A DNA stretch of 64,000 nucleotides from a bacterium (GTDB taxonomy: Bacteria; Patescibacteriota; Microgenomatia; Daviesbacterales; UBA10151), in NCBI GenBank assembly GCA_021786105.1, contig JAJYNW010000015.1, forward strand, positions 12,685 through 76,684, written 5' to 3'. Below the pieces are notes generated by a model, which made no database searches, was not told where the DNA came from, and saw nothing but the letters and a program-made list of their open reading frames with translations. The translations under genes were made by a program, and so were the position numbers. Each line of letters begins with the position of its first letter. Positions within the stretch are counted from its first letter, which is position 1. Shown piece after piece: positions 1 through 64,000 of this stretch.

Positions 1-337
1 CCAAAACTTTTCCAAGATTTCCCTTAGTAGTAGGTAAAATAAAAATGTAGTCCAGTCTCGCTAAATCCAAATCCAGTTTATCAGGGGATTCCAAAATCAG
101 GTGGAAGTTGCGGTTTTCTGTGGCCTCTTTTAAATTTCTCTTTTCTCCCTCCTCCAAGTCATCAACTCCGATCACCTGTATTCCCTTATCCAACAGCTTA
201 TCAACCAAATTAGAACCCAAAAATCCTGCGGCTCCCACAACTAAAGCCACCGGACTATTTCGCGAAAGGTTTATACTAGCTTTGCCGATGCTATTATCGG
301 TAATTTCGCCCACGGGTAAATCGTAGCACTCTAACAT
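1..337 (-). CDS. NAD-dependent epimerase/dehydratase, N-terminal part (gene continues beyond window start)
   Basis: Reverse translation from the ATG at 335-337 gives MLECYDLPVGE...VVGAAGFLGSNLVDKLLDKGIQVIGVDD; Rossmann GxxGxxG motif. Runs off the window edge, so it is absent from the ORF track. Confidence 0.55.
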   Translation of the reverse strand, partial: MLECYDLPVGEITDNSIGKASINLSRNSPVALVVGAAGFLGSNLVDKLLDKGIQVIGVDDLEEGEKRNLKEATENRNFHLILESPDKLDLDLARLDYIFILPTTKGNLGKVL

Positions 338-376
338 ATAAAATCAAGAGTACGGAAAGGTGACATTCTATGTCAT

Positions 377-799
377 TTAGCGGGAATCTAAAGCCCAATT
401 GGCCAATTTATCTGCGGCGGTATTTTTTTCCCGGGGCACGTGAGTATAAACTACGCCACCTAACTCTATCGCTAAAATTTTAATTTCTTCAATGATTGGT
501 TTTAGATGGGGGCTTTTAATTTTATACCGGCCGGATAATTGCTCCGCCACCAATTTCGAGTCAGCAAACAATGCCACTTTAACCGGCTCAGCAGAAAACA
601 TTTCCTTAACTTTTTTAAACGCCTCTGAAACTGCAGTGTATTCTGCCACATTATTGGTTGTAGTTCCGATATAGCGACCCTCCTCATAAAGCAACTTACC
701 ACTGCCATCAGAAATAGTAAAACCATAACTGGCCGGTCCAGGATTACCGCGGGAGGCTCCGTCTGTATAGATAATTATTTTCATGTAAATATTCTTCAA
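377..799 (-). CDS. rnhA: Ribonuclease HI
   Basis: IIIYTDGASRGNPGPASYGF N-terminus and overall RNase H fold signature. Confidence 0.85.
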   Translation of the reverse strand: MKNIYMKIIIYTDGASRGNPGPASYGFTISDGSGKLLYEEGRYIGTTTNNVAEYTAVSEAFKKVKEMFSAEPVKVALFADSKLVAEQLSGRYKIKSPHLKPIIEEIKILAIELGGVVYTHVPREKNTAADKLANWALDSR

Positions 800-823
800 A
801 CGTAGTGAGAAGTTTCCTAAAAA

Positions 824-2059
824 TTAAAATAGTTTCCCACGTAAGTTCTCGCTTCGCTCGAACAATAATACCATAATCTGCATGACCAAAATAAGGTATT
901 CAGAGATTACTGTGATCCAGGAAGCGGCAAAGAAAGAATACTTCGGGATATAGATAAAATTTAAAACCAGGTTAAAAATCAACCCCAACGTGTAAAGGAA
1001 AAACAAACTCTTATACTTATTTTTGGCCACCAGCATCCACATCAAAAGTGATGACAAAAAATAGGCCGGAAACCCCAAGGATAATATCTGCAAAGATAAA
1101 GCTGACCCGGCAAATCCTCCGCCGGTTAAAATCTTAATTATTAAAGGCGCAAAAATTAAAGTAAAAATTGTTCCCGTCACAGACAATCCCAGCAATCCCA
1201 TCCCCACCAGCTTTACCTTATTTAAAGATTTCAGCATCATCGGATAATAAGCATTCATAATAAAAGTCGGCAAAACCAGGGCCGACTGAAAAACCGAATA
1301 AGCCGCATTATAAACACCGGCATCCGATATTGATTTATAATAAGCCACCATAAAAGAATCAGCACGGAAATATAACACATTTAAAGACAGCGTCGCCGCG
1401 ATCGGCCAGGATTCTTTAAATAATTTAACGGCATAATTAAAATCAAACAGGGGAACAATCTGACGGACAAATCTGTGCACCAGCAAAAGGGCAGTTAAAG
1501 CAATCGCTACCCAACCCAGTAAATGGGCAATCAGCAATATCGAAACCGGATATTTAGCAAAGGATAGAAATATAAAAATCGCCAGACTAATCAAAGTGCC
1601 CAAGCTTGACGCCAAAACTGACAGGTTATATTTCAGCTCACCCTGAAAAATTAAATTACAGGTGATAAATACCGAGGAGGCGATAATGGCCAGACTGCCA
1701 AAAATCACCGCCCTGTTAAACTCCGGTGTGCTAAACGGCCAAAAGAGGAGTAAGGCTACCGCCAAAACAACCAGTACCATCGACCACAATATTCTGGTTC
1801 CCAGCAATTTCCGCCAGTCTCTACTAATCTGGGACTTGGTCAACCCATTAAATTGACGTAATGCATGGGCATTAAAACCAAAGTCACCTAACAGGTAAAA
1901 AATTGCCAAGTAAGTTAGCGCTAAAGTAAACACTCCGGTGCCGTTCGGTCCATATATCCGAGCCACCAGACCCAAGATGATAAAAGTTGACAGGGAAGTA
2001 ACCCCCTTACCCAATATCTGCCAGCCGGTTTGCTCCAAAATCTTAGGTAGTTTTTGCAT
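824..2059 (-). CDS. Polysaccharide/oligosaccharide flippase family membrane protein (MOP/Wzx-like)
   Basis: 411 aa, about 12 predicted TM helices; typical Wzx/MATE-like composition. Confidence 0.5.
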   Translation of the reverse strand: MQKLPKILEQTGWQILGKGVTSLSTFIILGLVARIYGPNGTGVFTLALTYLAIFYLLGDFGFNAHALRQFNGLTKSQISRDWRKLLGTRILWSMVLVVLAVALLLFWPFSTPEFNRAVIFGSLAIIASSVFITCNLIFQGELKYNLSVLASSLGTLISLAIFIFLSFAKYPVSILLIAHLLGWVAIALTALLLVHRFVRQIVPLFDFNYAVKLFKESWPIAATLSLNVLYFRADSFMVAYYKSISDAGVYNAAYSVFQSALVLPTFIMNAYYPMMLKSLNKVKLVGMGLLGLSVTGTIFTLIFAPLIIKILTGGGFAGSALSLQILSLGFPAYFLSSLLMWMLVAKNKYKSLFFLYTLGLIFNLVLNFIYIPKYSFFAASWITVISEYLILVMQIMVLLFERSENLRGKLF

Positions 2060-2121
2060 TTTTACATTCTAACCAACTTCACAGCTGAAAACAATTAAAA
2101 CACATCTGATATACTGCTGTT

Positions 2122-2661
2122 ATGCCGCTTTACTTTATTACCGGGAGCAAGCATAAATTCTACGAAACCCAAAACCTACTTCCGGATATTAAACAATTAG
2201 ACATCAAACTGCCGGAACTGCAAGAAATTGATGCGCATAAAATCATTTCCGCTAAACTAGAGGAGGCTTTTAACCACCATACCGGTGAATTTATCGTGGA
2301 GGATACCTCACTGCACTTGGACTGCTTAAACGGATTGCCCGGACCCTTAATCAAATGGTTCCTCAAAGCCTTGGGCACTAAAGGCTTATACCAAATTACC
2401 AAAAAACTTGACAACAATCACGCCACTGCCATAACTATCATCGGTTATGCTAAAGACCGCAATCATATCCATTTCGTTGAAGGGGAAGTCACCGGACAAA
2501 TCGTGTCACCCCGGGGCAGTAACGAATTTGGTTGGAACAATATCTTCCAACCTGCCGGCTTTAATAAAACTTTTGCCGAAATGACCACCACGGAAAAAAA
2601 CTCCATTAGCATGAGAGGGTTGGCCGTCAGTAGGCTTAAAAAGTTCTTAGAGAAAACTTAA
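2122..2661 (+). CDS. Non-canonical purine NTP pyrophosphatase (HAM1/RdgB family)
   Basis: MPLYFITGSKHKF start and length match Ham1/ITPase family. Confidence 0.75.
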   Translation: MPLYFITGSKHKFYETQNLLPDIKQLDIKLPELQEIDAHKIISAKLEEAFNHHTGEFIVEDTSLHLDCLNGLPGPLIKWFLKALGTKGLYQITKKLDNNHATAITIIGYAKDRNHIHFVEGEVTGQIVSPRGSNEFGWNNIFQPAGFNKTFAEMTTTEKNSISMRGLAVSRLKKFLEKT

Positions 2662-3867
2662 CGACAATCCCCACACCAAGAAAAATAAACGGTAACCTTG
2701 CGGCAGGGTCAAAAAATAGTGATCAAACATCCCCAAAAAAAGAATCATAAACCAAAGCACTAACGCGACAGGCGACACACGACCAACAATTAGTTTCTTG
2801 ATTGGATAACTAATAAAAAGTAAAAAACCGGCCAAACCAATAATCCCGGTTTCCGACAAAACCAGAAGAATTATATTATGCACTGGCTGCAAAAACCGGC
2901 TGGGCCCGGTCAGCAGATCCCCGGCTGAGACAGGAACAAAATTATTTAACCCCACCCCAAAAACAGGTTTTGCCAAAAACATTTGCCAAGCACTGCCCAT
3001 TAGCTCCTCCCGCCGCAACAGCGTTAAGCTGTCAAAATTGAATAAACTAGTAAACCTGGTAAAAAGAATGGGGGAAAGCATAAGTGTTATCACTATTATA
3101 GCCGTGAGCCATTTTCTTCTTAAAACAGTTAGTGCAATAAACCCAGCCAGTATTGCCACCCGGGACATCGACAAAAAAACAGCTAAGCAACCCAGCATTA
3201 AGCTTAATCTGGAAACTCTTTGTTTTTCCCTTAACACTAAATACATAATACCTACTCCAATTAGGATGTAAGCTGCCAATAAATTGGGATGGGGAAATGT
3301 AGCATATGGTCTCAAAAACTGATAGCCATAAAAATCAAACTTGGCAATGCCTGGGGTAGACAAAGTAAAAGCTCTTTCTCCCAAAACCCACAGCCCCAAG
3401 GTAGAGCCCTTTAAAAATTGTAGCAGGGCAATTGCCGATTCCCCAACGATCCCTAAACTTAAGGGCAGAAGAATCTTTTTCGACAAGCTTTTAAAATCCC
3501 CAGAGGCCAGAAAAACTCCAAAAAATCCGGCTACAGTATATTGCTCCAGCCTGACCAATCCCGCCCCCAAATTTTGGGCACCCATCAGCGACAAGGCTTG
3601 GGTAAACAAAAAAAGTAATAATAAATTTAGAGCTAATTTGTTAATATGCGGCTTCTGGCAAAACCATATCACCAGCAGTCCTATTACCAAAATATCCCAA
3701 AAATACAAAGTAGGGGACAAATAATCAATTTTTAGGGAATAAATATAGGCAAACTCAGGCCACAAATGTTTGCCAAGTTGAGTGGGTAAAAAAAGCAGGG
3801 TTAAAAACCAAAGAGAATTTTCAATCCTCTTTAGTTTCAGCATCTGGTTTTTCTTCAGCAGATTCAT
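2647..3867 (-). CDS. O-antigen ligase-like polytopic membrane protein
   Basis: 406 aa, many TM helices with a large periplasmic loop, adjacent to the flippase. Confidence 0.45.
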   Translation of the reverse strand: MNLLKKNQMLKLKRIENSLWFLTLLFLPTQLGKHLWPEFAYIYSLKIDYLSPTLYFWDILVIGLLVIWFCQKPHINKLALNLLLLFLFTQALSLMGAQNLGAGLVRLEQYTVAGFFGVFLASGDFKSLSKKILLPLSLGIVGESAIALLQFLKGSTLGLWVLGERAFTLSTPGIAKFDFYGYQFLRPYATFPHPNLLAAYILIGVGIMYLVLREKQRVSRLSLMLGCLAVFLSMSRVAILAGFIALTVLRRKWLTAIIVITLMLSPILFTRFTSLFNFDSLTLLRREELMGSAWQMFLAKPVFGVGLNNFVPVSAGDLLTGPSRFLQPVHNIILLVLSETGIIGLAGFLLFISYPIKKLIVGRVSPVALVLWFMILFLGMFDHYFLTLPQGYRLFFLVWGLSLSFL

Positions 3868-4330
3868 CTTTACCAGCCGGCTGACTTGCAGGTTTTATCA
3901 CAATGTGTCTGTCTCGACCCTCTCCCACGCTTTCACTCTCTACGCCGTCCATTTCCGAAATTACCATATGGACAATTCTTCTTTGCCAAGCAGATTGCGG
4001 TTCCAGCTCAATTTCTTTGCCGCTTTCCACTACCTGTTTACCCCAGCTTTCTGCATCCTTAGCCAAATCTTCCTCTTTTTGCTTTCTCCAACCCTCTACA
4101 TCTATCACCACTCTTTTAAACCCCTCTTCTCCCACTTTTCTGGAAAGCATTTGGTTAACTAGTAATTGCAAAGCATCCAAGGATTCACCCCTAGCTCCGA
4201 TTAGCCTACCGGCATCTTTGGTTTCGATAGACACCAGAAAACTGTCGTCGCCTTCTTCGATCTCATAACTGCCTTCTAAAAGCAGCATTCCTAATAGATT
4301 GTCTAAAATATCTGATAATTGTTGTTCCAT
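3821..4330 (-). CDS. jag: Jag/SpoIIIJ-associated RNA-binding protein (KH + R3H domains)
   Basis: Jag N-terminal domain; LIGARGESLDALQ KH-like and R3H-like C-terminus; conserved position after yidC. Confidence 0.7.
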   Translation of the reverse strand: MEQQLSDILDNLLGMLLLEGSYEIEEGDDSFLVSIETKDAGRLIGARGESLDALQLLVNQMLSRKVGEEGFKRVVIDVEGWRKQKEEDLAKDAESWGKQVVESGKEIELEPQSAWQRRIVHMVISEMDGVESESVGEGRDRHIVIKPASQPAGKDESAEEKPDAETKED

Positions 4331-4333
4331 AAA

Positions 4334-5173
4334 TTATTTTCCTAGACTCTTGACTCTAGTCACTAGACTCTCTAATCCGCCCCAGCCGGAAATCCGATGC
4401 TGTTGGATTATTCCCAGTATTGTATACGTATTCCAATAAATTGCAAGCCCCGCCGGAAAAGAGAAAGCAAAATAGCCAATCATGATCGGCATCAAATACA
4501 CCATTTGAGACTGAACCTGAGTCATGCTTTCTTCTACAGTTTCTTTCTCCTTCTTCTCTTTGGATGAATCAGTCGGGTAAGGCTTAACCGGTTTCGGCAA
4601 AGTCATCTGCGACTGAATAAAAGTTAAGACTGCTGTCAGCAGGGGGATTAACAACAAAAAAACACCATGACTGTCAAACTGTGAAGGCCTGATACCTAAA
4701 TTAATGCCAAAAAAATTCGGGTCAATGGTGGCCGGCAGTTTCAGTTGGGGAAAATATAGTAAAGAGTTAATTTTATCCAGGTGGCCGCCTGCTCCCGGCA
4801 AGATATTAATGATTGATTGATAAAGGGCAATAAAAACCGGAATCTGGATTACCGCCGGCAAACAGCCACCAGCCGGGTTGACCCCGTGTTCCTTATAAAG
4901 CGCCATTTGGGCAGCAGCCAAGGCTTGCTTATCGTCTTTAAGTTTTACCTTTAAAGCATCCAAGTGAGGTTTTAGCTCCGCCATCTTTTTAGTCGCCTTC
5001 ATTTGAGAAGCCATAAACGGCCAAACCAAAAGTCTAATTAATACAGTTAAAATCAGGATGGAAAAACCCAAGGCTCCGGGAATATGCAATCCTTGCAAAC
5101 CTTGAAATATTAATACCAGTAAATTTATCACTGGAGCAAAAAATATTAAATTAAAAATATCACCAATGTTCAT
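4334..5173 (-). CDS. yidC: Membrane protein insertase YidC/Oxa1
   Basis: 60-kDa inner-membrane insertase signature; 5 TM helices; operon with rnpA and yidD; C-terminal 12 aa are encoded by a palindromic repeat. Confidence 0.85.
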   Translation of the reverse strand: MNIGDIFNLIFFAPVINLLVLIFQGLQGLHIPGALGFSILILTVLIRLLVWPFMASQMKATKKMAELKPHLDALKVKLKDDKQALAAAQMALYKEHGVNPAGGCLPAVIQIPVFIALYQSIINILPGAGGHLDKINSLLYFPQLKLPATIDPNFFGINLGIRPSQFDSHGVFLLLIPLLTAVLTFIQSQMTLPKPVKPYPTDSSKEKKEKETVEESMTQVQSQMVYLMPIMIGYFAFSFPAGLAIYWNTYTILGIIQQHRISGWGGLESLVTRVKSLGK

Positions 5174-5178
5174 AATAT

Positions 5179-5379
5179 TTATCTACAACTCCAAATTCTT
5201 TGAGCACCCATTTTAACACCTTGAACTACCCCATGTTTTACAATCATTCGTTTAGCATACTCAGAACAACTGACTTCGTAACGGCAAGCCCCGCCCGGAG
5301 CAAAAATAGCCAAAACTCCTTTATCAAAAGAAAGGAACGCCTGATAAAAATCAATTATGCTAACCAATAATTTTTTCAC
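5179..5379 (-). CDS. yidD: Membrane protein insertion efficiency factor YidD
   Basis: 66 aa with FYQAFLSF and CRYEVSCSEYA motifs typical of YidD. Confidence 0.75.
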   Translation of the reverse strand: MKKLLVSIIDFYQAFLSFDKGVLAIFAPGGACRYEVSCSEYAKRMIVKHGVVQGVKMGAQRIWSCR

Positions 5380-5698
5380 TTTGTAATATTGCCTCCAGAT
5401 CCAAAAGAACGTCTCCTAATTTTACCTCAATTACCCCGGCCTTGGGAAGAGCGACTATATTAATAGCAGACGGCAGGCTAGAGTAAAGAGACCCAAAAGC
5501 CGCTGATACTACTCTTTTTGCTTTATTCCGATCTGTAGCTTTTTTGAAAACCTTCGAAGAAACTGCCACTCCTACCTTAGGAAATTCGTTGTTTCCCATT
5601 TTGATAAACAGCTTTAAATACTTTGTTTCCAATTTCTTACCGGCCGCTACCCACTTAAAATCTTTTTTTAAATTTAGTCTTTGAGGCTTAGGAAGCAT
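5360..5698 (-). CDS. rnpA: RNase P protein component
   Basis: Basic 112-aa protein between rpmH and yidD; conserved gene order. Confidence 0.75.
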   Translation of the reverse strand: MLPKPQRLNLKKDFKWVAAGKKLETKYLKLFIKMGNNEFPKVGVAVSSKVFKKATDRNKAKRVVSAAFGSLYSSLPSAINIVALPKAGVIEVKLGDVLLDLEAILQSEKIIG

Positions 5699-5835
5699 TA
5701 AACTGTCAGTCGAGCTCTACCCGTTGTCCTTCTTCTCTTTAAGACCTTCTGTCCGCCAGCAGTTGCTGTCCTGGCTCTGAAACCGTGTTTTCTTTGCCTT
5801 TTTAATTTTTTTGGCTGATAAGTTCTTTTTGGCAT
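5698..5835 (-). CDS. rpmH: 50S ribosomal protein L34
   Basis: Reverse translation gives [45 protein letters not shown] (45 aa), a canonical L34. Stop overlaps the rnpA start (TAATG). Below the ORF-track size cutoff. Confidence 0.85.
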
Positions 5836-5953
5836 ATTGGAAGTATATCATAACTTGATCTACTTTTTAATAGTTCCTCTATATTGCGTGAAAAGAAACG
5901 GTAGATTAAATTGTGGATAACTTTTCAACAGTTCGATAAACTCACTGTAAACT
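5836..5953. promoter_or_regulatory. dnaA upstream region with DnaA boxes (oriC part / dnaA promoter)
   Basis: Perfect TGTGGATAA box at 5912-5920 and TATGGATAA overlapping the dnaA start; divergent rpmH/dnaA promoters. Confidence 0.5.
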
Positions 5954-7285
5954 ATGGATAATTTAAGGCTTTGGCACAAATTTTTAGAATCTGTTAAATC
6001 TGAGGTCGGTCCGGCCAACTATAAAGCCTGGTTTTTAAAAACCTCCCTAAAAAGCTTTACGGAAGAAAAAGTTATTCTCTCTACTCCCAATGCTTTTATT
6101 AAAGAAACTTTAAATCAAAAATATCTATCGATTATTGAAGCGAATTTTGAAAAACTGATTGGCAAAAGAGTATCGATTGAATTTATTATCAAAGAAACTG
6201 AAGCTACAATAGAGGAGGAGCCAGCGGAAGAAGACTTTTTCCAACCAGTCCAAGCCCCGGTCTCTGTTTTAAACCCCAAGTATACCTTATCCAACTATGT
6301 CGTCGGCCCCTCTAATAATGTAGCTTACGCCGCCGCCCAGGCCATTGTCCAAAACCCCGGTACCTCTTACAACCCGCTATTTATTTATGGCGGCACTGGA
6401 GTAGGTAAGACTCACTTAATGCTTGGCATCGGCAACGGAATTTTAATCAAAAAACCCCACGCCAAAATTATCTATGCTCCTTCAGAAAAATTTATGAATG
6501 ATTATGTAGCAGCTATCCAGACTAATAAAATGAGGGATTTGCGAAACAAATACCGCTCCCCGGATGTATTGCTGGTAGATGATATTCAATTTTTCTCCGG
6601 CCGGGAAGGTACCCAGGAAGAATTTTTCCACACCTTTAATGAATTGATCGGTAAAAACTGCCAAATTGTTTTGACCTCGGATAAATCACCTCACGAAATT
6701 GCCAAACTGGAAGATCGGCTTAAATCCCGTTTTGCCGGCGGGTTAATGATCGATATTCAAACCCCTGACTTTGATACCAGGGTAGCCATTCTGCGCTCAA
6801 AGTGTTTGGAGCATAAAGTCAACCTGCCGGAAGAAACTTTGAAAATATTGGCTGCATCTTTTGAAACCAACATCAGGGAACTGGAAGGACAATTAGTTGG
6901 CATCCTACAGCTTCTTCAGGCTCAAAACCTGCCTCCCACTACTGAAAATATCAGCCGGCATTTACAAACTAAAGCTCCTACCCAAAACGGTTTTAAGGTT
7001 GAACCCAAAAAAGTTTTGGAAACCGTCTGTCAGTATTTTAACCTTAACCAAAAAGAGCTAATCGGATCAAGGCGGCAAAAGGAATTGGTTCTACCGAGAC
7101 ATATCACTATGTTTATCTTAAGTGAACACTTAAATTTAACTGTGGAAAAAATCGGACAAGTCTTAGGCGGTCGGGACCATACTACAGTTATGCACGGACG
7201 GGACAAAATCAAGAAAATGGTGAATCAGGATAGGGAAGTACAACGGATGTTAATTGAGATTAAACAAAAGTTGATGGCCGCCTAA
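5954..7285 (+). CDS. dnaA: Chromosomal replication initiator DnaA
   Basis: Walker A GGTGVGKTHL, AAA+ domain and C-terminal DnaA-box binding domain (VMHGRDKI). Confidence 0.95.
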   Translation: MDNLRLWHKFLESVKSEVGPANYKAWFLKTSLKSFTEEKVILSTPNAFIKETLNQKYLSIIEANFEKLIGKRVSIEFIIKETEATIEEEPAEEDFFQPVQAPVSVLNPKYTLSNYVVGPSNNVAYAAAQAIVQNPGTSYNPLFIYGGTGVGKTHLMLGIGNGILIKKPHAKIIYAPSEKFMNDYVAAIQTNKMRDLRNKYRSPDVLLVDDIQFFSGREGTQEEFFHTFNELIGKNCQIVLTSDKSPHEIAKLEDRLKSRFAGGLMIDIQTPDFDTRVAILRSKCLEHKVNLPEETLKILAASFETNIRELEGQLVGILQLLQAQNLPPTTENISRHLQTKAPTQNGFKVEPKKVLETVCQYFNLNQKELIGSRRQKELVLPRHITMFILSEHLNLTVEKIGQVLGGRDHTTVMHGRDKIKKMVNQDREVQRMLIEIKQKLMAA

Positions 7286-7470
7286 AGTTATCCACCAGGT
7301 TTTACCACTTTTCCACAATCTATCCACTGCTAATAAACAAGCCGTAAACACGAAAATTTACCAAAAAGCGAAGCTAGTTTTCGACTTACCAACATATCCA
7401 CCAACTATACTAATACTACTAATGTTTAATAAATTATGTAGTATAATCGAACATACCTGTGGATAACTTC
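7286..7470. promoter_or_regulatory. Candidate oriC: DnaA-box cluster plus AT-rich unwinding stretch
   Basis: TTATCCACC 7288-7296, TTTTCCACA 7309-7317, CTATCCACT 7320-7328, ATATCCACC 7394-7402, TGTGGATAA 7458-7466; AT-rich 7400-7450. Confidence 0.5.
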
Positions 7471-7914
7471 AACTGGGCGCTGATTACAGCCTTATTCTTA
7501 CTTTTAATAATAGCTTATTTAATCGGAAGACTTCATAACAGAAAGTCAGCAGATATACCCACCGACTTAATTGATCTGTATAAAGGAGTGCAGGATTTAC
7601 CAGCCCGAGTTTTACAAACCATTCAGGGGTCAATTAATCCCCAAAAGGGTAAGATGGCTGAGCTGCTAACTTATGCAGAATTACGTTATGATTATGACCG
7701 AATTGTGCCGTTGGGTTGGCCAATTGATTTTATTGGTATTAAAAATAATGAACGGATTGACTTTATCGAGGTTAAGTCCGGTCAATTTCATGTCTTGACA
7801 GAAGAGGAAAAACACATTAAAAACCTTATAGCTGCCGGCCGGGTTAATTTTAGGTTAATCAAAGTGACTGAAGAAGAAGTTCAAAGGTTCGTTTCTGCTC
7901 GGGAAAGGAAATAA
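7459..7914 (+). CDS. Membrane-anchored Hjc-like PD-(D/E)xK nuclease (Holliday junction resolvase family)
   Basis: N-terminal TM helix; AELLTYAEL...PIDFIGIKNNERIDFIEVKSG matches the E...D...E-x-K pattern of archaeal Hjc. Confidence 0.45.
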   Translation: MDNFNWALITALFLLLIIAYLIGRLHNRKSADIPTDLIDLYKGVQDLPARVLQTIQGSINPQKGKMAELLTYAELRYDYDRIVPLGWPIDFIGIKNNERIDFIEVKSGQFHVLTEEEKHIKNLIAAGRVNFRLIKVTEEEVQRFVSARERK

Positions 7915-7989
7915 TAGCTATCAGTCATCAGCTTTCAGCTATCAGATTTAAAAAGTCTGAAGACTGACGACTGAAGACTGACGACTGAT

Positions 7990-9090
7990 ATGAAATTTAC
8001 TGTATTACAACAAGACTTACTACCTTCTCTGCAGGCAGCAGCCAGATCAGTAGGTGTCAGGTCCACCCTGCCGGTTTTAGATAACATCTTACTCTCGGTT
8101 GAAAGCAAAAAGTTAAAGATCGCTGCAACCAATTTAGAAGTGGGGGTGATTAAATATATTAACGTGGAAGAGGAAAGTCCCGGGGAAATTACTGTTCCGG
8201 CCAAAACTTTAGTAGAGTTGGTGTCCGGATTAGGACCAGATAAGCTGAGTATAGTAGCAGAGGGTGAAGTGTTAACGGTTGAGTCCGGCAAACTAAAAGC
8301 TTCCATTAATGGTATTTCGGCTGGTGAATTTCCGGTTATTCCTTTATCTTCCGGCTCCGGTGTTGATTTTCCCAAAGCAGCCTTTTTAACCTCTTCCCAG
8401 ATTTTATTTGCCTCAGCAGTTGATGAGGGTCGGCCGGTTCTAACCGGGATTTTCACGGAAGTTAACGACGGCAAGCTAGACTTTGTGGCTACTGATGGTT
8501 TTAGGTTGGCTCACCGCCGGTTGGAAGTACCTAAAGATCAAGCTCAGTTTAGAAGCTTGATTCCCCGGCGGACCTTTGAAGAGGTGTTGCGATTGATGTC
8601 AGAAGAAGATGTAGATCAGGTTAATATTGCCACTTCCCAAAATCAAAACCAGATTGTCTTTACTTTAGGTAATACCATTGTCTCGTCTCGCTTGATTGAG
8701 GGACAATTCCCGGCCTGGGGTAAGATTATCCCGCAAAAAATTGTAGCCAGAGCCATGGTGGAGAAGGATGAACTGTTAAAAGCGATTAAACTGGCCGCTA
8801 TCTTTGCCAAAAATGAAGCTAATATTGTGGTTCTGACTACCAAAAAAGGTCTCTTGAAATTAGAATCTCATACCAAAGAAGTTGGCAGCCAGGAAAATGA
8901 GATTGAAGGCGAGATTGAGGGTGAGGAGCTAAAGATTGCTTTTAATACCAAATTTCTACTCGATGCTGTGTCTAACTCTCCTGCCACCAAAGTGATGATG
9001 GAATTTTCCGGCCCTTTGTCTGCAGCTATTATTAAACCGGTTGGAGTTGAGGGGTTGGAATATATTGTGATGCCGGTTAGACTGAGTTAA
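7990..9090 (+). CDS. dnaN: DNA polymerase III beta sliding clamp
   Basis: 366 aa, three-domain clamp, immediately after dnaA. Confidence 0.9.
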   Translation: MKFTVLQQDLLPSLQAAARSVGVRSTLPVLDNILLSVESKKLKIAATNLEVGVIKYINVEEESPGEITVPAKTLVELVSGLGPDKLSIVAEGEVLTVESGKLKASINGISAGEFPVIPLSSGSGVDFPKAAFLTSSQILFASAVDEGRPVLTGIFTEVNDGKLDFVATDGFRLAHRRLEVPKDQAQFRSLIPRRTFEEVLRLMSEEDVDQVNIATSQNQNQIVFTLGNTIVSSRLIEGQFPAWGKIIPQKIVARAMVEKDELLKAIKLAAIFAKNEANIVVLTTKKGLLKLESHTKEVGSQENEIEGEIEGEELKIAFNTKFLLDAVSNSPATKVMMEFSGPLSAAIIKPVGVEGLEYIVMPVRLS

Positions 9091-9096
9091 TTCCTT

Positions 9097-9170
9097 TTTG
9101 TCATCCTGAGGCGATTAGCCGAAGGATCTCAAGACTAATCTAGATTCTTCGCTTCGCTCAGAATGACAAT
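9097..9170. repeat. Imperfect inverted repeat/hairpin of the gtcatcctgagcgaagcgaagg family (terminator-like)
   Basis: gtcatcctgaggcgattagccgaaggatct ... agattcttcgcttcgctcagaatgac; related copies at 39577-39660 and 40597-40632. Confidence 0.45.
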
Positions 9171-9171
9171 T

Positions 9172-9675
9172 CTAAACACCCGTATACTTAATCGTCCTGA
9201 AATGGAAGATTTTCTCTTCTCCCCATCTGCCTACTCCGTCAAATTTGGTATCTGGGCCAATAAATAAGGTAAAGGTGGTGCCCAGCGGGTAGGGTTTGGC
9301 TGGAATAATCCTGGCGGTTTTTCGGTCCCCGGAAAGCTCGACTTTGTAACCTATCTCCGGTTCCATCCGGCTCTTAAATTCCCCCACATTTTCCAGTGAT
9401 CGGTTAAAGGTAATTTCGACAACATCGGTAGCTCCCACGATATTATCTTCCAAAGGATCAGGTTTGGTGGAAATAATCTGCGGTTTGTCGTTTTCAGAAA
9501 CCTGAATAGGTTTTTTATCCGAGGAGCTTGTAGTGGGTTTACTGGAAATTCCTTTCAGAAAGATTATTACCAGTATAATCCCTATAATCACTATCCCAGT
9601 AATAATTTTTTGTTTTGAAGTTTTCAGCATATTCTTATTTATAAATAGTATCAATTTCCATATATTGTTTATCAA
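9172..9675 (-). CDS. Hypothetical secreted/membrane protein with Ig-like beta domain
   Basis: N-terminal TM, Ser/Thr linker, beta-rich C-terminus; last gene of the VirB4 operon. Confidence 0.35.
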   Translation of the reverse strand: MINNIWKLILFINKNMLKTSKQKIITGIVIIGIILVIIFLKGISSKPTTSSSDKKPIQVSENDKPQIISTKPDPLEDNIVGATDVVEITFNRSLENVGEFKSRMEPEIGYKVELSGDRKTARIIPAKPYPLGTTFTLFIGPDTKFDGVGRWGEEKIFHFRTIKYTGV

Positions 9676-10123
9676 TATTTTGCTCTGCCAAAAATTGGTT
9701 AAACTCTTGTTGTCCTTGATCCGGGTTATCCTTATTTAGCTCTAATGTAAACAAATTGTTCTTTATATTATAAGTTAAAGTAAAGTTTGTCCCTTTGTAA
9801 GGGAGCTTTAAGAGTAATTGACTAATTCTTTGCCTTTTTGCCAAATAAACATCTTGATTAGCCTGGTCTTGTCGGTATTTTTGTACTAGGGCCGGATCAG
9901 TATTTGGCCCGACTCCATTAGATGCCCCCTCAGGCATGATTGTTGGATGAGGCGTAAATGGAATATTTGGTTTTGAGCTTGGAGACGGAGCGGTTAAGAC
10001 GGGAGGTGGAGCAGGAGGGAGTCTTTTCGTATTTGAGAGAATAAAAAGGGTTGCGGCTAGGGTAAAAATTAGGGCTATAAGGATAAAAATAGTTATTTTT
10101 TTGCCGATACCCAGAAAGTTCAT
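9635..10123 (-). CDS. Hypothetical membrane protein, Pro-rich linker
   Basis: N-terminal TM, PPAPPPVLTAPSPSS linker; operonic with the hydrolase. Confidence 0.35.
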   Translation of the reverse strand: MNFLGIGKKITIFILIALIFTLAATLFILSNTKRLPPAPPPVLTAPSPSSKPNIPFTPHPTIMPEGASNGVGPNTDPALVQKYRQDQANQDVYLAKRQRISQLLLKLPYKGTNFTLTYNIKNNLFTLELNKDNPDQGQQEFNQFLAEQNIDKQYMEIDTIYK

Positions 10124-10124
10124 T

Positions 10125-12545
10125 TTAATTACCTTTCCTTTTTATAGCTGCTGCAAAAAACCATGGGTGCGATTTATTATACTCTACACTATCAGGAATT
10201 AAGCTAATTAGTTTATTGCTAATCCATTGATTGGAATCATATTGGGAAGTATGTTCTGGTCGGCAATTTACAGGGTCCTCAACATGGACAAGGTTTTGAT
10301 TGATGTTAACATCGTCAATGGCAAAGATATGATCAACAACGCCTTGCTTAAGAGATCCGGGTCCGCAACCGCCGGGGTTCGGGCAGGGAAATTGATGAGA
10401 AGAGGCCACAATTAAATAGCCATTGTCTAAATATTCTTTTGCTTGGGTTAAATTAAGACTGCCGTCAGCATTTAATGCCAGATATTGGTAAGTGAAATTA
10501 TCGTTAAACCAGGTACTATTGCTAAAGAACAAACTCATGGTACTGCCGTAATTGCCGCAAGACCGGGCACCGGTATCTCTAAACATTTGGTCTATTTCTA
10601 CCGGGGTTTTAACCAGACCAAGGCTGGAAACAACAATAGCCGTTGAGCTTGGGCCACAGCCGTAATAATTAATACTGCAAGCATACTGCCAGGCCGGGTC
10701 GTCTTCACAGTAAAATTTGATATTTGGTTTTCCTCCGGGTAGAGGATTAGAGGAGGATTGACAGCTGTTGTAGCTTTTCCACAGGTCATCGCCATAATCG
10801 TAGGGGCCGCTGACGCAAGGATTATAATTCGGATCCTGCTTCTTTTTAGCAGTAATTGCCTCAGGTGTATCATATTTAGTACAGTTTGAAGGATCAGTGA
10901 GTCTTGCCCCGCTATAGTACATCGAAGCGATATCTCGGACAGTATTTTCGTTCCAGTCACCCGGCAGTTTATCAGTTTTAATTTTTAAAGCGGCCGCAGT
11001 GATTGAGTCGCGGATGCTATAGATTCTAAAGACATTTGCGGGAGCCATCGAGTTTTGCGGGTCAACAGTGTTTTTAACAGAGGTCTTATTAAATAAAGTT
11101 TTCAGGTCAGAAGAATAGCTGTTAAAGATATTGGTAAATGTCCCGGGCATAAATTGCATAATTCCAATAGCTCCTTCTTCACTGCTTTTTGCTTCATAAT
11201 CATTAGTTAAATAGTCAGCGGTTGAGCTAAAAGCGCTGGGAGATTCGACTCTCATGATTCCAGCCAAAATTGCTGCAGGAACGCCAACTTTATCGGATAT
11301 ATCAGTGAACAACCCAGCCATGGCTGGGTTGTTTAATTTCATTCCAGCATTAGCTCCATCTCCTCCCCTGTAAAAAGTACAAGAGGTGATATCTCCACCT
11401 CCTGGTGAGGGAGCTATTGGTATAACTCCGGTTGGGTTATTGCCGCCGATTATGGTTAATCCTCCTACCAGCATCATAAAACCCAGTATGCCAAACAAAA
11501 ACAGCAGCCACTTTTTGCTTTTGACGTTTTTACCAAATGAGGATACTGTCTGTCTGCCGCCTCTGCCGAATCGGTTAAATTTCCCAAAGATGCTTCTGCT
11601 GCCTCCGCCAAATCCGCCCGGATTGGCAATAGTGGTCAGGTTGCTGACTAGTCCGGTGCCCATCCGTCCTAAAAATGGGTTAGCGCTTTCCAGTCCGGTT
11701 TTGGCTGCTCCAAATATTCCCCGGCCGATTCTGCCTAAATTTTTCTTGGCAAATATCTGCGTATTTGATCCAAAAGTTTTAAGGAAACTGGGGGTTTTGA
11801 TGGTGTGTTCTCCAAAAACTCTGCCATCGCTTCTGGCTACGGCTATCTTTGATGGAGGTGTTTTTGTCTCAATAATTGATCCGTTTTCTCGGGCCAGGAT
11901 CAATTTTGGTGTTTCCGGGCCCGGACCTTTGGGAAGATTGGGTTGGCTTAGGGGGTGCTCCGTAACTGTCCCGGCTTTATTTTCAGTAAACAAAGTTGAG
12001 CCGGGTTTTTCGGCAATTTTCCCTTCGCTGGTGGCCAGTGCTATTTTGGGGGTTTGGGGTTGAGGGGTGGGTTGGTTAACAAACACCACACGGCCTGGTC
12101 TGGGAGAAATGACTGGACCGGACGGTAAACCCATACCCGGCATGCCGCCGGCAGTAGCACCGGGCGTGGTTTGGGGGGCGTTGGCTGGAGTTTGTTCCGG
12201 CGTAATTTCATATTTGTCTGCTTGTTCGACGGCCTCACCATCAATAACAAATCTACCTTCCAGCGCCTGATTTAATTCAGCTCCTTCGTTGGCCACAAAC
12301 TTACCTAAAATGCTGTTTTTGACATTTTTATAATCTTTTAAATGCTCAATTAGTGCTTCGTCTTTGAGTCCTTTTAGGGTCGGGTCTTTTGCGCGCAGCA
12401 AATTAAAACACTCTGCCCGATCCACAGTAAACCGCTGCCCTTTAATTGTGACGGTTCCTTTAGGGGGGATATTTTCCGCATGAAAGTGAGCTTTAGTCAG
12501 GACAAAGATAAAGACTTTTAGTTTGTCAAAATCTGAATATGCCAT
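10125..12545 (-). CDS. Membrane-anchored bifunctional cell-wall hydrolase: lytic transglycosylase (SLT) + papain-like (C39/CHAP-like) peptidase; VirB1/PrgK-like
   Basis: SLT motifs MRVESPS and GIMQFMPGTF; downstream Cys (YYGCGPSSTAIV) and His (VVDHIFAIDDV) dyad; single TM near residue 340; immediately downstream of VirB4. Confidence 0.65.
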   Translation of the reverse strand: MAYSDFDKLKVFIFVLTKAHFHAENIPPKGTVTIKGQRFTVDRAECFNLLRAKDPTLKGLKDEALIEHLKDYKNVKNSILGKFVANEGAELNQALEGRFVIDGEAVEQADKYEITPEQTPANAPQTTPGATAGGMPGMGLPSGPVISPRPGRVVFVNQPTPQPQTPKIALATSEGKIAEKPGSTLFTENKAGTVTEHPLSQPNLPKGPGPETPKLILARENGSIIETKTPPSKIAVARSDGRVFGEHTIKTPSFLKTFGSNTQIFAKKNLGRIGRGIFGAAKTGLESANPFLGRMGTGLVSNLTTIANPGGFGGGSRSIFGKFNRFGRGGRQTVSSFGKNVKSKKWLLFLFGILGFMMLVGGLTIIGGNNPTGVIPIAPSPGGGDITSCTFYRGGDGANAGMKLNNPAMAGLFTDISDKVGVPAAILAGIMRVESPSAFSSTADYLTNDYEAKSSEEGAIGIMQFMPGTFTNIFNSYSSDLKTLFNKTSVKNTVDPQNSMAPANVFRIYSIRDSITAAALKIKTDKLPGDWNENTVRDIASMYYSGARLTDPSNCTKYDTPEAITAKKKQDPNYNPCVSGPYDYGDDLWKSYNSCQSSSNPLPGGKPNIKFYCEDDPAWQYACSINYYGCGPSSTAIVVSSLGLVKTPVEIDQMFRDTGARSCGNYGSTMSLFFSNSTWFNDNFTYQYLALNADGSLNLTQAKEYLDNGYLIVASSHQFPCPNPGGCGPGSLKQGVVDHIFAIDDVNINQNLVHVEDPVNCRPEHTSQYDSNQWISNKLISLIPDSVEYNKSHPWFFAAAIKRKGN

Positions 12546-12548
12546 AAA

Positions 12549-14312
12549 TTATTTTCCGTTTTGTTTTGCCAAAATTTCCTCCGGGTTGGTAGTAATTAGC
12601 TGATGTTCCTGCGGGGAGGCCACCACCCGCATGGCCACATGAGTGTTGCCGGCAAAAAATATACCCTCGCCGATCCCCTCTGATAACAGCAGTCTTTGCT
12701 CCCCTTCTGACAGGTTGAAAACATGAGCCAGCAATTCGATGGAGGAAGGGGCTTGTTTTAAAAGGATTTGAATGGATGAATTAGAGATAATTTCTTTGCC
12801 TCTTTCAGTGGCCAGGAAATCTTCAATGTCTTGAGTGATGGTGGTGAGTCCTAAATAGTATTTGCGGGCCCGCTTGGCCATATCCACCAAAAAGTCCGCT
12901 GAATCCTGGTTGCGCATCAAATACCAGGCTTCATCCACAATCAGAATTCTTCGTTTCAATTTGCCACGGATTTTGGTCCAAATATAATCTAAGATCATGT
13001 GGATGGCCAGGGGCCTGAGTTGATCCGGTAGGTCGCGGACAGAAAAGACCGTAAAGGAGTTGGACAGGTCAACATTCGATTGCGAGGAGAAGATGCCGGC
13101 TAACGATCCTTTGATAAATCTTTCCAGTCGGGCGGCCAGTTCGGCTGCGGCTGGTTCTTCCATACCGAGTAGAACTTTATATAAATCTTCCATTAAGGGT
13201 GGCACTCTATTCTGAGTTTTTGGATCATCGGTAATACCCTTGAGCTGGTAAGTTTGTTTGAGGCTGCGGTCTAAAATGGCCGCTTCTTGGGCATTTAAGT
13301 TGCCTAAAACAATTTTCAAAAATGTTGTTAAAGACAAAATTTTCCGGCCTAGTTCATTTTCGCCTTCACTCAGCTCCCCTGACATATCAAAAGGGTTAAT
13401 CTTGACCGGGCTGGCAGCGGAAAAATTGATGTATTCTCCGCCTACGGCTTGAGATAACGGGAGGTATTCCTGTTCGGGATCAATGACAATAATTTCTGCC
13501 CCAAACATTAATGATCTTAAGGCTTCCAGTTTTACCAAATAAGATTTACCGGCGCCGGCTTTGGCAAATATCACCGAATTGGCATTTTCTAAAGAGAAGC
13601 GGTCGAATAAAATCAGCGAGCCGTTGTGCTCATTAATACCATACATGATTCCTTCGTTAGCTGTTAGTTCTGATGAGGCAAATGGGAAAGTGGTAGCCAG
13701 CGAGGTGGTATCCATATTATGAGTAAGATTTAACAGATCAGTTCCTTGGGGTAAGGTCGACTTAAACCCGTCCTCCATTTGTAAAGTGGTTTGCCGGGCG
13801 GTGATAGATAATGAAGCTAGGGTGGACTCTACCAGTTTGGAGGTGTTTTGCAGTTCTTCCAAAGATTGGGCCGGAACAGTGACATAAAGGGCAAACTGGA
13901 AGAACCGCTCTACTCCCCTAACCAGCTGGTCTTGTAAAGTCCGGGCATCTTCTAGGGCTACCTCCACCGCCGGATCAACCGGCCGGCCGCGCTCCAAATC
14001 TGTTTGGATGGTGGCTTCCATTTCCGCCACTTTGCGTTTTAGTTCATCCAAAACCCCTTGTGATTTGGAAGGGTAGATAAACATGGAGATTAGCAGAGAA
14101 TGATCAAAAGAAATGAGCGGTTCCAGCCAGTTGGGTTCAACAAATCTGGGGTAATCGGATACGAAGTAAGTTCGGAAGAAGCGGTGATCCAGCCGCAAGT
14201 TGCTAAAATCCACCTCAATTTCTGCCGGAGCCAAAACATCTTCTAAGGTTAGTTGAGGAATAGTTGGTTCGTCTTTGATTTTTGGCTTGTTTGACAGACT
14301 TGGTAGTTTCAT
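12549..14312 (-). CDS. VirB4/TrbE/CagE-like type IV secretion ATPase, C-terminal ATPase part
   Basis: Walker A FAKAGAGKSYL, Walker B RRILIVDEAWYLM, FSVRDL region; 4-nt ATGA overlap with the upstream N-domain ORF. Confidence 0.7.
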   Translation of the reverse strand: MKLPSLSNKPKIKDEPTIPQLTLEDVLAPAEIEVDFSNLRLDHRFFRTYFVSDYPRFVEPNWLEPLISFDHSLLISMFIYPSKSQGVLDELKRKVAEMEATIQTDLERGRPVDPAVEVALEDARTLQDQLVRGVERFFQFALYVTVPAQSLEELQNTSKLVESTLASLSITARQTTLQMEDGFKSTLPQGTDLLNLTHNMDTTSLATTFPFASSELTANEGIMYGINEHNGSLILFDRFSLENANSVIFAKAGAGKSYLVKLEALRSLMFGAEIIVIDPEQEYLPLSQAVGGEYINFSAASPVKINPFDMSGELSEGENELGRKILSLTTFLKIVLGNLNAQEAAILDRSLKQTYQLKGITDDPKTQNRVPPLMEDLYKVLLGMEEPAAAELAARLERFIKGSLAGIFSSQSNVDLSNSFTVFSVRDLPDQLRPLAIHMILDYIWTKIRGKLKRRILIVDEAWYLMRNQDSADFLVDMAKRARKYYLGLTTITQDIEDFLATERGKEIISNSSIQILLKQAPSSIELLAHVFNLSEGEQRLLLSEGIGEGIFFAGNTHVAMRVVASPQEHQLITTNPEEILAKQNGK

Positions 14313-15124
14313 TCAGTTAATTCCTCTACTACAAACGGATGAGTTCTGGTGCTTTGGGTTATAGTTGGCGTGCCGGGTGAGACTGGTGCGCCCGGTGGAT
14401 AGGTCGGAGTATCAGCGATCTGGTTGGTGGACTGGCTTATTGGTGAACTGGTTGGCTGACTTACTGAAATTGGTTGCGGATTTTTCAGTCTAACCGCTAA
14501 TTGTTCTGGACTGACCGGTTGGGTAATTGATTGTTCTAAAGCTTCTCCATTATATACTTCCTTCGGAAGACTGTAATTCTCCGAATTATAAATATCATAG
14601 AAGATCTCAATCAGTTCCCGTCTGGATAACTGGTCAGCGTTTAGCCCTACCCGGGCCAATTGTCTGATGATTTGGTCTCTGCGGGGCCAAAGCACGGTTT
14701 TAATTTTCTGTTCCAGTCTTTCTTTTGAGGCGGTAATGCCCAATTCTAAGGCAAAAAGCGGGATGACAATATAAAATTTTTTATCCAGCACTTCGTTTTC
14801 CTTAATGGTGCTTTGGATGAATTGTTTATACTGGGTGATCATTTGCGATAGTAAGGGATTAGTTTGTGCTTTTTTGGCTTTATCCAAAAGTTCTAAGTAT
14901 GAAGTAATATGAAGTCTTTCCGAATGTATCATGATTTGAATGCTAAAAGACAAGGAATTGAGCATTTGGGCAAAAGAGGAAATAATCGCTACCTGTTCTC
15001 TCTCTGAAAGCAGGCCAAAGTTGACAGCTGAAACTTGTAGGACCAGCGCCCCTCCGCCGTCTTTTAGCAGCAGGATATCGTCCTGGATGTCAGCGATAGA
15101 TAAATGAGATTGTGTCGTATACAT
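14309..15124 (-). CDS. VirB4-like N-terminal domain encoded as a separate ORF
   Basis: IADIQDDILLLKDGGGALVLQVSAVNFGLLSEREQ resembles the conserved N-terminus of Gram-positive VirB4 homologues; low-complexity C-terminal linker. Confidence 0.5.
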   Translation of the reverse strand: MYTTQSHLSIADIQDDILLLKDGGGALVLQVSAVNFGLLSEREQVAIISSFAQMLNSLSFSIQIMIHSERLHITSYLELLDKAKKAQTNPLLSQMITQYKQFIQSTIKENEVLDKKFYIVIPLFALELGITASKERLEQKIKTVLWPRRDQIIRQLARVGLNADQLSRRELIEIFYDIYNSENYSLPKEVYNGEALEQSITQPVSPEQLAVRLKNPQPISVSQPTSSPISQSTNQIADTPTYPPGAPVSPGTPTITQSTRTHPFVVEELTE

Positions 15125-15133
15125 CTTTGAGCT

Positions 15134-16183
15134 TTACTCCTTTGCTGCTATTAACAAAGGAGGTAATACTTGACCAGTTAATTCCATCTGTAAGACATCA
15201 AAAGTCAGGCCCTCCTTTTCCAGCTCTAAAGTATAAGTCCCATTCGGTAAGGGGGTGGAGCCGGTAAATTGGCCCAGCTTATTGGTTTTTAAGGCTCTGA
15301 CCGGCAGGCCCTCCTTATCGTAGATGACTGCTACTACCCCTTCCAGGTAATCGTTCTCTTTGTTTTTTACAATCCCATTGATCACATTAGGAAAGGTGGT
15401 GAGGGCGATTTGGGTTTGTTTGGGTTTTGCCGGAATGACCACTTTAACTTTCTCTTTTAGAATGACTGGGGGAGGCGGAGAGGCAGATTCTGGTTGCGGT
15501 TCTGCGGTAACCGACTGGATTTCCTGTTTGATGGTTGAGGCCTGACTAACCAAGCTTTGCAGGTCATCCAGGATTTTATTGACTTGTTGACCGTAATCTA
15601 CCGGTACAGGGGTAGGCTTTTGGGCGGCTGTTTTAATTTGGGATAAAGTCCGTTCAGTTTGGATAATTTTCATTTGTAATTGCTGGGCCTGACGCGCCAG
15701 ATTAACTGTTTTGCTTAGCTCTTCTTGGGTAGGAAGTTCAGCTGGCGTACCGGCGGGTCGAGGGGTCTGCGCTTCGGCAATTTGGTTAGGTGCTGGTTTA
15801 CTGGTTTGCTGATTGATTGGATCCTGATTTGCGTTATTTAAGTACATCATTAGACGGTTGTTGAATGAAGGATTTTCTTTAAAACTTTTGCCGTTTTTCC
15901 GCCAAACTCTGACGGTGGGGGAATAAACAGCTTTCAAAAAAGCTGCCAGCCAATAATCCAAAGGCCGTGATCCGACCGGTAAAAAAGCAAAACTGATTCC
16001 TAAAATTGCCGAACAGATAATGATCGGCCAGGCGATTAAAGGGAAGCTGTGTGCAAAGAATATAAACATAAGGTAGGAAACAGTAGCTCCGCCCGCCAGA
16101 TAGCCAAATTGTTTGAGGGTCATATCCCCAATTAGCTTAAACTGGAAGGAGGTGACATTTTGCGGAATCGGGTGGACATCCAT
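15134..16183 (-). CDS. Membrane protein: N-terminal two-TM VirB3-like segment, coiled coil, C-terminal CarboxypepD_reg-like beta-sandwich
   Basis: Two TM helices at residues about 30-75, Q/P-rich coiled coil, C-terminus GVVAVIYDKEG...PNGTYTLELEKEGL; first gene of the VirB4 operon. Confidence 0.4.
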   Translation of the reverse strand: MDVHPIPQNVTSFQFKLIGDMTLKQFGYLAGGATVSYLMFIFFAHSFPLIAWPIIICSAILGISFAFLPVGSRPLDYWLAAFLKAVYSPTVRVWRKNGKSFKENPSFNNRLMMYLNNANQDPINQQTSKPAPNQIAEAQTPRPAGTPAELPTQEELSKTVNLARQAQQLQMKIIQTERTLSQIKTAAQKPTPVPVDYGQQVNKILDDLQSLVSQASTIKQEIQSVTAEPQPESASPPPPVILKEKVKVVIPAKPKQTQIALTTFPNVINGIVKNKENDYLEGVVAVIYDKEGLPVRALKTNKLGQFTGSTPLPNGTYTLELEKEGLTFDVLQMELTGQVLPPLLIAAKE

Positions 16184-16684
16184 ATTAGGTACTATCTATA
16201 TACCTCGTGAAAAAAATGATGGCAAGAAGTTCAAAAGAGATCATTTGAGAGCAATCCATACTAATCTCAAATCTTAGATCTCAAATCGCAAATCTACATC
16301 TTAAATTTAAAAACTTTTAAAGCTTTGAGTTTTAAGTTGCAGTTTTGACCTTTGACATTTGAGATTTGAGTTTGTTATTTTATGGAGGTGGTATCTCAGG
16401 TCGAAGTTTCGACCCAAGAGATAATGGGAACCAGGTGCAAATCCTGGACTGTGCCGCAACGGTAATTGTTAGGGTTTAGGGTTTAGATTTCTTGCGATTT
16501 CTAAAAGCGCAGCTTTCAAGCTTTGCTTATACCCTATTGGCTATACCCTAGTCTCTAACATTAGTCCGGAGACCGACCACGCTTAGTGACTAGTCGCTAG
16601 TGACTAGAGTCAAGTGTAATTTGCTTTTTCCAGACTCTAGTCACTCGATTCTAGATTCTATTTTAAATCCCGTGCAGGAGCCAT

Positions 16685-17623
16685 ATGCCAGTATCAGAAC
16701 GAGAACGAACAGCTATTGCCAATATTGCAGGTTGGAGAAACACCGCCCCTGCTCAATTTGCAGAAGAATTAGCCTCTTTAAGTTTGGAAACTCATAGAAT
16801 TGCAGACCCCTATTCTTATTTGATTACAGCGAAAGGAGAATTGTTTTCACCTACAGCTAGATGTCTGATTAAAGATACCATCGATGATAAAACTAGTTTG
16901 TTAGGTAGATTAGAATACCAAGCTGTTTTAGTCACTGAGCAATGGGTAGCTAACAATAATGAGGGAGTAAGTATTTGGGTTAGCCCACCAAAAAAAGGAA
17001 TATATCCCACCTCTAAAATAATTGTTCAGGAAATAGTGCATGAAGGCGGAGTGAAGAAATTATTCAACCGGGCCATTGTTTTGGATTTTAACGAAGAACA
17101 ATGTATGAGGTTTGCTTGGAATCTGACTAGTTTTAGCCACAATAAGCCTATTTTCAGAGACTTGGATGAGATTAGAGCTATTCCTTTAGTATTGAATACT
17201 CAAAATAAATCTTGGATTGATATCTTGGAAAAATTAATTGATGTTCCGAAAGTTTGGGCAATGATTCGAAACGGAGAAGATAAGCAGTATAAAAAAGAGA
17301 CCCTCAGGCAGGCTGTAATAGTCCAAAAGCAGTTCTTTACTGATTCCAGGCTATCTTATTCAGATGAAGCAAAAATAGCCGTTATGCAAATGCTAGGGTC
17401 AAAATCCGGCAGTTGTCCGCCGCGATCTGGTACTCAGGGCAGAACAGCTTTTCAAGCTATTGCCGGTTCTGCCGTGACAGTTGGCAGTGGAGGGGGATTG
17501 GTCGAATCAGATCAATATGGGTCTTTGGAGTTTGAGTGCCCAAAGTGCAAGAAAACAAATACCAGACCAAAGGGTCAACTAATACCAAACTGCCAGCATT
17601 GCGGGCAAGATGTCCGTTGTTAG
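16685..17623 (+). CDS. Hypothetical protein with C-terminal zinc ribbon
   Basis: 312 aa; CPKCKK...CQHCGQ C4 motif at the C-terminus; no other recognisable domain. Confidence 0.4.
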   Translation: MPVSERERTAIANIAGWRNTAPAQFAEELASLSLETHRIADPYSYLITAKGELFSPTARCLIKDTIDDKTSLLGRLEYQAVLVTEQWVANNNEGVSIWVSPPKKGIYPTSKIIVQEIVHEGGVKKLFNRAIVLDFNEEQCMRFAWNLTSFSHNKPIFRDLDEIRAIPLVLNTQNKSWIDILEKLIDVPKVWAMIRNGEDKQYKKETLRQAVIVQKQFFTDSRLSYSDEAKIAVMQMLGSKSGSCPPRSGTQGRTAFQAIAGSAVTVGSGGGLVESDQYGSLEFECPKCKKTNTRPKGQLIPNCQHCGQDVRC

Positions 17624-17631
17624 TGGTATAA

Positions 17632-17895
17632 TTGGGATCTATGAAAACCTCCAAAGATTTACAGTTTAAAGTTCTTATAGAACAAGATGAAAATGGGCTG
17701 TATGTGGCTTCAGTTCCTGAGCTTCCTGGTTGTTACACTCAAGGGAAAACTTTGGAACAAGTTAGAAGAAGAATCAAAGAGGCGATAGAATTGGTATTAG
17801 AAGCAGATGAAGATTTAAAGAAAGAGAAAATACAATCTTCGAAATCTCCACAATTCTTCGGCATAGAAGAAGTGACGATTCGAGGCTATGCCTAA
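17632..17895 (+). CDS. hicB: HicB-family antitoxin (UPF0150)
   Basis: NGLYVASVPELPGCYTQGKTLEQVRRRIKEAIELVLE matches the HicB N-terminal domain. Confidence 0.7.
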   Translation: MGSMKTSKDLQFKVLIEQDENGLYVASVPELPGCYTQGKTLEQVRRRIKEAIELVLEADEDLKKEKIQSSKSPQFFGIEEVTIRGYA

Positions 17896-17974
17896 ATTAT
17901 CTCCTATTTCAGCTAAAGAGTTAATTAAAAATTCTACTTTTAGGAAGTTCTATGCTGGAAATATTAATACTTGA
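17888..17974 (+). pseudogene. hicA: Truncated hicA toxin remnant (28 codons)
   Basis: MPKLSPISAKELIKNSTFRKFYAGNINT then stop. Matches the HicA start MPKLPxISGxELIK but the gene is about 60 aa too short; overlaps the hicB stop. Confidence 0.5.
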
Positions 17975-17999
17975 CAAAAAGTATTACTTTTTGTATATT
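17971..17999 (+). promoter_or_regulatory. Near-consensus sigma70 promoter for the ATPase gene
   Basis: TTGACA, 17-nt spacer, TATATT. Confidence 0.45.
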
Positions 18000-18042
18000 A
18001 GTAATTGTGAAAAGGAAGCTATTCCAGCAAATTACAGCCAGA

Positions 18043-19161
18043 ATGGAGGCGCCGGAAGCGATTGTTGTAACCGGCATGCGCAGAGTTGGGAAGACAACAC
18101 TAATTAAGCAGGTATATGATAGTCTAAATACTGCCAATAAGATTTTTCTTGATTTGGAAAACCCTGTTAACCAAAAGTACTTTGAAGAAGTAAATTACGA
18201 AGCAATCAAATACCGATTCCAAACCCTTGGTATAGATTTATCCCAAAAGGCTTATATCTTTTTGGATGAAATTCAATTTGTCAAAAATTTACCCTCGGTT
18301 GTTAAATATCTGATGGATCATTATCAAATCAAGTTTTTCTTAACCGGCTCCAGCTCTTTTTACTTAAAGAATTTATTTTCCGAATCTTTGGCAGGCAGAA
18401 AAATAATTTATGAGTTATTTCCTTTAGATTTTGAGGAATTTTTGCTTCTTAAGGGCAGTCATATTGTTATACCTGAAAAAAATGTCAGTGAATCTATTTA
18501 TCAGACAATTATTCCTTTATATAAAGAATATATAGAATTCGGGGGGTTTCCGGGGGTTGTTGTGAAATCATCTCCTAAGGAAAAGCAGGAGGCATTAATG
18601 GATATATTCAGCGCTTATTTCAATAAAGAAGTTTTAAGTATTGGCGGTTTTCGGAATAATCAGGCGGTGAGGGATTTAATGCTGCTCCTGATAAGCAGGA
18701 TCGGTAGTAAAGTTGATGTGCAAAAATTATCTGCCGAACTAGGAATATCAAGGATAACTGTCATGGAATATCTGGCATTTTTGGAAGGGACATATTTTAT
18801 ATCGTTGTTATCACCATATTCTACCAATAAGGATACAGAAATAAGAGCTGCTAAAAAGGTATACTTTTGCGATAGTGGTTTAGTCAATAGTATACAAAAT
18901 ACCCCCTTTGGTAACCTTTTTGAAAATACAATCTATAATCAATTGCGAACTCGGGGAGAAGTAAATTATTACCAGCGAAAGAGTGGAGTAGAAATAGATT
19001 TCATTCTTAATAAACAGGAAGCATGGGAAGTAAAGACAAAAGCTGACAGTCATGATTGGATTAAGCTGCAAAGATTGGTCAAAGAGCTTAAGTTAAAAGA
19101 GGGGAAAATAGTTTCTTTTGAATATTCTCAAGCTAATGTTATTTATGGATTTCAAATCTAA
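18043..19161 (+). CDS. AAA+ ATPase of the DUF4143 family
   Basis: Walker A VVTGMRRVGKTTL, Walker B IFLDEIQ; the track ORF starts at 17971, but the internal ATG at 18043 follows the promoter. Confidence 0.65.
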   Translation: MEAPEAIVVTGMRRVGKTTLIKQVYDSLNTANKIFLDLENPVNQKYFEEVNYEAIKYRFQTLGIDLSQKAYIFLDEIQFVKNLPSVVKYLMDHYQIKFFLTGSSSFYLKNLFSESLAGRKIIYELFPLDFEEFLLLKGSHIVIPEKNVSESIYQTIIPLYKEYIEFGGFPGVVVKSSPKEKQEALMDIFSAYFNKEVLSIGGFRNNQAVRDLMLLLISRIGSKVDVQKLSAELGISRITVMEYLAFLEGTYFISLLSPYSTNKDTEIRAAKKVYFCDSGLVNSIQNTPFGNLFENTIYNQLRTRGEVNYYQRKSGVEIDFILNKQEAWEVKTKADSHDWIKLQRLVKELKLKEGKIVSFEYSQANVIYGFQI

Positions 19162-19271
19162 GTATATCTAACTTCAAATTCGTCAGGATTTTAACAGAAT
19201 TAAATCAAGCGCATTCGCTTCGCTCAGTGTAAACTTCTCAAAGAAAGGCAATATAAGAGGGAGGAAGAAAG

Positions 19272-19478
19272 ATGAAAGAAAAAATATCCAGTGAGATAAA
19301 TAGCGTTATGAGTACGGGCACGGAATATACTGCTCAAACGTTTAAAAGCGCTCTTTATTTGGCTGAGTCAATAAGGAGAAGTTTTTGGGGGGAAACAATA
19401 TTGGAGCGGAGTGGAGGTAGATGGGTGCCGCGGACAGTTAAACCAGGGATAAGACATCTAAGGAGTATTATTCGTTGA
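19272..19478 (+). CDS. Small hypothetical protein
   Basis: 68-aa ORF with an AGGGAGG RBS-like sequence upstream; no homology recognised. Confidence 0.25.
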   Translation: MKEKISSEINSVMSTGTEYTAQTFKSALYLAESIRRSFWGETILERSGGRWVPRTVKPGIRHLRSIIR

Positions 19479-19502
19479 CACAAATTTTAGGAAGTTCTAT
19501 AC
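19474..19502 (+). promoter_or_regulatory. Sigma70-like promoter for the 1434-aa gene
   Basis: TTGACA, 17 nt, TATACT; then AAGAGGAAAA RBS before the ATG at 19543. Confidence 0.45.
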
Positions 19503-19542
19503 TGGAATTAGGCCATAGAATTTCCGATGAAAGAGGAAAACT

Positions 19543-22500
19543 ATGGCACAAATTGAAAGTTATAACCCTGAGCGAAGTCGAAGGGAAAGAATTATGGCAG
19601 AAAGTAGTGCAATTCCAGAAGGAGCCCGTGATGTCCCCAAAAACCAATTAGTAATAGTGGGCCCAGGTGGTGAATACCGGGGACAATATAGACCTCCAGA
19701 AACGCCAAAGCCTCCTGAAGACCGTTTACTTCCAAGAAGGGTGGAAGAAGAAATAGCAGAAAGAGGAGGTAGTGAGTTTGAAAGAGCCAGATTGCTTTAC
19801 GACCATTACATGGGATTACCTCTCCCTATTGAGCAAGGGCTAAGAGATGAACTTCAAAGACGCCAAGCGCAAAGAAGAGCAGAGCTTGAGCGATTAGAAC
19901 AGGAAGCCGAAAAACACCCGGCTCAACCAGTGAAATTAATTACCAGAGAAATGCTGAGATCTTATAAAAGAATTAAGGAAACCAGGATCCGCGAATTGCA
20001 GGGTGGAGGAAGAGAGGATGCCATAGAACGGGAAAGAAGTAGGGGAGAATTGCAGGAAAGAATATTTGAAGATTATACTGAACTTGCTTCAGAGAGGAGT
20101 ATTCTTGCCGGCTTAGGACGCTACTTATGGGATGGTTTTCATACGGCAGTTGTTAATAATGAAAAAGGTATAACAGGTTTAACTCTTAAAAATCCTTTTG
20201 CAGAACGATTTTTTGAAATGATTAAACGGATGAGGCAAAGGGACAGGATGAGTACGAAAGAAAGCAGATATTTTCAGGTTGAATCATGGTATGGTGGATC
20301 TACAATCGTGATGTTTACCTGGCCTGAAAGCGCCCGGGATATGATCATTACTACCATGGATTGGATGAAAGATCGTATAGCAGATATAGGTCAGCGCGAT
20401 CCGGGAACAGCAAGTAAAGAATTTGAGGAAATGAGGTCACTTGGCCCTAATCTTTTGAAAAATACCCGTATCCGCATTAACGATGAACCAGTTTTGGTGG
20501 CAGAGCATGGGAAGATTCAGGAAACAAACCCGGATTACTTAAGAGCAAGAGCCCTTAGCGAAGGTCCGCCCGATGTCTTTGCCACTGAGATAATTACAAA
20601 AAAGGGCAATACTGAATTTGGGCCACAAGCTAAAGAAAGATTTGCTGCCAAATTTATTGAGAATTTCAATGCCATGTTTTTAGAAAATAGATCTGCAGCT
20701 TATTTGATGCACAGATTAAGAACATACAAAGATGGTACTTATTGGACCGGTCATGATTGGCATGCCGATAAAGTGAAAGAAGGGGATATCAAAGATTACC
20801 GGGCAAAAATACAGGAAGAGCTGATGGGTGAAGCTGCTACTCTTGATTTCTTTACTGAAACTATTTTTGTCAATAACCAAGACCTTTTTCAGGATGTGAT
20901 TCAAGGAAAAGATATTGGGGAAACAGCGGAAAATGTAGAAGATGTGAGGTTAGCTTATAAAGGCTTTTTTGAACTCAGAGAAAGGAACGGTTTGCAGTAT
21001 AGTATTAATGATCCTCTAGAAAGATTACTGTTAGATCCCGGAGATGTAATAAGACAAAGAATTAAAGCTACAGGAGATGCTGAGGCTTTAAAAAGGCATG
21101 ATGTGCGTGTAGCAGTTTTCAGAAGAACAAAAGAATTATTAGACAGAAGAGAAGGCTTTGACTTTATTAGCATGGCAGAAATATATAAGTTGGAGAAGCG
21201 TATGAGACGGCCGCTTTCAGATGAAGAACTGGCCGATTTAGCAGAAGTACATAAAGATGTTATCCGTGCACAGTTGCAGCAAACTCTGCAATCTCAGGGA
21301 CAAGATCCTGATCAGAATAAAGATTGGATTGAACAAAGCATTATAGAAGTTAAAGAAAGCAGAAAACAGGAGGCTATTAGGAGTAGGATACGCGCTCGGG
21401 TAGAGGAGATTAGCCGGGGAAAAAGCTATTTTGCAGAAACTTGTGCAGAAACATTAATACGGTTTGATCAAGCTAAGAAGGCTGGTGATTTAGCAAAATG
21501 TGATCAAATAGCCTGGGGATGGGTTAAAGATTATAACAGCAAGCTTATTCGATCTCATTTACCAAAATGGTACCCGAGCGGTTGGGATAAAGTCAGACTA
21601 AAAATAGACAGAGCGGCTAAAGTGATTGACCGTTCTTTAACAGAGGAAGAGAGGGAAGCAATGTATGAAACAGCATATCTGCCCGAGGGAAATGATGAGG
21701 AGTCAATAGCAAGAAGACTTGACCTTATTGCAGGCCGCGGAGAAGAAGCGAGATTTGGTTTTGAGATGGCCAGAGTCTTTTCACCGTTCTTGATGGAGTC
21801 TTCTTTGTTAGGAGGCATGAGAATCAGAATGGTGATGAAAAAAGGACCACATGCTGGAGAATATATTGGCAGGCTGGATGATGATGAAACCAGCGTGTTG
21901 TGTGGTCTTATTAAAGGAAGGGTAAATCCTCAAACGCGTGAAGTTGAGATTGAGAAAGATGTCAATGGTGAAGCTATTATTATAGATCCTGAGAGAAAAA
22001 GTATCCGTATTTCGGACATACTTGAGGCTCGGTTGGCCAAAGCTATTGCCGACGAGGAACACGAAATAGAACCTTTCAGGTTAGCTAAACATCAGGCATT
22101 GACAGCCATGTACAGGGCTGAACTATCTGGCAATCAGGCAGAAATGGCTGCGGCACACCAAGCTTTGGATAAAGCAGCCAAAGATTTAAGAGAAAAACTA
22201 TGCGACTGTCAATTTATAGTCACCCATGCTTTTAAAGCAAAAGGTTTAGTTAATGGTAGATGGCCAACATGGCCACAGGCATCAGCTTTGGATAATTCTG
22301 GAATTAAGTTGTTTGGAGAAATCTTAGCAGAATACGGAGTAGAGGTAGCTCCAGGCCTGCCTTTTGCAGACTATAAGAGCGAAATTTATGAGTATTTGGA
22401 AAGAGAAAGAAGAGGCCAGTTTGCAGAGATGGATCGGGCAAATCAAGAGTTTATGGAAGATAAATATCCTATTTATGAACGTGACGAGTGGACCGGAGAG

Positions 22501-23847
22501 ATTATTATGGATCCGGTGTTTGAGAATGGCGAGCCCAAGAAGGATCAACAAGGGAAAACGGTTATGGCACCAAGACCAGCTATATCCATATTTACCATGT
22601 CTGATCCCTGGGGCGAGCCAGGGCCGATGTCTGACCGGCCGCGGGTGGTAAATAAAGGAGACTGGGCAGAGAATACCATGGTCACTGAAGCAGAGTATAA
22701 TATCTCTACTAGCGGCGGAGTGAAATTCCCTGAATTTATCCGCTATGCCAGCATTCGCTTTTTACCTTTAGGAATATCGGGGCTGGGTTCCCCAGGCCTT
22801 TGGGATTTGAATAATTTCATTAAAGGAAGGAATGAAGTTGAATTCCATAAGCAAAAATTGTTTGATCCAACAGACATGCCCAAAAATGCCAGAGCGCAGG
22901 CTGCAGCCTATAAAGCCCGGATAGCTTTAACAGGCGGCAGTTTAGGTGAAGGCCAATTCACCCCAGGATTTTTAAATGAACCATTTAATGGTGCATTTAC
23001 TATTGCCGATTGGCTCCGTCAAATAGCCACCAATCAAGCTGGTTTTGATGCTTACAAGATGGAGAAAACCCAACTGTATGTAAAGAAAATGGAAGCTATG
23101 AGGAATGGAGAGACTCTCAAGGAGGGGGAACTAGAGGAATTAAGGCAACTAACTTACGAAGATTATTTTGTTCTCATTAAACATAAGACTATTGCAGATG
23201 AGTTTTATCAAACCACCTATAAGACTTTTGGCAATTTCGTTACTTGGCTTAAAGCTGAAAAGGAAGTTGAGCAAAACCGGATTGGTAATGCTCCAAGGAA
23301 CTATGCTTATGATAATACAAAACGCTGGTATGCCTTTAGAAAACTGATGCGCGAATCCATGCACAAAGGCGAGCGGGGTTTTATTCAAAGGTTAGGTTAT
23401 TCTCCTGAGATAGCTAGCGAGCTTTCCTTAAGAATGTTAGAAACCGGTATGCAGGATGCAGATTACTTGATTTTAAGGGATTATGAGAGGGAAAGATTGG
23501 CTCAGGAAGGATCATTAATACTTTCTAAAGTCTTAATTGATGCAGAAAAACAGAAAGGACTTTCATTATTAGATGAGACAACATGGGAAGATCAACGTGC
23601 CGAGGTAAAAAAAGCTTTGGAAACAGTCAGAAGAAGAGGCTTGCTGGAGTTTATGAGAGAAGAAGGATTTTCATGGTATTCAAAAATTGAAGGGGTAGAA
23701 AAAGGGCGATATAAACGCGAAGATAAATTTTATTTAGGGGAAAGAGTACCTGAAGCAGTTAGGAAAAACGGTAATATGATTACAAATTATGAACGCCGGG
23801 TAATGAGATCTGCAGAGTATCAATATCAACCACCTGTCACACCGTAG
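19543..23847 (+). CDS. Giant orphan protein (1434 aa), highly charged, no TM or signal peptide
   Basis: Uninterrupted 4.3-kb ORF with strong promoter and RBS; E/R/K/D-rich; no Walker or other catalytic motifs recognised. Confidence 0.6.
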   Translation: MAQIESYNPERSRRERIMAESSAIPEGARDVPKNQLVIVGPGGEYRGQYRPPETPKPPEDRLLPRRVEEEIAERGGSEFERARLLYDHYMGLPLPIEQGLRDELQRRQAQRRAELERLEQEAEKHPAQPVKLITREMLRSYKRIKETRIRELQGGGREDAIERERSRGELQERIFEDYTELASERSILAGLGRYLWDGFHTAVVNNEKGITGLTLKNPFAERFFEMIKRMRQRDRMSTKESRYFQVESWYGGSTIVMFTWPESARDMIITTMDWMKDRIADIGQRDPGTASKEFEEMRSLGPNLLKNTRIRINDEPVLVAEHGKIQETNPDYLRARALSEGPPDVFATEIITKKGNTEFGPQAKERFAAKFIENFNAMFLENRSAAYLMHRLRTYKDGTYWTGHDWHADKVKEGDIKDYRAKIQEELMGEAATLDFFTETIFVNNQDLFQDVIQGKDIGETAENVEDVRLAYKGFFELRERNGLQYSINDPLERLLLDPGDVIRQRIKATGDAEALKRHDVRVAVFRRTKELLDRREGFDFISMAEIYKLEKRMRRPLSDEELADLAEVHKDVIRAQLQQTLQSQGQDPDQNKDWIEQSIIEVKESRKQEAIRSRIRARVEEISRGKSYFAETCAETLIRFDQAKKAGDLAKCDQIAWGWVKDYNSKLIRSHLPKWYPSGWDKVRLKIDRAAKVIDRSLTEEEREAMYETAYLPEGNDEESIARRLDLIAGRGEEARFGFEMARVFSPFLMESSLLGGMRIRMVMKKGPHAGEYIGRLDDDETSVLCGLIKGRVNPQTREVEIEKDVNGEAIIIDPERKSIRISDILEARLAKAIADEEHEIEPFRLAKHQALTAMYRAELSGNQAEMAAAHQALDKAAKDLREKLCDCQFIVTHAFKAKGLVNGRWPTWPQASALDNSGIKLFGEILAEYGVEVAPGLPFADYKSEIYEYLERERRGQFAEMDRANQEFMEDKYPIYERDEWTGEIIMDPVFENGEPKKDQQGKTVMAPRPAISIFTMSDPWGEPGPMSDRPRVVNKGDWAENTMVTEAEYNISTSGGVKFPEFIRYASIRFLPLGISGLGSPGLWDLNNFIKGRNEVEFHKQKLFDPTDMPKNARAQAAAYKARIALTGGSLGEGQFTPGFLNEPFNGAFTIADWLRQIATNQAGFDAYKMEKTQLYVKKMEAMRNGETLKEGELEELRQLTYEDYFVLIKHKTIADEFYQTTYKTFGNFVTWLKAEKEVEQNRIGNAPRNYAYDNTKRWYAFRKLMRESMHKGERGFIQRLGYSPEIASELSLRMLETGMQDADYLILRDYERERLAQEGSLILSKVLIDAEKQKGLSLLDETTWEDQRAEVKKALETVRRRGLLEFMREEGFSWYSKIEGVEKGRYKREDKFYLGERVPEAVRKNGNMITNYERRVMRSAEYQYQPPVTP

Positions 23848-23876
23848 TCCATTGGTGTAGTTAGACCATAAATCAA

Positions 23877-25706
23877 TTAAGTAATGGTATTCTGTGTTTT
23901 TGACGTTTGTTGTTGAGGCTTTCTTTTAAATGGCCAGGGAGGAGTCCAATCCATCTCTCTTGCTTTTGTTAAACCAGGTTTTCCAGTATATGGTACCCAT
24001 TTCATTGAATCCTTATCTCTTATAAATTGTGTTTCTCCAAAGACACTTGTTTTAGCCCCTTGGCCCCAGTTAAGACCGCCCATATAGGTTCTTTGGGCAT
24101 AACCCTGGCCGCGGCCAAAGCCGCCCATTACTTCCTGTCCGATTGCCGCTCCTGCCTGGCCGCCCCGCCCAATAGTTTTGGTTACGATATCAGGGATTGT
24201 GGGAAGTGCCATTAGAGCTCCAAACGCCAATAAAATTCTTACGAAACTAAGATCCATCCCTCCCAGCAGTGGGAAGGTGGTGGTGTCCACGATACCTCTG
24301 CCGCTGCCGATCTGGGCATAGGCCGGGGAGATTAAGTTCCCGCCGCTTGGTTGACTAGAGCCGGCAACTTTAAACAGGCATTTGTTTAGGTCTTTGTCAG
24401 GGCAGTGCGGGGCTAAATCAGGCCCCATGATGAATGCCACAAAATAGAGTACTGCCACGACGGCCGGGAATATCAAAATATTGCCAATCATATTTAAAAC
24501 CCAGCCTGTTGCCATCCCCTGTCTGCCCGGTAAAGAGGCAATAAGAAATTGAAATGGGGCGCTGATAGTTAAGAAAATAATTGTCAGCCAGGCCATAATT
24601 AAACGTAGCAGCAGTTTGATCATTTGATAGATTAAAGCTAAAGCAGCGGCAAAGCTTAAAAAGTATCCTAGGAAAAACGGTAAGGCCACATTAGCCGTAA
24701 CTCCTCCAAGTAGACTTAACACCGGACCTGCAATTAAGCCCCAGGGTGGCGGGATGCCACCAGCAATGGGCATTAAGAATTGGGCAGAAAGCCAAAAAAC
24801 CACGATTCTTAGTGGATTTATAGCATCTCCCAGATTGCTGATGATACTATTGGCCACACTTTCTGCTCTGTCTCGGGTCACTACTCCTGTTAGTGGGGAC
24901 ATGAGGCTGAGGATATTTTGATTAGAGAGTTTCTGTGTCAAATTTAATTGTTCTTTAAACTCGCCATTATCTAACTTTCCCTGAGCAGCTACAAAATAAT
25001 AACCTACGACATTCGTTCCGACAAATGCCATGTCAGAGATCAGGCCGGCTAAAAAGTAGGAAAAAGTAATCATAATCAGGCCGATGACTAAACCCGGTAA
25101 AGCAGTTTGGGCAGTAATGACTGTTTGCGGATTGATTTTATTCCTAAACATAATCATCAGTCCGATGACTAAAAAGACTATAATCATGATGACATAAGCA
25201 ATATTTCTGGATACTTGCCAAAGGGTTAAAATGGGGTTTAACACTGCTGCTCCTGATCCAACCACCTGGGCATTGGCTGTTTTGACAATGCCTAAACCTT
25301 GTCCCACTGAAGCTAAATAATCAGCGGTTCTGACTGGCGGATTTTGGTATAACATTCCGATTAAGTTGGTAGTAGTTCCTAATACACCTCCGGAAGTATT
25401 AACCTGGGATAATACCGGGATGCTTTGAATCATACCCTGAGCATTTTTAGTCACTTGATAAGTTAAGCATGGTTGGCCGATGACCGATTGCCCGATGGCC
25501 AAACAGGAAAAAGAATGGAATAAGTTATTGACTAACAGGTCAGTATAGAGAGGGGAAGTAGGGCTAATAGTAGTTGGCAGTTGGGTAACAGTTGGGGTAA
25601 CAGGGGTGGCAGGCATAGCAGCAGGAGTAGCGGTCGCAGCATAAACAGGAGCAGTAAGGAATAGATAACCAGCAGTTAGCAGTAGGGCAAGGATCCGGGC
25701 AAACAT
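23877..25706 (-). CDS. VirB6/TrbL-like polytopic membrane protein
   Basis: Signal peptide, Pro/Thr-rich N-terminus, at least 7 TM helices, Gly-rich C-terminus; heads the pilin-like array. Confidence 0.45.
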   Translation of the reverse strand: MFARILALLLTAGYLFLTAPVYAATATPAAMPATPVTPTVTQLPTTISPTSPLYTDLLVNNLFHSFSCLAIGQSVIGQPCLTYQVTKNAQGMIQSIPVLSQVNTSGGVLGTTTNLIGMLYQNPPVRTADYLASVGQGLGIVKTANAQVVGSGAAVLNPILTLWQVSRNIAYVIMIIVFLVIGLMIMFRNKINPQTVITAQTALPGLVIGLIMITFSYFLAGLISDMAFVGTNVVGYYFVAAQGKLDNGEFKEQLNLTQKLSNQNILSLMSPLTGVVTRDRAESVANSIISNLGDAINPLRIVVFWLSAQFLMPIAGGIPPPWGLIAGPVLSLLGGVTANVALPFFLGYFLSFAAALALIYQMIKLLLRLIMAWLTIIFLTISAPFQFLIASLPGRQGMATGWVLNMIGNILIFPAVVAVLYFVAFIMGPDLAPHCPDKDLNKCLFKVAGSSQPSGGNLISPAYAQIGSGRGIVDTTTFPLLGGMDLSFVRILLAFGALMALPTIPDIVTKTIGRGGQAGAAIGQEVMGGFGRGQGYAQRTYMGGLNWGQGAKTSVFGETQFIRDKDSMKWVPYTGKPGLTKAREMDWTPPWPFKRKPQQQTSKTQNTIT

Positions 25707-25753
25707 AAAGATATACTAACAGTAAAACAAACCACCATACTTTGCAACTCTTT

Positions 25754-26194
25754 TCAGGGCTTAAATGGACCGCAGAACCAGTTGGTGGAGTCGCCGCATA
25801 AAGCTTTCATGTTAAAAACTGTGACAGGTTGATTTGTGAAGCCGGCAATCAGCTGTAAAATAATCCACGCTACAGCCATAAAAAGTACTCCTAAAATGGC
25901 CCATGACAGAGTGTAGTGGGCAGCCTGGAGGGCTTTAGGTTCCCCGCCGGAGGTCAGGTATTTAAATCCGGCAACAAGCAGTACCATGAGCATGGCAATA
26001 AACCCCAGGCCAACTACTACAGACAGGACATTGCCAACTGTTCCTTCGATTTCATTTAATCCGGCCGGGCAGGGACCATATTTGGCAATTGAGGCAGCAT
26101 CAGAAGGGCAGGGCGAAGGAACAGGATTTGCTGCGTAGGCCGGAGAAACAAAAAAAGCCAAGATTAAAGTAAAGAGCAGCAATATCTTCATCAA
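25754..26194 (-). CDS. Pilin-like paralog 1 (signal peptide, conserved TM-SGGEPK-TM hairpin)
   Basis: SP MMKILLLFTLILAFFVSPAYA; FKYLTSGGEPKALQAAHYTLSWAILGVLF. Confidence 0.5.
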   Translation of the reverse strand: MMKILLLFTLILAFFVSPAYAANPVPSPCPSDAASIAKYGPCPAGLNEIEGTVGNVLSVVVGLGFIAMLMVLLVAGFKYLTSGGEPKALQAAHYTLSWAILGVLFMAVAWIILQLIAGFTNQPVTVFNMKALCGDSTNWFCGPFKP

Positions 26195-26257
26195 TTAATC
26201 ATTATTCACTAATGTTAAATCATTTGCAATGGCTGGAAGATCAAATGAAATTTGGTA

Positions 26258-26626
26258 TTAGCTGGGAGCTGGGATTGGCAGAGTGCCAATGTTGGGGAAG
26301 CCTAAGATTTGGGCTGCCAGTTGAGCCAAGGCAAAGGCGACAGCCAGAATGGCGATACCAACTAAAGCATTGATAATTCTGTTTCTGGCTTTGGCCACCG
26401 CTTCTTTGTCTCCACCGGACACAATCCATTCAAATGCCCCCAAAATCAGCATCACCAAAACTACTAATACTGCTATGGAAAAAGCGATCGTGATGATATT
26501 GGTAATAAAGTTGCCGATAGTTTTATAACCATAGGGAGGCGGGGAGATGGTTATATCTGTAGCCAAGGCCGGAGTAGCGGTTAACAATGAAAATGCTGCA
26601 GAACCAATAAATGCTAATTTTTTCAT
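26258..26626 (-). CDS. Pilin-like paralog 2
   Basis: Signal peptide; LGAFEWIVSGGDKEAVAKARNRIINALVGIAIL. Confidence 0.5.
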   Translation of the reverse strand: MKKLAFIGSAAFSLLTATPALATDITISPPPYGYKTIGNFITNIITIAFSIAVLVVLVMLILGAFEWIVSGGDKEAVAKARNRIINALVGIAILAVAFALAQLAAQILGFPNIGTLPIPAPS

Positions 26627-26662
26627 CTCTGGTTTAACTATAGCTATATCGCAAACGACTTG

Positions 26663-27388
26663 TCAATACCCCCAGTTCACGGGAGGAGAACAATCTGAGG
26701 GATTAGTTGGTGGATGAGTTAAGGCAAAAGCTTGCTGACCCGGGCAGGAGATGCGATAGAGGTCGCCCCATCGCTCGATTGTGCATCCTTTGCAAACGCT
26801 CTCGTCAAAAAACTCAAATCCGGTAAATGTGCCCAAAACTGAGATAATGGCAAAAGCCGCGGCAAAGAGTAGGATGCCTATAATAGCATTTAAAATTCTC
26901 CTTTGAGCGGCAGCTAATTGTTCTTTATCCCCTCCGGAAGTAAGCCATTGAAAGGCTCCCCAGAGGATCATAAATAGCAAGACAATGGCGGCTACCATAT
27001 AAATTAAGTTGACGCCGTTTGATAAAAATTGGCTAATAGCTCCGGCGCCGGTCGGGTCTTTTTTTAACATGCCTTGCAGCGGGTTGGGAGGCAGAATTTT
27101 GCCAAACAGGTTTTGGACAGTATCTATTTGGCATGTAGAAGCTTGGGTAGTTTTACCAGGTGGGATATCCGGGGTACCGTCTTTATTATAATGCAGTTGG
27201 CAGCTGTATTTTTTTCCCTGATAATCATCGCAGGTATCAACACCGGGGTGGCAAATTTCGTCGTGACCACAAGGAACACCATGGCAGGCGCTGGTATCTG
27301 CTAAAACGGCTGTGTGACTAAACAGTAAAACAGCGGTTATAACGGTAAGAAATGCTAATAAGCTGGTTAGGAAAAATCTCTTCGACAT
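26663..27388 (-). CDS. Pilin-like paralog 3 with Cys-rich ectodomain
   Basis: Signal peptide; 12 Cys in the N-terminal 90 aa; LWGAFQWLTSGGDKEQLAAAQRRILNAIIGILLF; Cys-rich C-tail. Confidence 0.5.
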   Translation of the reverse strand: MSKRFFLTSLLAFLTVITAVLLFSHTAVLADTSACHGVPCGHDEICHPGVDTCDDYQGKKYSCQLHYNKDGTPDIPPGKTTQASTCQIDTVQNLFGKILPPNPLQGMLKKDPTGAGAISQFLSNGVNLIYMVAAIVLLFMILWGAFQWLTSGGDKEQLAAAQRRILNAIIGILLFAAAFAIISVLGTFTGFEFFDESVCKGCTIERWGDLYRISCPGQQAFALTHPPTNPSDCSPPVNWGY

Positions 27389-27527
27389 GGATCCCTAAAA
27401 ATATCTTACCATAAACTCATACAAATCTCTTATCTTTATCACATTTCTTCCATTCATTTTTCTGTTAGCATAAAGCATAGCCTATAACCTTGACAAAAAT
27501 ACTATAGAGTATTAAAATGGCGCTCAA

Positions 27528-28433
27528 ATGGGTAAGTCGGGAGAGTTAGAACAAGACAATCAAGCTAAAAATGCAGCAATTGAAGAAGCTGCCAAAAAGG
27601 GTATGGAGGCATCCAAAGGTCAGGGTGCTGATTCCTTAGTAGAAAATTCAGATGCCAGTCTCCCCGGAAGTCTTAGTCCGAAAACCAGATTAGCGCTTGC
27701 TTGTGGAGTTGGTATATTGGCGCTTTTAGGTATAACCTCTTGTATTTTTGGTGAACCGCCAGTTGCAAAGGCCGGAAATCCTGATACGCCTGTTGCAGGC
27801 CCTCAGCCAACTTATACACCTTTGCCAACTTATACTCCGTATCCTACCGCTGAGCCGACTTATACACCCTATCCGACTTATACTCCTCAGCCAACCTTTA
27901 CTCCTCTGGCTACCGCTATACCTACATCAACTCCAGCGCCCACCCCGACTCTTCAGCCAGGCATGACTTTGTTAAACCCTACCCAGCCCGGTTTGTTTAT
28001 CCTGCAAGCTCCTGAGCCGCGAGTGGTGCATGCGGATACAATTAATCCGGCAATTTGTTACCCACAAGTGGTTGATAAACCAGTTCCGGTTAAAGTAGAA
28101 GTGCCGCGCCAGCTTAGGGAAGACGAGAGGGTTGTGACCGATGCAACATTGAACGATTACACTAGGAGAAAGGCTGAGGAAATTACCGCCCCGCTCAAAA
28201 GCGAGCTTGATGCAACTAAGGCCAAGTTGACAACTGCAGAAAAAGCCCTGAGCGATTGTAATACTAACTTAACAGATACCAAGAAACAATTAGATAAGGT
28301 TCAAGGGTGGCATTATGATATTTGGTCTGGTTTGATAACTGCTTTGCCGGTTTTAGGGCTGGCGGCAGGGTTGGCTTATAGATTTAGACAAAGAATTATT
28401 GTTCGTCTCTATCCTGGTATTGTTTTCCCTTAA
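27528..28433 (+). CDS. Membrane protein with PTYTP tandem repeats and coiled coil
   Basis: TM at about 60, (P)TYTP(Y/L)PT repeats x8, coiled coil, C-terminal TM; promoter TTGACA-17-TATTAA upstream. Confidence 0.45.
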   Translation: MGKSGELEQDNQAKNAAIEEAAKKGMEASKGQGADSLVENSDASLPGSLSPKTRLALACGVGILALLGITSCIFGEPPVAKAGNPDTPVAGPQPTYTPLPTYTPYPTAEPTYTPYPTYTPQPTFTPLATAIPTSTPAPTPTLQPGMTLLNPTQPGLFILQAPEPRVVHADTINPAICYPQVVDKPVPVKVEVPRQLREDERVVTDATLNDYTRRKAEEITAPLKSELDATKAKLTTAEKALSDCNTNLTDTKKQLDKVQGWHYDIWSGLITALPVLGLAAGLAYRFRQRIIVRLYPGIVFP

Positions 28434-28457
28434 TTTAGCAGTTGTTTTGACTCAGCT

Positions 28458-28790
28458 CTAACTTTGGAATAGCTGGAGATTGGTAATTCCGAATAAACTG
28501 GACAGTAAAAATTGCAGAATGATAAAGGCAAACATTAAAATAATAAAGCCAATGATGGCGTGAGTAATCATTTGTCTGGCTCCGGCAATTTCTTCTTTAT
28601 TCCCGCCAGATTTTAACCAATTAAAAGCTCCCCAGAGGAAATAAATTACCACTGCAGCCGCGGCAACGGAAAATATGGTAGGAACTAACTTGCTGATGAT
28701 GTCTCCAAAAGAAGAAAATGATGGGCCAAAGCCAAAACAGTCTTTAATTGATACGCCGGAGGGGTAAGGGGGAGTAGGGCAGGGGTTCAA
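28458..28790 (-). CDS. Pilin-like paralog 4
   Basis: LWGAFNWLKSGGNKEEIAGARQMITHAIIGFIIL. Confidence 0.5.
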   Translation of the reverse strand: MNPCPTPPYPSGVSIKDCFGFGPSFSSFGDIISKLVPTIFSVAAAAVVIYFLWGAFNWLKSGGNKEEIAGARQMITHAIIGFIILMFAFIILQFLLSSLFGITNLQLFQS

Positions 28791-29083
28791 AATGGTACCC
28801 CTCCTTTCGGTTGTAAAACTTCTGCCACAAATTTGGCCACAAAGAAAGCCAATAATACTATGATCAGACCAAGGATGGCCCAGGTGATCCTGGCCCGGGC
28901 TTTGGCCAAATCTTCTTTTTTCCCCTGGGCCATAATGTAAGAAATTGCGCCCCAGATTAAATAGGTAAAGGAGAGGAAAACAGCGGCAAAAAAAGCAATG
29001 TTGATGAATACGGAAAGCAGGTCACCTAAAGTTTTCTGAGGTGCAGGATTAGCTTTAAAAATATCGTTTAAGCCAGGTATCAT
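28787..29083 (-). CDS. Pilin-like paralog 5
   Basis: IWGAISYIMAQGKKEDLAKARARITWAILGLIIV; ATGA overlap with paralog 4. Confidence 0.5.
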   Translation of the reverse strand: MIPGLNDIFKANPAPQKTLGDLLSVFINIAFFAAVFLSFTYLIWGAISYIMAQGKKEDLAKARARITWAILGLIIVLLAFFVAKFVAEVLQPKGGVPF

Positions 29084-29086
29084 AAT

Positions 29087-29121
29087 AGTGACTAGTCGCC
29101 AGAGTCTAGAGTCAAGTGGAT
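29087..29121. repeat. 35-bp direct repeat, left copy (agtgactagtcgccagagtctagagtcaagtggat)
   Basis: Identical to 29473-29507; flanks the four-helix-bundle gene. Confidence 0.8.
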
Positions 29122-29468
29122 TTCAATAAACCACTTAAGATTCTAGCTGTTTCTGTATGAATATCTAATATTCTCTCATAATCTTGAGAGTTTATAAACT
29201 TTCTTTCATAAGCAAAATCAATAAAAAATTCTAGTTCTGTTAAAGATGCGACTGCCATTTGATAAAAATGTTTTCTATCTTTTAAACTACTTCTGCTGTA
29301 TCCCTCAGCTATATTGGCGCAAACAGATAAAGCAGCTCGACGCATTTGGGAAATTAGTCCGAAAATTTCGTCTTTAGGGAAGTTGGTTGTTTCATCGTAA
29401 ATTAAATGAGTTAGCAGATTACTTTTTTGCCATGCAATTAATTTTCTGTAACCTTTATTATTTCGCAT
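29112..29468 (-). CDS. Four-helix-bundle protein (TIGR02436 / bAvd-like; 23S rRNA IVS protein family)
   Basis: 118 aa; WQKSNLLTHLIYDETTNFPKDEIFGLISQMRRAALSVCANIAEGYSR typical of this family. Confidence 0.65.
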   Translation of the reverse strand: MRNNKGYRKLIAWQKSNLLTHLIYDETTNFPKDEIFGLISQMRRAALSVCANIAEGYSRSSLKDRKHFYQMAVASLTELEFFIDFAYERKFINSQDYERILDIHTETARILSGLLKST

Positions 29469-29472
29469 AGTT

Positions 29473-29507
29473 AGTGACTAGTCGCCAGAGTCTAGAGTCA
29501 AGTGGAT
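29473..29507. repeat. 35-bp direct repeat, right copy
   Basis: Perfect copy of 29087-29121; followed by further gactctaga palindromes to 29560. Confidence 0.8.
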
Positions 29508-29524
29508 GGCTGTTTTTCTAGACT

Positions 29525-30703
29525 CTAGATTCTAGACTCTTGACTCTGATGAAACCCAGGTATATTTAATATACTCACTCCAATAATCTGTAAAAGCAAA
29601 ATACTAAAAATTACAAATAATAATCCAATAATGGCACTGGTTACTCTGCTGCGGCCGGCGCTTAAGGTTTCCGGATTACCGGCTGAGGTGAGCATCTGAA
29701 ATGCCCCCAGCAGCATCATTAAAAATGATAAACCTCCGCCGATGCCAATGGTAAATGTTAGAAAGTCTTTAACCAACTCAGGAGGATTGGTATGGATGCA
29801 GCCAATGGCAGTAGGGATACCAGGGTTAGGGTTAAGTTTGGTTGGGTCGTTTGGATCCTGAGGGTCATTGCATCCGGGAACTAGATTACCCATGGCAAGG
29901 GAGCAATCTTCTGGTTTGACGCATTGTTTTGTTATATCTGGTAGAACGGGGCATTGCCCGCCCTCGCCGCTTCCCAGCACCCCGACGGTAAAGCATACCG
30001 GAGCGCACTCAATACGATTATTTTTCCCTATAACCACGGTATAAATACCCCCATTAAATTTTCCTAAGTTCTTGCTAAGGGTGGAGGGATCTGCGGGATC
30101 AAAATTGTTATTGGAAAATTTAATTTCATTATTGATATAGATATCATAACTACCCTTATTAATATTCTGTGCCGATAAAATGACATCTGTGGTTGGATCA
30201 ATCGGTTTGGTCTCTATAGTGCTGGTACAGTTTGATTGCGCAGGAGCATTTTTAAATTCAAAAGTATCCTGGCAAACGATATTTCGAGGTGTTGGAGGTT
30301 TACCCTTTTCCATGGCAGTAATGATATAGGTGCCTAAATTCCATTTGTCATGTCCCCAGCTAGCAGGCCAGCCATTAGGGGGATGTTGTATTATGAGCGG
30401 AGCGGGGGTGTCTGCGCCAAAAGTAATATCGTTTACGTTATAAATATTACCGGCAGGGTCTTTAATTTGGAACCAATAAAGAGTTGGGGTTAAATCTTTT
30501 GAAGTATTGGTAACAGTAATTTTTAAATCGCCTATATTTTGATTGAGTGATCCTTTGGGAGGATCGTAGTCGAAGCTACATTCGGTCGCTGCGAATGTAT
30601 TTACAGGTAGGAAAAATGAGGTAAAAGAAAAAACTAATATTACCGTAAATAATTGCAGGAGGATTTTGGACATTAACCTCAGCTTAGCACGAAATTCATT
30701 CAA
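29525..30703 (-). CDS. Pilin-like paralog 6 with large (about 300 aa) Cys-containing ectodomain
   Basis: Signal peptide; beta-rich ectodomain; LLGAFQMLTSAGNPETLSAGRSRVTSAIIGLLFV at the C-terminus. Confidence 0.5.
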   Translation of the reverse strand: MNEFRAKLRLMSKILLQLFTVILVFSFTSFFLPVNTFAATECSFDYDPPKGSLNQNIGDLKITVTNTSKDLTPTLYWFQIKDPAGNIYNVNDITFGADTPAPLIIQHPPNGWPASWGHDKWNLGTYIITAMEKGKPPTPRNIVCQDTFEFKNAPAQSNCTSTIETKPIDPTTDVILSAQNINKGSYDIYINNEIKFSNNNFDPADPSTLSKNLGKFNGGIYTVVIGKNNRIECAPVCFTVGVLGSGEGGQCPVLPDITKQCVKPEDCSLAMGNLVPGCNDPQDPNDPTKLNPNPGIPTAIGCIHTNPPELVKDFLTFTIGIGGGLSFLMMLLGAFQMLTSAGNPETLSAGRSRVTSAIIGLLFVIFSILLLQIIGVSILNIPGFHQSQESRI

Positions 30704-30747
30704 AACTCAAATCTTAAGATAACCAATTATGTTAAAATTAATTTTCC

Positions 30748-32478
30748 ATGCGCCGAATCATTTTGCTCCTAGCCCTGGCCTTTTTTCTGTTTACCGTTTT
30801 AGGTTATTTTACTTCTGTCCGCGCTGATGAGATAGAGGATTTACAAAAACAGATTGACCAATTAAATCATGCCCGGGAACTGTCGGTTAATGCTACCAAG
30901 CCGTTAGAAGGGCAGTTGGATTCTTTAAAGCGGCAGCTGGCCCAAATCCAGGCCAGTTTAGATAATTTATCTGCCAATATCAAAGCCAAGCAAAAGGATT
31001 TGGATGTCCGGGAAGACAAATTGGCTTTGCAGCAGGCACTTCTTGAAGAAAGAGTTAAAGCTTACTATATTCGTTCCTATATGACTGATCCGCTGCTGGT
31101 TATTTTTTCCTCAATTCAGGCGGGGGATTTATTCAGGGAGCTGTCTTATCGTCAGTCAGTGACTCGGGAGGATAGATCAATTATTTCTTCCATCACGGCG
31201 GAAGTGGTGGATTTGTTAACCCAAAAGGAAAAACTGGAAAAAGATAAAGTTAAACTGGCTGCTTTGCAGGGAGAAGTGGATAAAAATGCCGACTTTTTAG
31301 GCGGGGAGATTAAAAAGGCCAAGGCTTATCAGGCCGATTTAACCGGTAAAATTGCCCAATTATCAGCCAAACAGCAGGAATTATTGGCACAAAAGCTGGG
31401 CAGTTTAAATTTACCTACCTCAGCCTACGCCATGCACGGCGGTTGCACTGATGATCGGAATACTGATCCGGGTTTCAGCCCGCGTTTTGCCATGTTTACT
31501 TACGGGGTGCCGAATCGGGTGGGTTTAAATCAATTTGGAGCCAAAGGTCGGGCGGAGGCTGGCCAAAATGCTCAGACCATCCTGCAGGCTTACTATAATG
31601 CTGATTACACCACCGGTTATAATTCCGGAATCAATATTCATGTCACCGGCAGCAATGAGTATGGTCAGTCTTTTGATGACAACTGGAATATTGAAGATTA
31701 CGTAAAACATTTATATGAAATGCCGGCCGGTTGGCCCATGGAAGCTTTAAAAGCTCAAGCCATTGCCGCCCGGTCTTATGCTTTGGCTTATACCAATAAC
31801 GGCGCCGGTCCGATTTGTCCCAGCCAGCAGTGTCAGGTGGTGAAAAAAGAAATTAATGACGGTAATTGGCAGGCGGCGGTGGATGCTACCCGGGGGATTG
31901 TTTTAACTTCCGGCGGCCAACCGATTAAGGCCTGGTTCTCTTCTACCCATGGCGGCTATGTTTTTTCCTCCGGCGATATTGGCTGGAGTTCTACGCCCTT
32001 TACCAAACGGGGGCAGGACGCCTCCGGCGGCATTAACAGTTTTGCTGATTTGCAAAACAATGCTTATGATAAAAGCTCGCCGGTTTTCTACTGCGATTGG
32101 GGTTCCCGGGCTCAGTATAATAAGACTGCCTGGTTAAAGCCGGAGGAGTTGGCCGATATTGTTAACGTATTGATGCTGGCCAAGAAAGATTCCGGTACTC
32201 AAGTTCACTTATCCCAGGTTGATAAGCCTAATCCCGATGGTCAGGAAACCTGGGATGCTGATCGGGTTAAAAGGGAGTTGGGATCACAGGCTTTCAATAC
32301 TATTTCCAGCGTGTCAGTGTCTGCTGATTTCGGATCCGGTCAAACCACTACCGTGACAGTCTCCGGAGACGGCAAGACTCAATCCTTCAGCGGCGGTGAG
32401 TTCAAAAACTACTTTAATTTACGGGCGCCTTCTAATATTAATATTGTTGGTCCGTTATTTAATGTGGAACAAAGGTGA
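30748..32478 (+). CDS. SpoIID/LytB-domain peptidoglycan hydrolase with N-terminal coiled coil
   Basis: Signal/TM, long coiled coil, PAGWPMEALKAQAIAARSYALAYT SpoIID motif. Confidence 0.65.
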   Translation: MRRIILLLALAFFLFTVLGYFTSVRADEIEDLQKQIDQLNHARELSVNATKPLEGQLDSLKRQLAQIQASLDNLSANIKAKQKDLDVREDKLALQQALLEERVKAYYIRSYMTDPLLVIFSSIQAGDLFRELSYRQSVTREDRSIISSITAEVVDLLTQKEKLEKDKVKLAALQGEVDKNADFLGGEIKKAKAYQADLTGKIAQLSAKQQELLAQKLGSLNLPTSAYAMHGGCTDDRNTDPGFSPRFAMFTYGVPNRVGLNQFGAKGRAEAGQNAQTILQAYYNADYTTGYNSGINIHVTGSNEYGQSFDDNWNIEDYVKHLYEMPAGWPMEALKAQAIAARSYALAYTNNGAGPICPSQQCQVVKKEINDGNWQAAVDATRGIVLTSGGQPIKAWFSSTHGGYVFSSGDIGWSSTPFTKRGQDASGGINSFADLQNNAYDKSSPVFYCDWGSRAQYNKTAWLKPEELADIVNVLMLAKKDSGTQVHLSQVDKPNPDGQETWDADRVKRELGSQAFNTISSVSVSADFGSGQTTTVTVSGDGKTQSFSGGEFKNYFNLRAPSNINIVGPLFNVEQR

Positions 32479-32501
32479 GGTAAAGTGCTATACTTGCCAT
32501 A

Positions 32502-33065
32502 ATGTTTTCTGCATATGTAGAAAGACCTGATTACTGCCGGTTTGAGGGTCAAGACCCCGATGAGAAAATATTGTTGTTACTGCGGGCGCATCCCATTACC
32601 AACTTGCCTTGGATTTTCCTGGCTGTTTTTGTCTTTACCGTGCCGTTTTTGGTAAAAATAGCCGCTCCTTTTGTTGGTTTTAGTCTGGACTTAGTTCCGC
32701 CGAATTTTTTGCTAATTTTGTTAATTATTAATTATCTGTTTGTTTTGGTGGTTGTTTTCCAGGGTTTTTTGGAATGGTATTTTAATGCCACTATTGTGAC
32801 CAATGAAAAAGTAATTGATATGTCTTTTGCCCATTTGCTTTACAAGGGGGTTGATCTCGCTCCTCTGCCAAAGATTGAAGAAACAGATTCTGTGACTGCT
32901 GGTATTCTGGGAACCATGTTTAACTTTGGCAATGTGAAAATTCAAACCGCCGGAGCCACGGTGGCGATTGAAATGAAAAATATCCCCCGGCCAGCCTCTG
33001 TCGCAGATTTAATTTTGGATTTGATTGGTAAGCCGAATGAAAACTTGATTGTAGAAAAAAATTAA
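32502..33065 (+). CDS. Membrane protein with bacterial PH (YdbS/bPH_2-like) domain
   Basis: Two TM helices then a beta-rich C-terminus. Confidence 0.35.
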   Translation: MFSAYVERPDYCRFEGQDPDEKILLLLRAHPITNLPWIFLAVFVFTVPFLVKIAAPFVGFSLDLVPPNFLLILLIINYLFVLVVVFQGFLEWYFNATIVTNEKVIDMSFAHLLYKGVDLAPLPKIEETDSVTAGILGTMFNFGNVKIQTAGATVAIEMKNIPRPASVADLILDLIGKPNENLIVEKN

Positions 33066-33066
33066 T

Positions 33067-33318
33067 ATGCCAATTACCTCGACCCAAAACTTGGCCACAC
33101 AAAGTTTATTTGACAATTATTACATTTTGGCCGGGGCCAAAGGGGCAATTTTGCTTATTTTAATATTTTACGCTATATTTTCCTTGATTATTATCCGGCA
33201 GGTGGATTCGATGGGTAAAACATTGATTACCAATATTTCGCCGCTAGTGAAAGGTTTGGCTATTATTCACGCCGGTTTTGCGATTGGATTAATCGTTTTA
33301 GCATGGGGAATGCTGTAA
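33067..33318 (+). CDS. Small two-TM membrane protein
   Basis: 83 aa, two hydrophobic helices. Confidence 0.3.
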   Translation: MPITSTQNLATQSLFDNYYILAGAKGAILLILIFYAIFSLIIIRQVDSMGKTLITNISPLVKGLAIIHAGFAIGLIVLAWGML

Positions 33319-35171
33319 TGAAACTTAAGATTGCTCAAGTCGTTGGTCTGAATACCGATCAAAAAGCTGCTCAAGTCACCTCGGCCGCCAGGGATGATAA
33401 TACCTTTCTGGCGGTTTTAGAGATGTCTTGTGATGATGCTTTTACTAAAGGCCGGCAGGCTTTATCAGAGTTGGAAGACTTCTATTTTGAGTTTGAGGGG
33501 AATGCCACCGAAAGATTAAATGCTACCTTTACCGAAGCAGAAAACAAATTATCCAAAGGCGGTGAATTTGATTTAGTGTTGGCCACGGTTTCCGGCAAGG
33601 TGTTGTACCTAATTGGTAAGGGTCAGGTGGAAGTTTATTTAAAACGGGGAGAAAAGTTGTCACCGCTTTTGTCGGTAGGTGCGTCCTCACAACTTATTTC
33701 CGGTTTTTTGCAAGACGATGATAAATTCTTACTTTGCACCGGTAGCTTGGCTGCCTTTCTAGGCTCAGAATTGGAAAAATCCTTAAGCTTGCCGATTGAA
33801 AATTTTGAGGAAGAGGTAGGCAGTAAAATTGGCACCTCTGATTTAGATAGCCAAGGGCTGGCTGCTTTAGCGGTGGAAGCTTTGGAGGGGAATCTGGAAA
33901 TTGCCCCGATTGTTTCTCATGAGGATTTGGGCCGGGTATCTCAGTCAGAAGAGCGGGCTATTGAAAATACTGTTAAAAAACCGCTAGTTCTTATTCCTGT
34001 GATTGCGGATAGGGTTTTGAGGTTATCCAGACGGTTGGGGTCCTATTTCCCAAAGTCTGGTCGGGGACGGCTGATTGTGGCAGTTGTTTTAATTCTCATT
34101 ATTATTGCCGGTGTGGGCTATAAATATAAAACAAGCCGTGACCACAAAATTCAGATCCAATTTAACCAGTTATTGCAGGAAGCTAAGGATGATTTTAACG
34201 GAGCTAAGGGAATTGCCAGTTTGAGCCCGGCTGATGCCAAGAGCAAACTGGATCAGGCTAAAGACCTGATTAGTAAAGCTTTAGTTTTAAAGCCGAATGA
34301 TCAAGAGGCCCAAAATTTCAAAAAACAGCTGGAGAGCGAATCGTCATCAATTTTACAGCAAGCTGAAGTATCGGAATTCCCGGTGTTTTTGGATTTGGAT
34401 TTAATCAAAAAAGACTTTCGGGCCACTCAAATGAGTTTATCTGGCGGTAAATTGTTACTTTTAGACCCGGGAATTAAAACTTTGGTGGTGATTGATCTTT
34501 CGAAAAAGAGTAATCAGATTTTGGCCGGATCAGAACAGTTGGGGGAGGCTGGCTTTGCCTCGTTAAACGGCGGACTGGCCTTTATTTATTCTAAAGATAA
34601 GGGGATTTTAAAGATTGATACTAACAATCAAAAAACTACCAAGGTGGCCAAAAAGGATGATGAGTGGGGACAAATTGCTGATGTTTATGGCTTTGCCGGT
34701 AATGTTTATGCTTTAGACTCAGGTAAAAAAGAGACGCCGCAAAGCGGACAAATCTGGAAGTATCTGCCAACCTCTGATGGTTATTCCGACAAAAGGATGT
34801 ATCTGAGCAAAGATGCTAAGGTGGATTTTAGTGGTGCTTTAAGGATGCAGATTGAATCTTCGATTTATGTGCTCAAAAGCGGGGGAGAGATTTTACGGTT
34901 TACCAAGGGCGATAAAGACAATTTTTCCCTGAGCGGGTTGGACAAAGGGGTTAAGGATCCAAAGTCTTTCTTTGTTTCTTCTGATACTGATAATCTATAT
35001 TTGTTGGATTCCGGTAATTCCCGTCTGCTGATTTTAACTAAAACCGGCAGTTATAAAGGACAGATGGTCGGCAGTAAGTTTGCTACCTCTTCGGATTTGG
35101 TGGTGGATGAGGCCGGGAAAAAGGTGTATTTGCTGGATGGAAGTAAGATTTATACCGCAGACCTCAAATAA
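33303..35171 (+). CDS. Hypothetical bitopic protein with C-terminal beta-propeller-like repeats
   Basis: TM at about 250; repeated YLLDSGN / YLLDGSKIY blades. Confidence 0.4.
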   Translation: MGNAVMKLKIAQVVGLNTDQKAAQVTSAARDDNTFLAVLEMSCDDAFTKGRQALSELEDFYFEFEGNATERLNATFTEAENKLSKGGEFDLVLATVSGKVLYLIGKGQVEVYLKRGEKLSPLLSVGASSQLISGFLQDDDKFLLCTGSLAAFLGSELEKSLSLPIENFEEEVGSKIGTSDLDSQGLAALAVEALEGNLEIAPIVSHEDLGRVSQSEERAIENTVKKPLVLIPVIADRVLRLSRRLGSYFPKSGRGRLIVAVVLILIIIAGVGYKYKTSRDHKIQIQFNQLLQEAKDDFNGAKGIASLSPADAKSKLDQAKDLISKALVLKPNDQEAQNFKKQLESESSSILQQAEVSEFPVFLDLDLIKKDFRATQMSLSGGKLLLLDPGIKTLVVIDLSKKSNQILAGSEQLGEAGFASLNGGLAFIYSKDKGILKIDTNNQKTTKVAKKDDEWGQIADVYGFAGNVYALDSGKKETPQSGQIWKYLPTSDGYSDKRMYLSKDAKVDFSGALRMQIESSIYVLKSGGEILRFTKGDKDNFSLSGLDKGVKDPKSFFVSSDTDNLYLLDSGNSRLLILTKTGSYKGQMVGSKFATSSDLVVDEAGKKVYLLDGSKIYTADLK

Positions 35172-35225
35172 GAGTCTAGTCGCTAGAGTCTAGAATCTAG
35201 TACAATCTACCTTGACTCTAGACTC

Positions 35226-35681
35226 TTGATTCTAGCCACTATGAAAATAGTTAATAAAAAAGCTCTTCATAATTACCATATTTTGGAACACTTGGAAGCC
35301 GGGATTGTCTTATCCGGGGCGGAAGTTAAATCCATTAGGACCGGCCGGATTGATTTAGGTGAAGCTTATGTACGGATTTTAAATGGGGAGGTATATTTGG
35401 TAAATGCCAATATTCCCCGTTATAACCAGGCGGCAGATAAAGAATATGATGCTCAGAAATCCCGGAAATTATTGCTTCATAAAGACCAAATTAATTCATT
35501 AATCGGCAAAACTTCCGGCAAAGGGGCAACTTTAGTGCCGGTTTCCATCTATGAAAAGCATAATAGGTTTAAGGTAGAGGTGGGGTTGGCTAAGAGTAAA
35601 AAAGAATTTGATAAGCGAAAGATAATCAAGGAACGTGATCATGCTCGCAGGGTGGAGCAGGAGCTCCGCGGAAAAGAATGA
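35226..35681 (+). CDS. smpB: SsrA-binding protein SmpB
   Basis: KALHNYHILEHLEAGIVLSGAEVKSIRTGRIDL; the true start may be the second Met at 35241. Confidence 0.85.
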   Translation: MILATMKIVNKKALHNYHILEHLEAGIVLSGAEVKSIRTGRIDLGEAYVRILNGEVYLVNANIPRYNQAADKEYDAQKSRKLLLHKDQINSLIGKTSGKGATLVPVSIYEKHNRFKVEVGLAKSKKEFDKRKIIKERDHARRVEQELRGKE

Positions 35682-35742
35682 CTTTTCTCCTGGCAATCTT
35701 GATTATTGTTTTTAGCCTCAAATTATGGTAATATACTAGCCT

Positions 35743-36163
35743 GGGGATGTATTGTCTCGACAGGATTGCTCTTTAAAAACTGCAAGCCGCTTAGGAAACA
35801 TTAAGCGTTAAATATTGTTTCAAAACACAAACGGCACAAGTTATTTGTCCCGTGCTGCAGGCAAAATGGCTGAGCAGATGTCTGACTTTGGGAGAAATCT
35901 CTTAGTTGGCTCTACTCGAGTCGCTTTCGCTTAAAGCTACTTTAGGTCATATCTTCTTTCTGACGGGATACTAAGGTACGTACAAAGTCAGGATGCTGTT
36001 GGCAAAGTGTTGGTTGATCTTTGCTAACAAAAGACGACTCAATCATTCATTAGTTTTCCTGCTAATTGGTTACAACTAATGAACAAAAATTAATTAGCTA
36101 AGCTTGTAGAAGTTTGAGAAGTTACAATTTTGGACGGGGGTTCAAAACCCCCCATCTCCACCA
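35743..36163 (+). ncRNA. ssrA: tmRNA (SsrA)
   Basis: 5' GGGGAUG pairs with 3' CAUCUCC-ACCA; T-arm GGACGGGGGUUCAAAACCCCC; TAATAT -10 upstream; directly after smpB. Confidence 0.8.
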
Positions 36164-36181
36164 ATTTGTTAGAATGATTTT

Positions 36182-36880
36182 GTGGGCTTAATCCTCGATT
36201 TGTTATTTCCCAAAAGGTGTGTGGGTTGCAAGAGATTTGATAGCTACTTTTGTCAGGATTGCATCAGGAATATTTTACAAACTGATTTAGTGTGCCCTCA
36301 ATGCGAGAAACTGGCCATGGGCGGTCAAACTCACCCAATTTGCCGGAGACGATTTGGTTTAGATGGTCTTTGGAGTTTAGGTATTTACCAGGGATCTTTG
36401 AGGGAGGCCATCAAGCAGCTAAAGTATGGTAAAGTCCGTGGTTTGGCAGAAGCTTTAACAGATATCACTTTAGAATATTGGGTTAGATACCAGCCATTTA
36501 TATTAGACCAAATTAAGAAAGATGCCGGTAAGGGATGGGTAGTTATTCCCGTGCCCTTACATTGGTGGAGGGGCAATGATAGAGGTTTTAATCAATCTTC
36601 TTTAATCGGACAACTTTTAGCTCAAAAATTGGGTTTAACTTATGCTGATGGATTGAAACGTGTACGTTACACCAAATCTCAAGTAAAGCTAAAAGGTAAA
36701 GATCGCCACTATAATATCCGAAACGCTTTTGAAATTTCTAAACCCTATACCCTAAACCCTAGTCCCTATGTTTTATTAATCGATGATGTCTGGACCACCG
36801 GTTCCACTTTGCGCGAGTGTGCGTATGTTTTGAAAAGAAATGGGGCCAAAAAAGTTTGGGCAATAACCTTAGCAAGATAA
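36182..36880 (+). CDS. comFC: ComF-family phosphoribosyltransferase (ComFC)
   Basis: N-terminal CxxC x2 zinc finger; PRTase motif LLIDDVWTTGSTL. Confidence 0.7.
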   Translation: MGLILDLLFPKRCVGCKRFDSYFCQDCIRNILQTDLVCPQCEKLAMGGQTHPICRRRFGLDGLWSLGIYQGSLREAIKQLKYGKVRGLAEALTDITLEYWVRYQPFILDQIKKDAGKGWVVIPVPLHWWRGNDRGFNQSSLIGQLLAQKLGLTYADGLKRVRYTKSQVKLKGKDRHYNIRNAFEISKPYTLNPSPYVLLIDDVWTTGSTLRECAYVLKRNGAKKVWAITLAR

Positions 36881-36885
36881 ATAAC

Positions 36886-37158
36886 TTATACTTTAATCCT
36901 TACAAATTTGTAGTCTACAATCTCATTCTCCCAATAGAATTTTCCGTTTCCTTCCAAAACTATTCCTAATTCATCATATTGCTCATGTTTGTGCCAATCC
37001 CATTTAGATCCTGGTTTTAATGTGCCCTTTGTAAGTGCATCTATATTATCGGAAACAAGATCTTCCTTTGTTGCCAGTGTTTGTCTGGAATTTGGCATGT
37101 CATGGATAGCTTCAAAGGGTACTTCTGAGATATTAAAGATTTTAAATTTTTTAGACAT
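36886..37158 (-). CDS. Small cupin-domain protein
   Basis: 90 aa; HKHEQYDELGIVLEGNG cupin motif. Confidence 0.4.
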   Translation of the reverse strand: MSKKFKIFNISEVPFEAIHDMPNSRQTLATKEDLVSDNIDALTKGTLKPGSKWDWHKHEQYDELGIVLEGNGKFYWENEIVDYKFVRIKV

Positions 37159-37172
37159 AGAAAAAAATCAAG

Positions 37173-37259
37173 CGGAGAGGGTGGGATTTGAACCCACGGT
37201 CCTCTTACGAGGACAGCGCATTAGCACTGCGCCGCACTAGGCCACTATGCGACCTCTCC
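37173..37259 (-). tRNA. tRNA-Ser (GCT)
   Basis: Manual cloverleaf: acceptor GGAGAGG/CCUCUCC, anticodon loop GUGCUAA, long variable arm. Confidence 0.8.
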
Positions 37260-37282
37260 TTAAAAAATGCTATATCAAAGGG

Positions 37283-37370
37283 CGGTGGGGGTGAGATTCG
37301 AACTCACGGTAGTATTACTACTACATTGGTTTTCAAGACCAACCTGATAAACCACTCCAAGCACCCCACC
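37283..37370 (-). tRNA. tRNA-Ser (TGA)
   Basis: Acceptor GGUGGGG/CCCCACC, anticodon loop CUUGAAA, long variable arm. Confidence 0.75.
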
Positions 37371-37455
37371 CTGTAGCGCTAATTGTAACAAACTGTCTCT
37401 TGATAATCTAGAAGAGTAATGGCATGATAATTGCAGAGTGGCTTAGTGCAAAATT

Positions 37456-38214
37456 ATGATAATTGGTACTTGTCTGTTTTGTAAGAGAAAATACAGAAAA
37501 AGAGAAAAAAAACGCAAATTTTGTTCTTTATCATGCTCGAGTAGTTACAATAAAAACGGCCTTAATCAGGTAATCTTGCCTCGTAAGAGTAGGCTTTTAG
37601 CAGAATTTATAGGTATTTGTCTCGGTGATGGTTATGCTTCTGGTTATCAAGCAGGTATTACACTAAACTCTATAGCGGATCGAAATTATTTGTTATATGT
37701 GGAAGATTTGGCAAGGAACTTATTTCCTGGAGCTACTTTTTCCATAATTAAGAGAAAAAAAGAAAATGCTATTGATATTAGAATAAATTCTAAAACAGTA
37801 GTAATTTTTCTTAAAGGTATGGGGGTTATTCCTAATGCAAAGACAATACCAGATTGGATATTGAAAGAGGAGAAGTATACTAGAGCATGCGTTCGTGGAT
37901 TATTTGATACAGAAGGTTCAATATCTTTTAAGTGCTATAGAGGTAAGAATGGAATAAGTGTCTATAAACAGTTAAATTTTAGAAATTCCAATATGATACT
38001 AATGGGTTTTGTTAAGAATAGCTTGATTAATCTTGGTTTAAAGCCAACTACTACGATGAGAAGATCGCTCTATTTAAGTAATCACGACAGTATAGATACA
38101 TACCGTAAGAAGATTGGGTTTAGTAATCCTAAGCTAAGGGAAAGAAGTTTAATAGAGGATATTTCTGCTTATCTTAACTGGAAAACAAGATTTGATAATC
38201 CAGCTATTACTTAA
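37456..38214 (+). CDS. LAGLIDADG homing endonuclease, free-standing
   Basis: LAEFIGICLGDGYAS and LFDTEGSIS (two LAGLIDADG motifs); N-terminal Cys cluster. Confidence 0.7.
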   Translation: MIIGTCLFCKRKYRKREKKRKFCSLSCSSSYNKNGLNQVILPRKSRLLAEFIGICLGDGYASGYQAGITLNSIADRNYLLYVEDLARNLFPGATFSIIKRKKENAIDIRINSKTVVIFLKGMGVIPNAKTIPDWILKEEKYTRACVRGLFDTEGSISFKCYRGKNGISVYKQLNFRNSNMILMGFVKNSLINLGLKPTTTMRRSLYLSNHDSIDTYRKKIGFSNPKLRERSLIEDISAYLNWKTRFDNPAIT

Positions 38215-38242
38215 ATAAATATTAGGTTATAATCTAACTACC

Positions 38243-38845
38243 ATGCCCGAGGAAGAGAAACAAAAACCCTCTAAAAAGGAGACTCCAAAGCATCCAGAGC
38301 GAGAATCTGTCGGGCCGGAATTTTTTACCCCTAAGATGATGGAAACAGAAGAGATTAAAACCTTGCTCTCTTGGGAAGCGCCGTCCCGGCCTTTCCGGAA
38401 AAAAGACCGTTCGTATTACACTACTATTATTATTTTGGTGGTGTTGATAGTGTTAATTGTTTTTCTTTGGCTGGGGGATTTTTTACTGATTGGTGTAATT
38501 TTATCTTTTGGCTTTGTTGCCTATGTTTTAGCATTTGTACCGCCACACAATATCAAATATAAAATTTCTACTCAGGGGATTACCATTGGGGAAGATTTCT
38601 ACTTTTGGCATTTTTTGGATGCTTTTTGGTTTAAGGAAAAAGACGGGTCAAAAGTATTACATATCCAAACGCGCCTGTCCTTTCCTGCTCAACTGATGTT
38701 GGTTTTGGGCAATATGAGTGAGAAGGGGGTTAAAAAAGTGGTAGCTAGGTTTTTGCCGTTTGTAGAAGTGCCATACAAAACCTGGATGGAGAAATGGTCG
38801 GATGGTTTACAAAAGCATTTTCCTTTAGAAAATGTTCATCATTAA
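38243..38845 (+). CDS. Hypothetical two-TM membrane protein
   Basis: 200 aa; two TM helices centrally. Confidence 0.35.
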   Translation: MPEEEKQKPSKKETPKHPERESVGPEFFTPKMMETEEIKTLLSWEAPSRPFRKKDRSYYTTIIILVVLIVLIVFLWLGDFLLIGVILSFGFVAYVLAFVPPHNIKYKISTQGITIGEDFYFWHFLDAFWFKEKDGSKVLHIQTRLSFPAQLMLVLGNMSEKGVKKVVARFLPFVEVPYKTWMEKWSDGLQKHFPLENVHH

Positions 38846-38916
38846 TTTTAAGGTTTATCCCTTGTGATTGGTTTACTGTTGCCGAGTTTGATTTTATAGT
38901 ACAATAACCCCTGTTT

Positions 38917-38992
38917 GCGCCTGTAGCTCAGCGGATAGAGCGCAACGTTGCGGACGTTGAAGTCGGGGGTTCAATTCCCTCCAGGCGCACCA
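38917..38992 (+). tRNA. tRNA-Arg (GCG)
   Basis: GCGCCUG acceptor, anticodon loop UUGCGGA, encoded CCA. Confidence 0.8.
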
Positions 38993-38997
38993 AGGGA

Positions 38998-39085
38998 GGT
39001 GGGGTCGCATAGTGGCCTAGTGCGCTGGTTTCGAAAACCGGTATACCGTAAGGTATCGTGAGTTCAAATCTCACCCCCACCGCCA
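38998..39085 (+). tRNA. tRNA-Ser (CGA)
   Basis: Anticodon loop UUCGAAA, long variable arm, encoded CCA. Confidence 0.8.
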
Positions 39086-39086
39086 T

Positions 39087-39158
39087 GCCCTCGTAGGCTA
39101 ATGGATAGACCCCGGGATTCCGGATCCCGTGATGTGGGTTCGATTCCCACCGAGGGCA
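39087..39158 (+). tRNA. tRNA-Arg (CCG)
   Basis: GCCCUCG acceptor, anticodon loop UUCCGGA. Confidence 0.75.
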
Positions 39159-39167
39159 CTTGTTATA

Positions 39168-39580
39168 TGAAACGTGAGTTTTCAGCAGGTGGGATTGTTT
39201 TTAATAATGAGGGTCAGGTGTTGGTAACCCAGCACTCTCAAAATAAGCATTGGAGTTTCCCCAAAGGTTTACTTGATCATCCTGAGCAAACTACAGAAGA
39301 ATCAGCATTAAGAGAAGTTAGGGAAGAGGGGGGAGTGGAGGCAAAAATTGTCGGCAAGGTGGGTTATAACAAGTATGTCTATACTTTTAATGGAGAGAAA
39401 ATCTTTAAAGCGGTAACTTATTTTTTAATGGAATATGTCTCAGGAGATATTAAAGATCATGATTGGGAAGTGTCTGAGGCTGGTTGGTATGAACCGGAAG
39501 ACGCTTTAAAACGACTTACATTTAATCAGGATAAGGAATTGCTAAAGAAAGCTTTAGAAATAAGGGAGGTGTCATCCTGA
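39168..39580 (+). CDS. NUDIX hydrolase
   Basis: Nudix box ESALREVREEGGVEA; the track ORF start at 39101 overlaps tRNA-Arg, so the Met at 39168 is used. Confidence 0.7.
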
Positions 39581-39643
39581 GCGAAGCGAAGGATCTCTCG
39601 CGGATGCGAGTATTCCTGAAACAAGTTCAGAGATTCTTCGGCT

Positions 39644-40228
39644 ATGTCTCAGAATGACAAAAAACAATTTGTTTCCCGGGGCGGGATAAAACTGCAGGCA
39701 GTCTTAGATAAGTTTCAAATTGATGTTAAAGATAAAGTAGTTTTGGATGTGGGTTCTTCCACCGGCGGATTTGTGGATTGTCTTTTGCAGCAGGGTGCTA
39801 AAAAAGTTTATGCGGTGGATACGGCTTATGGGGAATTGGCTTGGAGACTTAGAAATGATCCAAGGGTGGTGGTGATGGAGCGGATTAATATTTTGCATCT
39901 GGAAAGTTTACCTGAACCAGTCGATTTAATTACCATTGATGCCGGTTGGACTAAGTTAGAGCTAATCTTACCGATTGTAAAGAAGTTCCTCAAACCTGAT
40001 GGTTTTATTATTGCTTTACTTAAGCCTCACTATCAAGCAGATAAAAAAATCCTTAGAAAGGGTGTAGTTCCTGAGGATTTAGTAGAAAGTATTAAGAATC
40101 AAGTATTAAGGATTATAGAAGAATTAGGATTTAAGATTCAAGGGGAAATGGAATCGCCGATTTTAGGTGGTGCAGGAAACAGGGAATATCTACTTTTTTG
40201 CGAAGTAAAAAAGCAAGCAGGCTTTTGA
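39644..40228 (+). CDS. TlyA-family rRNA 2'-O-methyltransferase (FtsJ-like)
   Basis: SRGGIKLQAVLDKF and VLDVGSSTGGFVDCLLQQGAKKVYAVD SAM-binding motif. Confidence 0.7.
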   Translation: MSQNDKKQFVSRGGIKLQAVLDKFQIDVKDKVVLDVGSSTGGFVDCLLQQGAKKVYAVDTAYGELAWRLRNDPRVVVMERINILHLESLPEPVDLITIDAGWTKLELILPIVKKFLKPDGFIIALLKPHYQADKKILRKGVVPEDLVESIKNQVLRIIEELGFKIQGEMESPILGGAGNREYLLFCEVKKQAGF

Positions 40229-40238
40229 AAAAAGATTC

Positions 40239-40451
40239 TTACTTCTTCTTTTTTTGAGAAATGAAGAGATAAATTAAGGGTAAAATGCCAATAGAATTAA
40301 TAACCAGTAAAGCAATGAACCAATAAAGCTGTTTATTCCGGGCCGCCCGCCACAGGGCAAAACCTTTTAAAACTAAATCAAGGATGGCAAATGGTGCCAA
40401 CCAGGCAAAGGGACCAAAATTATACATGTGGTAAAAATATCCCGGCATCAT
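40239..40451 (-). CDS. Small two-TM membrane protein (PLD-N-like)
   Basis: 70 aa, two TM helices, poly-Lys tail. Confidence 0.3.
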   Translation of the reverse strand: MMPGYFYHMYNFGPFAWLAPFAILDLVLKGFALWRAARNKQLYWFIALLVINSIGILPLIYLFISQKKKK

Positions 40452-40491
40452 AATTTAAGTACACCACTTTACGCCAAAAATTGCAAGGGGG

Positions 40492-40580
<89 letters not shown>

Positions 40581-40707
40581 AAACCTTGTAATTTTAACAA
40601 ATCTTGAGATCCTTCGCTACGCTCAGGATGACGATGAGGGAGAGCTTGTTTTCGGGACTTATTTGGTGTACAATTTGCGCAACAATACCTGAAAGCCGCA
40701 ACTACAT

Positions 40708-42510
40708 ATGGGCCTTTGGGATAATTGCAAAAACATGGACGACGTCGAAGCTGTTAAAGAAAAAATTAATATTGTTGATTTGATCTCCGAATACGTCCCT
40801 CTTAAAAAAGCCGGCGTCAACTTTAAAGCTAATTGTCCTTTTCATAACGAAAAAACTCCCTCATTTGTAGTGTCTGCCGAACGGCAAATTTTCAAATGTT
40901 TTGGCTGTCAAAAATCAGGTGATATGTTTACCTTCTTAATGGAAAAAGAAGGGGTGGATTTTAAGGAAGCTTTGGAAATGCTGGCTAAAAAAGCTGGCGT
41001 GACCTTGAAAAAAACCGCTGATAAGAAAGATTTCCGCGATCGGTTGTTTGAGGTTAACTTAAAGGCCCAGGAATTTTTCCATTATATTTTGACCAAGCAC
41101 AATTTAGGTAAAAATGCCTTGGATTATTTAACCAAAAGAGGGTTAACGGCGGAAACAATTGAAAGCTTTGGTTTGGGTTATGCTCCTAATTCCTGGGAAT
41201 CTTTAACTAAATTCTTGCGCAAAAGAGGTTTTACCACCCAAGAAATTATTGACTGCGGCTTGGGAGTGGCTTCTAAATCCGGGAGTTATGACCGTTTCCG
41301 CGGCAGGGTCACTTTTCCGATGATTGACGGTAAAGGAAAGTTAAGAGGTTTTTCCGGACGGGTGTTATATCCGGCCGAACCAAAATATATCAATACTCCG
41401 CAAACTCCGATTTTTGATAAAGGTAATTTGTTGTTTGGTTTAAATTTGGCTAAAGGTGAAATCAGGAACAAAAAAGAGGCAGTTTTGGTGGAGGGGGAAA
41501 TGGATATGATTTTGTCTTTTCAATCCGGTGTCAAAAATATTGTGGCCTCTAAGGGGACGGCTTTAACTGAGGGTCAAATTGAATTGCTGAAAAAATACAC
41601 GGAAAACTTGAAATTGGGTTTTGATATGGATTTAGCTGGGGATAGTGCTTCACGGCGGGGAATTGAACTGGCAGATCAGGCCGGTTTAAATATTAAGGTA
41701 GTTCAACTTGATAAAGGTAAAGATGCGGCGGAGGTGGTCAAAGTTGATCCGGAGGCTTGGCAAAAAGCTATTGAAGAAGCAGTGCCGATTTATGATTATT
41801 ACTTAACCTCGGTGGCCAGAAGGTACAATACCAAAAGCCCGGCCGATCTTAAAAAGATTGGAGAAGAATTGATCCCGGTGTGGGCCAAGATTACTGATGA
41901 TTTAGTCAGGGAATTATATATTCAAAAACTGGCAGCCTTCTTAAAAACTGATGAGAAGATTTTGAGGGATGCAGTAGAAAAAGTGCGTAAAAGCCCGGAG
42001 AAAAGTTATGCCGGTCTTTTAAAAAAGACTAATACTCCGGATAATGTGGTTTCTTCCAAATCCAGAAGAGAGCTCTTGGAAGAGTACTTGATTGCTTTAC
42101 TTTTGCATCCGCCGGTCGATGGTAAATTTGTCCCTAATTTTCCGGAAACTTTATTTCTGGCAGAAAGATGGCGGCAAATTTATGTGTTATTGGTGCTTTA
42201 TTTAGATTCCATTTCGTTTAAAAGCCGGGCTTTTGATATTAACGAATTTGTGGCCGGTTTACCAAAAGAGTTGACTCACGAGGTAGATCGATTATACTTA
42301 ATGGAACTTGATGGCCGGCTTTTGGATGAAAAGCCCTGGAAGAAGGAGTTGGATGAGGTAGTATCAGAACTGAAGAAAGCTTTAATTAAGGCTTCTTTGG
42401 AAAAGCTATCTTTGGAAATCAAGAATGCCCAGGCTTTTGATAAGATGGATATAGTTGATAATCTAAACAAAAGGTTTAGAGATTTATCAGTTAAACTGAA
42501 AAATTTATAA
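40708..42510 (+). CDS. dnaG: DNA primase DnaG
   Basis: CHC2 zinc finger [11 protein letters not shown]...CFGC; TOPRIM domain. Confidence 0.9.
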
Positions 42511-42515
42511 AGAAT

Positions 42516-43607
42516 ATGGTTAAATCAAAAAGAGAAACACAACTGGACGAAAAAAAGCTCCTCAAGTTAGGCAAGGATCGGGGTTTTGTGACCCAGGAGG
42601 AGATTTTGCAGGTTTTTCCCAAGCCGGAAGAAACAATCGAAAAGCTGGATGAGTTTTTTATTAAATTAATCGAAGACAGTATTGATGTTTTCGAAACCAC
42701 GGCTGAGGAGCTGGAAGCGGAAACCAAGTCCACTACCGAGCTGGAAAAAGAACTGGAGATTTTATCGACTTTGGAAGGCGGTTCGGTGACGGATCCGGTC
42801 AGGCAATACCTTCGCGATATCGGCAAGATCCCGCTGTTGACTGCTGCTGATGAGATTGATTTGGCCAAACGGGCCGAGAAAAACGAAAAAAGAGCCCGGG
42901 ATAAATTGATCAGCGCCAATTTGCGGTTGGTAGTCTCAATTGCTAAAAAGTATGTTGGGCGTGGTATGAGCCTTTTGGATTTAATTGAAGAAGGAAACAT
43001 TGGTTTGATGCGGGCAGTGGATAAATATGACTGGCGGAGAGGTTATAAATTCTCTACATATGCCACTTGGTGGATTAGACAAGCTATTACCCGGGCCATT
43101 GCTGATCAAGCTCGAACTATTAGAATTCCGGTGCACATGGTGGAAACTATTAATCGATTTAACCGGACTCAAAGAAGGTTGATGCAGGAGTTGGGCCGGG
43201 AGCCAACCCCGGAAGAGGTGGCTAAGGCTTTGGGAATCGATGAAAGCAAGGCCCGGGAAATTATTAAAGTATCTCAAGAGCCAACTTCTTTGGAGACTCC
43301 AGTGGGTGATGAGGAAGATTCGCATTTGGGAGATTTTATTGCTGATCAGGGTTTGCAGCCGGACGAGCAAGCTACCCGGGAACTGTTGAAAATTCACTTG
43401 GATGAGGTGTTGGGTAGTTTATCACCGCGGGAAAAAAGAGTTTTACAGTTAAGATTTGGCTTGGAAGACGGTAAGCAAAGGACTTTAGAAGAAGTGGGGA
43501 AAGAGTTTGGGGTGACCCGGGAGCGTATCAGGCAAATTGAGGCTAAAGCCATTAGGAAATTAAAGCATCCAACTCGTGCCAAAAAACTCCGCGATTACCT
43601 GGAATAA
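42516..43607 (+). CDS. rpoD: RNA polymerase sigma-70 factor RpoD
   Basis: Regions 2-4: [32 protein letters not shown], region 4 HTH. Confidence 0.9.
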
Positions 43608-43662
43608 CTTCCTTTGTCATTGCGAACCCCGCCCGTATGGTGCGAGGGTGCGGCAATCTATA

Positions 43663-43932
43663 TTACTTTTGTAATCTATTCCAAAGCAAAGCAAAAACAT
43701 AACCAAAGACGTAACCTATTATGGCAGTAACGACTATTAAAGTTACCCATTTAACTACATCAAATGATTGGACAGTGAATGGATTATTCAAAAAATGAAT
43801 GCCGTAAACAAAATCCAGTATGGCTCCAGCCAAACCCATGGCCACCAGTAAGCCCCAGACAAAATGCCACAGCCCGGCAAATGTTCCCACCACCAACGCT
43901 GTTTTATTGGGATTTAATTTCAAGTTTCTCAC
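43663..43932 (-). CDS. Small three-TM membrane protein
   Basis: 89 aa, hydrophobic. Confidence 0.3.
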   Translation of the reverse strand: MRNLKLNPNKTALVVGTFAGLWHFVWGLLVAMGLAGAILDFVYGIHFLNNPFTVQSFDVVKWVTLIVVTAIIGYVFGYVFALLWNRLQK

Positions 43933-44016
43933 CCCCTCTAAATTAGGTGTACATCGTTGGGTTTAAAAATGCAAGATCAGTTGGTATAATTGCAGAGCTA
44001 TTTAACAATTAAATAT

Positions 44017-44091
44017 TCCCCTGTAGCTCAACGGTAGAGCAGGAAGCTGTTAACTTCAAGGTTCGTGGTTCGAATCCACGCGGGGGAGCCA
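44017..44091 (+). tRNA. tRNA-Asn (GTT)
   Basis: Acceptor UCCCCUG/CGGGGGA, anticodon loop CUGUUAA, encoded CCA; 3' end overlapped by the recombinase ORF. Confidence 0.8.
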
Positions 44092-45579
44092 AGGTGTTTT
44101 CTGTATAACCTGCTGATTATCGCGCAGTGTCGCGAAAATCGGAGTTGGGACAGTTGCAAAAATCTTCTTATTTTTAACCATTACCTTCTCATAAAAGAAC
44201 CTTAAGTAGTGCCGCTTCATAAAGGGTGGCGCATCCTTATAAGTCGCGTAAATATCGCGTGTGAAGGCCAATGTATCGTCAATCAGGTTGATATCGATTC
44301 TGCAGCGGTCATCGACATCCTGTAATTGTGTTTCCATTTGTCTTACCTGATCCTGTAGCTCGGTGTGCTTGCGCTTAAACACTTCCCGGTCGATTGTTCC
44401 CTCAATCAGCGCATCCTCAAGCTTATTTCTCTTCATCTCAAGGGCTAGTTTCTGATTAAGAATGCCCTGCTTGACACTTGTGGCATTTGCGCGGCTCTCT
44501 TCCAGTTTCTCGCGCGTTTTTCGGACAACGGCTTCGATAAAATCAGGGCTAAACTGCATATTCTTAAATTCCTGCTCAACCTGATACTCAAGATCATCCA
44601 CTTCTACATATGGTGCGCGACAACCATTTCGTTCTCGCTTAGGGCAATGATAATAGGCTATCTTGCCGCCTCGAGCGCGCAGTTTATGCGCGTTCTTATG
44701 CCATTCAGCCACATAACGCTGACCACATTCGGAACAGTAGACAAAACCGCCTAAGAGCCAGTTGTGTATTCGGCGACGCATTAGAAAGTTGCGATGCTTG
44801 GCCAGAACATACTGGCAGGTGTCATATATGTCTTTTGAAATAATTGGTATGTGATTGCCCATCTTTCCTTCGCCGTGCCAACGAATCCAGCCGTAGTAGA
44901 AGGGGTTGTTGAGAATGGTGTGAATAACGCTGTGACCCAAACCTGTGCCAGTTCGCGACAAGATATTGCGTTCTGCCAGCCAATCCTGAATCTCAATGAT
45001 GGAATAGTTGCCTGTGGAGTAAAGTTCATACAGTTCTTTGATAATTGGCGCAGTGTAGGGGTCAGGCTCGCAGGTTTTGCGCTCTCTGTCACCGCCAACA
45101 GTTCGGTAGCCAATAGGCGGTGGTGTAGGTTGCCAACCTTCCCGGAATTTTTGTACCAGCGCGTCACGCGTGCGCTGGCCGTTTACATCAGATTCCCATT
45201 CAGCGACACTAGCGAGAATATTAGCAATAAGACTCGATCCTTGCGTCACATTGCCTTCTAAGACAGAAATCATCTGAAGCCCTTTTGACTCGATCTCTTT
45301 GCGGGTATCGCGAAAATCTGAAACATTGCGCGCAAAGCGGTCGATTTTGTAGATAATCAGCGCGTCAACTTTGAACTCATCGACTGCTTTAAGAAGTTCT
45401 TGGAAGGCTGGGCGTTGCGTGGTGCGCCCGCTTTTGCCATCATCGAGAAATATGTGCTTTACATGGTAATCGTGGCTACGCGCATAATCCATACAGGCGC
45501 GTTTTTGGTTCTCCAACGAGAAGCCTTCAGTCGCCTGTTCATCGGTTGAAACGCGCAGGTATAAGTAGCAGGTATTCAT
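44056..45579 (-). CDS. Large serine recombinase (resolvase-family catalytic domain + recombinase domain + zinc ribbon)
   Basis: YLRVSTDEQ catalytic Ser motif, DRFARN; CSECGQ...YYHC zinc ribbon. The track ORF extends to 45816, but the Met at 45579 precedes the catalytic motif. The last 12 aa are read-through into the tRNA. Confidence 0.8.
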   Translation of the reverse strand: MNTCYLYLRVSTDEQATEGFSLENQKRACMDYARSHDYHVKHIFLDDGKSGRTTQRPAFQELLKAVDEFKVDALIIYKIDRFARNVSDFRDTRKEIESKGLQMISVLEGNVTQGSSLIANILASVAEWESDVNGQRTRDALVQKFREGWQPTPPPIGYRTVGGDRERKTCEPDPYTAPIIKELYELYSTGNYSIIEIQDWLAERNILSRTGTGLGHSVIHTILNNPFYYGWIRWHGEGKMGNHIPIISKDIYDTCQYVLAKHRNFLMRRRIHNWLLGGFVYCSECGQRYVAEWHKNAHKLRARGGKIAYYHCPKRERNGCRAPYVEVDDLEYQVEQEFKNMQFSPDFIEAVVRKTREKLEESRANATSVKQGILNQKLALEMKRNKLEDALIEGTIDREVFKRKHTELQDQVRQMETQLQDVDDRCRIDINLIDDTLAFTRDIYATYKDAPPFMKRHYLRFFYEKVMVKNKKIFATVPTPIFATLRDNQQVIQKTPWLPRVDSNHEP

Positions 45580-45788
45580 ATTCCCCGGTTTAGGTCGCTG
45601 AACCTCATTTTCATCGGGCGCTGTCCGTATCTTCGTGCTATCTTTGCGGCTTCTTTGTTGATTATGTCCAGATACGGCTTCGTTTTTTCTTTCGCCTGCT
45701 CGTAGGTCATCACGCCATGTCGCATCGCCAGATGTATCGCGCGCGTCTCTGCCAGCAATTCTCGCAAGTTTATCTTTTCGTTCTTCAT
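45576..45788 (-). CDS. Small hypothetical protein upstream of the recombinase
   Basis: 70 aa, helical; stop overlaps the recombinase start. Confidence 0.3.
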   Translation of the reverse strand: MKNEKINLRELLAETRAIHLAMRHGVMTYEQAKEKTKPYLDIINKEAAKIARRYGQRPMKMRFSDLNRGI

Positions 45789-45840
45789 AATGTCTTATAG
45801 TCGTATCAATATTCATAAGATTTTTAGCTTATTGCAAGCC

Positions 45841-46227
45841 TTAAGTTTGATTTTCCTTTGCGCGTTTCCAAGTCGCCACATCGGTAAAGATAATACTTAA
45901 CGGCTCGCCATCCTTACTCTCGTGCTGTATCCTGTCGGTCTCAATCATTCCGTGGTCTGATTTCAAAAGAAAGATAATGACAGAAGGGCTTTTAAGTCCA
46001 AGTGTCTTTAGGGTCAGCCGTTGGTGATCCATTATGCGGTCTACCGCTCCGCAAAAGTCCTCATTAGCCTCGGACCAGCGTTTTAGACTATCTGTACTTA
46101 CCCCTAAACGCTCGGCAAACTCTTCAAGAAAAGGTATTTTCCGGGCGTTTTTGCACTCTATGAGGTACTTTTCCGCCTCTTTTATAAACTCTCCTTTGTA
46201 CTTAGTTGGCCTACCCATTTTTGTCAT
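45841..46227 (-). CDS. Phage-type HTH protein (terminase small subunit-like N-terminus)
   Basis: MTKMGRPTKYKGEFIKEAEKYL resembles the phage Nu1/terminase-small HTH. Confidence 0.4.
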   Translation of the reverse strand: MTKMGRPTKYKGEFIKEAEKYLIECKNARKIPFLEEFAERLGVSTDSLKRWSEANEDFCGAVDRIMDHQRLTLKTLGLKSPSVIIFLLKSDHGMIETDRIQHESKDGEPLSIIFTDVATWKRAKENQT

Positions 46228-46982
46228 ACTGATTTTTTCTGCTGTTCACCATGTTTTTCAAAATATTCCTTAACTTTTGCATTAAAAACCTTGCCTTTGT
46301 TCTCAATAGTAGGATCCTGTTTTATCTCCCTGACATACTGATAAAACATGTTTGGGGGTAGTCCTTTTTCTAATGCGCGCAAATAGGTTAATTTTAGTGC
46401 CCAAGGATGGTCTGGCTCTAGCGCTATATGTGCCTCATTGGCCGCAACCTCACCCTCGTTAGTGGGATTAAAAAATTTACTTGTATAGTTTTTTTCCACT
46501 TCCATACCTAAAAACTCTTTATCGGCGACATATTCGCTTTTATTACTCTCTGTTGGATTTAATTCGCTTATATTAGATTGAGTAGCACTAGTGGTACCAT
46601 TTTGTATCCCATCCGTCTCCAAATTGGATCCATTATTATTAGTAAGTGAGGGTAAATCCGAAGGTTTATATCTATCACTTTTAATTTGTTGATACTTTCC
46701 CCAATTTATAAATTCAACAAACCACTCTTCAGTTTTCAGATTAGGCCACCAATATATCAATCCCGCATCGTGCATTTCTTCTAAATAATGCTTAATTTTC
46801 TTAAATGACCATTTCTTCAAAGGAACGACAGTACCTTTTATGGACTCCGCTTCTCCTCGCATTCTTCCATCATCATCAGCGTGAGCAATCATCCAAGTAA
46901 AGAGTAGCTGCGCAGGTGGGGAAAGTTTATTTACCTGCAACGAGGTTGATATTTTGTTATGTAACATTCGAGCTTTAGCCAT
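46224..46982 (-). CDS. Phage replisome-organizer-like protein
   Basis: N-terminal LFTWMIAHADDDGRM winged-helix-like region; Asn/Ser-rich middle. Confidence 0.3.
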   Translation of the reverse strand: MAKARMLHNKISTSLQVNKLSPPAQLLFTWMIAHADDDGRMRGEAESIKGTVVPLKKWSFKKIKHYLEEMHDAGLIYWWPNLKTEEWFVEFINWGKYQQIKSDRYKPSDLPSLTNNNGSNLETDGIQNGTTSATQSNISELNPTESNKSEYVADKEFLGMEVEKNYTSKFFNPTNEGEVAANEAHIALEPDHPWALKLTYLRALEKGLPPNMFYQYVREIKQDPTIENKGKVFNAKVKEYFEKHGEQQKKSV

Positions 46983-47241
46983 GATTATTTTTATTTATTC
47001 GCGCTAAGGCGATACCCTTTTTTATTCTTTTGCTCATTTGCTGTTTATAGTAGGCATCGGTTAGCTTTTTTGCTCGTACATGGGTAAGTACAAGATTTAC
47101 CCATTGTTCAGCAATTTTATCTATTTTCAGGTCCTTATTACTGTCGTTTTTGCTAATCATTTTTGTGAAAAAAGCCTGTCTTTTAATGACCTCAAAACTT
47201 CTGAGTATCGCCTCGCGTCGAGCTTTAAGCCACCAGACCAA
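46975..47241 (-). CDS. Small basic hypothetical protein
   Basis: 88 aa. Confidence 0.25.
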   Translation of the reverse strand: MVWWLKARREAILRSFEVIKRQAFFTKMISKNDSNKDLKIDKIAEQWVNLVLTHVRAKKLTDAYYKQQMSKRIKKGIALARINKNNHG

Positions 47242-47495
47242 TAGTCGTTGGCTAGTTGTTCACAAACAGATTTATTGGCAAAAATGAACCAGAAGAATTT
47301 ACTTTCTTTTTGGAGTCTTAGTAGTTGTACAGAAGAACAGATTAGCCCAGCTGCCTCGCCGAGGTCTTTCGTAAAATATTCATCAATATACGCCTTATCC
47401 ATATACATATATGATCAGGCATATCCGTGAGGTTGAATACACGAGGTAAAAACTACTTCAGCCTTATTTTGGAGCAATTTTGAGGATATTTGAGG

Positions 47496-47942
47496 TTATG
47501 GTTTAATTTCTACTTTACAATTCAGACCGAACCCCTTGTCTACAATAAAAAAGTCGTTAACCTTATCCTTCACCAAACCGAGCTCTTTTCTAATTGTTTG
47601 GATCGTATCTCGCGCTCTTCGATCTGGAGTTGAATCACTGTATTCGCGAGCCTTATTCAAAACCTCAGCTGTTTGATCGGCTGTATATATTTTCCCTGGA
47701 TATTGGATCAAAAGTGACAATAATAGATAGCCGTTGTCTCTAGGACCAAAGTGGCCTGTATGGTTTTTACCAGATCTGTCTATATAAGTAACATTTCCGG
47801 TGCTTTTATAAAATTCTAAAGTGTTCGATCGATCCGCTAACATACCCCGCTGATCTATTATTTTTTGTTTATTATTTCGTGGATTGGTTTGCCCAGAAAT
47901 TAAAACATAGTCCTGAAGTTGTTTATTTTTCCCCATATACAT
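47496..47942 (-). CDS. OmpR/CadC-type winged-helix DNA-binding protein
   Basis: LLLSLLIQYPGKIYTADQ...TIRKELG resembles trans_reg_C. Confidence 0.35.
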   Translation of the reverse strand: MYMGKNKQLQDYVLISGQTNPRNNKQKIIDQRGMLADRSNTLEFYKSTGNVTYIDRSGKNHTGHFGPRDNGYLLLSLLIQYPGKIYTADQTAEVLNKAREYSDSTPDRRARDTIQTIRKELGLVKDKVNDFFIVDKGFGLNCKVEIKP

Positions 47943-48009
47943 CTACATTTCCGGGCAGGAGATCTTTATTTTAGCAGAAAATTATGTTCAGTTCTTCTCT
48001 CTCGACAGC

Positions 48010-48681
48010 TTACAGCGAGGTAAGTCCGTCATACTTTGCGGCGCGGTGATTAGTGTTATCCGTAAAATAGTACTGAGCAATTTTGTATCCATAAGCGGTT
48101 TGGTCAAGTTCCAGCGCCATGCGCACTACCTTCGCGACATAGCCGACAAACTCGCCTCCAGATGGGATTATGCGCAACTCATCTACAATAACGCGCACTC
48201 GCGCGCCCTGTCGGCTCACGCTGCGCACATAATGCGCATCAACGGAGAAATTACGCCCTTGTGTTGCAAAAAGTCGCGCCGGGTTTGATACACCAACACG
48301 CGCGAGATCCACACCGAGTATAGAGTCTAGTTCTGACTGTTCCTCTTTTGTTTCAGGTGAAGAAAAGAAGTTCATGACTTTCTCCGCATCTCTTTGCTGT
48401 AGTGCGTTTTCAAAGGTATCCGTCAAAGCCACAACCTGTGTTTGTTTATCATCACTGACACCTGAAGCGCTAATTCCTTGCGCTTCGAGAACAATCTCGT
48501 TTCCGGTGTTTATCTGTTGAGTTTGGGGAGTAACGCGATGTGCAAACCACCCAATTGAAAAGCCCAGTAATAAGAATCCGGCAGGAACGAGTAGCATGAG
48601 CGCTTTGTATTTTTGGAAAGTGTTAAACATAATTTTATTTACCCCAAACACGAAAGATAATAAGACAAGGAACAGAGACAA
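48010..48681 (-). CDS. Membrane-anchored hypothetical protein
   Basis: Two N-terminal TM helices, soluble C-terminus. Confidence 0.3.
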   Translation of the reverse strand: MSLFLVLLSFVFGVNKIMFNTFQKYKALMLLVPAGFLLLGFSIGWFAHRVTPQTQQINTGNEIVLEAQGISASGVSDDKQTQVVALTDTFENALQQRDAEKVMNFFSSPETKEEQSELDSILGVDLARVGVSNPARLFATQGRNFSVDAHYVRSVSRQGARVRVIVDELRIIPSGGEFVGYVAKVVRMALELDQTAYGYKIAQYYFTDNTNHRAAKYDGLTSL

Positions 48682-48847
48682 TAATGCTTCCTAAAATAAA
48701 TTGAGTAAAGTTTGGCTCAGTCCAAGACCTTAGAACTGTCGTTCCCTGAGTTTCTACAACTGGGGTAAGTGTAAAAACAAACATTAGGGCGATCAAAACA
48801 ACCCAAACAGTCAAAATTACCTTTTGGCTTTTATTTAATGTTTTCAT
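48635..48847 (-). CDS. Small two-TM protein
   Basis: 70 aa. Confidence 0.25.
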   Translation of the reverse strand: MKTLNKSQKVILTVWVVLIALMFVFTLTPVVETQGTTVLRSWTEPNFTQFILGSIIVSVPCLIIFRVWGK

Positions 48848-49095
48848 TCTCCATGCTCACCCCCTTTGGGTTTTTGCTGGAGAGGAATGTAAAAGCTCCC
48901 CGCTAGCGATGGCTTGCGCCACCTGCAAACCTTTCGGTCTGCAACCTTCGCAGGTGCTCTAACGAGGAGCTGTTTCCTGCGAAGGTTTTGATGCCATGCC
49001 CCTTACGGGGTTTAGGCAATATTAAAATGTGAGGTAATTATACAACATTTGATGTATAATTGGGTGGAAGTTTTTTGTCTTAATAAGGGTATTAC

Positions 49096-49281
49096 ATGCC
49101 AAGAGCCATAAAACTATTAAGAATACGCGAGGCGGCGGAAATGTTGGGGGTAAACCCCGAAACGCTACGGCGTTGGGACAAAAGCGGCAAACTTAAACCT
49201 ATCATCATAAGTAAACGCGGTGATAGGCGCTATAAAAAGGAGGATATTGTACGGTTCCTTAAAAAACTTGCCGAACAATAA
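49096..49281 (+). CDS. Excisionase/MerR-type HTH DNA-binding protein
   Basis: IREAAEMLGVNPETLRRWDKSGKL helix-turn-helix. Confidence 0.55.
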   Translation: MPRAIKLLRIREAAEMLGVNPETLRRWDKSGKLKPIIISKRGDRRYKKEDIVRFLKKLAEQ

Positions 49282-49295
49282 CTATAAAAATAAAT

Positions 49296-51998
49296 ATGGA
49301 ATATGTTGATGAGCACGCCACGCGCAAAAAGTGGATAGACGATAAACTCAAAAAATCGGGTTGGGAAAACATTATCCCCTACAAAGAGGGCTTAGATACA
49401 ACCACACTACACAAAACCGCAGTTGAGGAGTTTGTTACCGCGACTGGACCCGTTGATTATGCGCTTTTTGCCAATGGTAAATTAGTTGCGTTTGTTGAGG
49501 CTAAAAAAATCGGTCTTGGTCCCCAAAATGTATTATCCCAAGCTCAACGTTATGTAAAAGGTGCCCAAGCTCAAGGACAGGAAGTGCCGTTTATTTATTC
49601 CACAAATGGCGAAGTGATTTGGTTCCAAGATTTACGCATAAGCCCAAGCCGCTCACGCCAAGTCGCGGAATTTCACACACCAAAGGCACTTATTGAATAC
49701 CTCACCAACCCGACCCATGAGAATGTACGTTGGTTTACCGATAACCCGCCCGATTATGCCAAGTTACGCTACTACCAACGCGACGCTATTGTTGCCATTG
49801 AAAACGCCATAGCTAATCACAAACGCTCAATGCTTGTTGCTATGGCAACTGGTACGGGCAAGACATTTACTATTGCCTCACTCGCTTACCGCTTGCTCAA
49901 ATCGGGTGTAAGCAAACGCATTTTGTTTTTAGTTGACCGTAAAGCGTTAGCCGCCCAAGCAGTGATGGAGTTTGCGGCATATGAGGCGGAAAACGGCTTA
50001 AAGTTTAACCAAATATACCAAGTGTATAGCCAACGTTTTCACCTAGACGATTTTGAAAGTGATGAAAAAGTTGATTTTAATATGGTACCCACAAGTTACC
50101 TTACCGACCCCGACGGGAACCAAGTATTTGTATATGTATCAACCATACAGCGGATGCAAATTAACTTATACGGCAAGGAGGGAATGTTTAGTTACAGTGG
50201 TGATTATGACCCCGACGATGATGCCGATAAAATTGATATGCCTATTAACGCCTTTGATACGATTGTTGCCGATGAATGTCATAGAGGTTATACCTCACAG
50301 GAAGTGAGCAAGTGGCGTGGCGTACTTGACCATTTTGATGCCTTAAAAATAGGACTTACGGCAACACCAGCGGCACACACAACTAGCTATTTTAAGGAAA
50401 TTGCCTACCGCTACACCTATGAGCAAGCCGTACAAGATGGGTATTTGGTTGATTATGACGCCGTAAAAATATCCTCAGGTGTTCGTATTAAAGGCATTAC
50501 CCTAAAAGAGGGTGAAGAGGTTGAGCAAGTTGATACCGAAACGGGAGCGCAACAACTTGATTTACTTGAGGACGAGCGGCATTTTGAGGTTGCTGATGTT
50601 GAGCGCGATATTACCGCGCCCGATAGCAACCGCAAAATTATCCAGGAGTTTGCAAAATATGCCCTTGAGCAAGAAAAAGAATTAGAGCGTTTCCCCAAAA
50701 GTTTGATCTTTGCCCATAATGACCTGCCACACACGTCTCACGCCGACCAGTTGGTTGATATTTGCCGTGATGTATTTGGCAGGGGTGATGCATTCGTGCA
50801 AAAAATAACGGGTTCACCCACCGTTGACCGACCGCTCACCCGCATAAAGGAGTTTAGAAACCGCCCCGACCCTCATATTGTTATCACCGTGGACATGCTA
50901 TCAACAGGTGTCGATATACCCTCAATTGAAAATATTGTGTTTTTGCGCGCTGTAAAATCGCGTATTCTCTTTGAGCAAATGCTTGGGCGTGGCACAAGAC
51001 TTTGCAAAAACTTCCCCAATGGTCTAGGCACGCTCGAAAAAACTCACTTTACGGTGTTTGACTGCTTTGACGGCACGCTTTTGGAAGCATTCAAAAATAG
51101 CACAGGTATTACCCAGGTCACACCAGTAAACCCAACCCGTACTATTGAACAAATTATTAGCGATATAAACAACAACATTGATGTTGAATACAATACGCGT
51201 TGCCTCGTAAAGCGATTGCAACGCATCGCCAAAAACATTACCTCTGAGGGTCGGGAAATGTTTGCTAAATACATAGCCGATGGCGACATTGCCGCCTTTG
51301 CCAAAAACTTACCCGATGCTTTAGCTACCGAAAGGGTTGCAACTCTTAAAATACTTACTGACCAAAAGTTTATTGACCTGCTTATACATTACCCGCGCCC
51401 CCCAAAGCGGTTTATACGCGCTATTGAGCAAGAAGACATTGTAGCCTCGGAATATATATTTAGGACAACCGACGGGCGCGAGTTAAAGCCCGAGGACTAT
51501 ATAACCCAATTCGAGCGGTTTGTTAAGGAAAACCCCGAACACATTGAGGCAATAAGCATTGTACTTAATAAGCCAAAAGGGTGGAACACGGAAGCACTTA
51601 AGGAATTGCGTACCTCGCTTGCCCAACAACCCGAACGTTTTACCGAGGAAAACCTGCGCCGAGCCTACAAATACCCGCTTGCCGACATTATTTCAATGGT
51701 TAAGCACGCCGCCAAAGATGAACCGCTACTGTCCGCCAAAGAGCGAGTTGATTTAGCAATGGCAAAAGTAATGGGTGATAAAAAAGTTACCGACAAACAA
51801 GAGCAATGGTTGGAGCTTATAAAGCTACACCTTGTTGAAAACTTAACAATTGATGTGCAGGACTTTGATGAAATGCCAATCTTTGTTAATCTCGGTGGAA
51901 GCTTTAAGCGCATTAACGCCGATTTTGACGGTAAGTTAATGCCATTTATAAATGAGATTAACGCAACAATACCAGCCGTTTATGCCTATGCAAACTAA
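49296..51998 (+). CDS. hsdR: Type I restriction enzyme R subunit
   Basis: Walker A MATGTGKTFT, DEAH box VADECHRG, helicase C motifs. Confidence 0.9.
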   Translation: MEYVDEHATRKKWIDDKLKKSGWENIIPYKEGLDTTTLHKTAVEEFVTATGPVDYALFANGKLVAFVEAKKIGLGPQNVLSQAQRYVKGAQAQGQEVPFIYSTNGEVIWFQDLRISPSRSRQVAEFHTPKALIEYLTNPTHENVRWFTDNPPDYAKLRYYQRDAIVAIENAIANHKRSMLVAMATGTGKTFTIASLAYRLLKSGVSKRILFLVDRKALAAQAVMEFAAYEAENGLKFNQIYQVYSQRFHLDDFESDEKVDFNMVPTSYLTDPDGNQVFVYVSTIQRMQINLYGKEGMFSYSGDYDPDDDADKIDMPINAFDTIVADECHRGYTSQEVSKWRGVLDHFDALKIGLTATPAAHTTSYFKEIAYRYTYEQAVQDGYLVDYDAVKISSGVRIKGITLKEGEEVEQVDTETGAQQLDLLEDERHFEVADVERDITAPDSNRKIIQEFAKYALEQEKELERFPKSLIFAHNDLPHTSHADQLVDICRDVFGRGDAFVQKITGSPTVDRPLTRIKEFRNRPDPHIVITVDMLSTGVDIPSIENIVFLRAVKSRILFEQMLGRGTRLCKNFPNGLGTLEKTHFTVFDCFDGTLLEAFKNSTGITQVTPVNPTRTIEQIISDINNNIDVEYNTRCLVKRLQRIAKNITSEGREMFAKYIADGDIAAFAKNLPDALATERVATLKILTDQKFIDLLIHYPRPPKRFIRAIEQEDIVASEYIFRTTDGRELKPEDYITQFERFVKENPEHIEAISIVLNKPKGWNTEALKELRTSLAQQPERFTEENLRRAYKYPLADIISMVKHAAKDEPLLSAKERVDLAMAKVMGDKKVTDKQEQWLELIKLHLVENLTIDVQDFDEMPIFVNLGGSFKRINADFDGKLMPFINEINATIPAVYAYAN

Positions 51999-53409
51999 TA
52001 CAAATATTGTCAATAAATTATGGGGATACTGTCATGTTTTGCGCCATGACGGTATGGACTACGGCGATTACGTTGAGCAACTAACCTACTTGCTTTTCCT
52101 CAAAATGGCGGAGGAAAAAGGGGCAGTTATACCCAAGGAATATTCTTGGTCGGTATTAAAAACTAAATCGGGTACGGAGTTGCTTGATTTTTATAGCGAG
52201 CTTTTGCGTGGGCTTGCCAAACAAGAGGGGTTATTGGGTGCGATATTTGTAGAGGCGCTTTCAAAGTTTACAAAGCCCGTAGGCCTTAAAAGGTTAATTG
52301 ATTTGATTGATGAAATTGAGTGGTCGGCGTTAAACATTGATGTTAAAGCCCAAGCCTATGAGGGGTTATTAGAAAAATCAGCCGCCGAAGGCAAAAAGGG
52401 TGCAGGACAATACTTCACGCCCCGTGTGCTTATCCAATCAATTATAAATGTAATGAAACCCGACCCAAGGGTGTCAAAAGATTTTACCGTTTGTGATCCC
52501 GCCGCAGGTACTGGCGGTTTTTTGCTTAGTGCTTACGAGTGGTTTTTACACCAAACGGGTGGCGCAATTAACCGTGATGATTTGGAGCGCATAAAGAAAA
52601 ACACTTATTTTGGCACCGAGCTTGTAGCACGTCCTCGAAGGCTTGCACTTATGAACCTTTATTTGCATGGAATAATTTCAAATATTCGCTTGGGCGATAG
52701 TATTTATGAACCCGACCGAGGCGAGAGGTTCGATGTAGTTTTGACTAACCCGCCCTTTGGTACCAAAGGTGCAAACCAAATACCCGAACGGCAAGACTTT
52801 ACGGTCGATACAAGTAACAAGCAACTTAATTTTGTCCAACACATTCTTACCATCCTTAAACCTGGTGGTAGGGCGGCTATTGTGTTGCCCGACAACGTGC
52901 TATTTGGCGACCAAGCCGCAGAGGTATTCAAAATACTCATGCAAGATTGTAACCTGCATACTATTTTGCGTTTACCAAGAGGTACTTTTACCCCATACAG
53001 CCAAGGAGTAAAGGCAAATGTAGTGTTTTTTACCAAGGGGATACCCACCGAAAATGTGTGGATATATGATGCACGTACCAATGTGCCAGGGATAACTAAA
53101 AAAGACCGTCCATTAACACATAGACACTTTGAGGAGTTTGAAAAGTGTTATGGCGATAACGCGAGTGGACAATCACCCCGTGATGAAAATCACTCTAAGG
53201 AAAACCGATGGAAAAAGTTTACTGTGGTTCAAGTTAAGGAGAAAAATTACAAACTGGATAGCTTTAAGTGGCTAAAAGAGGAAGACATTGAGAATAGTAA
53301 CGAGATTGGTGAACCAGAGGAAATTATTGTAGACGTAAAGTCTAGTCTTGAGGAAGCGCTTGCAAGCCTTGATAAGGTCTATGAGCAACTTACTAACGAT
53401 GACAAATAA
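51952..53409 (+). CDS. hsdM: Type I R-M N6-adenine DNA methyltransferase M subunit
   Basis: LWGYCHVLRHDG N-terminus, NPPFG catalytic motif, SAM-binding region. Confidence 0.9.
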   Translation: MRLTQQYQPFMPMQTNTNIVNKLWGYCHVLRHDGMDYGDYVEQLTYLLFLKMAEEKGAVIPKEYSWSVLKTKSGTELLDFYSELLRGLAKQEGLLGAIFVEALSKFTKPVGLKRLIDLIDEIEWSALNIDVKAQAYEGLLEKSAAEGKKGAGQYFTPRVLIQSIINVMKPDPRVSKDFTVCDPAAGTGGFLLSAYEWFLHQTGGAINRDDLERIKKNTYFGTELVARPRRLALMNLYLHGIISNIRLGDSIYEPDRGERFDVVLTNPPFGTKGANQIPERQDFTVDTSNKQLNFVQHILTILKPGGRAAIVLPDNVLFGDQAAEVFKILMQDCNLHTILRLPRGTFTPYSQGVKANVVFFTKGIPTENVWIYDARTNVPGITKKDRPLTHRHFEEFEKCYGDNASGQSPRDENHSKENRWKKFTVVQVKEKNYKLDSFKWLKEEDIENSNEIGEPEEIIVDVKSSLEEALASLDKVYEQLTNDDK

Positions 53410-54619
53410 TGGAACTTATAAAATCGGTGACATTTGTGACGTAAAAACGGGTAAAAAGGATGTTAATGCCGAAAATGTTGATGGAAAATATCCCTTTTTT
53501 ACCTGTGCGCAGGGTATTCATAAAATCAATACCTATACTTTTGATGATGAAGCTGTTCTTGTAGCAGGAAACGGTTTTTTTAACGTTAAGTATTACAAAG
53601 GCAAGTTTGACGCATACCAACGAACTTATGTGCTACACAATTTCAAAAGTAACATTAGAGGGAAATACCTTTATTACTTCATTAATCACAGGCTTGACGA
53701 TATAACTAAGGATAATAGAGGTAGCACAATAAGGTATATAAGGCTTGGTGATATTACAGAGCAACAGGTTTCCCTACCTCCAATTGAACAACAGGACAAA
53801 GCAATCGAACTACTCGACCAAGCAATACAAGAAATTAGTTTAGGAAGTGAAAAGGTTAGTAAATCACGATTGCTCGTTCAAAAGTTTAAGCAAGCAATTT
53901 TATCCGCCGCAGTTACAGGTAAACTTACAGAAAATTGGCGCGCAAAAAATTATGACGACGACACTTATCAAGATTTTAACCTTGAAAATGGGGAGGTTAT
54001 ACAAATCCCTGCACTTTGGGAAAGAAGGGCTATTGGAGATTTTGTTTTAGACATAGAGGCAGGCAAAAACTTTACTTGCCCCGAAGTGCCTGTAAGTGGC
54101 AACAATGTTGGGATAGTAAAAATTAGTGCTGTAACTTGGGGTGAATTTGATGAAAAGGAAACTAAAACCGTAGAGGATGAGAGTAAAATTGATGAAAAGT
54201 TATTTATTAACAAGGAAGATTTTTTAATCTCACGAGCAAATACAATTGAATTAGTCGGAGCTTCCGTGGTTGTTGGAGAGGTTAGGCATAAGATTATGCT
54301 AAGCGATAAGGTATGGCGTGTTAATTTTGAGGATATAAACAAGGAATATGTTAATTACTACCTAAAATCACGTATTGGCAGATCCGAAATTGAGGCACGA
54401 GCGACAGGCAACCAACAATCAATGCGCAACATATCCCAAAGTAACTTTAAGGCAATTAACTTACCTACTCCAAGTGATAATGAACAAGCCGAAATTGTAA
54501 GAATTGTAAAGCAATATCTTGAGATTGCAAACCAAGTTGAAAAGCAAATTGAAAAAGCCGAAGCACGGGTGTCAAAACTTACCCAAGCCATTTTGGCAAA
54601 AACGTTTAGACAAGAATAA
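53399..54619 (+). CDS. hsdS: Type I R-M specificity subunit
   Basis: Two target-recognition domains separated by a coiled-coil conserved region; starts in the hsdM stop (GATGAcaaaTAA). Confidence 0.8.
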   Translation: MTNNGTYKIGDICDVKTGKKDVNAENVDGKYPFFTCAQGIHKINTYTFDDEAVLVAGNGFFNVKYYKGKFDAYQRTYVLHNFKSNIRGKYLYYFINHRLDDITKDNRGSTIRYIRLGDITEQQVSLPPIEQQDKAIELLDQAIQEISLGSEKVSKSRLLVQKFKQAILSAAVTGKLTENWRAKNYDDDTYQDFNLENGEVIQIPALWERRAIGDFVLDIEAGKNFTCPEVPVSGNNVGIVKISAVTWGEFDEKETKTVEDESKIDEKLFINKEDFLISRANTIELVGASVVVGEVRHKIMLSDKVWRVNFEDINKEYVNYYLKSRIGRSEIEARATGNQQSMRNISQSNFKAINLPTPSDNEQAEIVRIVKQYLEIANQVEKQIEKAEARVSKLTQAILAKTFRQE

Positions 54620-54627
54620 AAATAACC

Positions 54628-55470
54628 ATGTCATATGTATCAAGTGGGTTAATTAACCAAGTATCGGGTGGTGTATCGCAAAGCGCCGTTGATGCAATAT
54701 CGGCGTTTCAAAACAATGTACGCTCCCTTTTACAACTAAGCTACGACACTTTTTTACAAGGAAGTTATGCTAACGACACCGAAATAAAGGACTTTAATGA
54801 TGTTGACATTGTGGCATTACAAAAACCATTACAAGGGCTACTTTCAAGTTTTAGCGCGTCAACAAACTTGTTTTACGACGTTAAAACTAAGTTGGAAACA
54901 AACCAAAATTATAGAGGCCGAATAACGGTTGGGCGCAAATGTTTAACCCTTGATTTAGGCACAAGAAAAGCGGATATTGTGCCAGCAAGACGTACGATGG
55001 GCGGGCAACCTAATGCTTATGGCGAGCCGATTTTAATTGGGCAAAACATTCCAAATTATCCAAAAACTCACATAAGTATCGGTCAAGCTAAAAACCAACG
55101 AACAAACAACAATTATAAACGTGTGGTTCGTATGGTTAAAAATTATGTAAACAAGTGGAACCTTAAAGGTGTAGCTCCTTCCTTTTATGTTGAATGTATG
55201 ATTTACAGCTACACCGACGCCACGTTTTCCAACGACCTACCTTACACACTTAACAATATACTTACACACATGGTTGGTAATAATTTCAGTGCAGGTTTTC
55301 GTACCGTTGCAGGGGACAAAATTGTAATTTCACAAACCGAGTGGTTTCCCCAAAGTTTTTTCGCTTTTAGGCAACACGTAGCGGCAAAGTTGCCTTACCT
55401 TAGTTCAGCGGTTATGGCTACCAGCGAAGCAAATGCAAATAGCTATTTCAGGAGCTTTTTTAATATATGA
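54628..55470 (+). CDS. SMODS/CD-NTase-like minimal nucleotidyltransferase
   Basis: GSYANDTEIKDFNDVDIVAL ([GS]x9-13DxD) and downstream KADIVPA third Asp. Confidence 0.5.
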   Translation: MSYVSSGLINQVSGGVSQSAVDAISAFQNNVRSLLQLSYDTFLQGSYANDTEIKDFNDVDIVALQKPLQGLLSSFSASTNLFYDVKTKLETNQNYRGRITVGRKCLTLDLGTRKADIVPARRTMGGQPNAYGEPILIGQNIPNYPKTHISIGQAKNQRTNNNYKRVVRMVKNYVNKWNLKGVAPSFYVECMIYSYTDATFSNDLPYTLNNILTHMVGNNFSAGFRTVAGDKIVISQTEWFPQSFFAFRQHVAAKLPYLSSAVMATSEANANSYFRSFFNI

Positions 55471-56063
55471 AAGACCAGCAAAAGTACATTACATCAATAG
55501 TTTTGCTTGTAACTGCAATTTTTATTTTTGGCGAGTGGGTTGAAACATGGTTTGGCAAGGGAATTGCCTCATTTATTACATCAATTAGCACCGTTAGCGT
55601 AATTATTTATGGTTTATACCTTGCTTGGGATAAGTGGCTGTGGAAACAAAAAGGGTTAGCTTACATTTTAAGTAAGCTTGTCGGTTTTTATGAATACCCC
55701 GCGTTAGATGGCAAATGGAAAATAGTATATGAAAGCACTTTTGGAAATACTACAAAAGGCGCGGGTGAAGCAACAATTCAACAAAGCTATTCTTCTTTAT
55801 TTATTGAGGGAAACTTTGGGCAAAATTCATCATTTGATAGTTATTTTGCTCAACTAAAACAAAAAGAAAATGGTAAATGGTTTTTAGTTTATACCTACCG
55901 CAATAAGCCACATAGTACAAAACTTACCAATTCACCTTCGGGTGGTATGCACGAGGGGTTTGCTTACTTGGACGTAGTTGATAAAAACAAGTTGATAGGT
56001 TACTACTCCAATGATGAAAACCGTAAAACTAGAGGCAAATTGACTTTTACAAAAATAAATTAG
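55467..56063 (+). CDS. Two-TM partner protein (SLATT-like membrane effector candidate)
   Basis: Two N-terminal TM helices then a 130-aa soluble domain; ATGA overlap with the NTase gene. Confidence 0.4.
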   Translation: MKDQQKYITSIVLLVTAIFIFGEWVETWFGKGIASFITSISTVSVIIYGLYLAWDKWLWKQKGLAYILSKLVGFYEYPALDGKWKIVYESTFGNTTKGAGEATIQQSYSSLFIEGNFGQNSSFDSYFAQLKQKENGKWFLVYTYRNKPHSTKLTNSPSGGMHEGFAYLDVVDKNKLIGYYSNDENRKTRGKLTFTKIN

Positions 56064-56067
56064 ACCT

Positions 56068-56526
56068 ATGATGAAATTATTAACCGAAGACTTTGTACAA
56101 GAGCAAATAATAAAGTATTTAACCAGCAAAGGGTGGGGCACGAGCCTAAAATCAAAAACCCTCAAGGAGCATGGGGTTGATATTAAGGTGCGCAATGATA
56201 AGTTTCCGCGGTATTGGCTTATTGAATGTAAAGGTGATGCTAGTACAAATGCCAAGTACCCAAAATCACATAGGGAAGTACACTTTAACCTTGCCTTAGG
56301 GCAAATTATTACCCGCATGCAAACCAAGAGGAGGGCTAGAGGTTACAAATACGGCTACAAGTACGGTGTAGGCTATCCTGCGTCATTTAGGGACTTGGTA
56401 ATGCGCCGTTTGCCTTATGATGTTTGCTATAAGCTCAATTTGTACGTGTTTTTAGTTGATGAAGGCGGTGCAGTGGAGAAACTTGAATGGCGTGATTTGA
56501 AAAATGCACAAGTAAAAGCTAAGTAG
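56068..56526 (+). CDS. PD-(D/E)xK restriction-endonuclease-fold protein
   Basis: HGVDIKVRND...YWLIECKGD (D...E-x-K) core. Confidence 0.45.
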   Translation: MMKLLTEDFVQEQIIKYLTSKGWGTSLKSKTLKEHGVDIKVRNDKFPRYWLIECKGDASTNAKYPKSHREVHFNLALGQIITRMQTKRRARGYKYGYKYGVGYPASFRDLVMRRLPYDVCYKLNLYVFLVDEGGAVEKLEWRDLKNAQVKAK

Positions 56527-56805
56527 CAACTTGGAACGCAGGGTCGCGCTGGAGTTTTTTAATTTCAAGCCACCGTTGCTTTAACTCACCCATATATCCA
56601 ACGTGTTGAAAGGCTTGGATGATAGCCTTAAAATCAATTGGTATAGGGTGTTTAGGCGCGGGGAGCAAATGTCAGGTACTAACAACAAGTACAAAAGCAC
56701 CATGAGCTTCGCGAAGATAACAGCCATTTCATGAAAAGAACCAAATAAGAAAAAAATGGTAGAATAGTGAAAGCGACGGGCAAAAGGTTCTGCGAGGAGG
56801 AACGA

Positions 56806-56900
56806 TGAATGAAAAACTATATTCGAAGAAAAAATTCTTCTCATTAATTCATGAAAAATTATATTCGAAGCATAAATACTTCTCATTAGTTTATGAAGAA
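56806..56900 (+). repeat. Three imperfect tandem copies of a gene-start segment (ATGAAAAAYTATATTCGAAG...)
   Basis: Copies at 56807, 56847 and 56891; only the third continues into the DUF1801 ORF. Confidence 0.6.
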
Positions 56901-57258
56901 CTATAAAGCAAAAGATGTTGATGAATTCATTGCAAGTGCACCAGAAGAAGCCCAGTCTAAACTTAGGGAAATAAGAGTGGTTGTAAAATCGATTATTCCA
57001 AACGCAGAGGAGAAAATAAGCTGGGGCGTGCCTTTCTACTGGTATCAGGGTGCTCTTGCTGGATTTACTCCATGTAAAAGCTATGTGCTCTTTGGCCTCG
57101 TGACCGTGCTTGACAATAAAGACCGCGAAACGTTCGGAAAAAAGGGTTACAAAACTGGCAAAAAAACCATACAAATCAAGTTCGACCAAAAAGTTCCGAT
57201 CACATTGATAAAGCAAATTCTAAAAACACAAGCAAAAATGAATGAAGCCAAAAAATAA
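56893..57258 (+). CDS. DUF1801 (YdhG-like) domain protein
   Basis: MKNYKAKDVDEFIASAPEEAQSKLREIR...EEKISWGVPFY typical of DUF1801. Confidence 0.6.
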   Translation: MKNYKAKDVDEFIASAPEEAQSKLREIRVVVKSIIPNAEEKISWGVPFYWYQGALAGFTPCKSYVLFGLVTVLDNKDRETFGKKGYKTGKKTIQIKFDQKVPITLIKQILKTQAKMNEAKK

Positions 57259-57334
57259 TAGAAATTTACTCAGCGCCGCGAGTGTTTTTTCTTACAGCTT
57301 ATTTTTTATCAATTCAATATAATTTACTTCAAAG

Positions 57335-57682
57335 ATGCCCTCTTTAATAATCATTATTTTTGGTTATTTTCGAGCTTTGCTTGGTGTTTTGAAAGATCCA
57401 GCTGTTAAAGGTTTGGCCTTATTTATCACACTCTATCTTTTGTTTGGAACCTTCTTTTATCATCGAACTGAGGGATGGAGTTACCTGGATTCGGCTTATT
57501 TTTGTGTGGTTACGCTAGCTACTGTCGGTTTTGGAGATTTTACCCCCAAAACCAGCCTGGGAAAATTTTTTACCATTTTTTATATCATGATAGGCATTGG
57601 GTCGTTTGTCGCCTTTGCCACGGCTCTGGCCCAGAATATGGTTGAAAGAAGGAGCAATAGACGTAAAAGGCTTTCAAAATGA
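57335..57682 (+). CDS. Two-TM potassium channel (ion-trans_2)
   Basis: Selectivity filter TLATVGFGDFTP between two TM helices. Confidence 0.65.
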   Translation: MPSLIIIIFGYFRALLGVLKDPAVKGLALFITLYLLFGTFFYHRTEGWSYLDSAYFCVVTLATVGFGDFTPKTSLGKFFTIFYIMIGIGSFVAFATALAQNMVERRSNRRKRLSK

Positions 57683-57702
57683 AGCAATAGTTTTAATTGC
57701 AT

Positions 57703-58575
57703 TTAGATATAAGGCAAAAAGCCGAGGGATGAGTAATCCTCATCAAGATTATTAAGTTGTTTCATATCATCATCGCTAATTTCAAAGTCAAATACATCAA
57801 TATTTTCCTCTAAATGTTTCTTTTGATTAGCTTTGGGCAGGGGAACAGTGCCTAATTGTAAATTCCAGCGGATTAAAATTTGGGCAGGGGTTTTATTGTG
57901 CTTTTGGGCCAGTTGAATAAGTGTTTCATCGTTGAGCCGTTTTCCCCGAGTTAGAAGACTGTAAGCTTGGATAATGATTTTATTTTTTAGGCAGTATTTC
58001 AGCATCTGGTCGCTATGGCCAAATGGAGACCATTCAATTTGGTTTACTACCGGGATTTCACCGCTGGCTTTAATTAGTTGTTCAATCAGCTTAATGGAAT
58101 AGTTACTGACGCCGATGTCTTTTACCAATCCTTCTTCTTTAGCCCGGATTAAACCTTGCCATAAATCTTCGCCAGCTCCTACTAGTGGCGGATGGTGAAT
58201 CAGCATTAAATCAGCATACTCAAGGTCTAGCTCTTGTAGATTGGATATTGTTCTTTGGTAGGCATTATCAGTTTCTTCTACTTTTGTAGTGATGTAGATA
58301 CTTTGACGGTCAATCTGACTGTTTTTAATAGCCTTGCCGATTCCCGGTTGAGTGCCGTAATCGCTTGAGGTATCAATTAGGCGGTAGCCAAGTTCTAAAG
58401 CATGGGTTACAGTCTCGGCAGTATCAATGGTTAATTGCCAAGTACCTAAACCTAAAACCGGCATTTTGTTGCCGGTCCGCAGTTCTATTTTTGAATTTTT
58501 GTCCATATTGTCAATAACGAAAACCTGGTTTTGATTTTGGCCTAATTGTTTAAAAATCAAGTTGATATGCCGCAA
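57703..58575 (-). CDS. Aldo/keto reductase
   Basis: MPVLGLGTWQ and IDTSSDYG AKR signatures. Confidence 0.8.
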   Translation of the reverse strand: MRHINLIFKQLGQNQNQVFVIDNMDKNSKIELRTGNKMPVLGLGTWQLTIDTAETVTHALELGYRLIDTSSDYGTQPGIGKAIKNSQIDRQSIYITTKVEETDNAYQRTISNLQELDLEYADLMLIHHPPLVGAGEDLWQGLIRAKEEGLVKDIGVSNYSIKLIEQLIKASGEIPVVNQIEWSPFGHSDQMLKYCLKNKIIIQAYSLLTRGKRLNDETLIQLAQKHNKTPAQILIRWNLQLGTVPLPKANQKKHLEENIDVFDFEISDDDMKQLNNLDEDYSSLGFLPYI

Positions 58576-58578
58576 GAA

Positions 58579-59643
58579 TTAAGTAAGAATAAATTGTTTT
58601 GCAATTTTTTCAATGCCTTTTTGCAAAACATACCCTAACAAAATAAATAAACCTAAGTTTAATGTTACATCCAAAAAGGGTGGTAATCCTAAAAAGGGGT
58701 TAAATCGGGAAACAATCGGCCAGTGCAGCAGGTAAATTTCATAAGAATAGATCCCAAAAATAGAGAACAATCCAAATTCCAGTTTGGATAAAGCAAAGAT
58801 AACGATTGCTGAAAAAGTAGTAATTAGACTGATACCCTGTTCGATTTTGGGATCCTGACCGACCCCGGAATAATAAGCAGTATAAAGGAAAACCAGGGTG
58901 GCTGCTCCAATAATCAGGATTTTTACAATCCGGTTTAGCTTAAATTTTAGATAAGGGATTACTAAAGCAAATAACATTCCTAAAGGAAAAGCTAAAGAGT
59001 GTAATTTATAAAGCTTTAATACATCGGATTTAACAGGCAGCGGTAAATTAAGCAGAAGCCAGCTTAAAAGCAGGATTAATAAAGGGGAGAGTAGGGGAAT
59101 TTTTTTAAAAAACAACAGCGGAAACACCAAGTAATAAAACAGAATTGGGGAAAAATACCATAAGGGTGAATCCAAACTTTGCCATAAATTAGCTTTAGGG
59201 TAAAAACCTAATAGGCTATGGACGATTTCTGCTATCGGATAAACTCGGTGCAACAGGAAAAAATCCAGCAGTAACACCAAGGTGATTACCGCCCAGAGCG
59301 GGATAAATAATTTGGAGAGCCTTTTTTTGTAGAAAGAGAGAGATGAGAGCGGGGATTTCAGCTGGGATAGTGTCAACCCAAAGCCTGACAAAAACAAAAA
59401 TATATTAACCCCCACTCCGGAGGCCACCGATAAAGGGAATAGGAACCTATTATCAGAGGATAAAAAATAGCCGATATGACCAAAGACAACAGCTAAAATT
59501 GCCAGTCCTTTTAACTGGTTAGTAACTTCTTTGGAGAAAAAACCGGCATTTTGTGTCCTTTTTACGGAAATAAACAGTAAACCCGTAAGAATTAGGGAGA
59601 CAAGAATAGTTTGAAAAGTTGGGTCGGAAACGTTAATCAACAT
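58579..59643 (-). CDS. Acyltransferase family 3 membrane protein
   Basis: 10-11 TM helices; LKGLAILAVVFGHIGY motif. Confidence 0.6.
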   Translation of the reverse strand: MLINVSDPTFQTILVSLILTGLLFISVKRTQNAGFFSKEVTNQLKGLAILAVVFGHIGYFLSSDNRFLFPLSVASGVGVNIFLFLSGFGLTLSQLKSPLSSLSFYKKRLSKLFIPLWAVITLVLLLDFFLLHRVYPIAEIVHSLLGFYPKANLWQSLDSPLWYFSPILFYYLVFPLLFFKKIPLLSPLLILLLSWLLLNLPLPVKSDVLKLYKLHSLAFPLGMLFALVIPYLKFKLNRIVKILIIGAATLVFLYTAYYSGVGQDPKIEQGISLITTFSAIVIFALSKLEFGLFSIFGIYSYEIYLLHWPIVSRFNPFLGLPPFLDVTLNLGLFILLGYVLQKGIEKIAKQFILT

Positions 59644-60334
59644 TAATTACTTTTAGCCATTCCTTATATCCTTGATCCGAGGGGTGAAACTGGTCTGCTG
59701 AGTAAAATTGGGCAGATTTGGTTAAAGGGTACAGGTCAATATAAACTGCTCTGTATTCCAAAGCTGCCTTTTTAATCGCCTCATTAAACTGTTTAGTCCG
59801 GGCCGCCCAAATCAGATTATAGGGAAAGAGTACTATTTTATCAGATCCCAAGTAGGGAATGGATAGTAGGTAAACTTTGGCACCATTTTTTTGTAAAGCT
59901 GAAACAATCTGATTATAGTTATTCTTAAATTCGGTTAAGGATTTTAAGCCATGGATGTCATTGATGCCGATGAACAGTGTTACCAGATTCGGTTTGGCGG
60001 ACAGAGCTTGGGGCAGTTGTTTGGTGAGGACATCGTCCGATCTGGCTCCGGATTGGGAGAAATTCCACAGTTCCACATTATTTTGGGCAGATAACTTTTG
60101 GGCAAGGAGATATGGATAGGAGTTTTGATAATCGGAGGCGCCGACACCGGCTGTTAAGCTGTCGCCCAGGGCTACATATTTAATGATTCGGTTACCGGGA
60201 TGGGTGCCAATCAGTGTTTTGGTTTCATGAGGCGGAGGCGCTAAATGCTTTTGACCCAGAAAATCAAAGAAGTAAACATAATTACCAATCAAATAAATGA
60301 TAATTATCAAAAAAATGAGCAGGAATTTTTTCAC
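59633..60334 (-). CDS. SGNH/GDSL hydrolase
   Basis: YVALGDSLTAGVG block I; GINDIHG block III; DxxH at the C-terminus. Confidence 0.7.
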   Translation of the reverse strand: MKKFLLIFLIIIIYLIGNYVYFFDFLGQKHLAPPPHETKTLIGTHPGNRIIKYVALGDSLTAGVGASDYQNSYPYLLAQKLSAQNNVELWNFSQSGARSDDVLTKQLPQALSAKPNLVTLFIGINDIHGLKSLTEFKNNYNQIVSALQKNGAKVYLLSIPYLGSDKIVLFPYNLIWAARTKQFNEAIKKAALEYRAVYIDLYPLTKSAQFYSADQFHPSDQGYKEWLKVINVD

Positions 60335-60356
60335 TTATCTACATTATACTGAAAAT

Positions 60357-60995
60357 TCAAGGGGAGAGAAGGGCAAAAACCAGCAGCCTTTTTAGGGAAG
60401 TACCAACCGGTGTGCAGGTCATTAAAATAATCTGATTTGGATCAATTTTTTTGACATATTGAACTTCCCAAGGCCAGACTTCTTTTTTGTTAATGACTTG
60501 ATATTGTTGGGTGAGATCGCCTTTGGCAATAATAATTCTGTCTCCTTTTTGCAATTCGCCTAGTCTTAAAAAGGCGGTATTATAGCGGGTTATTTTCCAG
60601 GGGAGATCAGAAGAATGGGCAAAGAAGAATGAGGAATTATCCTTGGCTTGCGCCACTCCTTTTGATAAGGCTGGTAAGTACTCACTTTTTTGCCAGGGGT
60701 TAACGTTGGGGATGATGGGGGCATAGGCGTTGATTTTGGGAATGACGATGGAATAACTATAGTTTTGAACTTTAGGGGGAGGTAAAAAATAAAGTTTGAT
60801 CATAGGATAATAAGTGAAAGACAGGATTAACAATGAAGCTAGGATTAAAATATTTCCCAACAAATGACGGGTTTTTAGGTTTTTCACCGGATTAAGGTTA
60901 AACGTTTGATTGCTGATTGAGGTGGGGGGGCAAAACGCAGATAGAGTCCGCAAACTAAAGCCATCATTCCAAGTATAGTTAGAAACATCAGCCAA
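60357..60995 (-). CDS. Sortase family transpeptidase
   Basis: N-terminal TM; catalytic TLxTC-like LMTCTP; His in FAHSSD. Confidence 0.6.
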   Translation of the reverse strand: MADVSNYTWNDGFSLRTLSAFCPPTSISNQTFNLNPVKNLKTRHLLGNILILASLLILSFTYYPMIKLYFLPPPKVQNYSYSIVIPKINAYAPIIPNVNPWQKSEYLPALSKGVAQAKDNSSFFFAHSSDLPWKITRYNTAFLRLGELQKGDRIIIAKGDLTQQYQVINKKEVWPWEVQYVKKIDPNQIILMTCTPVGTSLKRLLVFALLSP

Positions 60996-62071
60996 TTATT
61001 ACCGGCGGCCGCTAAAACTTCCCCGGCTGCAGCTGCGCCTAAAACCTCAGCCGCGGGGCCGGCCGCACCTCCGGCCGTACCCCCTCCGCCTCCTCCGGCA
61101 GATTCACCACCACCCCCTCCGCCACCACCCCCACCTCCTCCAGGCGAGGGAGTGGGAGTTGGGCTGGGGCTAACTGATGGGCTGGGAGTTGGGGTAGGAG
61201 TTACACAACAGGATATTGTTACTTCACTGATATTTATTGGGCCGTTGTTAATGCTTAAGTCATAATTAACATTACCGGTGACGATGGTTACATCACCTAA
61301 ATTGCCGTTAGCGAAATTGTTGCCGGTTGATAATTCCCAATTGACTTCATTGTTAATTTGGGCTTCGTTGTCAATATTAATGTTATTTTCCTGGGTTTGA
61401 TCAATGTCGGCCGTGTTGGTTGATCCGGTGCCGTTATCAGTAATTTTAATGGAAATATCTGGTCCCCCTTGGCTAGTTGTCACTTCAGCTATATTGATAT
61501 CGTGATTGTTAATGTCTGCATTGGCATTAATATTGCCAGTATCGATTGAAACGTTGCCTTCATTATTATTTACTTTATTACCGCCGGTATTGGCCTGACC
61601 GTCAATTTCGTTATTAATATTAGCTGTTTGACTCACGTCAACATTTGTTTGGTTGTTATTGTCAACATCAATATGATTTTGTGAATCGGCTCCGTTACCT
61701 GCGATAGTGGCTGTAACTCCCTGGGTAGGACAACACTCATTATTAACTTGGGATTGGTTGGTTTGATTTTCAATTTTAGTTTCACTCTTAATATCTCCGG
61801 TAGAAATATCATTACTGCTGCCGGTATTGCCAGAGGCTTGGTTGTTTCCGGTATCGGCTAATGTTTGGATATCATTTTTAATCTCGCCTTGATTGGTTTG
61901 TTCAACTGTTGTGGTGGTTTGACTGGTAACAGTGACTTCGTTTTGCGAGCCTGTGCCGTTGCCGGAAATTGTCAGTTCTTCCGCATAGCTTGCAGTTAGG
62001 GTTAATGAGGATAATGCAACAATAAGTAAGAATATAATAACTATGGAGAGTTTGCGTTTAATTTTATCCAT
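60884..62071 (-). CDS. Cell-surface repeat protein (GNG-x-GS-x-N repeats, PT-rich stalk, poly-Gly, C-terminal TM)
   Basis: Signal peptide; about 50-aa repeats ISGNGTGSQNEVTV / IAGNGADSQNHIDV / ITDNGTGSTNTADI; TPTPTPSP; G13 run; hydrophobic C-terminal anchor. Confidence 0.5.
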   Translation of the reverse strand: MDKIKRKLSIVIIFLLIVALSSLTLTASYAEELTISGNGTGSQNEVTVTSQTTTTVEQTNQGEIKNDIQTLADTGNNQASGNTGSSNDISTGDIKSETKIENQTNQSQVNNECCPTQGVTATIAGNGADSQNHIDVDNNNQTNVDVSQTANINNEIDGQANTGGNKVNNNEGNVSIDTGNINANADINNHDINIAEVTTSQGGPDISIKITDNGTGSTNTADIDQTQENNINIDNEAQINNEVNWELSTGNNFANGNLGDVTIVTGNVNYDLSINNGPINISEVTISCCVTPTPTPSPSVSPSPTPTPSPGGGGGGGGGGGGESAGGGGGGTAGGAAGPAAEVLGAAAAGEVLAAAGNNWLMFLTILGMMALVCGLYLRFAPPPQSAIKRLTLIR

Positions 62072-62144
62072 TTTATTTTTCCAGTTTAATATTTTTGTGT
62101 AGTAACACTATCAAGATTCTGTAATAAAATAATGAGAATTTGAC

Positions 62145-63944
62145 TTAATTTACCCGGTGTTTTATGAAGAGGGTGATACCGCCGAAAGGTAGCAATAATA
62201 ACAACCAGGCCAAGTTTAATTCCATAACTTGACGACTGTTTGGGGTATTTGGAGTGATGGGTTGTGCTGATGGACCGCTGTCATTGTTATCTATTTTGAC
62301 GCCGGCTACCAAAGTTTGCTGCTCAGTGCTGTTGTTGTCGTAGCTGATTGAGGAGGATTTGGGAGCGTCAGACGCAACCGGGTCAGTAGCAATAGCGGTA
62401 GAATCTAATTGCGGTTGATCAGCAGTTTGACCGGAGGCGGATGTTTGACTGGCAGATTGATTTAGGGACGGATCTTGGATTTGATTGGCAGGCGGATCAG
62501 CCGGGTTCTGGTCGGCATTCCGTCCGCCGTTTGCTGCTGTTTTATGCTGGCCCGGTGTTACAAAATCTCCTATCCAACTGCCAAAGACATTTACAATGGT
62601 GACTGTTAGCCGGTCACCGTTTGCAATATTGTTATTTACAAAATTTACCAGGTTTGTCACGATATTGGCGTCGCCGGTTTTGATGGTAGAATCTCCGCCG
62701 GTATTTCTCGAGGCACTATTATTACCAGTGTTAGCTGACAAATCAATATTATTAATAATTTTGGCATTATTAGTTTGGGCGGTGGTGTTATTGCTGGTTG
62801 AGTCGGCACTGGCCGTGTTGGAAGAACCTGCTCCGTTACCGGAATTAGTGGCGGTGATGTTACCCTGACTGTCGCTCGTAAAGGTGGTACCGGCTGAACC
62901 GGCCGTGTCAGCTCCCTTAGGAGCGCCTAAGATTTGTCCTACCCATTGTCCAGCTTTATTGACAATCACCAGCCACCAATTTCCTCCTTCGACGTTGGAA
63001 TTTGCTATGTTAATAGTTTGAGAGTCTATATTGGCACCGCCTGTTTCTATTGTAGAATTACCGCCGGTATTTTTGCTGGTATGGTTGCCGCCGGTATTTG
63101 CTTCAAATTCCAGGTTATTTTGAATCAGGGCCTCATTGGTTTGAAGCGTTGTATTATTAATTTCGTTATCAACCAGGGTTGAATTTGTCGATCCCGAGCC
63201 GTTGCCGGTATTACCGGCATTTGCTAAGGGGGTGTTTAGCTCTTCCTCCGGCAAGATTATATCTCCAATGAGATCACCGAAAATATTTACTACCCCCAGG
63301 ACAATATTACCCGCGATATTGTTGTTTAAGAAGTTGAGGATGTTGGCTGAGACATTGGCGTCGCCGGTATTAATAGTAGAATTACCGCCGGTATTTTGGT
63401 CTGCCTGATTGTTGCCGGAGTCGGCAGTGAGGGTAATATTGTTTTCCAGTGCGGCATCATTATTTTGAAATGTCTCATTATTTACAGTCTGGTTTACCGC
63501 AGTGTTGTTTGTCGAGTCGGTACCATTGCCGGAATTTGTAACAGAAACAGGATTAAAAATCCCACATCCTGTAATACAACCTGAGGCAAAATCTAAAATT
63601 AGGTCTCCCTGAGTATTATCAACTACGTTAAATTCGGAAACAGCCAGCCCGGCCGCATTTGTATTAGCTGTAGTTACAACTGTTCCTGAGGTATTGGCAT
63701 CTCCGGTAGTAATTATTGAATTTCCTACATTCTGAGAGGCTGAAGATCCGCCGGTGTGGGTATTTAAGTCCACATTATTTCCTACTTCAGCACTGTTATC
63801 CTGAATAATGTTTGTACTGGATTCGTCTCCCAAAGAGGCTGAGTTATCAGATCCTGAGCCGTTATTGGTATTTTCAGCGCCGGTACTATTTCCGGTTGAT
63901 TGAGAGGGTTGTTGTAAAGCTGTACTATTTGCTTCTGTTGTCAC
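62145..63944 (-). CDS. Cell-surface repeat protein, paralog of 60884-62071
   Basis: Same NSGNG-x-S-x-N repeat type; C-terminal TM LAWLLLLLPFGGITLFI. Confidence 0.5.
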   Translation of the reverse strand: MTTEANSTALQQPSQSTGNSTGAENTNNGSGSDNSASLGDESSTNIIQDNSAEVGNNVDLNTHTGGSSASQNVGNSIITTGDANTSGTVVTTANTNAAGLAVSEFNVVDNTQGDLILDFASGCITGCGIFNPVSVTNSGNGTDSTNNTAVNQTVNNETFQNNDAALENNITLTADSGNNQADQNTGGNSTINTGDANVSANILNFLNNNIAGNIVLGVVNIFGDLIGDIILPEEELNTPLANAGNTGNGSGSTNSTLVDNEINNTTLQTNEALIQNNLEFEANTGGNHTSKNTGGNSTIETGGANIDSQTINIANSNVEGGNWWLVIVNKAGQWVGQILGAPKGADTAGSAGTTFTSDSQGNITATNSGNGAGSSNTASADSTSNNTTAQTNNAKIINNIDLSANTGNNSASRNTGGDSTIKTGDANIVTNLVNFVNNNIANGDRLTVTIVNVFGSWIGDFVTPGQHKTAANGGRNADQNPADPPANQIQDPSLNQSASQTSASGQTADQPQLDSTAIATDPVASDAPKSSSISYDNNSTEQQTLVAGVKIDNNDSGPSAQPITPNTPNSRQVMELNLAWLLLLLPFGGITLFIKHRVN

Positions 63945-64000
63945 CGCACCAGTAGTTAAGCCGTTTCCGGTATTTATCTGAGTATCACCGACCTTACTAT

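Follow-up and report, generated by a model that had tools for sequence, protein, structure and literature searches.

An ordered array of six pilin-like genes near dnaA in a Candidatus Daviesbacteria chromosome

RESULTS

Organization of the array

The window (the whole 64 000-nt stretch of DNA analysed) is part of a Ca. Daviesbacteria (CPR/Patescibacteria) chromosome near dnaA, with dnaA/dnaN at 6–9 kb, which bears out the CPR affiliation assigned to it in a sequence-only reading. That reading had also described six minus-strand genes with a common C-terminal module: all six ORFs are present (Table 1) and are referred to here as slots -6 to -1, with the gene for a 609-aa polytopic protein immediately downstream of slot -1. 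Slot -6 encodes a signal peptide, an ectodomain of ~270 aa, a Cys-containing stalk and then the C-terminal hairpin module; its likely start is the ATG at 30673, giving 382 aa (the length of the public call) as against 392 aa for the ORF as listed. The stop codon of slot -5 overlaps the start codon of slot -4 (TTGA); the former has only two hydrophobic segments, and the N-terminal tail of the latter carries two Cys. In slot -3, the hairpin lies between an 88-aa N-terminal ectodomain (six Cys) and a C-terminal tail of 47 aa (four Cys), giving 10 Cys in total and not 12, as had been stated. For slot -1, the likely start is the ATG at 26191 (145 aa, also the length of the public call), and the protein has a 28-aa N-terminal and a 22-aa C-terminal tail, each with two Cys. 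Slots -1, -2 and -3 end in C-terminal tails of 9–47 aa, and the Cys counts of the tails are even. Four of the six fit the layout first proposed, in which a signal peptide precedes two hydrophobic segments; slots -5 and -4 have the two hairpin helices only. Similarly, the ectodomains, put at ~30 to ~300 aa, measure 15–269 aa between signal peptide and module.

Table 1. Features of the array and of the associated secretion-system cluster
Feature	Coordinates	Strand	Evidence
Slot -6, extended pilin	29525..30703	-	PF18895 25.4 bits; public call P0121 with precomputed PF18895 hit
Slot -5, minimal pilin, 98 aa, no signal peptide	28787..29083	-	PF18895 30.4 bits
Slot -4, minimal pilin, 110 aa, no signal peptide	28458..28790	-	PF18895 35.8 bits
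Slot -3, pilin, 241 aa, signal peptide	26663..27388	-	PF18895 36.0 bits
Slot -2, pilin, 122 aa, signal peptide + 15-aa mature N-terminus	26258..26626	-	PF18895 36.7 bits
Slot -1, pilin, 146 aa, signal peptide	25754..26194	-	PF18895 31.8 bits
609-aa polytopic membrane protein, candidate divergent VirB6 analogue	23877..25706	-	nine hydrophobic segments
Four-helix-bundle gene, 23S rRNA IVS protein family (Avd-like)	29112..29468	-	PF05635 at 1e-31
301-aa ORF splitting the array	27528..28433	+	two hydrophobic segments, Pro/Thr-rich stretch
SpoIID/LytB-domain protein, N-terminal coiled coil	30748..32478	+	TIGR02669 at 5e-35; PF08486
PrgI (VirB3-like) with C-terminal extension	15134..16183	-	PF12666 at 2.3e-9
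TraC/TrsD-like, resembles N-terminal part of VirB4	14309..15124	-	weak PF11130; PF26593 TraC-like on public call
VirB4-family ATPase	12549..14312	-	TraG P-loop at 3e-25, AAA_10, CagE_TrbE_VirB
806-aa cell-wall hydrolase (VirB1/PrgK-like), SLT + C39-like peptidase domains	10125..12545	-	PF01464, PF13529 above cut-off

The array is broken by two non-pilin genes, both absent from the sequence-only reading. The four-helix-bundle gene, for which the bAvd and DGR Avd models both score below cut-off, separates slot -6 from slot -5, has a perfect 36-nt direct repeat at either end (29086-29121 and 29472-29507) and is probably an inserted cassette rather than a pilin; a homologue occupies the same slot in eight relatives, with a short fragment in one further locus (L009). 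The 301-aa ORF has no Pfam match and is not conserved at the site, with tblastn matching just 2 of 57 loci, and weakly. Divergent from slot -6, the SpoIID/LytB-domain gene is a constant neighbour, in the same place in 32 loci, although a functional tie between its product and the array is one that we only infer.

A monoderm-type T4SS (PrgI/VirB3, TrsD-like, VirB4 and SLT hydrolase) lies 8–14 kb from the array. A VirB4/VirB1-like cluster had been noted 8 kb away, and genes for PrgI, the TraC/TrsD-like protein, VirB4 and the SLT + C39-like hydrolase were all found. The PrgI gene is syntenic in 35 loci and the TraC/TrsD-like gene is present in 33 (TrsD is described in passages of PMC12102498), and the VirB4 ATPase is 72–89% identical among Daviesbacteria loci.

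A shared hairpin module

Common to all six proteins is a module of ~77 aa, comprising a TM helix, a polar turn and a second TM helix. Their alignment gives the turn as (S/A)(G/Q)G, followed by (K/P)Ex(L/V)xxA(R/H/Q)x(R/T/M)(I/L/V)xxA(I/L)(I/L/V)G and then the second helix; the motif originally read, GAFxWL(T/V)SGG(D/N)KExLAxARxRIxxAIIG, was essentially right, and just three columns are invariant. A local HMM built from the six modules scores its members at E 1e-29 to 1e-33 and, among the 583 window ORFs (YidC, Wzy and the 609-aa protein included), recovers exactly these six, the next best having E 0.73. Against PF18895 (T4SS_pilin; cut-off 26.6 bits), five of the six are above threshold (30.4–36.7 bits), whereas the 392-aa protein falls 1.2 bits below; the E-values span 1.5e-5 to 4.5e-9 across the array. 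Moreover, homologues bear the source names Daviesbacteria and 'pilin'.

The assignment to a T4SS pilin-like family is therefore sustained, but the more direct TrbC/VirB2 assignment first suggested is not: matches of the array proteins to PF04956 (TrbC/VirB2) are sub-threshold (≤18.7 bits versus a cut-off of 27.9), profile–profile comparison with an MPF_T VirB2 alignment yields no match (probability 0.4%), and a profile search of PDB sequences finds no pilin. Five of the six proteins match nearly the whole 80-residue profile of the Mbov_0395 family (NCBIfam NF045849, Mycoplasma ICEs) with E 4e-7 to 6e-4, albeit all at 19–30 bits and below the 40-bit cut-off; both groups belong to monoderm-type conjugation machinery. 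As far as is known, the Mycoplasma ICE proteins are encoded by single genes on mobile elements, not by a chromosomal six-gene array.

The 609-aa neighbour

No Pfam or NCBIfam family is matched by the 609-aa protein, which is 41–77% identical across Daviesbacteria and 28–34% in the most distant Daviesbacteria and in other CPR lineages, and is homologous to a Saccharibacteria T4SS-locus protein (E 2e-17). Its earlier description as VirB6-like finds some echo in Foldseek, where the five best PDB matches to a model of pLDDT 55 are all TrwI/VirB6 of R388; these are not significant, however (E 0.075–0.41, TM-score 0.21–0.39), and Pfam TrbL is matched by 0 of 18 family members. Like VirB6/TrbL (PF04610; TrwI of R388, PDB 7O3V/8RT9), the protein is polytopic and encoded beside pilin genes, although TrwI is about half its length. 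We regard it as only suggestively VirB6-like.

Fixed slots and exchanged ectodomains

In ~40 Daviesbacteria species, the 609-aa gene is preceded by six module genes whose order does not change; the paralogues are thus not scattered in relatives, a possibility that the sequence-only reading had raised against itself. The best match of a module in other genomes is to the same slot in 992–1643 cases and to any other slot in at most 167, and identity is 61% for the same slot versus 34% between slots. Additionally, slot HMMs place the held-out distant genomes L043-L045 collinearly, -6 to -1. The paralogues are 17–34% identical to one another, and a search for gene-conversion-type repeats among the array genes found none. 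By sequence comparison, the six are ancient, positionally fixed, collinear paralogues, a pattern that speaks for a heteromeric assembly rather than for interchangeable variants.

Outside the module, conservation is far lower, much as had been claimed: identity across species is 54–71% for the hairpin modules and 11–40% for the ectodomains. In the closest species (L003), the slot -6 module is 77% identical and its ectodomain 4%. Judged from sequence identity, the large ectodomain is replaced between species in slot -6, and less markedly in slot -3. The AF2 model of slot -6 (pLDDT 78.7) has beta-strand domains at 33-141 and 150-230 and helices at 297-329 and 334-364; its fold matches are generic Ig/macroglobulin/FN3-like sandwiches, and in this model a Cys-containing stalk carries an ectodomain of two beta-sandwich domains.

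Elsewhere, hairpins of the family are fused. Of the 150 best-scoring family representatives, 142 have at least two per polypeptide; the list over-represents fused proteins because it is ranked by summed score. The commonest pair among these is '-5 -4', the same two genes that overlap in the present array; a protein of eight hairpins was found in two independent assemblies, and up to ~17 are fused in a single protein.

DISCUSSION

The six-gene array is a new example of an already published pilin-array system of ultrasmall CPR bacteria, of which the sequence-only reading was unaware. Arrays of 2–11 VirB2-like pilins have been described, most commonly in Microgenomatia (Quinonero-Coronel et al. 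2025, PMC12102498), and in Southlakia epibionticum six essential PF18895 pilins, SEML1_0014-0019, adjoin VirB6-like SEML1_0013 (Wang et al. 2023, PMC10633639), with all six scored GD/ES/ES in Tn-seq. Those arrays share with ours ~25% internal identity, proximity to virB4 and dnaA, a neighbourhood in which neither relaxase nor coupling protein was seen and, for S. epibionticum, the one species with genetic data, six pilins beside a VirB6-like gene. Here, however, the array is upstream of that gene on the same strand, whereas the two are divergent in S. epibionticum, and the first slot has a 270-aa beta-sandwich ectodomain. The slot-by-slot orthology over ~40 species and the ectodomain replacement are what the present analysis adds; neither these nor a four-helix-bundle gene within the array were found in the passages of PMC12102498 and PMC10633639.

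Comparison with the TrbC/VirB2 pilins of diderm T4SSs (PF04956; T-pilus VirB2, F-pilin TraA) reveals a similar small hairpin of two helices, whose short turn is basic and whose ends both lie outside, signal peptides (in four of six here), and placement in a T4SS locus next to the gene for a VirB6-type protein. In contrast, there is no significant sequence or profile similarity, the host is monoderm, six obligate paralogues take the place of a single major pilin, large N-terminal domains or C-terminal tails are present on some members, and no VirB5 was identified.

On balance, we consider it probable that the array comprises the PF18895 pilin genes of an origin-proximal, chromosomal, monoderm-type T4SS, encoding six distinct subunits of one heteromeric stalk or pilus. 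Several points weigh against this. To our knowledge, no Daviesbacteria has been seen to bear a pilus or stalk. At the sequence level, links to the solved VirB2/TraA pilins are absent or sub-threshold, the VirB6 assignment of the modelled 609-aa partner is not significant, and an adhesin role for the modelled slot -6 ectodomain would derive from a generic fold only. The Tn-seq result is also open to qualification, as essentiality of operon-upstream genes can reflect a polar effect, and the S. epibionticum pilin genes have 11–16 insertion sites each.

A less likely, but still serious, alternative dispenses with the pilus: the hairpins would constitute a hetero-oligomer that stays embedded in the cytoplasmic membrane, as a component of the translocon or as an anchor ring around it, and only the tails and ectodomains would be displayed on the cell surface. 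Monoderm (Gram-positive-type) T4SSs are normally without pili; two array members lack a signal peptide, none of the solved pilins shows detectable similarity, and proteins of 8 to ~17 fused hairpins are difficult to arrange as a helical filament and may be better suited to a bundle within the membrane than to extrusion. Nevertheless, the family carries the annotation T4SS pilin and has full-length, albeit sub-threshold, matches to TrbC/VirB2 and NF045849, and the S. epibionticum members match both PF18895 and PF04956. Moreover, both termini outside is the VirB2 topology, and beta-sandwich domains on a Cys-containing stalk would be well placed to project through the cell wall.

We think it improbable that the six are redundant major pilins, interchangeable VirB2 variants as in Bartonella/Anaplasma that serve surface variation or breadth of host range. 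Such a repertoire corresponds to the 'polymorphic surface system' of the sequence-only reading, and PMC12102498 puts forward the same suggestion; the low identity among the paralogues, and ectodomains that differ among both paralogues and species, would accord with it. Against it, the slots are collinear and orthologous even in very distant species, and diversifying turnover would not keep six lineages ordered; this is not a cassette set that turns over. The missing gene-conversion-type repeats, the fusion of hairpins elsewhere and the individual scoring of all six S. epibionticum homologues as essential (PMC10633639) also count against it, and we regard the polymorphic system as doubtful.

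That the genes are unrelated small membrane proteins, their module a chance product of generic TM composition, might be suggested by its hydrophobicity and few invariant columns, but is refuted by the Pfam scores, the window-wide local HMM, the polar, conserved turn and the same-slot orthology of the module, and we give it virtually no credence.

Returning to the heteromeric stalk or pilus, each protein would span the membrane as a helical hairpin, its two ends outside and its Lys/Arg-bearing turn inside, a topology suggested by hydrophobicity, charge, the paired tail Cys and the AF2 model. The hairpin would act as the packing module: side-by-side packing is suggested by the fusion of hairpins elsewhere, with '-5 -4' the commonest pair. 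The tails at both termini would be exposed, and exchangeable ectodomains are suggested by the identity gap to the module, slot -6 of L003, the beta-sandwich model and the even tail Cys. The six paralogues, presumably non-redundant because all six S. epibionticum genes score as essential, would be distinct subunits of one envelope-spanning assembly, built on the adjacent VirB6-like protein and presumably powered by VirB4/VirB3, from which the slot -6 ectodomain may plausibly touch the host cell.

The shared hairpin module and its family

All six minus-strand ORFs of the pilin-like array (slots -1 to -6, numbered by distance from the gene for a 609-residue membrane protein; see the table) are present, and the six-gene array noticed in the sequence-only reading is thus confirmed, its interpretation being supported in part. 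The six proteins end in a module of ~77 residues, in which a hydrophobic helix is followed by a turn, (S/A)(G/Q)G, a polar stretch, (K/P)Ex(L/V)xxA(R/H/Q)x(R/T/M)(I/L/V)xxA(I/L)(I/L/V)G, and a second hydrophobic helix. A profile of the six modules recovers its own members with E-values of 1e-29 to 1e-33, and the runner-up among the 583 ORFs of the window reaches only 0.73; as the window encodes other polytopic membrane proteins, the likeness goes beyond generic membrane composition. Generic transmembrane character is also contradicted by Pfam: PF18895 (T4SS_pilin) lies above its gathering cut-off of 26.6 bits for five of the six proteins (30.4-36.7 bits). Slot -6 scores 25.4 bits as the 392-residue protein; a precomputed PF18895 match accompanies its public gene call (P0121), scores of 28.7-39.9 bits were obtained for eight of nine slot -6 relatives (that at locus L044 has 23.2), and some relatives are named 'pilin' by their sources.

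The more specific assignment to TrbC/VirB2 did not hold. The cut-off of PF04956 (27.9 bits) is not reached: three of the six proteins score 18.7, 18.4 and 14.8 bits (E 0.002-0.034), and the other three give no match. A profile of 30 modules found no pilin among all PDB sequences, and hhalign of the same modules against eight annotated MPF_T VirB2/TrbC proteins gave a probability of 0.4%, in what is a weak test given the narrow, exclusively alphaproteobacterial alignment. With both searches negative, direct VirB2 homology is not supported. The NCBIfam model for the 'pilin-like conjugal transfer protein' of Mycoplasma ICEs matches five of the six near full length, below its cut-off. The defensible statement is that the six are PF18895 members with VirB2-like architecture, and it stops there.

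That architecture, in TrbC/VirB2, is a hairpin of two helices joined by a short basic turn, the two ends of the protein lying outside, and the same is predicted here. Each module has two hydrophobic segments, and the turn carries three to five Lys/Arg residues in four of the six proteins (only one and two in slots -1 and -6, respectively). Cysteines are limited to the N- and C-terminal tails, in even counts, which, together with the up to five basic residues in the turn, fits a predicted ends-out, turn-in topology. For slot -6, AF2 (alignment of 30 sequences; mean pLDDT 78.7) models a signal helix followed by two domains of β-strands (residues 33-141 and 150-230), then a linker that contains Cys and is of low confidence, a small β-hairpin and, lastly, a pair of long helices (297-329 and 334-364) with a turn of four residues between them. 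Named adhesin domains were sought in the slot -6 ectodomains (the regions N-terminal to the module) and rejected: Pfam returned the pilin module alone for nine relatives, as it did for one slot -3 protein.

Features of the array, its surroundings and the fused relatives (window coordinates, except where a locus of a relative is named)
Feature	Position	Strand	Remarks
Slot -1	25754-26194	-	module-bearing pilin-like ORF
Slot -2	26258-26626	-	module-bearing pilin-like ORF
Slot -3	26663-27388	-	module-bearing pilin-like ORF
Slot -4	28458-28790	-	module-bearing pilin-like ORF
Slot -5	28787-29083	-	module-bearing pilin-like ORF
Slot -6	29525-30703	-	module-bearing pilin-like ORF
609-residue protein	23877-25706	-	adjoins slot -1
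Four-helix-bundle gene	29112-29468	-	PF05635 (23S rRNA intervening-sequence protein family, Avd-like); inside pilin array
36-nt direct repeats	29086-29121; 29472-29507		perfect; flank four-helix-bundle gene
AGAGTCTAGACTCT-type repeats	4336-4371; 16583-16659; 29086-29121; 29471-29547; 35170-35249		intergenic family
Cobalamin riboswitch match	16372-16595	+	upstream of 312-residue ORF
312-residue ORF	16685-17623	+	no assigned function
DUF4143 AAA_14 ATPase	17971-19161	+	
1434-residue ORF	19543-23847	+	no Pfam family
SpoIID/LytB-domain protein	30748-32478	+	N-terminal coiled coil; divergent from slot -6
tmRNA	35743-36163	+	unusually long tag of 33 residues predicted by ARAGORN
LAGLIDADG-domain ORF	37456-38214	+	within tRNA gene cluster
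Probable integrated defence island	44017-57300		adjoins tRNA-Asn
Large serine recombinase	44056-45816		in defence island
LOOT RNA	48908-49018		in defence island
Type I restriction-modification hsdR, hsdM, hsdS	49296-54619		in defence island
SMODS-like gene, then Cap15-type receptor gene	54628-56063		in defence island; CBASS-like
P0241 (8 modules)	L066:9925-12387; L067:230-2692		two independent assemblies
P0261 (14-17 modules)	L068:10001-15328		

Six fixed positions with divergent ectodomains

Relatives were compared at 55 loci around homologues of the 609-residue protein, one per species. In ~40 Ca. Daviesbacteria, six module genes run in one direction directly upstream of that gene, the long one first and then the smaller ones. 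The best match of a module in another genome is at the same position in 992-1643 comparisons, no other position accounting for more than 167, and mean module identity is 61% for the same slot across genomes versus 34% between slots. Moreover, slot HMMs applied to three held-out, very distant genomes (609-residue protein 32-34% identical) assigned the genes collinearly as -6, -5, -4, -3, -2 and -1. The synteny, the same-slot best matches and the held-out assignments together identify the six as old, fixed paralogues. The divergence of the ectodomains noticed in the sequence-only reading stands, but the polymorphic surface system envisaged there is doubtful, the six not being a turning-over repertoire.

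Identity of the window residues in orthologues is 54-71% for the modules but only 11-40% for the mature N-terminal parts; slot -6 (71% versus 11%) and slot -3 (64% versus 15%) show the greatest difference. Amino-acid identity was used in place of dN/dS: even the nearest species are ~25-40% different in protein sequence, a distance at which synonymous sites would be saturated. For slot -6, the closest species (L003) has a module 77% identical and an ectodomain only 4% identical and of different length, while the more distant L014 and L023 keep a related ectodomain; the pattern looks like replacement rather than gradual drift. Of the 120 top-ranking slot -6 homologues in the database, approximately one-quarter span the ectodomain, as judged by coverage, and the others match only the last 23-45% of the protein.

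The neighbouring polytopic protein and the secretion locus

The label 'VirB6-like' for the 609-residue neighbour survives as regards its character and context: it is polytopic, with nine hydrophobic segments (at least five helices being looked for), is encoded in a T4SS locus, adjoins the pilin array in ~40 species, and is homologous (E 2e-17) to a polytopic protein of a Saccharibacteria T4SS locus. Assignment to VirB6 by sequence was rejected: the protein falls in no Pfam or NCBIfam family, also when 18 relatives were scanned with Pfam; the TrbL/VirB6 profile gives no TrbL match at E up to 1 in 18 family members; the Saccharibacteria homologue is likewise negative in Pfam; and a PDB sequence-profile search returned designed repeat proteins only. 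Among 350,542 PDB chains, the five that best match a structural model (mean pLDDT 54.8) are all TrwI/VirB6 of plasmid R388, at non-significant E-values of 0.075-0.41 and TM-scores of 0.21-0.39. According to the pilin-array study of Quinonero-Coronel et al. 2025 (PMC12102498), VirB6 is rarely found by HMM searches in Microgenomatia. Homologues of the 609-residue protein come nearly all from Ca. Daviesbacteria and other Microgenomates. We regard this family as a candidate for the divergent VirB6 of Microgenomatia.

The array lies 8-14 kb from genes for PrgI, a TraC/TrsD-like protein and VirB4. These belong to a monoderm-type T4SS at 10-16 kb of the window, comprising the PrgI/VirB3-like and TraC/TrsD-like proteins, the VirB4 ATPase and an SLT plus C39-like wall hydrolase. 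At 4-9 kb are dnaA, dnaN and yidC, together with the minimum of the cumulative GC skew. No relaxase or coupling-protein domain was detected in the scanned part of the window ORFs, and promoter and terminator predictions in the array did not exceed those in shuffled sequence. In PMC12102498, 441 arrays, each of 2-11 genes for VirB2-like pilins (PF04956 or PF18895), are described from 383 Patescibacteria assemblies; they are most frequent in Microgenomatia and Saccharimonadia, have a mean identity of 25%, often lie near dnaA and mostly have no relaxase. By the definition given there, the pilin genes stand in tandem or one non-pilin gene apart, close to a virB4 of the Patescibacteria clade that has partners of monoderm type (PrgI/VirB3, TrsD) and no relaxase. 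In gene spacing and identity, the present array conforms to this definition: a single non-pilin gene separates slots -6 and -5, and another slots -4 and -3; full-length identity to the first sequence is 21-34% (module mean 34% within one genome), in keeping with the published mean (~25%) and maximum (54%). Wang et al. 2023 (PMC10633639) likewise report a VirB6-like gene with six PF18895 genes in Southlakia epibionticum. In light of these two studies, the array is a further example of a described kind; the locus reveals no new system, and the array itself is no longer news.

The SpoIID/LytB gene keeps its position in 32 related loci, together with genes for a bacterial PH-domain protein and a 622-residue protein lacking a known family; its putative product could remodel the wall for the T4SS. 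The interval between the VirB6-like gene and prgI varies in content among relatives; in the window it is occupied by the 1434-residue ORF, the DUF4143 AAA_14 ATPase and the 312-residue ORF. The first of these has identities of 60-66% in L003 and L005 and of 34% in L016, matches in other relatives being weak or lacking. The cobalamin riboswitch match in the window (52 bits; gathering score 31.5) is unexpected for this kind of genome.

A four-helix-bundle gene within the array

The downstream copy of the 36-nt repeats that flank the four-helix-bundle gene provides its last codons and stop. Homologues lie between slots -6 and -5 in eight relatives (plus a short fragment in L009), just upstream of prgI in five others, and between prgI and the TraC-like gene in L032, such that the gene looks like a small cassette recurrently landing in spacers of the T4SS operon. 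Flanking direct repeats were considered as its general signature and rejected, as they occur at one of the six related loci checked. The Avd-like gene also prompted us to consider a diversity-generating retroelement as the source of the variable ectodomains. This was rejected: there is no template/variable repeat, no repeat of at least 35 nt touches any pilin gene, no reverse transcriptase domain was found in the scanned window ORFs, and Avd models score below their cut-off on the gene. The intergenic repeat family has the palindromic unit AGAGTCTAGACTCT and variants thereof; one copy encodes the final eight residues of slot -6 (HQSQESRI), a tail that is mostly missing in relatives.

Fused poly-hairpin proteins

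The six-module profile has 70,189 matches (E up to 0.001) among 1.84 billion representative proteins. Of the best 150 of these, 142 carry at least two modules per polypeptide, under a ranking by summed score that enriches fusions; the maxima in this subset are eight modules in P0241, 11 in P0256 and 14-17 in P0261. The context of P0241 is CPR-like, with more PF18895 genes after it, including a PKD-domain fusion, and with a PKD-repeat protein nearby. For P0261, adjoining genes for ribosomal protein L39e and Cas4 suggest an archaeon. Pilin fusions receive no mention in the pilin passages of PMC12102498, and this was the one study that a library search on VirB2 tandem fusions in Patescibacteria yielded.

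The commonest two-module pattern in the same best 150 is '-5 -4' (18 of 66), that is, the same two slots whose genes overlap in the window: the TTGA at 28787-28790 contains both the stop of the former and the TTG start of the latter, which suggests translational coupling. In many genomes, the slot -4 frame also runs on without a stop through most of the slot -5 gene, putatively owing to codon composition. An apparent extension of slot -4 at its N-terminus (35% identity) in the stop-to-stop ORF was dismissed as an artefact, being the conserved slot -5 gene translated out of frame. The fusions argue that different hairpins are packed side by side in one assembly.

Discussion

In the best-supported interpretation, each of the six proteins would be a different subunit of a single VirB2-like, heteromeric stalk or pilus belonging to the CPR T4SS, extruded and assembled with the VirB6-like protein, VirB3 and VirB4; the subunit tails would be exposed, and slot -6 would carry an exchangeable contact domain. 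The comparisons show the family membership, the synteny, the orthology of the slots and their differential conservation; the topology, the co-assembly, the extrusion and a role as adhesin are inferred. A less probable rival, that the hairpins form a membrane bundle that is not extruded, draws some support from the long fusions. That the array instead supplies redundant variant pilins is disfavoured by the slot orthology, by the hairpin fusions and by the Tn-seq data for S. epibionticum, in which all six PF18895 genes scored as growth-defective and then as essential (PMC10633639).

The heteromeric stalk or pilus may be elaborated into a fuller picture, to which, taken as a whole, we attach only modest credence: a filament of six obligate, non-interchangeable VirB2-like subunits, whose order would mirror gene order; slot -6 as a modular tip, or an adhesin at the surface, with an ectodomain swapped between lineages and setting host specificity; and the fused poly-hairpins (up to ~17 modules, one probably archaeal) as covalently linked versions of the same lattice. 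Were the fuller picture true, the pilus would have an architecture unlike that of any solved conjugative pilus.

The T4SS of Patescibacteria is essential for epibiotic growth in the sole species tested, its role having been described as completely unknown, and the pilin array is the feature that separates it from other monoderm T4SSs. Six fixed slots imply six different jobs rather than variation, host recognition has its obvious candidate in the slot -6 ectodomain, and the fused multi-hairpin proteins offer a handle on subunit packing.

What the first reader, a model, noticed from the sequence alone, without database searches (positions are those of the whole stretch)
44017..56670. Higher-GC integrative island at tRNA-Asn carrying a serine recombinase, type I R-M and a second-messenger-like defence triad
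Immediately 3' of tRNA-Asn(GTT), and overlapping its 3' end, starts a large serine recombinase gene. Phage-type HTH and replisome-organizer-like genes follow, then a winged-helix regulator, an excisionase-type HTH, a complete hsdR-hsdM-hsdS system and a nucleotidyltransferase/2TM/nuclease triad. Base composition is visibly GC-richer, with many CGCG codons, than the flanking genome. A weak tRNA-3'-like sequence (gcgcggggagcaa at about 56655) lies near where composition returns to AT-rich. So this is a defence island on a phage-derived integrative element.
Basis: partly seen in the sequence, partly recalled or inferred. Interest (0 to 1): 0.7.

Follow-up and report, generated by a model that had tools for sequence, protein, structure and literature searches.

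The report
tRNA-Asn integrative defence element in CPR bacteria
This is a real 12.6-kb mobile element inserted by a serine recombinase at the end of a tRNA-Asn gene in a tiny uncultured (CPR) bacterium. It belongs to a widespread, apparently undescribed family that swaps anti-phage cargo and carries an orphan structured RNA (LOOT).

Summary
The element runs from the GGAGC at the tRNA-Asn 3' end (44085-44089) to a second GGAGC (56662-56666). Three related elements in other hosts share the right arm and diverge immediately after that core.

Two claims fail. GC content is not raised (0.418 against 0.416), although CpG is enriched (observed/expected 1.07 against about 0.73). The "triad" is not a triad. 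CBASS here is a two-gene type I system, a CdnE-like cyclase plus Cap15. The third gene is a conserved gene of these elements. It also occurs next to unrelated cargo, and its best structural match is XisH, a cofactor of the cyanobacterial serine recombinase XisF.

The recombinase family (50-92% identity) sits at tRNA-Asn in about 50 of 85 metagenomic loci. A MerR-like gene heads a variable cargo slot. A LOOT RNA leads the backbone operon in 16 of the 20 loci where it was found. Host and element similarities disagree, and assemblies break at both cores, so the element has moved recently.

No prophage structural genes are present. A phage-satellite lifestyle is possible but unproven.

The parts
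44017..44091 (+). tRNA-Asn(GTT), the integration target. Its 3' end supplies the B arm of attL.
   Evidence: ARAGORN and Rfam tRNA at 63.6 bits. A convergent tRNA-Asn overlaps the recombinase 3' end in 50 of 85 related loci.
44083..44089 (+). attL core GGGGAGC. The family-wide core is GGAGC, 44085-44089.
   Evidence: GGGGAGC occurs only twice on the + strand of the window, here and at 56660. Homology to the L122/L171 element starts at GGAGC. The contig of L083 ends at 44092, and a second contig of the same sample starts exactly 141 nt (= k) earlier.
44090..44125 (+). P' arm of the attachment site, with the conserved TGTATAACC / TTATTATAAC motif. It lies inside the recombinase 3' coding end.
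   Evidence: Junction alignment of 47 loci. Third codon positions are also conserved, which suggests constraint at the DNA level.
44056..45579 (-). Large serine recombinase (507 aa, starting at MNTCYLYLRVSTDEQ).
   Evidence: Pfam Resolvase 2.9e-34, Recombinase 3e-15, Zn_ribbon_recom 2.2e-10. phrog_95 integrase 2e-104. NCBIfam CcrB 5.5e-44 and XisF 6.9e-34, both below their curated cut-offs. 368 homologs, mostly about 500 aa.
45576..45788 (-). Conserved 70-aa helical protein. Its stop codon overlaps the recombinase start codon, so the two are probably translationally coupled. Candidate accessory or directionality factor.
   Evidence: tblastn finds it in 20 loci at 36-87% identity. It is better conserved than the overlapping frame that would extend the recombinase. 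No Pfam hit.
45841..46227 (-). 128-aa HTH protein resembling a terminase small subunit.
   Evidence: phrog_309 3.6e-8 and phrog_3064 4.3e-8. PF16677 GP3_package is on record for this gene and its homologs.
46224..46982 (-). 252-aa protein resembling a phage replication initiator.
   Evidence: phrog_1408 3.6e-10 and phrog_16167 1.3e-8.
46975..47408 (-). Two small backbone genes: a 61/88-aa ORF (46975-47241) and a DUF5659 protein (47157-47408).
   Evidence: DUF5659 at E = 3.2e-4, below the curated cut-off. Homologs occur in 16 and 7 loci respectively.
47496..47942 (-). 148-aa protein, possibly with a C-terminal OmpR-type winged helix.
   Evidence: Only a weak NCBIfam hit to the CreB C-terminus, E = 0.0011.
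48010..48847 (-). Two membrane-protein genes (223 aa and 70 aa) at the head of the backbone operon.
   Evidence: Hydrophobic N-termini are visible in the translations. The 223-aa protein is conserved in 10 loci.
48908..49018 (-). LOOT RNA (Rfam RF03000). It lies 18 nt downstream of a TATAAT box (49042-49037) and 60 nt upstream of the first backbone gene, so it is read as the 5' leader of the backbone operon.
   Evidence: Rfam 90 bits against a gathering score of 46.4. My own covariance model gives 94 bits and finds LOOT in 19 related loci. In 16 of these it lies between the MerR-like gene and the backbone operon, on the recombinase strand. Sequence context.
49096..49281 (+). 61-aa HTH_17/MerR-type (excisionase-family) DNA-binding protein. 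It is the conserved first gene of the cargo operon.
   Evidence: Pfam HTH_17 4.9e-13 and MerR_1 4.7e-13. TIGR01764 excise 5e-6, below its cut-off. A divergent homolog lies 2.0-6.6 kb upstream of the recombinase in 31 loci.
49296..54619 (+). Type I restriction-modification system: hsdR 49296-51998, hsdM 51952 (or 52039)-53409, hsdS 53348-54619.
   Evidence: Pfam ResIII and EcoEI_R_C, N6_Mtase 1e-63, Methylase_S. PADLOC REase_I 3.7e-97, MTase_I 2e-169, Specificity_I 2e-57. In L183 HsdR is 98% identical but HsdS only 29%.
54628..55470 (+). CD-NTase (CdnE-like, 280 aa). The motifs GS (QGSY), DVD and ADIV are all present.
   Evidence: PADLOC cyclase 2.5e-30. PDB 6e0k (Rm-CdnE) 4.7e-15, with the active-site motifs aligned. 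NCBIfam CBASS_cyclase_b 9e-17, below its cut-off.
55467..56063 (+). Cap15-type CBASS effector: two N-terminal transmembrane helices and a beta-barrel receptor for cyclic dinucleotides.
   Evidence: Pfam Cap15_CD_rec 1.2e-15, above its cut-off. PADLOC 2TM effector 2.3e-28. PDB 7n34 (Cap15) 1.2e-5.
56068..56526 (+). 152-aa PD-(D/E)xK protein with an XisH-like fold. It recurs in these elements and is not a CBASS component. Candidate excision-control factor.
56607..56666 (+). P arm and attR core (...CTTAAAAT..GGTATA..TTTAGGCGCGGGGAGC). The element ends at 56666.
   Evidence: Window, L183, L171 and L182 share this arm and diverge immediately after GGAGC. A contig from another MAG of the same species starts exactly at 56662.

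Best explanation
Window 44085-56666 is a 12.58-kb integrative element of an uncultured Patescibacteria (CPR) bacterium. It belongs to a large family whose 507-aa large serine recombinase (LSR) integrates the element at the 3' end of tRNA-Asn(GTT), in the conserved DnaG-RpoD-tRNA-Asn neighbourhood.

Recombination (inferred). The crossover lies within or next to the 5-bp core GGAGC. This core corresponds to tRNA positions 70-74 by my own numbering of the tRNA. It is present at both junctions, and there is no long direct repeat. A reconstructed attP is an imperfect dyad of about 48-50 bp: GGTATA, 16 nt, GGAGC, 14 nt, TATAACC.

Architecture (shown). One half is a leftward 'backbone' operon. It starts with a LOOT RNA leader, continues through small membrane, DNA-binding, Rep-like and TerS-like genes and a 70-aa protein, and ends with the recombinase, which reads out through attL. 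The other half is a divergent rightward operon. It starts with a small MerR/HTH_17 protein, is followed by a variable cargo slot, and often ends with a PD-(D/E)xK protein.

Cargo in this copy (shown by homology). One part is a type I restriction-modification system, which restricts unmethylated DNA. The other is a two-gene type I CBASS. By analogy with studied systems, phage infection activates the CdnE-like cyclase. The cyclic dinucleotide it makes binds the Cap15 beta-barrel, and Cap15 disrupts the membrane, aborting the infection.

Further inferences, each with my estimated probability:
- The PD-(D/E)xK protein is XisH-like and helps control LSR directionality or excision, as XisH/XisI do for XisF (about 0.35).
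- LOOT is a cis-acting leader or a processed RNA that controls the mobility operon (about 0.4).
- The MerR-like protein regulates the divergent promoters (about 0.5).
For: Gene content.

Boundaries:
- Left. Homology to the L122/L171 element starts at GGAGC.
- Right. Four independent junctions share the P arm and diverge right after GGAGC.
- No copy of the tRNA 3' end (14 nt, up to 2 errors) occurs anywhere in the window or 46 related loci, as expected for a serine recombinase.

Family:
- 368 recombinase homologs.
- tRNA-Asn is convergent with and overlaps the recombinase in 50 of 85 loci. Others have a group I intron in the tRNA.
- Many homologs end in ...LPRxDSNxxP, which is the antisense translation of the tRNA T-arm.

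Modularity:
- Cargo differs between elements. It is PLD-SNF2 plus an MmeI-like methylase in L086 and L090, hydrolases in L171, and other RM systems elsewhere.
- L183 has the same cargo (HsdR 98%, CD-NTase 90%) with a recombinase only 77% identical. L182 has the same cargo type with a recombinase 64% identical.

Horizontal transfer:
- Hosts with RpoD 84-91% identical carry recombinases 51-69% identical.
- The closest recombinases (85-92%) sit in hosts whose RpoD is only 66-71% identical.

Recent polymorphism:
- Assembly contigs break at both cores.

Foreign signature:
- CpG observed/expected is 1.07 against at most 0.83 elsewhere in the window.

LOOT.

XisH-like fold. The identity of 2okf as XisH comes from PMC3424549.
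Against: - No empty site (attB) or circular junction (attP) was recovered, so excision and integration activity are inferred rather than seen.
- The assembly fork at the left junction lies 3 nt beyond the point predicted from attR (44092 rather than 44089). The alternative allele is therefore not the simple predicted attB, and its nature is unknown.
- GC% gives no support.
- The inverted symmetry of the reconstructed attP is weak and contains an indel. An ungapped search for it across loci found nothing convincing.
- The XisH link rests on fold only. There is no Pfam XisH hit, no PDB sequence hit, and no XisI partner. The protein is missing from L182, and in L173 it occurs without a recombinase within 10 kb.
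- LOOT is present in only part of the family, and it lies on the opposite strand in L139, L165 and L170.
Confidence: 0.85

Rival explanations
1. The element is a phage satellite of the PICI type. It normally stays integrated. A helper CPR phage would induce it, after which it would replicate using its Rep-like protein and redirect helper packaging with its TerS-like protein. The cargo slot would correspond to the defence hotspot seen in known satellites. This is a refinement of the best explanation, not an exclusive alternative.
For: - The size (12.6 kb) and gene set resemble known satellites: integrase, regulators, a Rep-like gene (phrog_1408, 3.6e-10) and a TerS-like gene (phrog_309, 3.6e-8; GP3_package).
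- There are no capsid, tail or lysis genes.
- The variable defence cargo resembles the hotspots of P4 and PICI elements (my own knowledge).
Against: - The TerS-like and Rep-like hits are modest, and the TerS-like hit could simply be an HTH domain.
- No primase or helicase, no capsid-remodelling genes and no cos or pac site were identified.
- No helper phage is known.
- The recombinase has no relative in IMG/VR.
Confidence: 0.25
2. The last three genes form one second-messenger defence system, with a nucleotidyltransferase, a 2TM protein and a nuclease effector acting together.
For: - The three genes are co-directional and tightly spaced. The Cap15 gene ends at 56063 and the next gene starts at 56068.
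- L183 has the same trio.
- The third protein has an intact PD-(D/E)xK motif.
- Nuclease effectors are common in CBASS (my own knowledge).
Against: - L182 has the same CdnE-Cap15 pair without the nuclease gene.
- The nuclease-fold gene is equally tightly joined to unrelated upstream genes in L171, L173, L175 and L176.
- It has no SAVED, CARF or other nucleotide-sensor domain, and no PADLOC hit.
- Cap15 is already a complete effector.
Confidence: 0.08
3. The block is a decayed, immobile prophage or island remnant. It is now a fixed part of the chromosome, and its genes are retained only for defence.
For: - No attB or attP junction was observed.
- GC% equals that of the host.
- The recombinase homolog in L001 appears split into two pieces.
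- L173 has the 152-aa gene with methylases and no recombinase nearby.
Against: - All backbone ORFs in the window are intact, and the recombinase keeps every invariant residue of the family.
- Contigs break at both cores in independent assemblies of the same species.
- Host and element identities are incongruent, and cargo modules have recently been exchanged (98% HsdR against 77% recombinase in L183).
Confidence: 0.07
4. The element is domesticated and excises as part of a programmed process, like the cyanobacterial fdxN element (XisF with XisH and XisI). Excision would restore or alter a host function.
For: - The recombinase scores against the XisF model (6.9e-34, below its cut-off).
- The best structural match of the 152-aa protein is XisH.
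Against: - Integration leaves the tRNA gene intact, so no interrupted host gene needs repair.
- Cargo is variable and defence-related.
- The element is distributed horizontally.
- No XisI homolog was found.
Confidence: 0.03

Closest known systems
Integrative elements driven by a large serine recombinase (SCCmec with CcrA/CcrB; prophages of the phiC31, Bxb1 and A118 type; Tn4451 with TnpX)
   Same: - The recombinase has the same three-domain layout (resolvase, recombinase and zinc-ribbon domains).
- The crossover core is very short and there is no long direct repeat.
- The reconstructed attP is an imperfect palindrome of about 50 bp.
- The element carries accessory cargo.
- The best NCBIfam matches are CcrB and XisF.
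   Different: - The target is the 3' end of a tRNA gene, a habit I know mainly from tyrosine integrases (my own knowledge).
- The recombinase gene reads out across attL, antisense to the tRNA.
- The hosts are CPR bacteria.
- A structured RNA leader (LOOT) is part of the element.
- All curated family scores are far below their cut-offs, so it is not a Ccr or XisF ortholog.
XisF-XisH-XisI excision system of the Anabaena fdxN element
   Same: - A large serine recombinase is genetically linked to a small PD-(D/E)xK protein.
   Different: - There is no sequence-level XisH match (Pfam PF08814 is not hit).
- There is no XisI.
- The element does not interrupt a gene.
- It is not in a cyanobacterium.
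- The role in excision is untested.
Type I CBASS with CdnE and Cap15 (Cap15 structure 7n34)
   Same: - It is a two-gene operon.
- The cyclase keeps the GS, DxD and D active-site motifs and aligns to Rm-CdnE (6e0k).
- The effector has two transmembrane helices and the Cap15 beta-barrel domain, above the Pfam cut-off.
   Different: - The cyclase is short (280 aa) and belongs to a small clade (53-90% identity) that, in every context checked, lies on CPR elements.
- It is fused into one cargo block with a type I RM system.
- The signal molecule is unknown.
Defence hotspots of phage satellites and integrative islands (P4-like, PICI)
   Same: - A conserved mobility backbone is combined with a slot where unrelated defence systems replace one another between otherwise similar elements.
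   Different: - The integrase is a serine recombinase, not a tyrosine integrase.
- No helper phage or packaging function has been shown.
- In L171 the slot holds hydrolase-type genes rather than defence genes.
LOOT RNA motif (Rfam RF03000)
   Same: - It is a full-length match (model positions 1-121) at 90 bits.
- It is found in the lineages OD1, OP11 and TM7 that gave the motif its name (my own knowledge).
   Different: - Rfam lists it as an sRNA gene. As far as I know, no function or genomic context has been described; the supplement of the discovery paper was not available to check.
- Here it occupies a fixed place as the 5' leader of the mobility operon of a serine-recombinase element.

Membership tests
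Large serine recombinase (integrase type) | An N-terminal resolvase catalytic domain with the nucleophilic Ser in a YxRVS(T/S) motif, followed by a recombinase domain and a zinc-ribbon domain | tested here: met
   All three Pfam domains score above their cut-offs. The motif YLRVSTDEQ is invariant across 21 homologs.
Large serine recombinase (integrase type) | Junctions share only a few bases of identity and there is no long target duplication | tested here: met
   Only GGGGAGC is shared between the two junctions. No copy of the tRNA 3' end (14 nt, up to 2 errors) occurs in the window or any of 46 related loci.
Large serine recombinase (integrase type) | attP of about 50 bp with imperfect dyad symmetry around the crossover | tested here: inconclusive
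   The reconstructed site is GGTATA, 16 nt, GGAGC, 14 nt, TATAACC. The symmetry is weak, and the ungapped inverted-arm scan was negative.
Large serine recombinase (integrase type) | Catalyses attP x attB integration, and needs a directionality factor for excision | not testable with these tools
   This needs biochemistry, or attB/attP junction reads.
Integrative genomic island | Discrete ends, defined by comparison with related elements in other hosts | tested here: met
   The left end is at GGAGC. The right end is at GGAGC in four elements, each followed by an unrelated flank.
Integrative genomic island | Base composition differs from that of the host | tested here: inconclusive
   GC% is the same as the host (0.418 against 0.416). 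CpG observed/expected is clearly higher (1.07 against at most 0.83).
Integrative genomic island | Presence or absence varies between close relatives | tested here: inconclusive
   No empty site was recovered. Contigs break at both cores in the same species, and close hosts carry different family members.
Type I restriction-modification system | HsdR, HsdM and HsdS are all present and adjacent | tested here: met
   (PRK11448-type HsdR at 5e-179, below its curated cut-off).
CBASS (type I) | A CD-NTase with the GS...[DE]x[DE]...D active site | tested here: met
   QGSY, DVD and ADIV align to Rm-CdnE 6e0k. PADLOC cyclase 2.5e-30. Pfam SMODS alone is below its cut-off.
CBASS (type I) | An adjacent effector with a nucleotide-sensing domain, and no Cap2/Cap3 or HORMA/TRIP13 genes | tested here: met
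   Cap15_CD_rec scores 58.4 bits against a cut-off of 31.2. PDB Cap15 1.2e-5. None of the ten island proteins scanned against PADLOC hit a CBASS accessory model.
CBASS with a nuclease as third component ('triad') | The third gene co-varies with the cyclase and effector, and carries a sensor domain | tested here: not met
   It is absent from the CBASS of L182 and present with non-CBASS cargo in L171, L173, L175 and L176. It has no sensor domain.
XisH (PF08814) | A sequence match to the family model | tested here: not met
   No Pfam XisH hit appears even at E up to 10 for any of 24 members; only weak NOV_C and Mrr_cat hits are found. A profile search of PDB sequences returns nothing.
XisH (PF08814) | An XisH-type PD-(D/E)xK fold | tested here: met
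XisH (PF08814) | Linked to a large serine recombinase and required, with XisI, for excision | tested here: inconclusive
   Linkage to three recombinase clades is seen. No XisI was found, and the requirement for excision cannot be tested here.
LOOT RNA (RF03000) | Scores above the Rfam gathering threshold over the full model | tested here: met
   90 bits against 46.4, covering model positions 1-121.
Prophage | Genes for capsid, tail, portal, terminase large subunit or lysis | tested here: not met
   No such PHROG or Pfam hits occur among the backbone ORFs.
Phage satellite (PICI-like) | An integrase, a replication module and a packaging-redirection gene in 10-15 kb, and induction by a helper phage | tested here: inconclusive
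   The integrase is present. The Rep-like and TerS-like hits are modest. Helper dependence cannot be tested here.

The most novel reading that the evidence does not exclude
The window holds one copy of a previously undescribed, CPR-wide family of self-contained integrative elements, possibly phage satellites. In this family a serine recombinase targets tRNA-Asn. An XisH-like nuclease-fold protein acts as its directionality cofactor, which would extend the XisF/XisH paradigm well beyond cyanobacteria. The orphan LOOT RNA would be the riboregulator, perhaps a ligand- or protein-sensing leader, that decides when the mobility operon is expressed. That would give LOOT its first function and give CPR bacteria their first defined defence-shuttling mobile element.
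Probability: 0.25. Interest if true: 0.75.

Novelty: new variant of a known kind. Interest (0 to 1): 0.55.

Why it matters
CPR (Patescibacteria) bacteria have tiny genomes and are mostly uncultured, and their mobile elements and immune systems are poorly charted.

- This locus defines the exact ends, attachment core and modular layout of an element family that moves restriction-modification, CBASS and other cargo between CPR lineages. That makes cargo slots in CPR metagenomes easy to find: look between the MerR-like gene and the P arm next to tRNA-Asn.
- It gives a concrete genomic context and a testable role to LOOT, an RNA motif known since 2017 with, as far as I know, no assigned function.
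- It suggests that XisH-like proteins may be a general class of serine-recombinase cofactors.
- A compact family of tRNA-directed serine integrases, with natural att sites inferable from many loci, could also interest developers of genome-engineering tools.

The defence genes themselves (type I RM, and CdnE-Cap15 CBASS) are ordinary.

Tried and rejected
1. A search for a direct repeat of the tRNA 3' end found nothing. I tried 25 nt with up to 3 mismatches in the window and 14 nt with up to 2 errors in the window and 46 loci. A long tRNA duplication of the kind made by tyrosine integrases is therefore rejected.
2. An ungapped scan for an inverted copy of the P' arm in each locus gave only chance-level matches.
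3. The genome-contig scan anchored on RpoD, meant to find a close relative with an empty site, did not succeed. The nearest species has RpoD only 68% identical and carries its own, apparently split, recombinase copy. No usable empty site was found.
4. The IMG/VR scan with the recombinase found no relatives. An IMG/VR pattern scan for LOOT gave four pattern matches, none of which is LOOT by the covariance model. An independent reverse test of the link between LOOT and the element was therefore not possible.
5. The 586-aa recombinase ORF with its N-terminal extension is rejected in favour of a 507-aa protein plus a separate 70-aa gene.
6. GC% as evidence for the island is rejected.
7. The supplement of the LOOT discovery paper is not held, so what its authors said about LOOT's gene context could not be checked. 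The XisF-XisH-XisI structure paper was not available either.
8. The afdb50 fold library was unavailable.
9. Sequence searches of the 152-aa protein against PDB, as a single sequence and as a profile, returned nothing.

Full report
**What is in the sequence**

- ARAGORN and Rfam place tRNA-Asn(GTT) at 44017-44091 on the + strand.
- A minus-strand ORF ending at 44056 has resolvase, recombinase and zinc-ribbon domains and matches phage integrase phrog_95 at 2e-104. It is a large serine recombinase (LSR), and its last 12 codons are antisense to the tRNA 3' end.
- Most of its 368 homologs are about 500 aa and start at the equivalent of Met80. A 70-aa ORF in another frame (45576-45788) is better and more widely conserved than the apparent N-terminal extension. 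The recombinase is therefore 44056-45579 (507 aa), preceded by a translationally coupled 70-aa gene.
- Upstream on the same strand lie a TerS-like HTH gene, a replication-initiator-like gene, DUF5659 and other small genes, and two membrane-protein genes.
- Diverging from these on the + strand are a 61-aa HTH_17/MerR gene, hsdR-hsdM-hsdS, a CD-NTase, a Cap15 effector and a 152-aa protein.
- Between the two arms, at 48908-49018 on the minus strand, Rfam finds a full-length LOOT RNA (90 bits against a gathering score of 46.4).

**Composition**

- The 'higher GC' claim fails. The island is 0.418 GC and the window 0.416, and the island ranks 234th of 515 sliding windows of the same length. The recombinase (0.474) and hsdR (0.442) are GC-richer, but hsdS and CBASS are AT-richer.
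- The remark about CGCG does reflect something real. CpG observed/expected is 1.07 in the island, against a mean of 0.73 and a maximum of 0.83 for all 12.6-kb windows to its left. The 2-kb profile rises at 44 kb and falls after 56 kb.

**Source and relatives**

- The window is from MAG GCA_027342865.1, contig DAHWPO010000001.1. The LOOT hit and the nearest relatives indicate Patescibacteria of the Microgenomates type.
- The nearest GTDB species has RpoD only 68% identical, so no close island-free relative was available.
- The recombinase family is large and well conserved. A metagenome scan gave 80 further loci.
- A tRNA-Asn(GTT) is convergent with, and overlaps, the recombinase 3' end in 50 of 85 loci. 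Many of the remaining contigs are truncated at that point, and in L102 and L175 Rfam finds a group I intron exactly where the tRNA-Asn should be.
- Many homologs end in ...LPRxDSNxxP, which is the antisense translation of the tRNA acceptor and T arm.
- The chromosomal site DnaG-RpoD-tRNA-Asn recurs.

**Boundaries**

- Left end. The element in L122/L171 has a recombinase about 90% identical but does not abut a tRNA. It aligns with the window from GGAGCCAAG onward and not before.
- Right end. The window, L183, L171 and L182 share a P arm (...CTTAAAAT..GTATA..TTAGG..GGAGC). All four diverge into unrelated host sequence immediately after GGAGC.
- The element is therefore 44085-56666. It is bounded by the core GGAGC (GGGGAGC in the window). 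That 7-mer occurs on the + strand only at these two places in 64 kb.
- No longer tRNA duplication exists in the window or in any of 46 related loci, as expected for a serine recombinase.
- A reconstructed attP reads GGTATA, 16 nt, GGAGC, 14 nt, TATAACC. This is an imperfect dyad of about 48-50 bp. The P' motif TTATTATAAC is conserved even at third codon positions across the family. The symmetry is weak, however.

**Evidence of mobility (indirect)**

- Incongruence. Hosts with RpoD 84-91% identical to the window's carry recombinases only 51-69% identical. The closest recombinases (85-92%) are in hosts with RpoD 66-71% identical.
- Module exchange. L183 has MerR 98%, HsdR 98%, CD-NTase 90% and the 152-aa protein 89% identical, but its recombinase is 77% identical and its backbone genes differ. 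HsdS is only 29% identical, so the restriction specificity has been swapped.
- Assembly breaks at the left core. In sample ERZ27237183, one k141 contig ends at 44092. The contig that carries the island begins 141 nt earlier, which is exactly the k-mer length. In L087 and L088, the k141 contigs end exactly 141 nt beyond the GGAGC.
- Assembly break at the right core. A contig of a second MAG of the same species (GCA_027424735.1) starts exactly at the GGAGC of attR, window position 56662.
- These breaks point to population heterogeneity starting at the cores.
- Caveats. No attB or attP sequence was recovered. The left fork lies 3 nt beyond the position predicted from attR, so the alternative allele is unidentified.

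**Architecture of the family**

- A MerR/HTH_17 homolog lies divergently 2.0-6.6 kb upstream of the recombinase in 31 loci and heads the cargo operon.
- Cargo varies:
  - a PLD-SNF2 helicase with an MmeI-like methylase (L086-L092, L090);
  - other type I RM systems (L099, L155 and others);
  - hydrolase-type genes and a 1118-aa protein (L171);
  - RM with an AAA ATPase (L175).
- The hsdRMS plus CdnE-Cap15 block of the window recurs in L183 and L182.
- This is a conserved backbone with a cargo slot.

**CBASS**

- The 280-aa cyclase matches PADLOC cyclase models (2.5e-30). It aligns to Rhodothermus CdnE (6e0k, 4.7e-15) with the GS, DxD and D motifs intact.
- The 198-aa protein has two N-terminal hydrophobic helices and a Cap15 receptor domain above the Pfam cut-off. 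It also matches PDB Cap15.
- No Cap2/Cap3 or HORMA/TRIP13 genes are present, so this is an ordinary type I CBASS.
- Its close relatives form a small clade (53-90% identity).

**The third 'triad' gene**

- The 152-aa protein has 357 homologs at 63-89% identity, with invariant D38, E53 and K55, which is a PD-(D/E)xK motif.
- It is not tied to CBASS:
  - in L171 it follows unrelated cargo;
  - in L175 it heads the backbone operon next to the MerR-like gene;
  - in L176 it sits between cargo and backbone;
  - in L173 it follows methylases;
  - L182 has the same CBASS without it.
- The recombinases of L175 and L176 are only distantly related to the window's. The association is therefore with LSRs in general.
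- 2okf is listed as XisH (PF08814), the fdxN-element excision controlling factor (PMC3424549). XisH and XisI act with the LSR XisF (cited in PMC5311408).
- There is no sequence-level XisH match and no XisI. I therefore say it 'resembles XisH in fold and linkage'. I do not call it a family member. I put its role as an excision cofactor at about 0.35.

**LOOT**

- Using Rfam and a covariance model built from eight hits, LOOT is present in the window and in 19 related loci, about 12 distinct elements.
- In 16 of these loci (and in the window) it lies between the MerR-like gene and the backbone operon, on the recombinase strand. The exceptions are L139, L165 and L170.
- In the window a TATAAT box (49042-49037) lies 18 nt upstream of LOOT. 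The first backbone gene starts 60 nt downstream, with no terminator between. It therefore looks like a 5' leader.
- LOOT is absent from the five CPR loci anchored on RpoD and from the L175 and L176 elements.
- As far as I know, and as far as could be checked, no function or context for LOOT has been published.

**Verdict**

- The element is a new variant of a known kind: an LSR-driven integrative element carrying defence cargo.
They are the CPR-wide family, tRNA-Asn targeting by a serine recombinase, the LOOT leader and the XisH-like partner.

Noticed in passing
window 48908-49018 (-); also L086, L094, L096, L098, L122, L152, L155, L160, L171, L183: A LOOT RNA (Rfam RF03000), an orphan CPR motif, sits inside the island as the apparent 5' leader of the recombinase-containing operon. 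It recurs at the same place in related elements.
   Followed up: yes
L122 11773-21270 (tRNA-Asn with intron at about 21210-21490): In L122 about 9.5 kb of other DNA lies between the intron-containing tRNA-Asn and the element. It includes helicase-like 771-aa and 571-aa ORFs and no recognisable recombinase. Both of its ends carry GGAGC. This could be tandem accretion of a second element, or of a recombinase-less element mobilised in cis.
   Followed up: partly
L102 8113-8310, L122 21271-21470, L175 16012-16228; L182 1-90: The target tRNA-Asn of several relatives contains a group I intron in the anticodon loop, which explains why ARAGORN misses it. In L182 a GIY-YIG ORF lies just upstream of the tRNA. 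The window's own tRNA-Asn has no intron. This matches the recent report on tRNA introns in Patescibacteria (PMC13011429).
   Followed up: partly
window 56809-56934: The 5' end of the DUF1801 gene (ATG at 56893) is preceded by two tandem 42-nt near-copies of its own start (ATGAAAAACTATATTCGAAG...). There are therefore three in-phase 'starts' just right of the element.
   Followed up: no
window 35743-36163: The tmRNA is 421 nt long, and ARAGORN predicts an unusually long 33-residue tag (GTSYLSRAAGKMAEQMSDFGRNLLVGSTRVAFA). This could be a mis-call or an atypical CPR tmRNA.
   Followed up: no
window 16372-16595: A cobalamin riboswitch (52 bits) in a CPR genome.
   Followed up: no
window about 37456-38214 (from the gene call in L081 at 4941-5699): A free-standing 252-aa ORF with a faint LAGLIDADG_3 hit lies within the tRNA cluster (tRNA-Ser and tRNA-Arg genes at 37.1-40.6 kb). 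The same tRNA cluster is conserved near the element in L100, L102, L104 and L162.
   Followed up: no
L173 10734-10808: In L173 the homolog of the 152-aa protein follows two DNA methylases, with no recombinase within 10 kb. About 280 nt downstream lies a tRNA that ARAGORN calls Asn with the odd anticodon ATT. This may be a decayed or different kind of element.
   Followed up: no
L065 12277-12349; L087, L088, L090, L099, L116, L161 right ends: Many metagenomic contigs stop at, or a fixed k-mer length beyond, the 3' end of tRNA-Asn. This site seems to be a general point where CPR assemblies break because strains differ there.
   Followed up: partly

Follow-up and report, generated by a model that had tools for sequence, protein, structure and literature searches.

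A predicted CdnE–Cap15 type I CBASS and a neighbouring PD-(D/E)xK nuclease-fold gene as probable cargo of a tRNA-adjacent satellite-like island

Operons pairing ClCdnE, EfCdnE or LpCdnE with Cap15 are known type I CBASS, and for the CdnE enzymes the lid residues have been defined, with di-pyrimidine synthesis associated with a lid-1 Asn together with an (R/Q)xW motif in lid-3 (PMC10442399). In Staphylococcus schleiferi, Ssc-CBASS consists of CdnE03 and Cap15 and is flanked by a type I restriction-modification (R-M) system; the signal of the staphylococcal CdnE03–Cap15 system is cGAMP (Banh et al. 2023, PMC10686824). The function of Cap15 has been described (PMC10419184), and the defence repertoires of CPR bacteria have already been surveyed (PMC12259885). 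At the locus analysed here, a cdnE gene and a cap15 gene very probably make up a type I CBASS by themselves, and the gene of a predicted 152-aa nuclease stands beside them as an independent neighbour. The system is of the kind termed type I-B by Banh et al. 2023 (PMC10686824).

The genes lie in a window of 64,000 nucleotides, the whole stretch of DNA that was analysed (Table 1). All three ORFs of the original prediction were recovered on the plus strand with the boundaries proposed for them, and the motifs quoted for the 280-aa and 152-aa proteins are present, with key residues invariant in their families. The set was placed correctly directly downstream of hsdS, which stops 8 nt before cdnE, and the ATGA overlap between cdnE and cap15 is genuine and 4 nt long (TATATGAAAG). 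The spacing between cap15 and the nuclease gene is indeed short, but measured 4 nt (ACCT) rather than 5 bp. Each gene has many homologues, and independent metagenome contigs carry identical copies, so the three ORFs are real genes and not chance reading frames. A promoter and terminator scan of positions 48600-57400 returned 20 promoter-like sites, against 20.0 expected from shuffled sequence, and no convincing terminator between hsdS, cdnE, cap15 and the 152-aa gene, so it was uninformative on operon structure.

Table 1. Coordinates of the island features in the window, with strand and basis of assignment
Feature	Position	Strand	Basis
tRNA-Asn(GTT), island left edge, overlapping the 3' end of the integrase ORF	44017-44091	+	ARAGORN, Rfam
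Large serine integrase	44056-45816	-	Pfam Resolvase, Recombinase, Zn_ribbon_recom; PHROG 95 integrase 2e-104
TerS-like protein	45841-46227	-	PHROG 309 TerS 3.6e-8
Replication-initiator-like protein	46224-46982	-	PHROG 1408 replication initiator 3.6e-10
HTH_17 (MerR/excisionase-type), opening the island cargo unit	49096-49281	+	Pfam HTH_17; PHROG 66 excisionase and transcriptional regulator 3.4e-11
hsdR, type I R-M	49296-51998	+	Pfam ResIII/EcoEI_R_C
hsdM	about 52039-53409	+	Pfam N6_Mtase
hsdS	about 53360-54619	+	Pfam Methylase_S
cdnE (CD-NTase, predicted CBASS cyclase, 280 aa)	54628-55470	+	homology and ORF call
cap15 (2TM effector, 198 aa)	55467-56063	+	homology, structure model and ORF call
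PD-(D/E)xK nuclease-fold gene (152 aa, XisH-like / Mrr-NOV_C-like)	56068-56526	+	ORF call

Judged from its sequence, the 280-aa protein is a CD-NTase (cGAS/DncV-like nucleotidyltransferase) and the predicted CBASS cyclase, closest to clade E. Its catalytic residues G45-S46, D58-x-D60 and D116 (GS, DxD and D) are invariant in 24 family members, 29 PADLOC cyclase models match it, the best being Cyclase PDLC00788 (2.5e-30), and precomputed annotation gives a match to PF26305 CD_NTase_C. Together with the similarity to CdnE structures described below, these results agree with the SMODS/CD-NTase-type synthase that had been proposed. The profile search suggested as a check was positive for the PADLOC cyclase models but not for Pfam SMODS, which scored 22.9 bits, under its gathering score of 26.5. 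The NCBIfam models CBASS_cyclase_b (9.4e-17, 61.5 bits) and CBASS_cyclase_a (32.9 bits) likewise did not reach their cut-offs of 200. Because the Pfam SMODS and NCBIfam CBASS equivalog cut-offs were missed, the protein is a divergent CD-NTase member. The model that matched best in NCBIfam has another name, DS2_2_antiphage (81 bits, cut-off 350), and a literature search on the name 'DS2_2' found nothing.

The clade assignment is a ranking of similarity to established clade-E structures. When the cyclase family profile was compared with the PDB, five CdnE structures ranked first (3.7e-40 to 8.5e-26), in the order RmCdnE (3.7e-40), EmCdnE (4.7e-34), LpCdnE, EfCdnE and ClCdnE, whereas other CD-NTases were matched at 5.5e-18 or weaker and the next clade at 1.5e-13. 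The alignments to the CdnE structures were near full length (at most profile positions 1-261 of 282), and the cyclase is ~25-30% identical to solved cyclases. Its family retains the Asn of lid-1 (N143) and the His of lid-2 (H148). The lid-3 position reads T-E-W, with T237 at the -2 position, where the di-pyrimidine motif has R or Q, and W239 aligned with W281 of EfCdnE.

The 198-aa protein is Cap15, a predicted membrane-disrupting CBASS effector. It matched Pfam Cap15_CD_rec (PF18153) at 1.2e-15 over profile positions 2-122 of 122 and the PADLOC 2TM effector model at 2.3e-28, and a sequence search of the PDB recovered 7n34 Cap15 (E 1.2e-5). Two N-terminal TM segments are marked by hydropathy maxima (residues 7-29 and 32-54) and are followed by a soluble domain of ~125 aa, as expected from the claim that the second gene encodes a 2TM effector. 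The AlphaFold model (pLDDT 86.3) has helices at residues 4-29 and 31-56, and its best Foldseek matches were the Yersinia Cap15 structures 7n34/7n35 (E 4.6e-8, target TM-score 0.82-0.86). Structure prediction thus upheld the architecture of the original prediction, two TM segments and a soluble domain, but replaced its SLATT identity with the Cap15 fold. No SLATT family matched at E≤1 in Pfam, where the sole matches were Cap15_CD_rec and Cap15_TM, the latter to the TM region and not significant (E 0.54). With PF18153, a beta-barrel cyclic-dinucleotide receptor, at 58.4 bits against a cut-off of 31.2, the SLATT identity was rejected.

The compact CBASS-like system that had been suggested is therefore retained as a CD-NTase with an adjacent 2TM Cap15 effector, whose gene carries a cyclic-nucleotide-sensing domain (Cap15_CD_rec) and shares the 4-nt ATGA overlap with cdnE. 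The neighbours of the pair are hsdR/M/S, the 152-aa nuclease gene, DUF1801, Ion_trans_2 and an aldo-keto reductase, and no Cap2/Cap3 (E1-E2/JAB) or HORMA/TRIP13 genes were found among the neighbours in the window. The two-gene module was kept in nine of nine genomic contexts (the window and loci L055, L051/52, L053/54, L056, L057, L058, L059 and L060) at cyclase identities of 53-90%, with adjacency and the ATGA-type overlap retained across them. Locus L059 lies on a near-identical chromosome (flanking gene 98.6% identical), and its related island has the HTH_17 gene followed directly by cdnE-cap15, with neither R-M genes nor the 152-aa gene.

Two other readings of the gene set were weighed against this arrangement. 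The SMODS score under the gathering threshold could be taken to place the 280-aa protein among unrelated minimal nucleotidyltransferases, for example MNT toxin-antitoxin partners or antibiotic NTases, and not among signalling cyclases. This is extremely improbable: no MNT, HEPN or antibiotic-NTase family was found at E≤1 in Pfam or NCBIfam, 29 PADLOC cyclase models match, the CdnE structure alignments are near full length with E down to 3.7e-40, and the partner is Cap15, not HEPN. An unrelated NTase with a HEPN partner had been named as the outcome that would overturn the original prediction; CD-NTase and Cap15 were found instead, and the profile and structure comparisons effectively refute the MNT/HEPN and antibiotic-NTase readings. 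The other reading is a three-gene CBASS, as first proposed, in which the PD-(D/E)xK protein would be either a further effector, of nuclease type, or a necessary accessory that the cyclase product switches on. Many CBASS use nucleases as their effectors (PMC10419184), the gene for the 152-aa protein follows cap15 in the same orientation after 4 nt, and the trio is retained in the closest relative, L055 (90% cyclase identity). The 152-aa gene is nevertheless absent from seven of the nine cdnE-cap15 contexts, the two that have it being nearest relatives. Among 42 non-redundant loci of the 152-aa family, the pair was nearby in one (L016), where it is not adjacent but 4.8 kb downstream, and cdnE-cap15 was directly upstream of the 152-aa gene in none of 41 representative-genome loci. 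The neighbourhood comparison that had been suggested thus gave no recurrent link of the nuclease to cdnE-cap15, and the family adjoins variable, mostly R-M, genes. The protein itself consists of the nuclease core alone, lacking SAVED, CARF and other sensor domains, and it matched no PADLOC CBASS-effector model; when set against the CBASS nuclease effectors Cap4, Cap5 and NucC it has neither a sensor domain nor recurrent CD-NTase linkage. A three-gene CBASS is accordingly very unlikely, and the 152-aa nuclease is an adjacent co-oriented gene, not a CBASS component. Because of the 4-nt gap and the retention in L055, co-transcription and functional interplay with the pair may occur in the window lineage.

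The PD-(D/E)xK fold proposed for the third protein was corroborated by the E...D...ExK core (E7, D38 and E53-x-K55), which is invariant in the 152-aa family, and by the nearest solved structures, which are of the XisH family, with TM-scores of only ~0.5. Neither the single sequence nor a close-homologue profile matched anything in the PDB at E≤10, and a broader family profile reached XisH at a marginal E of 0.02-0.04. In Pfam, the window protein matched NOV_C at 0.032 (14.7 bits, cut-off 22.1) and Mrr_cat at 0.14 (12.7 bits, cut-off 21), while Pfam XisH matched neither this protein (E≤1) nor any of 97 remote family members (E≤0.01). Of those 97, 10 match Mrr_cat and nine match NOV_C (E≤0.01; best 1e-5); HARE-HTH fusions occur in nine, and RAMA fusions in some. 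The family comprises ~265 clusters at 50% identity, mostly in CPR bacteria, the taxa of its loci being read from automatic record labels of which several are implausible.

The 152-aa family sits 3' of variable R-M and defence cassettes. Within flanks limited to 10 kb, the 42 loci contained hsdR-like genes in 16 cases, hsdM in 11, hsdS in 12 and a serine recombinase in six; the recombinase of the window itself is 10-12 kb from the 152-aa gene. In many loci the gap to the last R-M gene was -47 to +33 nt, and the systems concerned were type I, type III-like and type II. Immediate upstream partners included HsdM-S, HsdR, Res helicases, Dam/N4 methylases, DUF6996/6997 and a Cas4-like nuclease, with no single conserved partner among them, and no XisI-like partner was found among the neighbours. 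A conserved module of the 152-aa gene with the Cas4-like gene was rejected, since this neighbour is common to three loci only.

The 152-aa protein is thus a predicted autonomous small PD-(D/E)xK nuclease of a mobile, mainly CPR family, independent of CBASS. It may be a restriction-type nuclease that hitch-hikes with R-M cassettes and through which the island cargo would hold a third, independent function in defence or DNA processing, a reading that we hold tentatively and at somewhat below an even chance; such an enzyme could be type IV-like, or specific for DNA structure or damage. The intact and invariant catalytic core and the tight coupling to the last R-M gene in many loci are consistent with this, and the HARE-HTH (9/97) and RAMA fusions and the Mrr_cat and NOV_C matches are typical of restriction enzymes. 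Copies from CPR bacteria and Acidobacteria are 60-64% identical, which suggests horizontal mobility, and the candidate defence genes PDC-S02 and PDC-S06 adjoin a gene of this family. Less easily accommodated are the lack of a DNA-recognition domain in the 152-aa form, the lack of a defence-system HMM match, and non-defence contexts beside a subtilase and a Crp-like regulator (L018) or after DnaJ (L016). The likeness to XisH raises another reading. XisH is a helper of XisF, the large serine recombinase of the Anabaena/Nostoc fdxN element, and the 152-aa protein might by the same token be, in place of a defence nuclease, a product of the island backbone that helps the large serine integrase in the control of excision or integration. 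This is quite unlikely: a serine recombinase was found in just six of the 42 loci within the fetched flanks, the gene is present without one in the L012 and L018 contexts, and L059-type islands presumably excise and integrate without the 152-aa gene. The missing XisI-like partner, the absence of a Pfam XisH match in the window protein and the 97 family members, and the low TM-scores to XisH point the same way. Returning to autonomous nucleases, it is a speculative proposal of low probability that these proteins form an undescribed mobile XisH-like PD-(D/E)xK family that acts on its own in defence or DNA processing and is carried behind R-M/CBASS cassettes, at their 3' ends, in serine-integrase satellite-like islands. 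The same low weight is given to the related idea that cdnE-cap15 is recurrently joined head-to-tail to R-M operons because restriction and CBASS signalling are functionally coupled, and not only because both occupy one cargo space.

All three genes appear to be carried by a satellite-like integrative island that adjoins tRNA-Asn. In L018 the same tRNA follows the same flanking gene, and the HTH_17 gene is found at the same position in related islands. Between positions 43900 and 57400, no att-type direct repeats of note were found flanking the island, as expected for a serine integrase. The type I R-M operon upstream and cdnE-cap15 probably share a transcript. Head-to-tail arrangements with type I R-M operons were observed in the window, L055, L051 and L058, and with a type III-like operon in L060; in L016, cdnE-cap15 is embedded between hsdS and hsdR.

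The trigger, nucleotide product and abortive-infection outcome of the pair can be inferred by analogy with CdnE-Cap15 systems that have been characterised. A phage cue, in a staphylococcal homologue a structured phage RNA, would release the otherwise inactive clade-E CD-NTase to produce a cyclic dinucleotide. This product would probably contain uracil, as the lid-1 N143 and lid-2 H148 are conserved; because lid-3 is T-E-W and not (R/Q)xW, a mixed product such as cUA would be as likely as cUU, and the product is not confidently predictable given that staphylococcal CdnE03-Cap15 signals with cGAMP (PMC10686824). The cyclic dinucleotide would bind the cytoplasmic beta-barrel of Cap15, which would oligomerise via its two TM helices and disrupt the inner membrane, so that the infected cell would die ahead of phage release.

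The CBASS itself adds little, CdnE-Cap15 being among the best-characterised type I architectures. The useful correction is from a three-gene SMODS/SLATT/nuclease set to a two-gene CdnE-Cap15 CBASS with an independent nuclease. The tRNA-adjacent island family, with its serine integrase, TerS-like and replication-initiator-like genes, probably has ultra-small CPR bacteria as hosts, and the cargo slot after the HTH_17 gene in these islands swaps R-M and CBASS modules. The R-M-linked, XisH-like family of predicted nucleases is highly conserved and cheaply testable.

Compared with described systems, the 152-aa protein resembles XisH (PF08814; PDB 2okf, 2inb) as its nearest solved fold. Both are small stand-alone PD-(D/E)xK proteins that share ExK and ALGQ motifs in the full-length profile alignment, and the island in the window has a large serine recombinase. 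It is unlike XisH in having no Pfam match, no xisI partner and only the marginal E values above, and in that most loci of its family have R-M genes and no recombinase. With Mrr and NOV_C (DUF3883) it shares the E...D...ExK core, the R-M context and, in some relatives, the HARE-HTH or RAMA fusions, but it falls under the gathering cut-off of each and has the catalytic domain alone, with no N-terminal DNA-recognition module. The Cap15 protein shares the beta-barrel of Yersinia Cap15 (7n34/7n35; TM-score 0.82-0.86) at 22-25% identity over ~122 columns, but its TM region lacks a significant Cap15_TM match. The cyclase differs from known CdnE enzymes in its T-E-W lid-3, while sharing the lid-1 Asn and lid-2 His with ClCdnE and EfCdnE. 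At the level of the operon, the divergent cyclase (~25-30% identity, under the Pfam SMODS and NCBIfam cut-offs), the head-to-tail junction with hsdRMS (8 nt) and the serine-integrase satellite-like island of a probable CPR genome set the locus apart from known CdnE-Cap15 systems. The type I R-M flank is as in Ssc-CBASS, and the order of the two genes, cyclase first and Cap15 second, is that of Ssc-CBASS and of the ClCdnE, EfCdnE and LpCdnE operons.

The three co-oriented open reading frames lie exactly where the original prediction had placed them, and the ATGA overlap between cdnE (gene 1) and cap15 (gene 2) is present in the sequence; the gap between cap15 and gene 3 is 4 nt rather than the claimed 5 bp. 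Gene 1 begins 8 nt after the end of hsdS. Identical copies of all three proteins were found on independent metagenome contigs and each protein has many homologues, so genes 1–3 are real genes. The original observation was confirmed, and its interpretation proved correct in part.

Coordinates of features in the window and in related loci (L-numbers)
Feature	Locus	Position	Strand	Product or remark
Gene 1 (cdnE)	window	54628-55470	+	280 aa
Gene 2 (cap15)	window	55467-56063	+	198 aa
Gene 3	window	56068-56526	+	152 aa
tRNA-Asn	window	44017-44091		island edge
Island	window	44017-56526		
LOOT RNA (Rfam RF03000)	window	48908-49018	-	
LOOT RNA	L055	1233-1343	-	
LOOT RNA	L021	14777-14905	-	
Tandem duplication	window	56809-56892		42-bp copies
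Defence island with embedded CD-NTase–2TM pair and R-M genes	L016	9986-19881		
Large coupled protein	L004	2611-5967		1118 aa
Large coupled protein	L029	5300-7693		~790 aa
Large coupled protein	L014	10450-12807		~790 aa
tmRNA	window	35743-36163		
Cobalamin riboswitch	window	16372-16595		
tRNA cluster	window	37172-40580		six genes (four Ser, two Arg)

The product of gene 1 is a clade-E-like CD-NTase. It was matched by 29 PADLOC CBASS cyclase models (best PDLC00788, 2.5e-30), and the catalytic residues G45-S46, D58-x-D60 and D116 were invariant in its family. Searching the PDB with the single sequence returned RmCdnE (6e0k, 4.7e-15) and EfCdnE, while a 24-member family profile placed five solved CdnE enzymes on top (3.7e-40 to 8.5e-26), followed by an unnamed CD-NTase (5.5e-18); no other clade scored better than 1.5e-13. 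These matches bear out the SMODS/CD-NTase-type identity proposed from motif spacing, although SMODS itself, the only Pfam match, scored below its gathering score (22.9 versus 26.5 bits). Among NCBIfam models, NF053871 (‘DS2_2_antiphage, anti-phage nucleotidyltransferase’; 8e-23, 81 bits versus a cut-off of 350) ranked above the CBASS cyclase models, and CBASS_cyclase_b matched at 9.4e-17, far under its equivalog cut-off. Three ‘lid’ positions set nucleotide choice in CdnE enzymes (PMC10442399). Because the lid-1 Asn (N143), lid-2 His (H148) and lid-3 Trp (W239, aligned to EfCdnE W281) are present but Thr replaces Arg/Gln two positions ahead of W239, the enzyme would be expected to accept uracil, with a donor nucleotide range wider than pyrimidines.

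The product of gene 2 is Cap15. Pfam Cap15_CD_rec matched over its full profile (58.4 bits versus a cut-off of 31.2), and the sole meaningful match in a PDB sequence search was the Yersinia Cap15 crystal sequence (1.2e-5). The proposed 2TM architecture was upheld by two hydropathy segments (approximately residues 7–29 and 32–54) and by PADLOC 2TM effector models (2.3e-28); its assignment to SLATT was not, since no Pfam SLATT model matched at E<=1. The AlphaFold model (31 homologues, pLDDT 86.3) combined two long N-terminal helices with an eight-stranded beta domain, and its best three Foldseek matches were Cap15 receptor structures (7n34/7n35; E 4.6e-8, target TM-score 0.82–0.86), again pointing to Cap15 rather than SLATT. 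A review describes Cap15 as the commonest transmembrane effector of CBASS, a sensor of cyclic dinucleotides with uracil that forms oligomers and causes inner-membrane damage (PMC10419184).

Nine distinct genomic contexts with close to moderately related cyclases (53–100 % identity) were compared. In all nine, cdnE was followed by an overlapping cap15, and the surroundings differed. The pair was preceded by HTH_17-hsdRMS in the window, its nearest relative L055 and L051/52, by hsdRMS in L058 (contig beginning within hsdR), by an N4/N6 methylase and Res helicase in L060, and in L057 by a 493-aa protein that contains sigma-70 region 4 and faintly matches HARE-HTH; R-M genes were absent upstream in L053/54 and L056. 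Most telling is L059, where HTH_17 adjoins the pair: its chromosomal flanking gene is 98.6 % identical to that of the window, its serine integrase and HTH_17 are related to those of the window (68 % and 67 %, respectively), and its only cargo is cdnE-cap15. No Cap2/Cap3 or HORMA/TRIP13 genes were present near the pair. The functional unit is the cdnE-cap15 pair, a type I CBASS.

Gene 3 encodes a PD-(D/E)xK protein, as originally proposed, and is XisH-like. Residues E7, D38, E53-x-K55, Q79 and R83 were invariant or almost so in its family. The window protein has hundreds of homologues at 60–89 % identity. Its family is a small one: of 1.84 billion representatives, those belonging to it form 265 clusters at 50 % identity. 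Pfam matches were weak (NOV_C 0.032, Mrr_cat 0.14) and PADLOC gave none; some remote relatives carry HARE-HTH or RAMA fusions, or Mrr_cat/NOV_C matches.

The proposed three-gene set did not hold up in the neighbourhood comparison: gene 3 followed cap15 only in the window and L055 and was absent from the other seven contexts. The pair lay directly upstream of a gene 3 homologue at 0 of 41 representative-genome loci, and iterative searches of the neighbours at 42 non-redundant loci identified a CD-NTase/Cap15 pair at one. Gene 3 is not a CBASS component, and we regard a part in CBASS as very improbable. Among the same 42 loci, neighbours included hsdR-like genes (16), hsdM (11) and hsdS (12), and a restriction-type or DNA-processing role is a tentative reading, at somewhat under even odds. 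Serine recombinases were neighbours at six, and a role as an XisH-like helper of an integrase appears unlikely. Tight coupling to a same-strand upstream gene is usual, with partners comprising HsdM-S fusions, HsdR, Res helicases, Dam or N4 methylases, DUF6996/6997, a Cas4-like nuclease and unknown proteins, none conserved among the loci compared; in L018, a locus with the same left flank and tRNA-Asn as the window, the homologue sits amid housekeeping-type genes. As its neighbours are variable, R-M-rich and seldom include the pair, we conclude that gene 3 is an autonomous, mobile nuclease-fold gene accompanying R-M and defence cassettes.

Large proteins were tightly coupled to gene 3 homologues in L004, L029 and L014, those of the latter two being mutually homologous. 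The L004 and L029 proteins, which were scanned, had no Pfam or PADLOC match; all three are candidate undescribed defence or R-M components.

Genes 1–3 are cargo of a ~12.5-kb island adjoining tRNA-Asn, with a backbone of a large serine integrase (PHROG 95, 2e-104), a TerS-like and a replication-initiator-like protein, and an excisionase-type HTH_17 gene ahead of the cargo. Kindred islands lie beside other tRNA genes with different cargo after HTH_17. The tRNA-adjacent family (window, L014, L015, L019, L021, L059) shares a large serine integrase, TerS-like and replication-initiator-like proteins, small unknown genes and an HTH_17 gene, after which comes swappable defence cargo: type I R-M, Dam with DUF6996/6997, CBASS or PDC-S06. 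The hosts are probably CPR bacteria, whose defensomes have been surveyed before (PMC12259885); record titles of related loci indicate CPR/Patescibacteria, including Microgenomates and Roizmanbacteria. Many contigs with CPR-like islands or the window's flanking genes (L010, L013, L015, L016, L018–L020, L027, L031, L032) have record titles naming ‘uncultured Gammaproteobacteria bacterium’ or ‘Methylomirabilota’, which looks like untrustworthy automatic or mis-binned taxonomy.

A full-length LOOT RNA (90 bits versus a gathering score of 46.4) lies within the island shortly upstream of HTH_17, with the same position in L055, the closest related island. It also occurs in L021 and was absent from five other related loci in the Rfam scan; it may belong to the backbone of these islands. 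The 366-bp spacer 3' of gene 3 holds a tandem duplication (86 % identical) directly before the start of the DUF1801 gene. Both copies open with ATGAAAAA, resembling the start region of that gene, and the duplication could mark the right-hand junction of the island. Elsewhere, the window contains a cobalamin riboswitch, clustered Ser and Arg tRNA genes, and a tmRNA whose long tag peptide (GTSYLSRAAGKMAEQMSDFGRNLLVGSTRVAFA) is unusual.

In L016, a more distant CD-NTase–2TM pair is sandwiched between hsdS and hsdR, in the order 152-aa homologue, Cas4-like nuclease, PDC-S02, hsdM, hsdS, CD-NTase (PDLC00788, 3e-88), 2TM effector, hsdR. Gene boundaries overlap from hsdM through the 2TM gene, and hsdR begins 1 nt past it. 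This CBASS pair is embedded within a type I R-M operon, and joining of CBASS to such operons is therefore a recurrent arrangement, which may mean shared cargo space or more.

On a satellite-like island, the locus holds a CdnE-Cap15 CBASS and, beside it, a XisH-like nuclease that is independent of it and linked to R-M genes. The most novel possibility lies with the small nuclease family and the R-M–CBASS operon fusions rather than with CBASS itself. The island resembles phage satellite/PICI-like elements in layout. The CBASS is a divergent yet otherwise canonical two-gene CdnE-Cap15 system, of the kind that Banh et al. class as type I-B (PMC10686824); the staphylococcal CdnE03-Cap15 system, which signals through cGAMP, is likewise flanked by type I R-M (PMC10686824).
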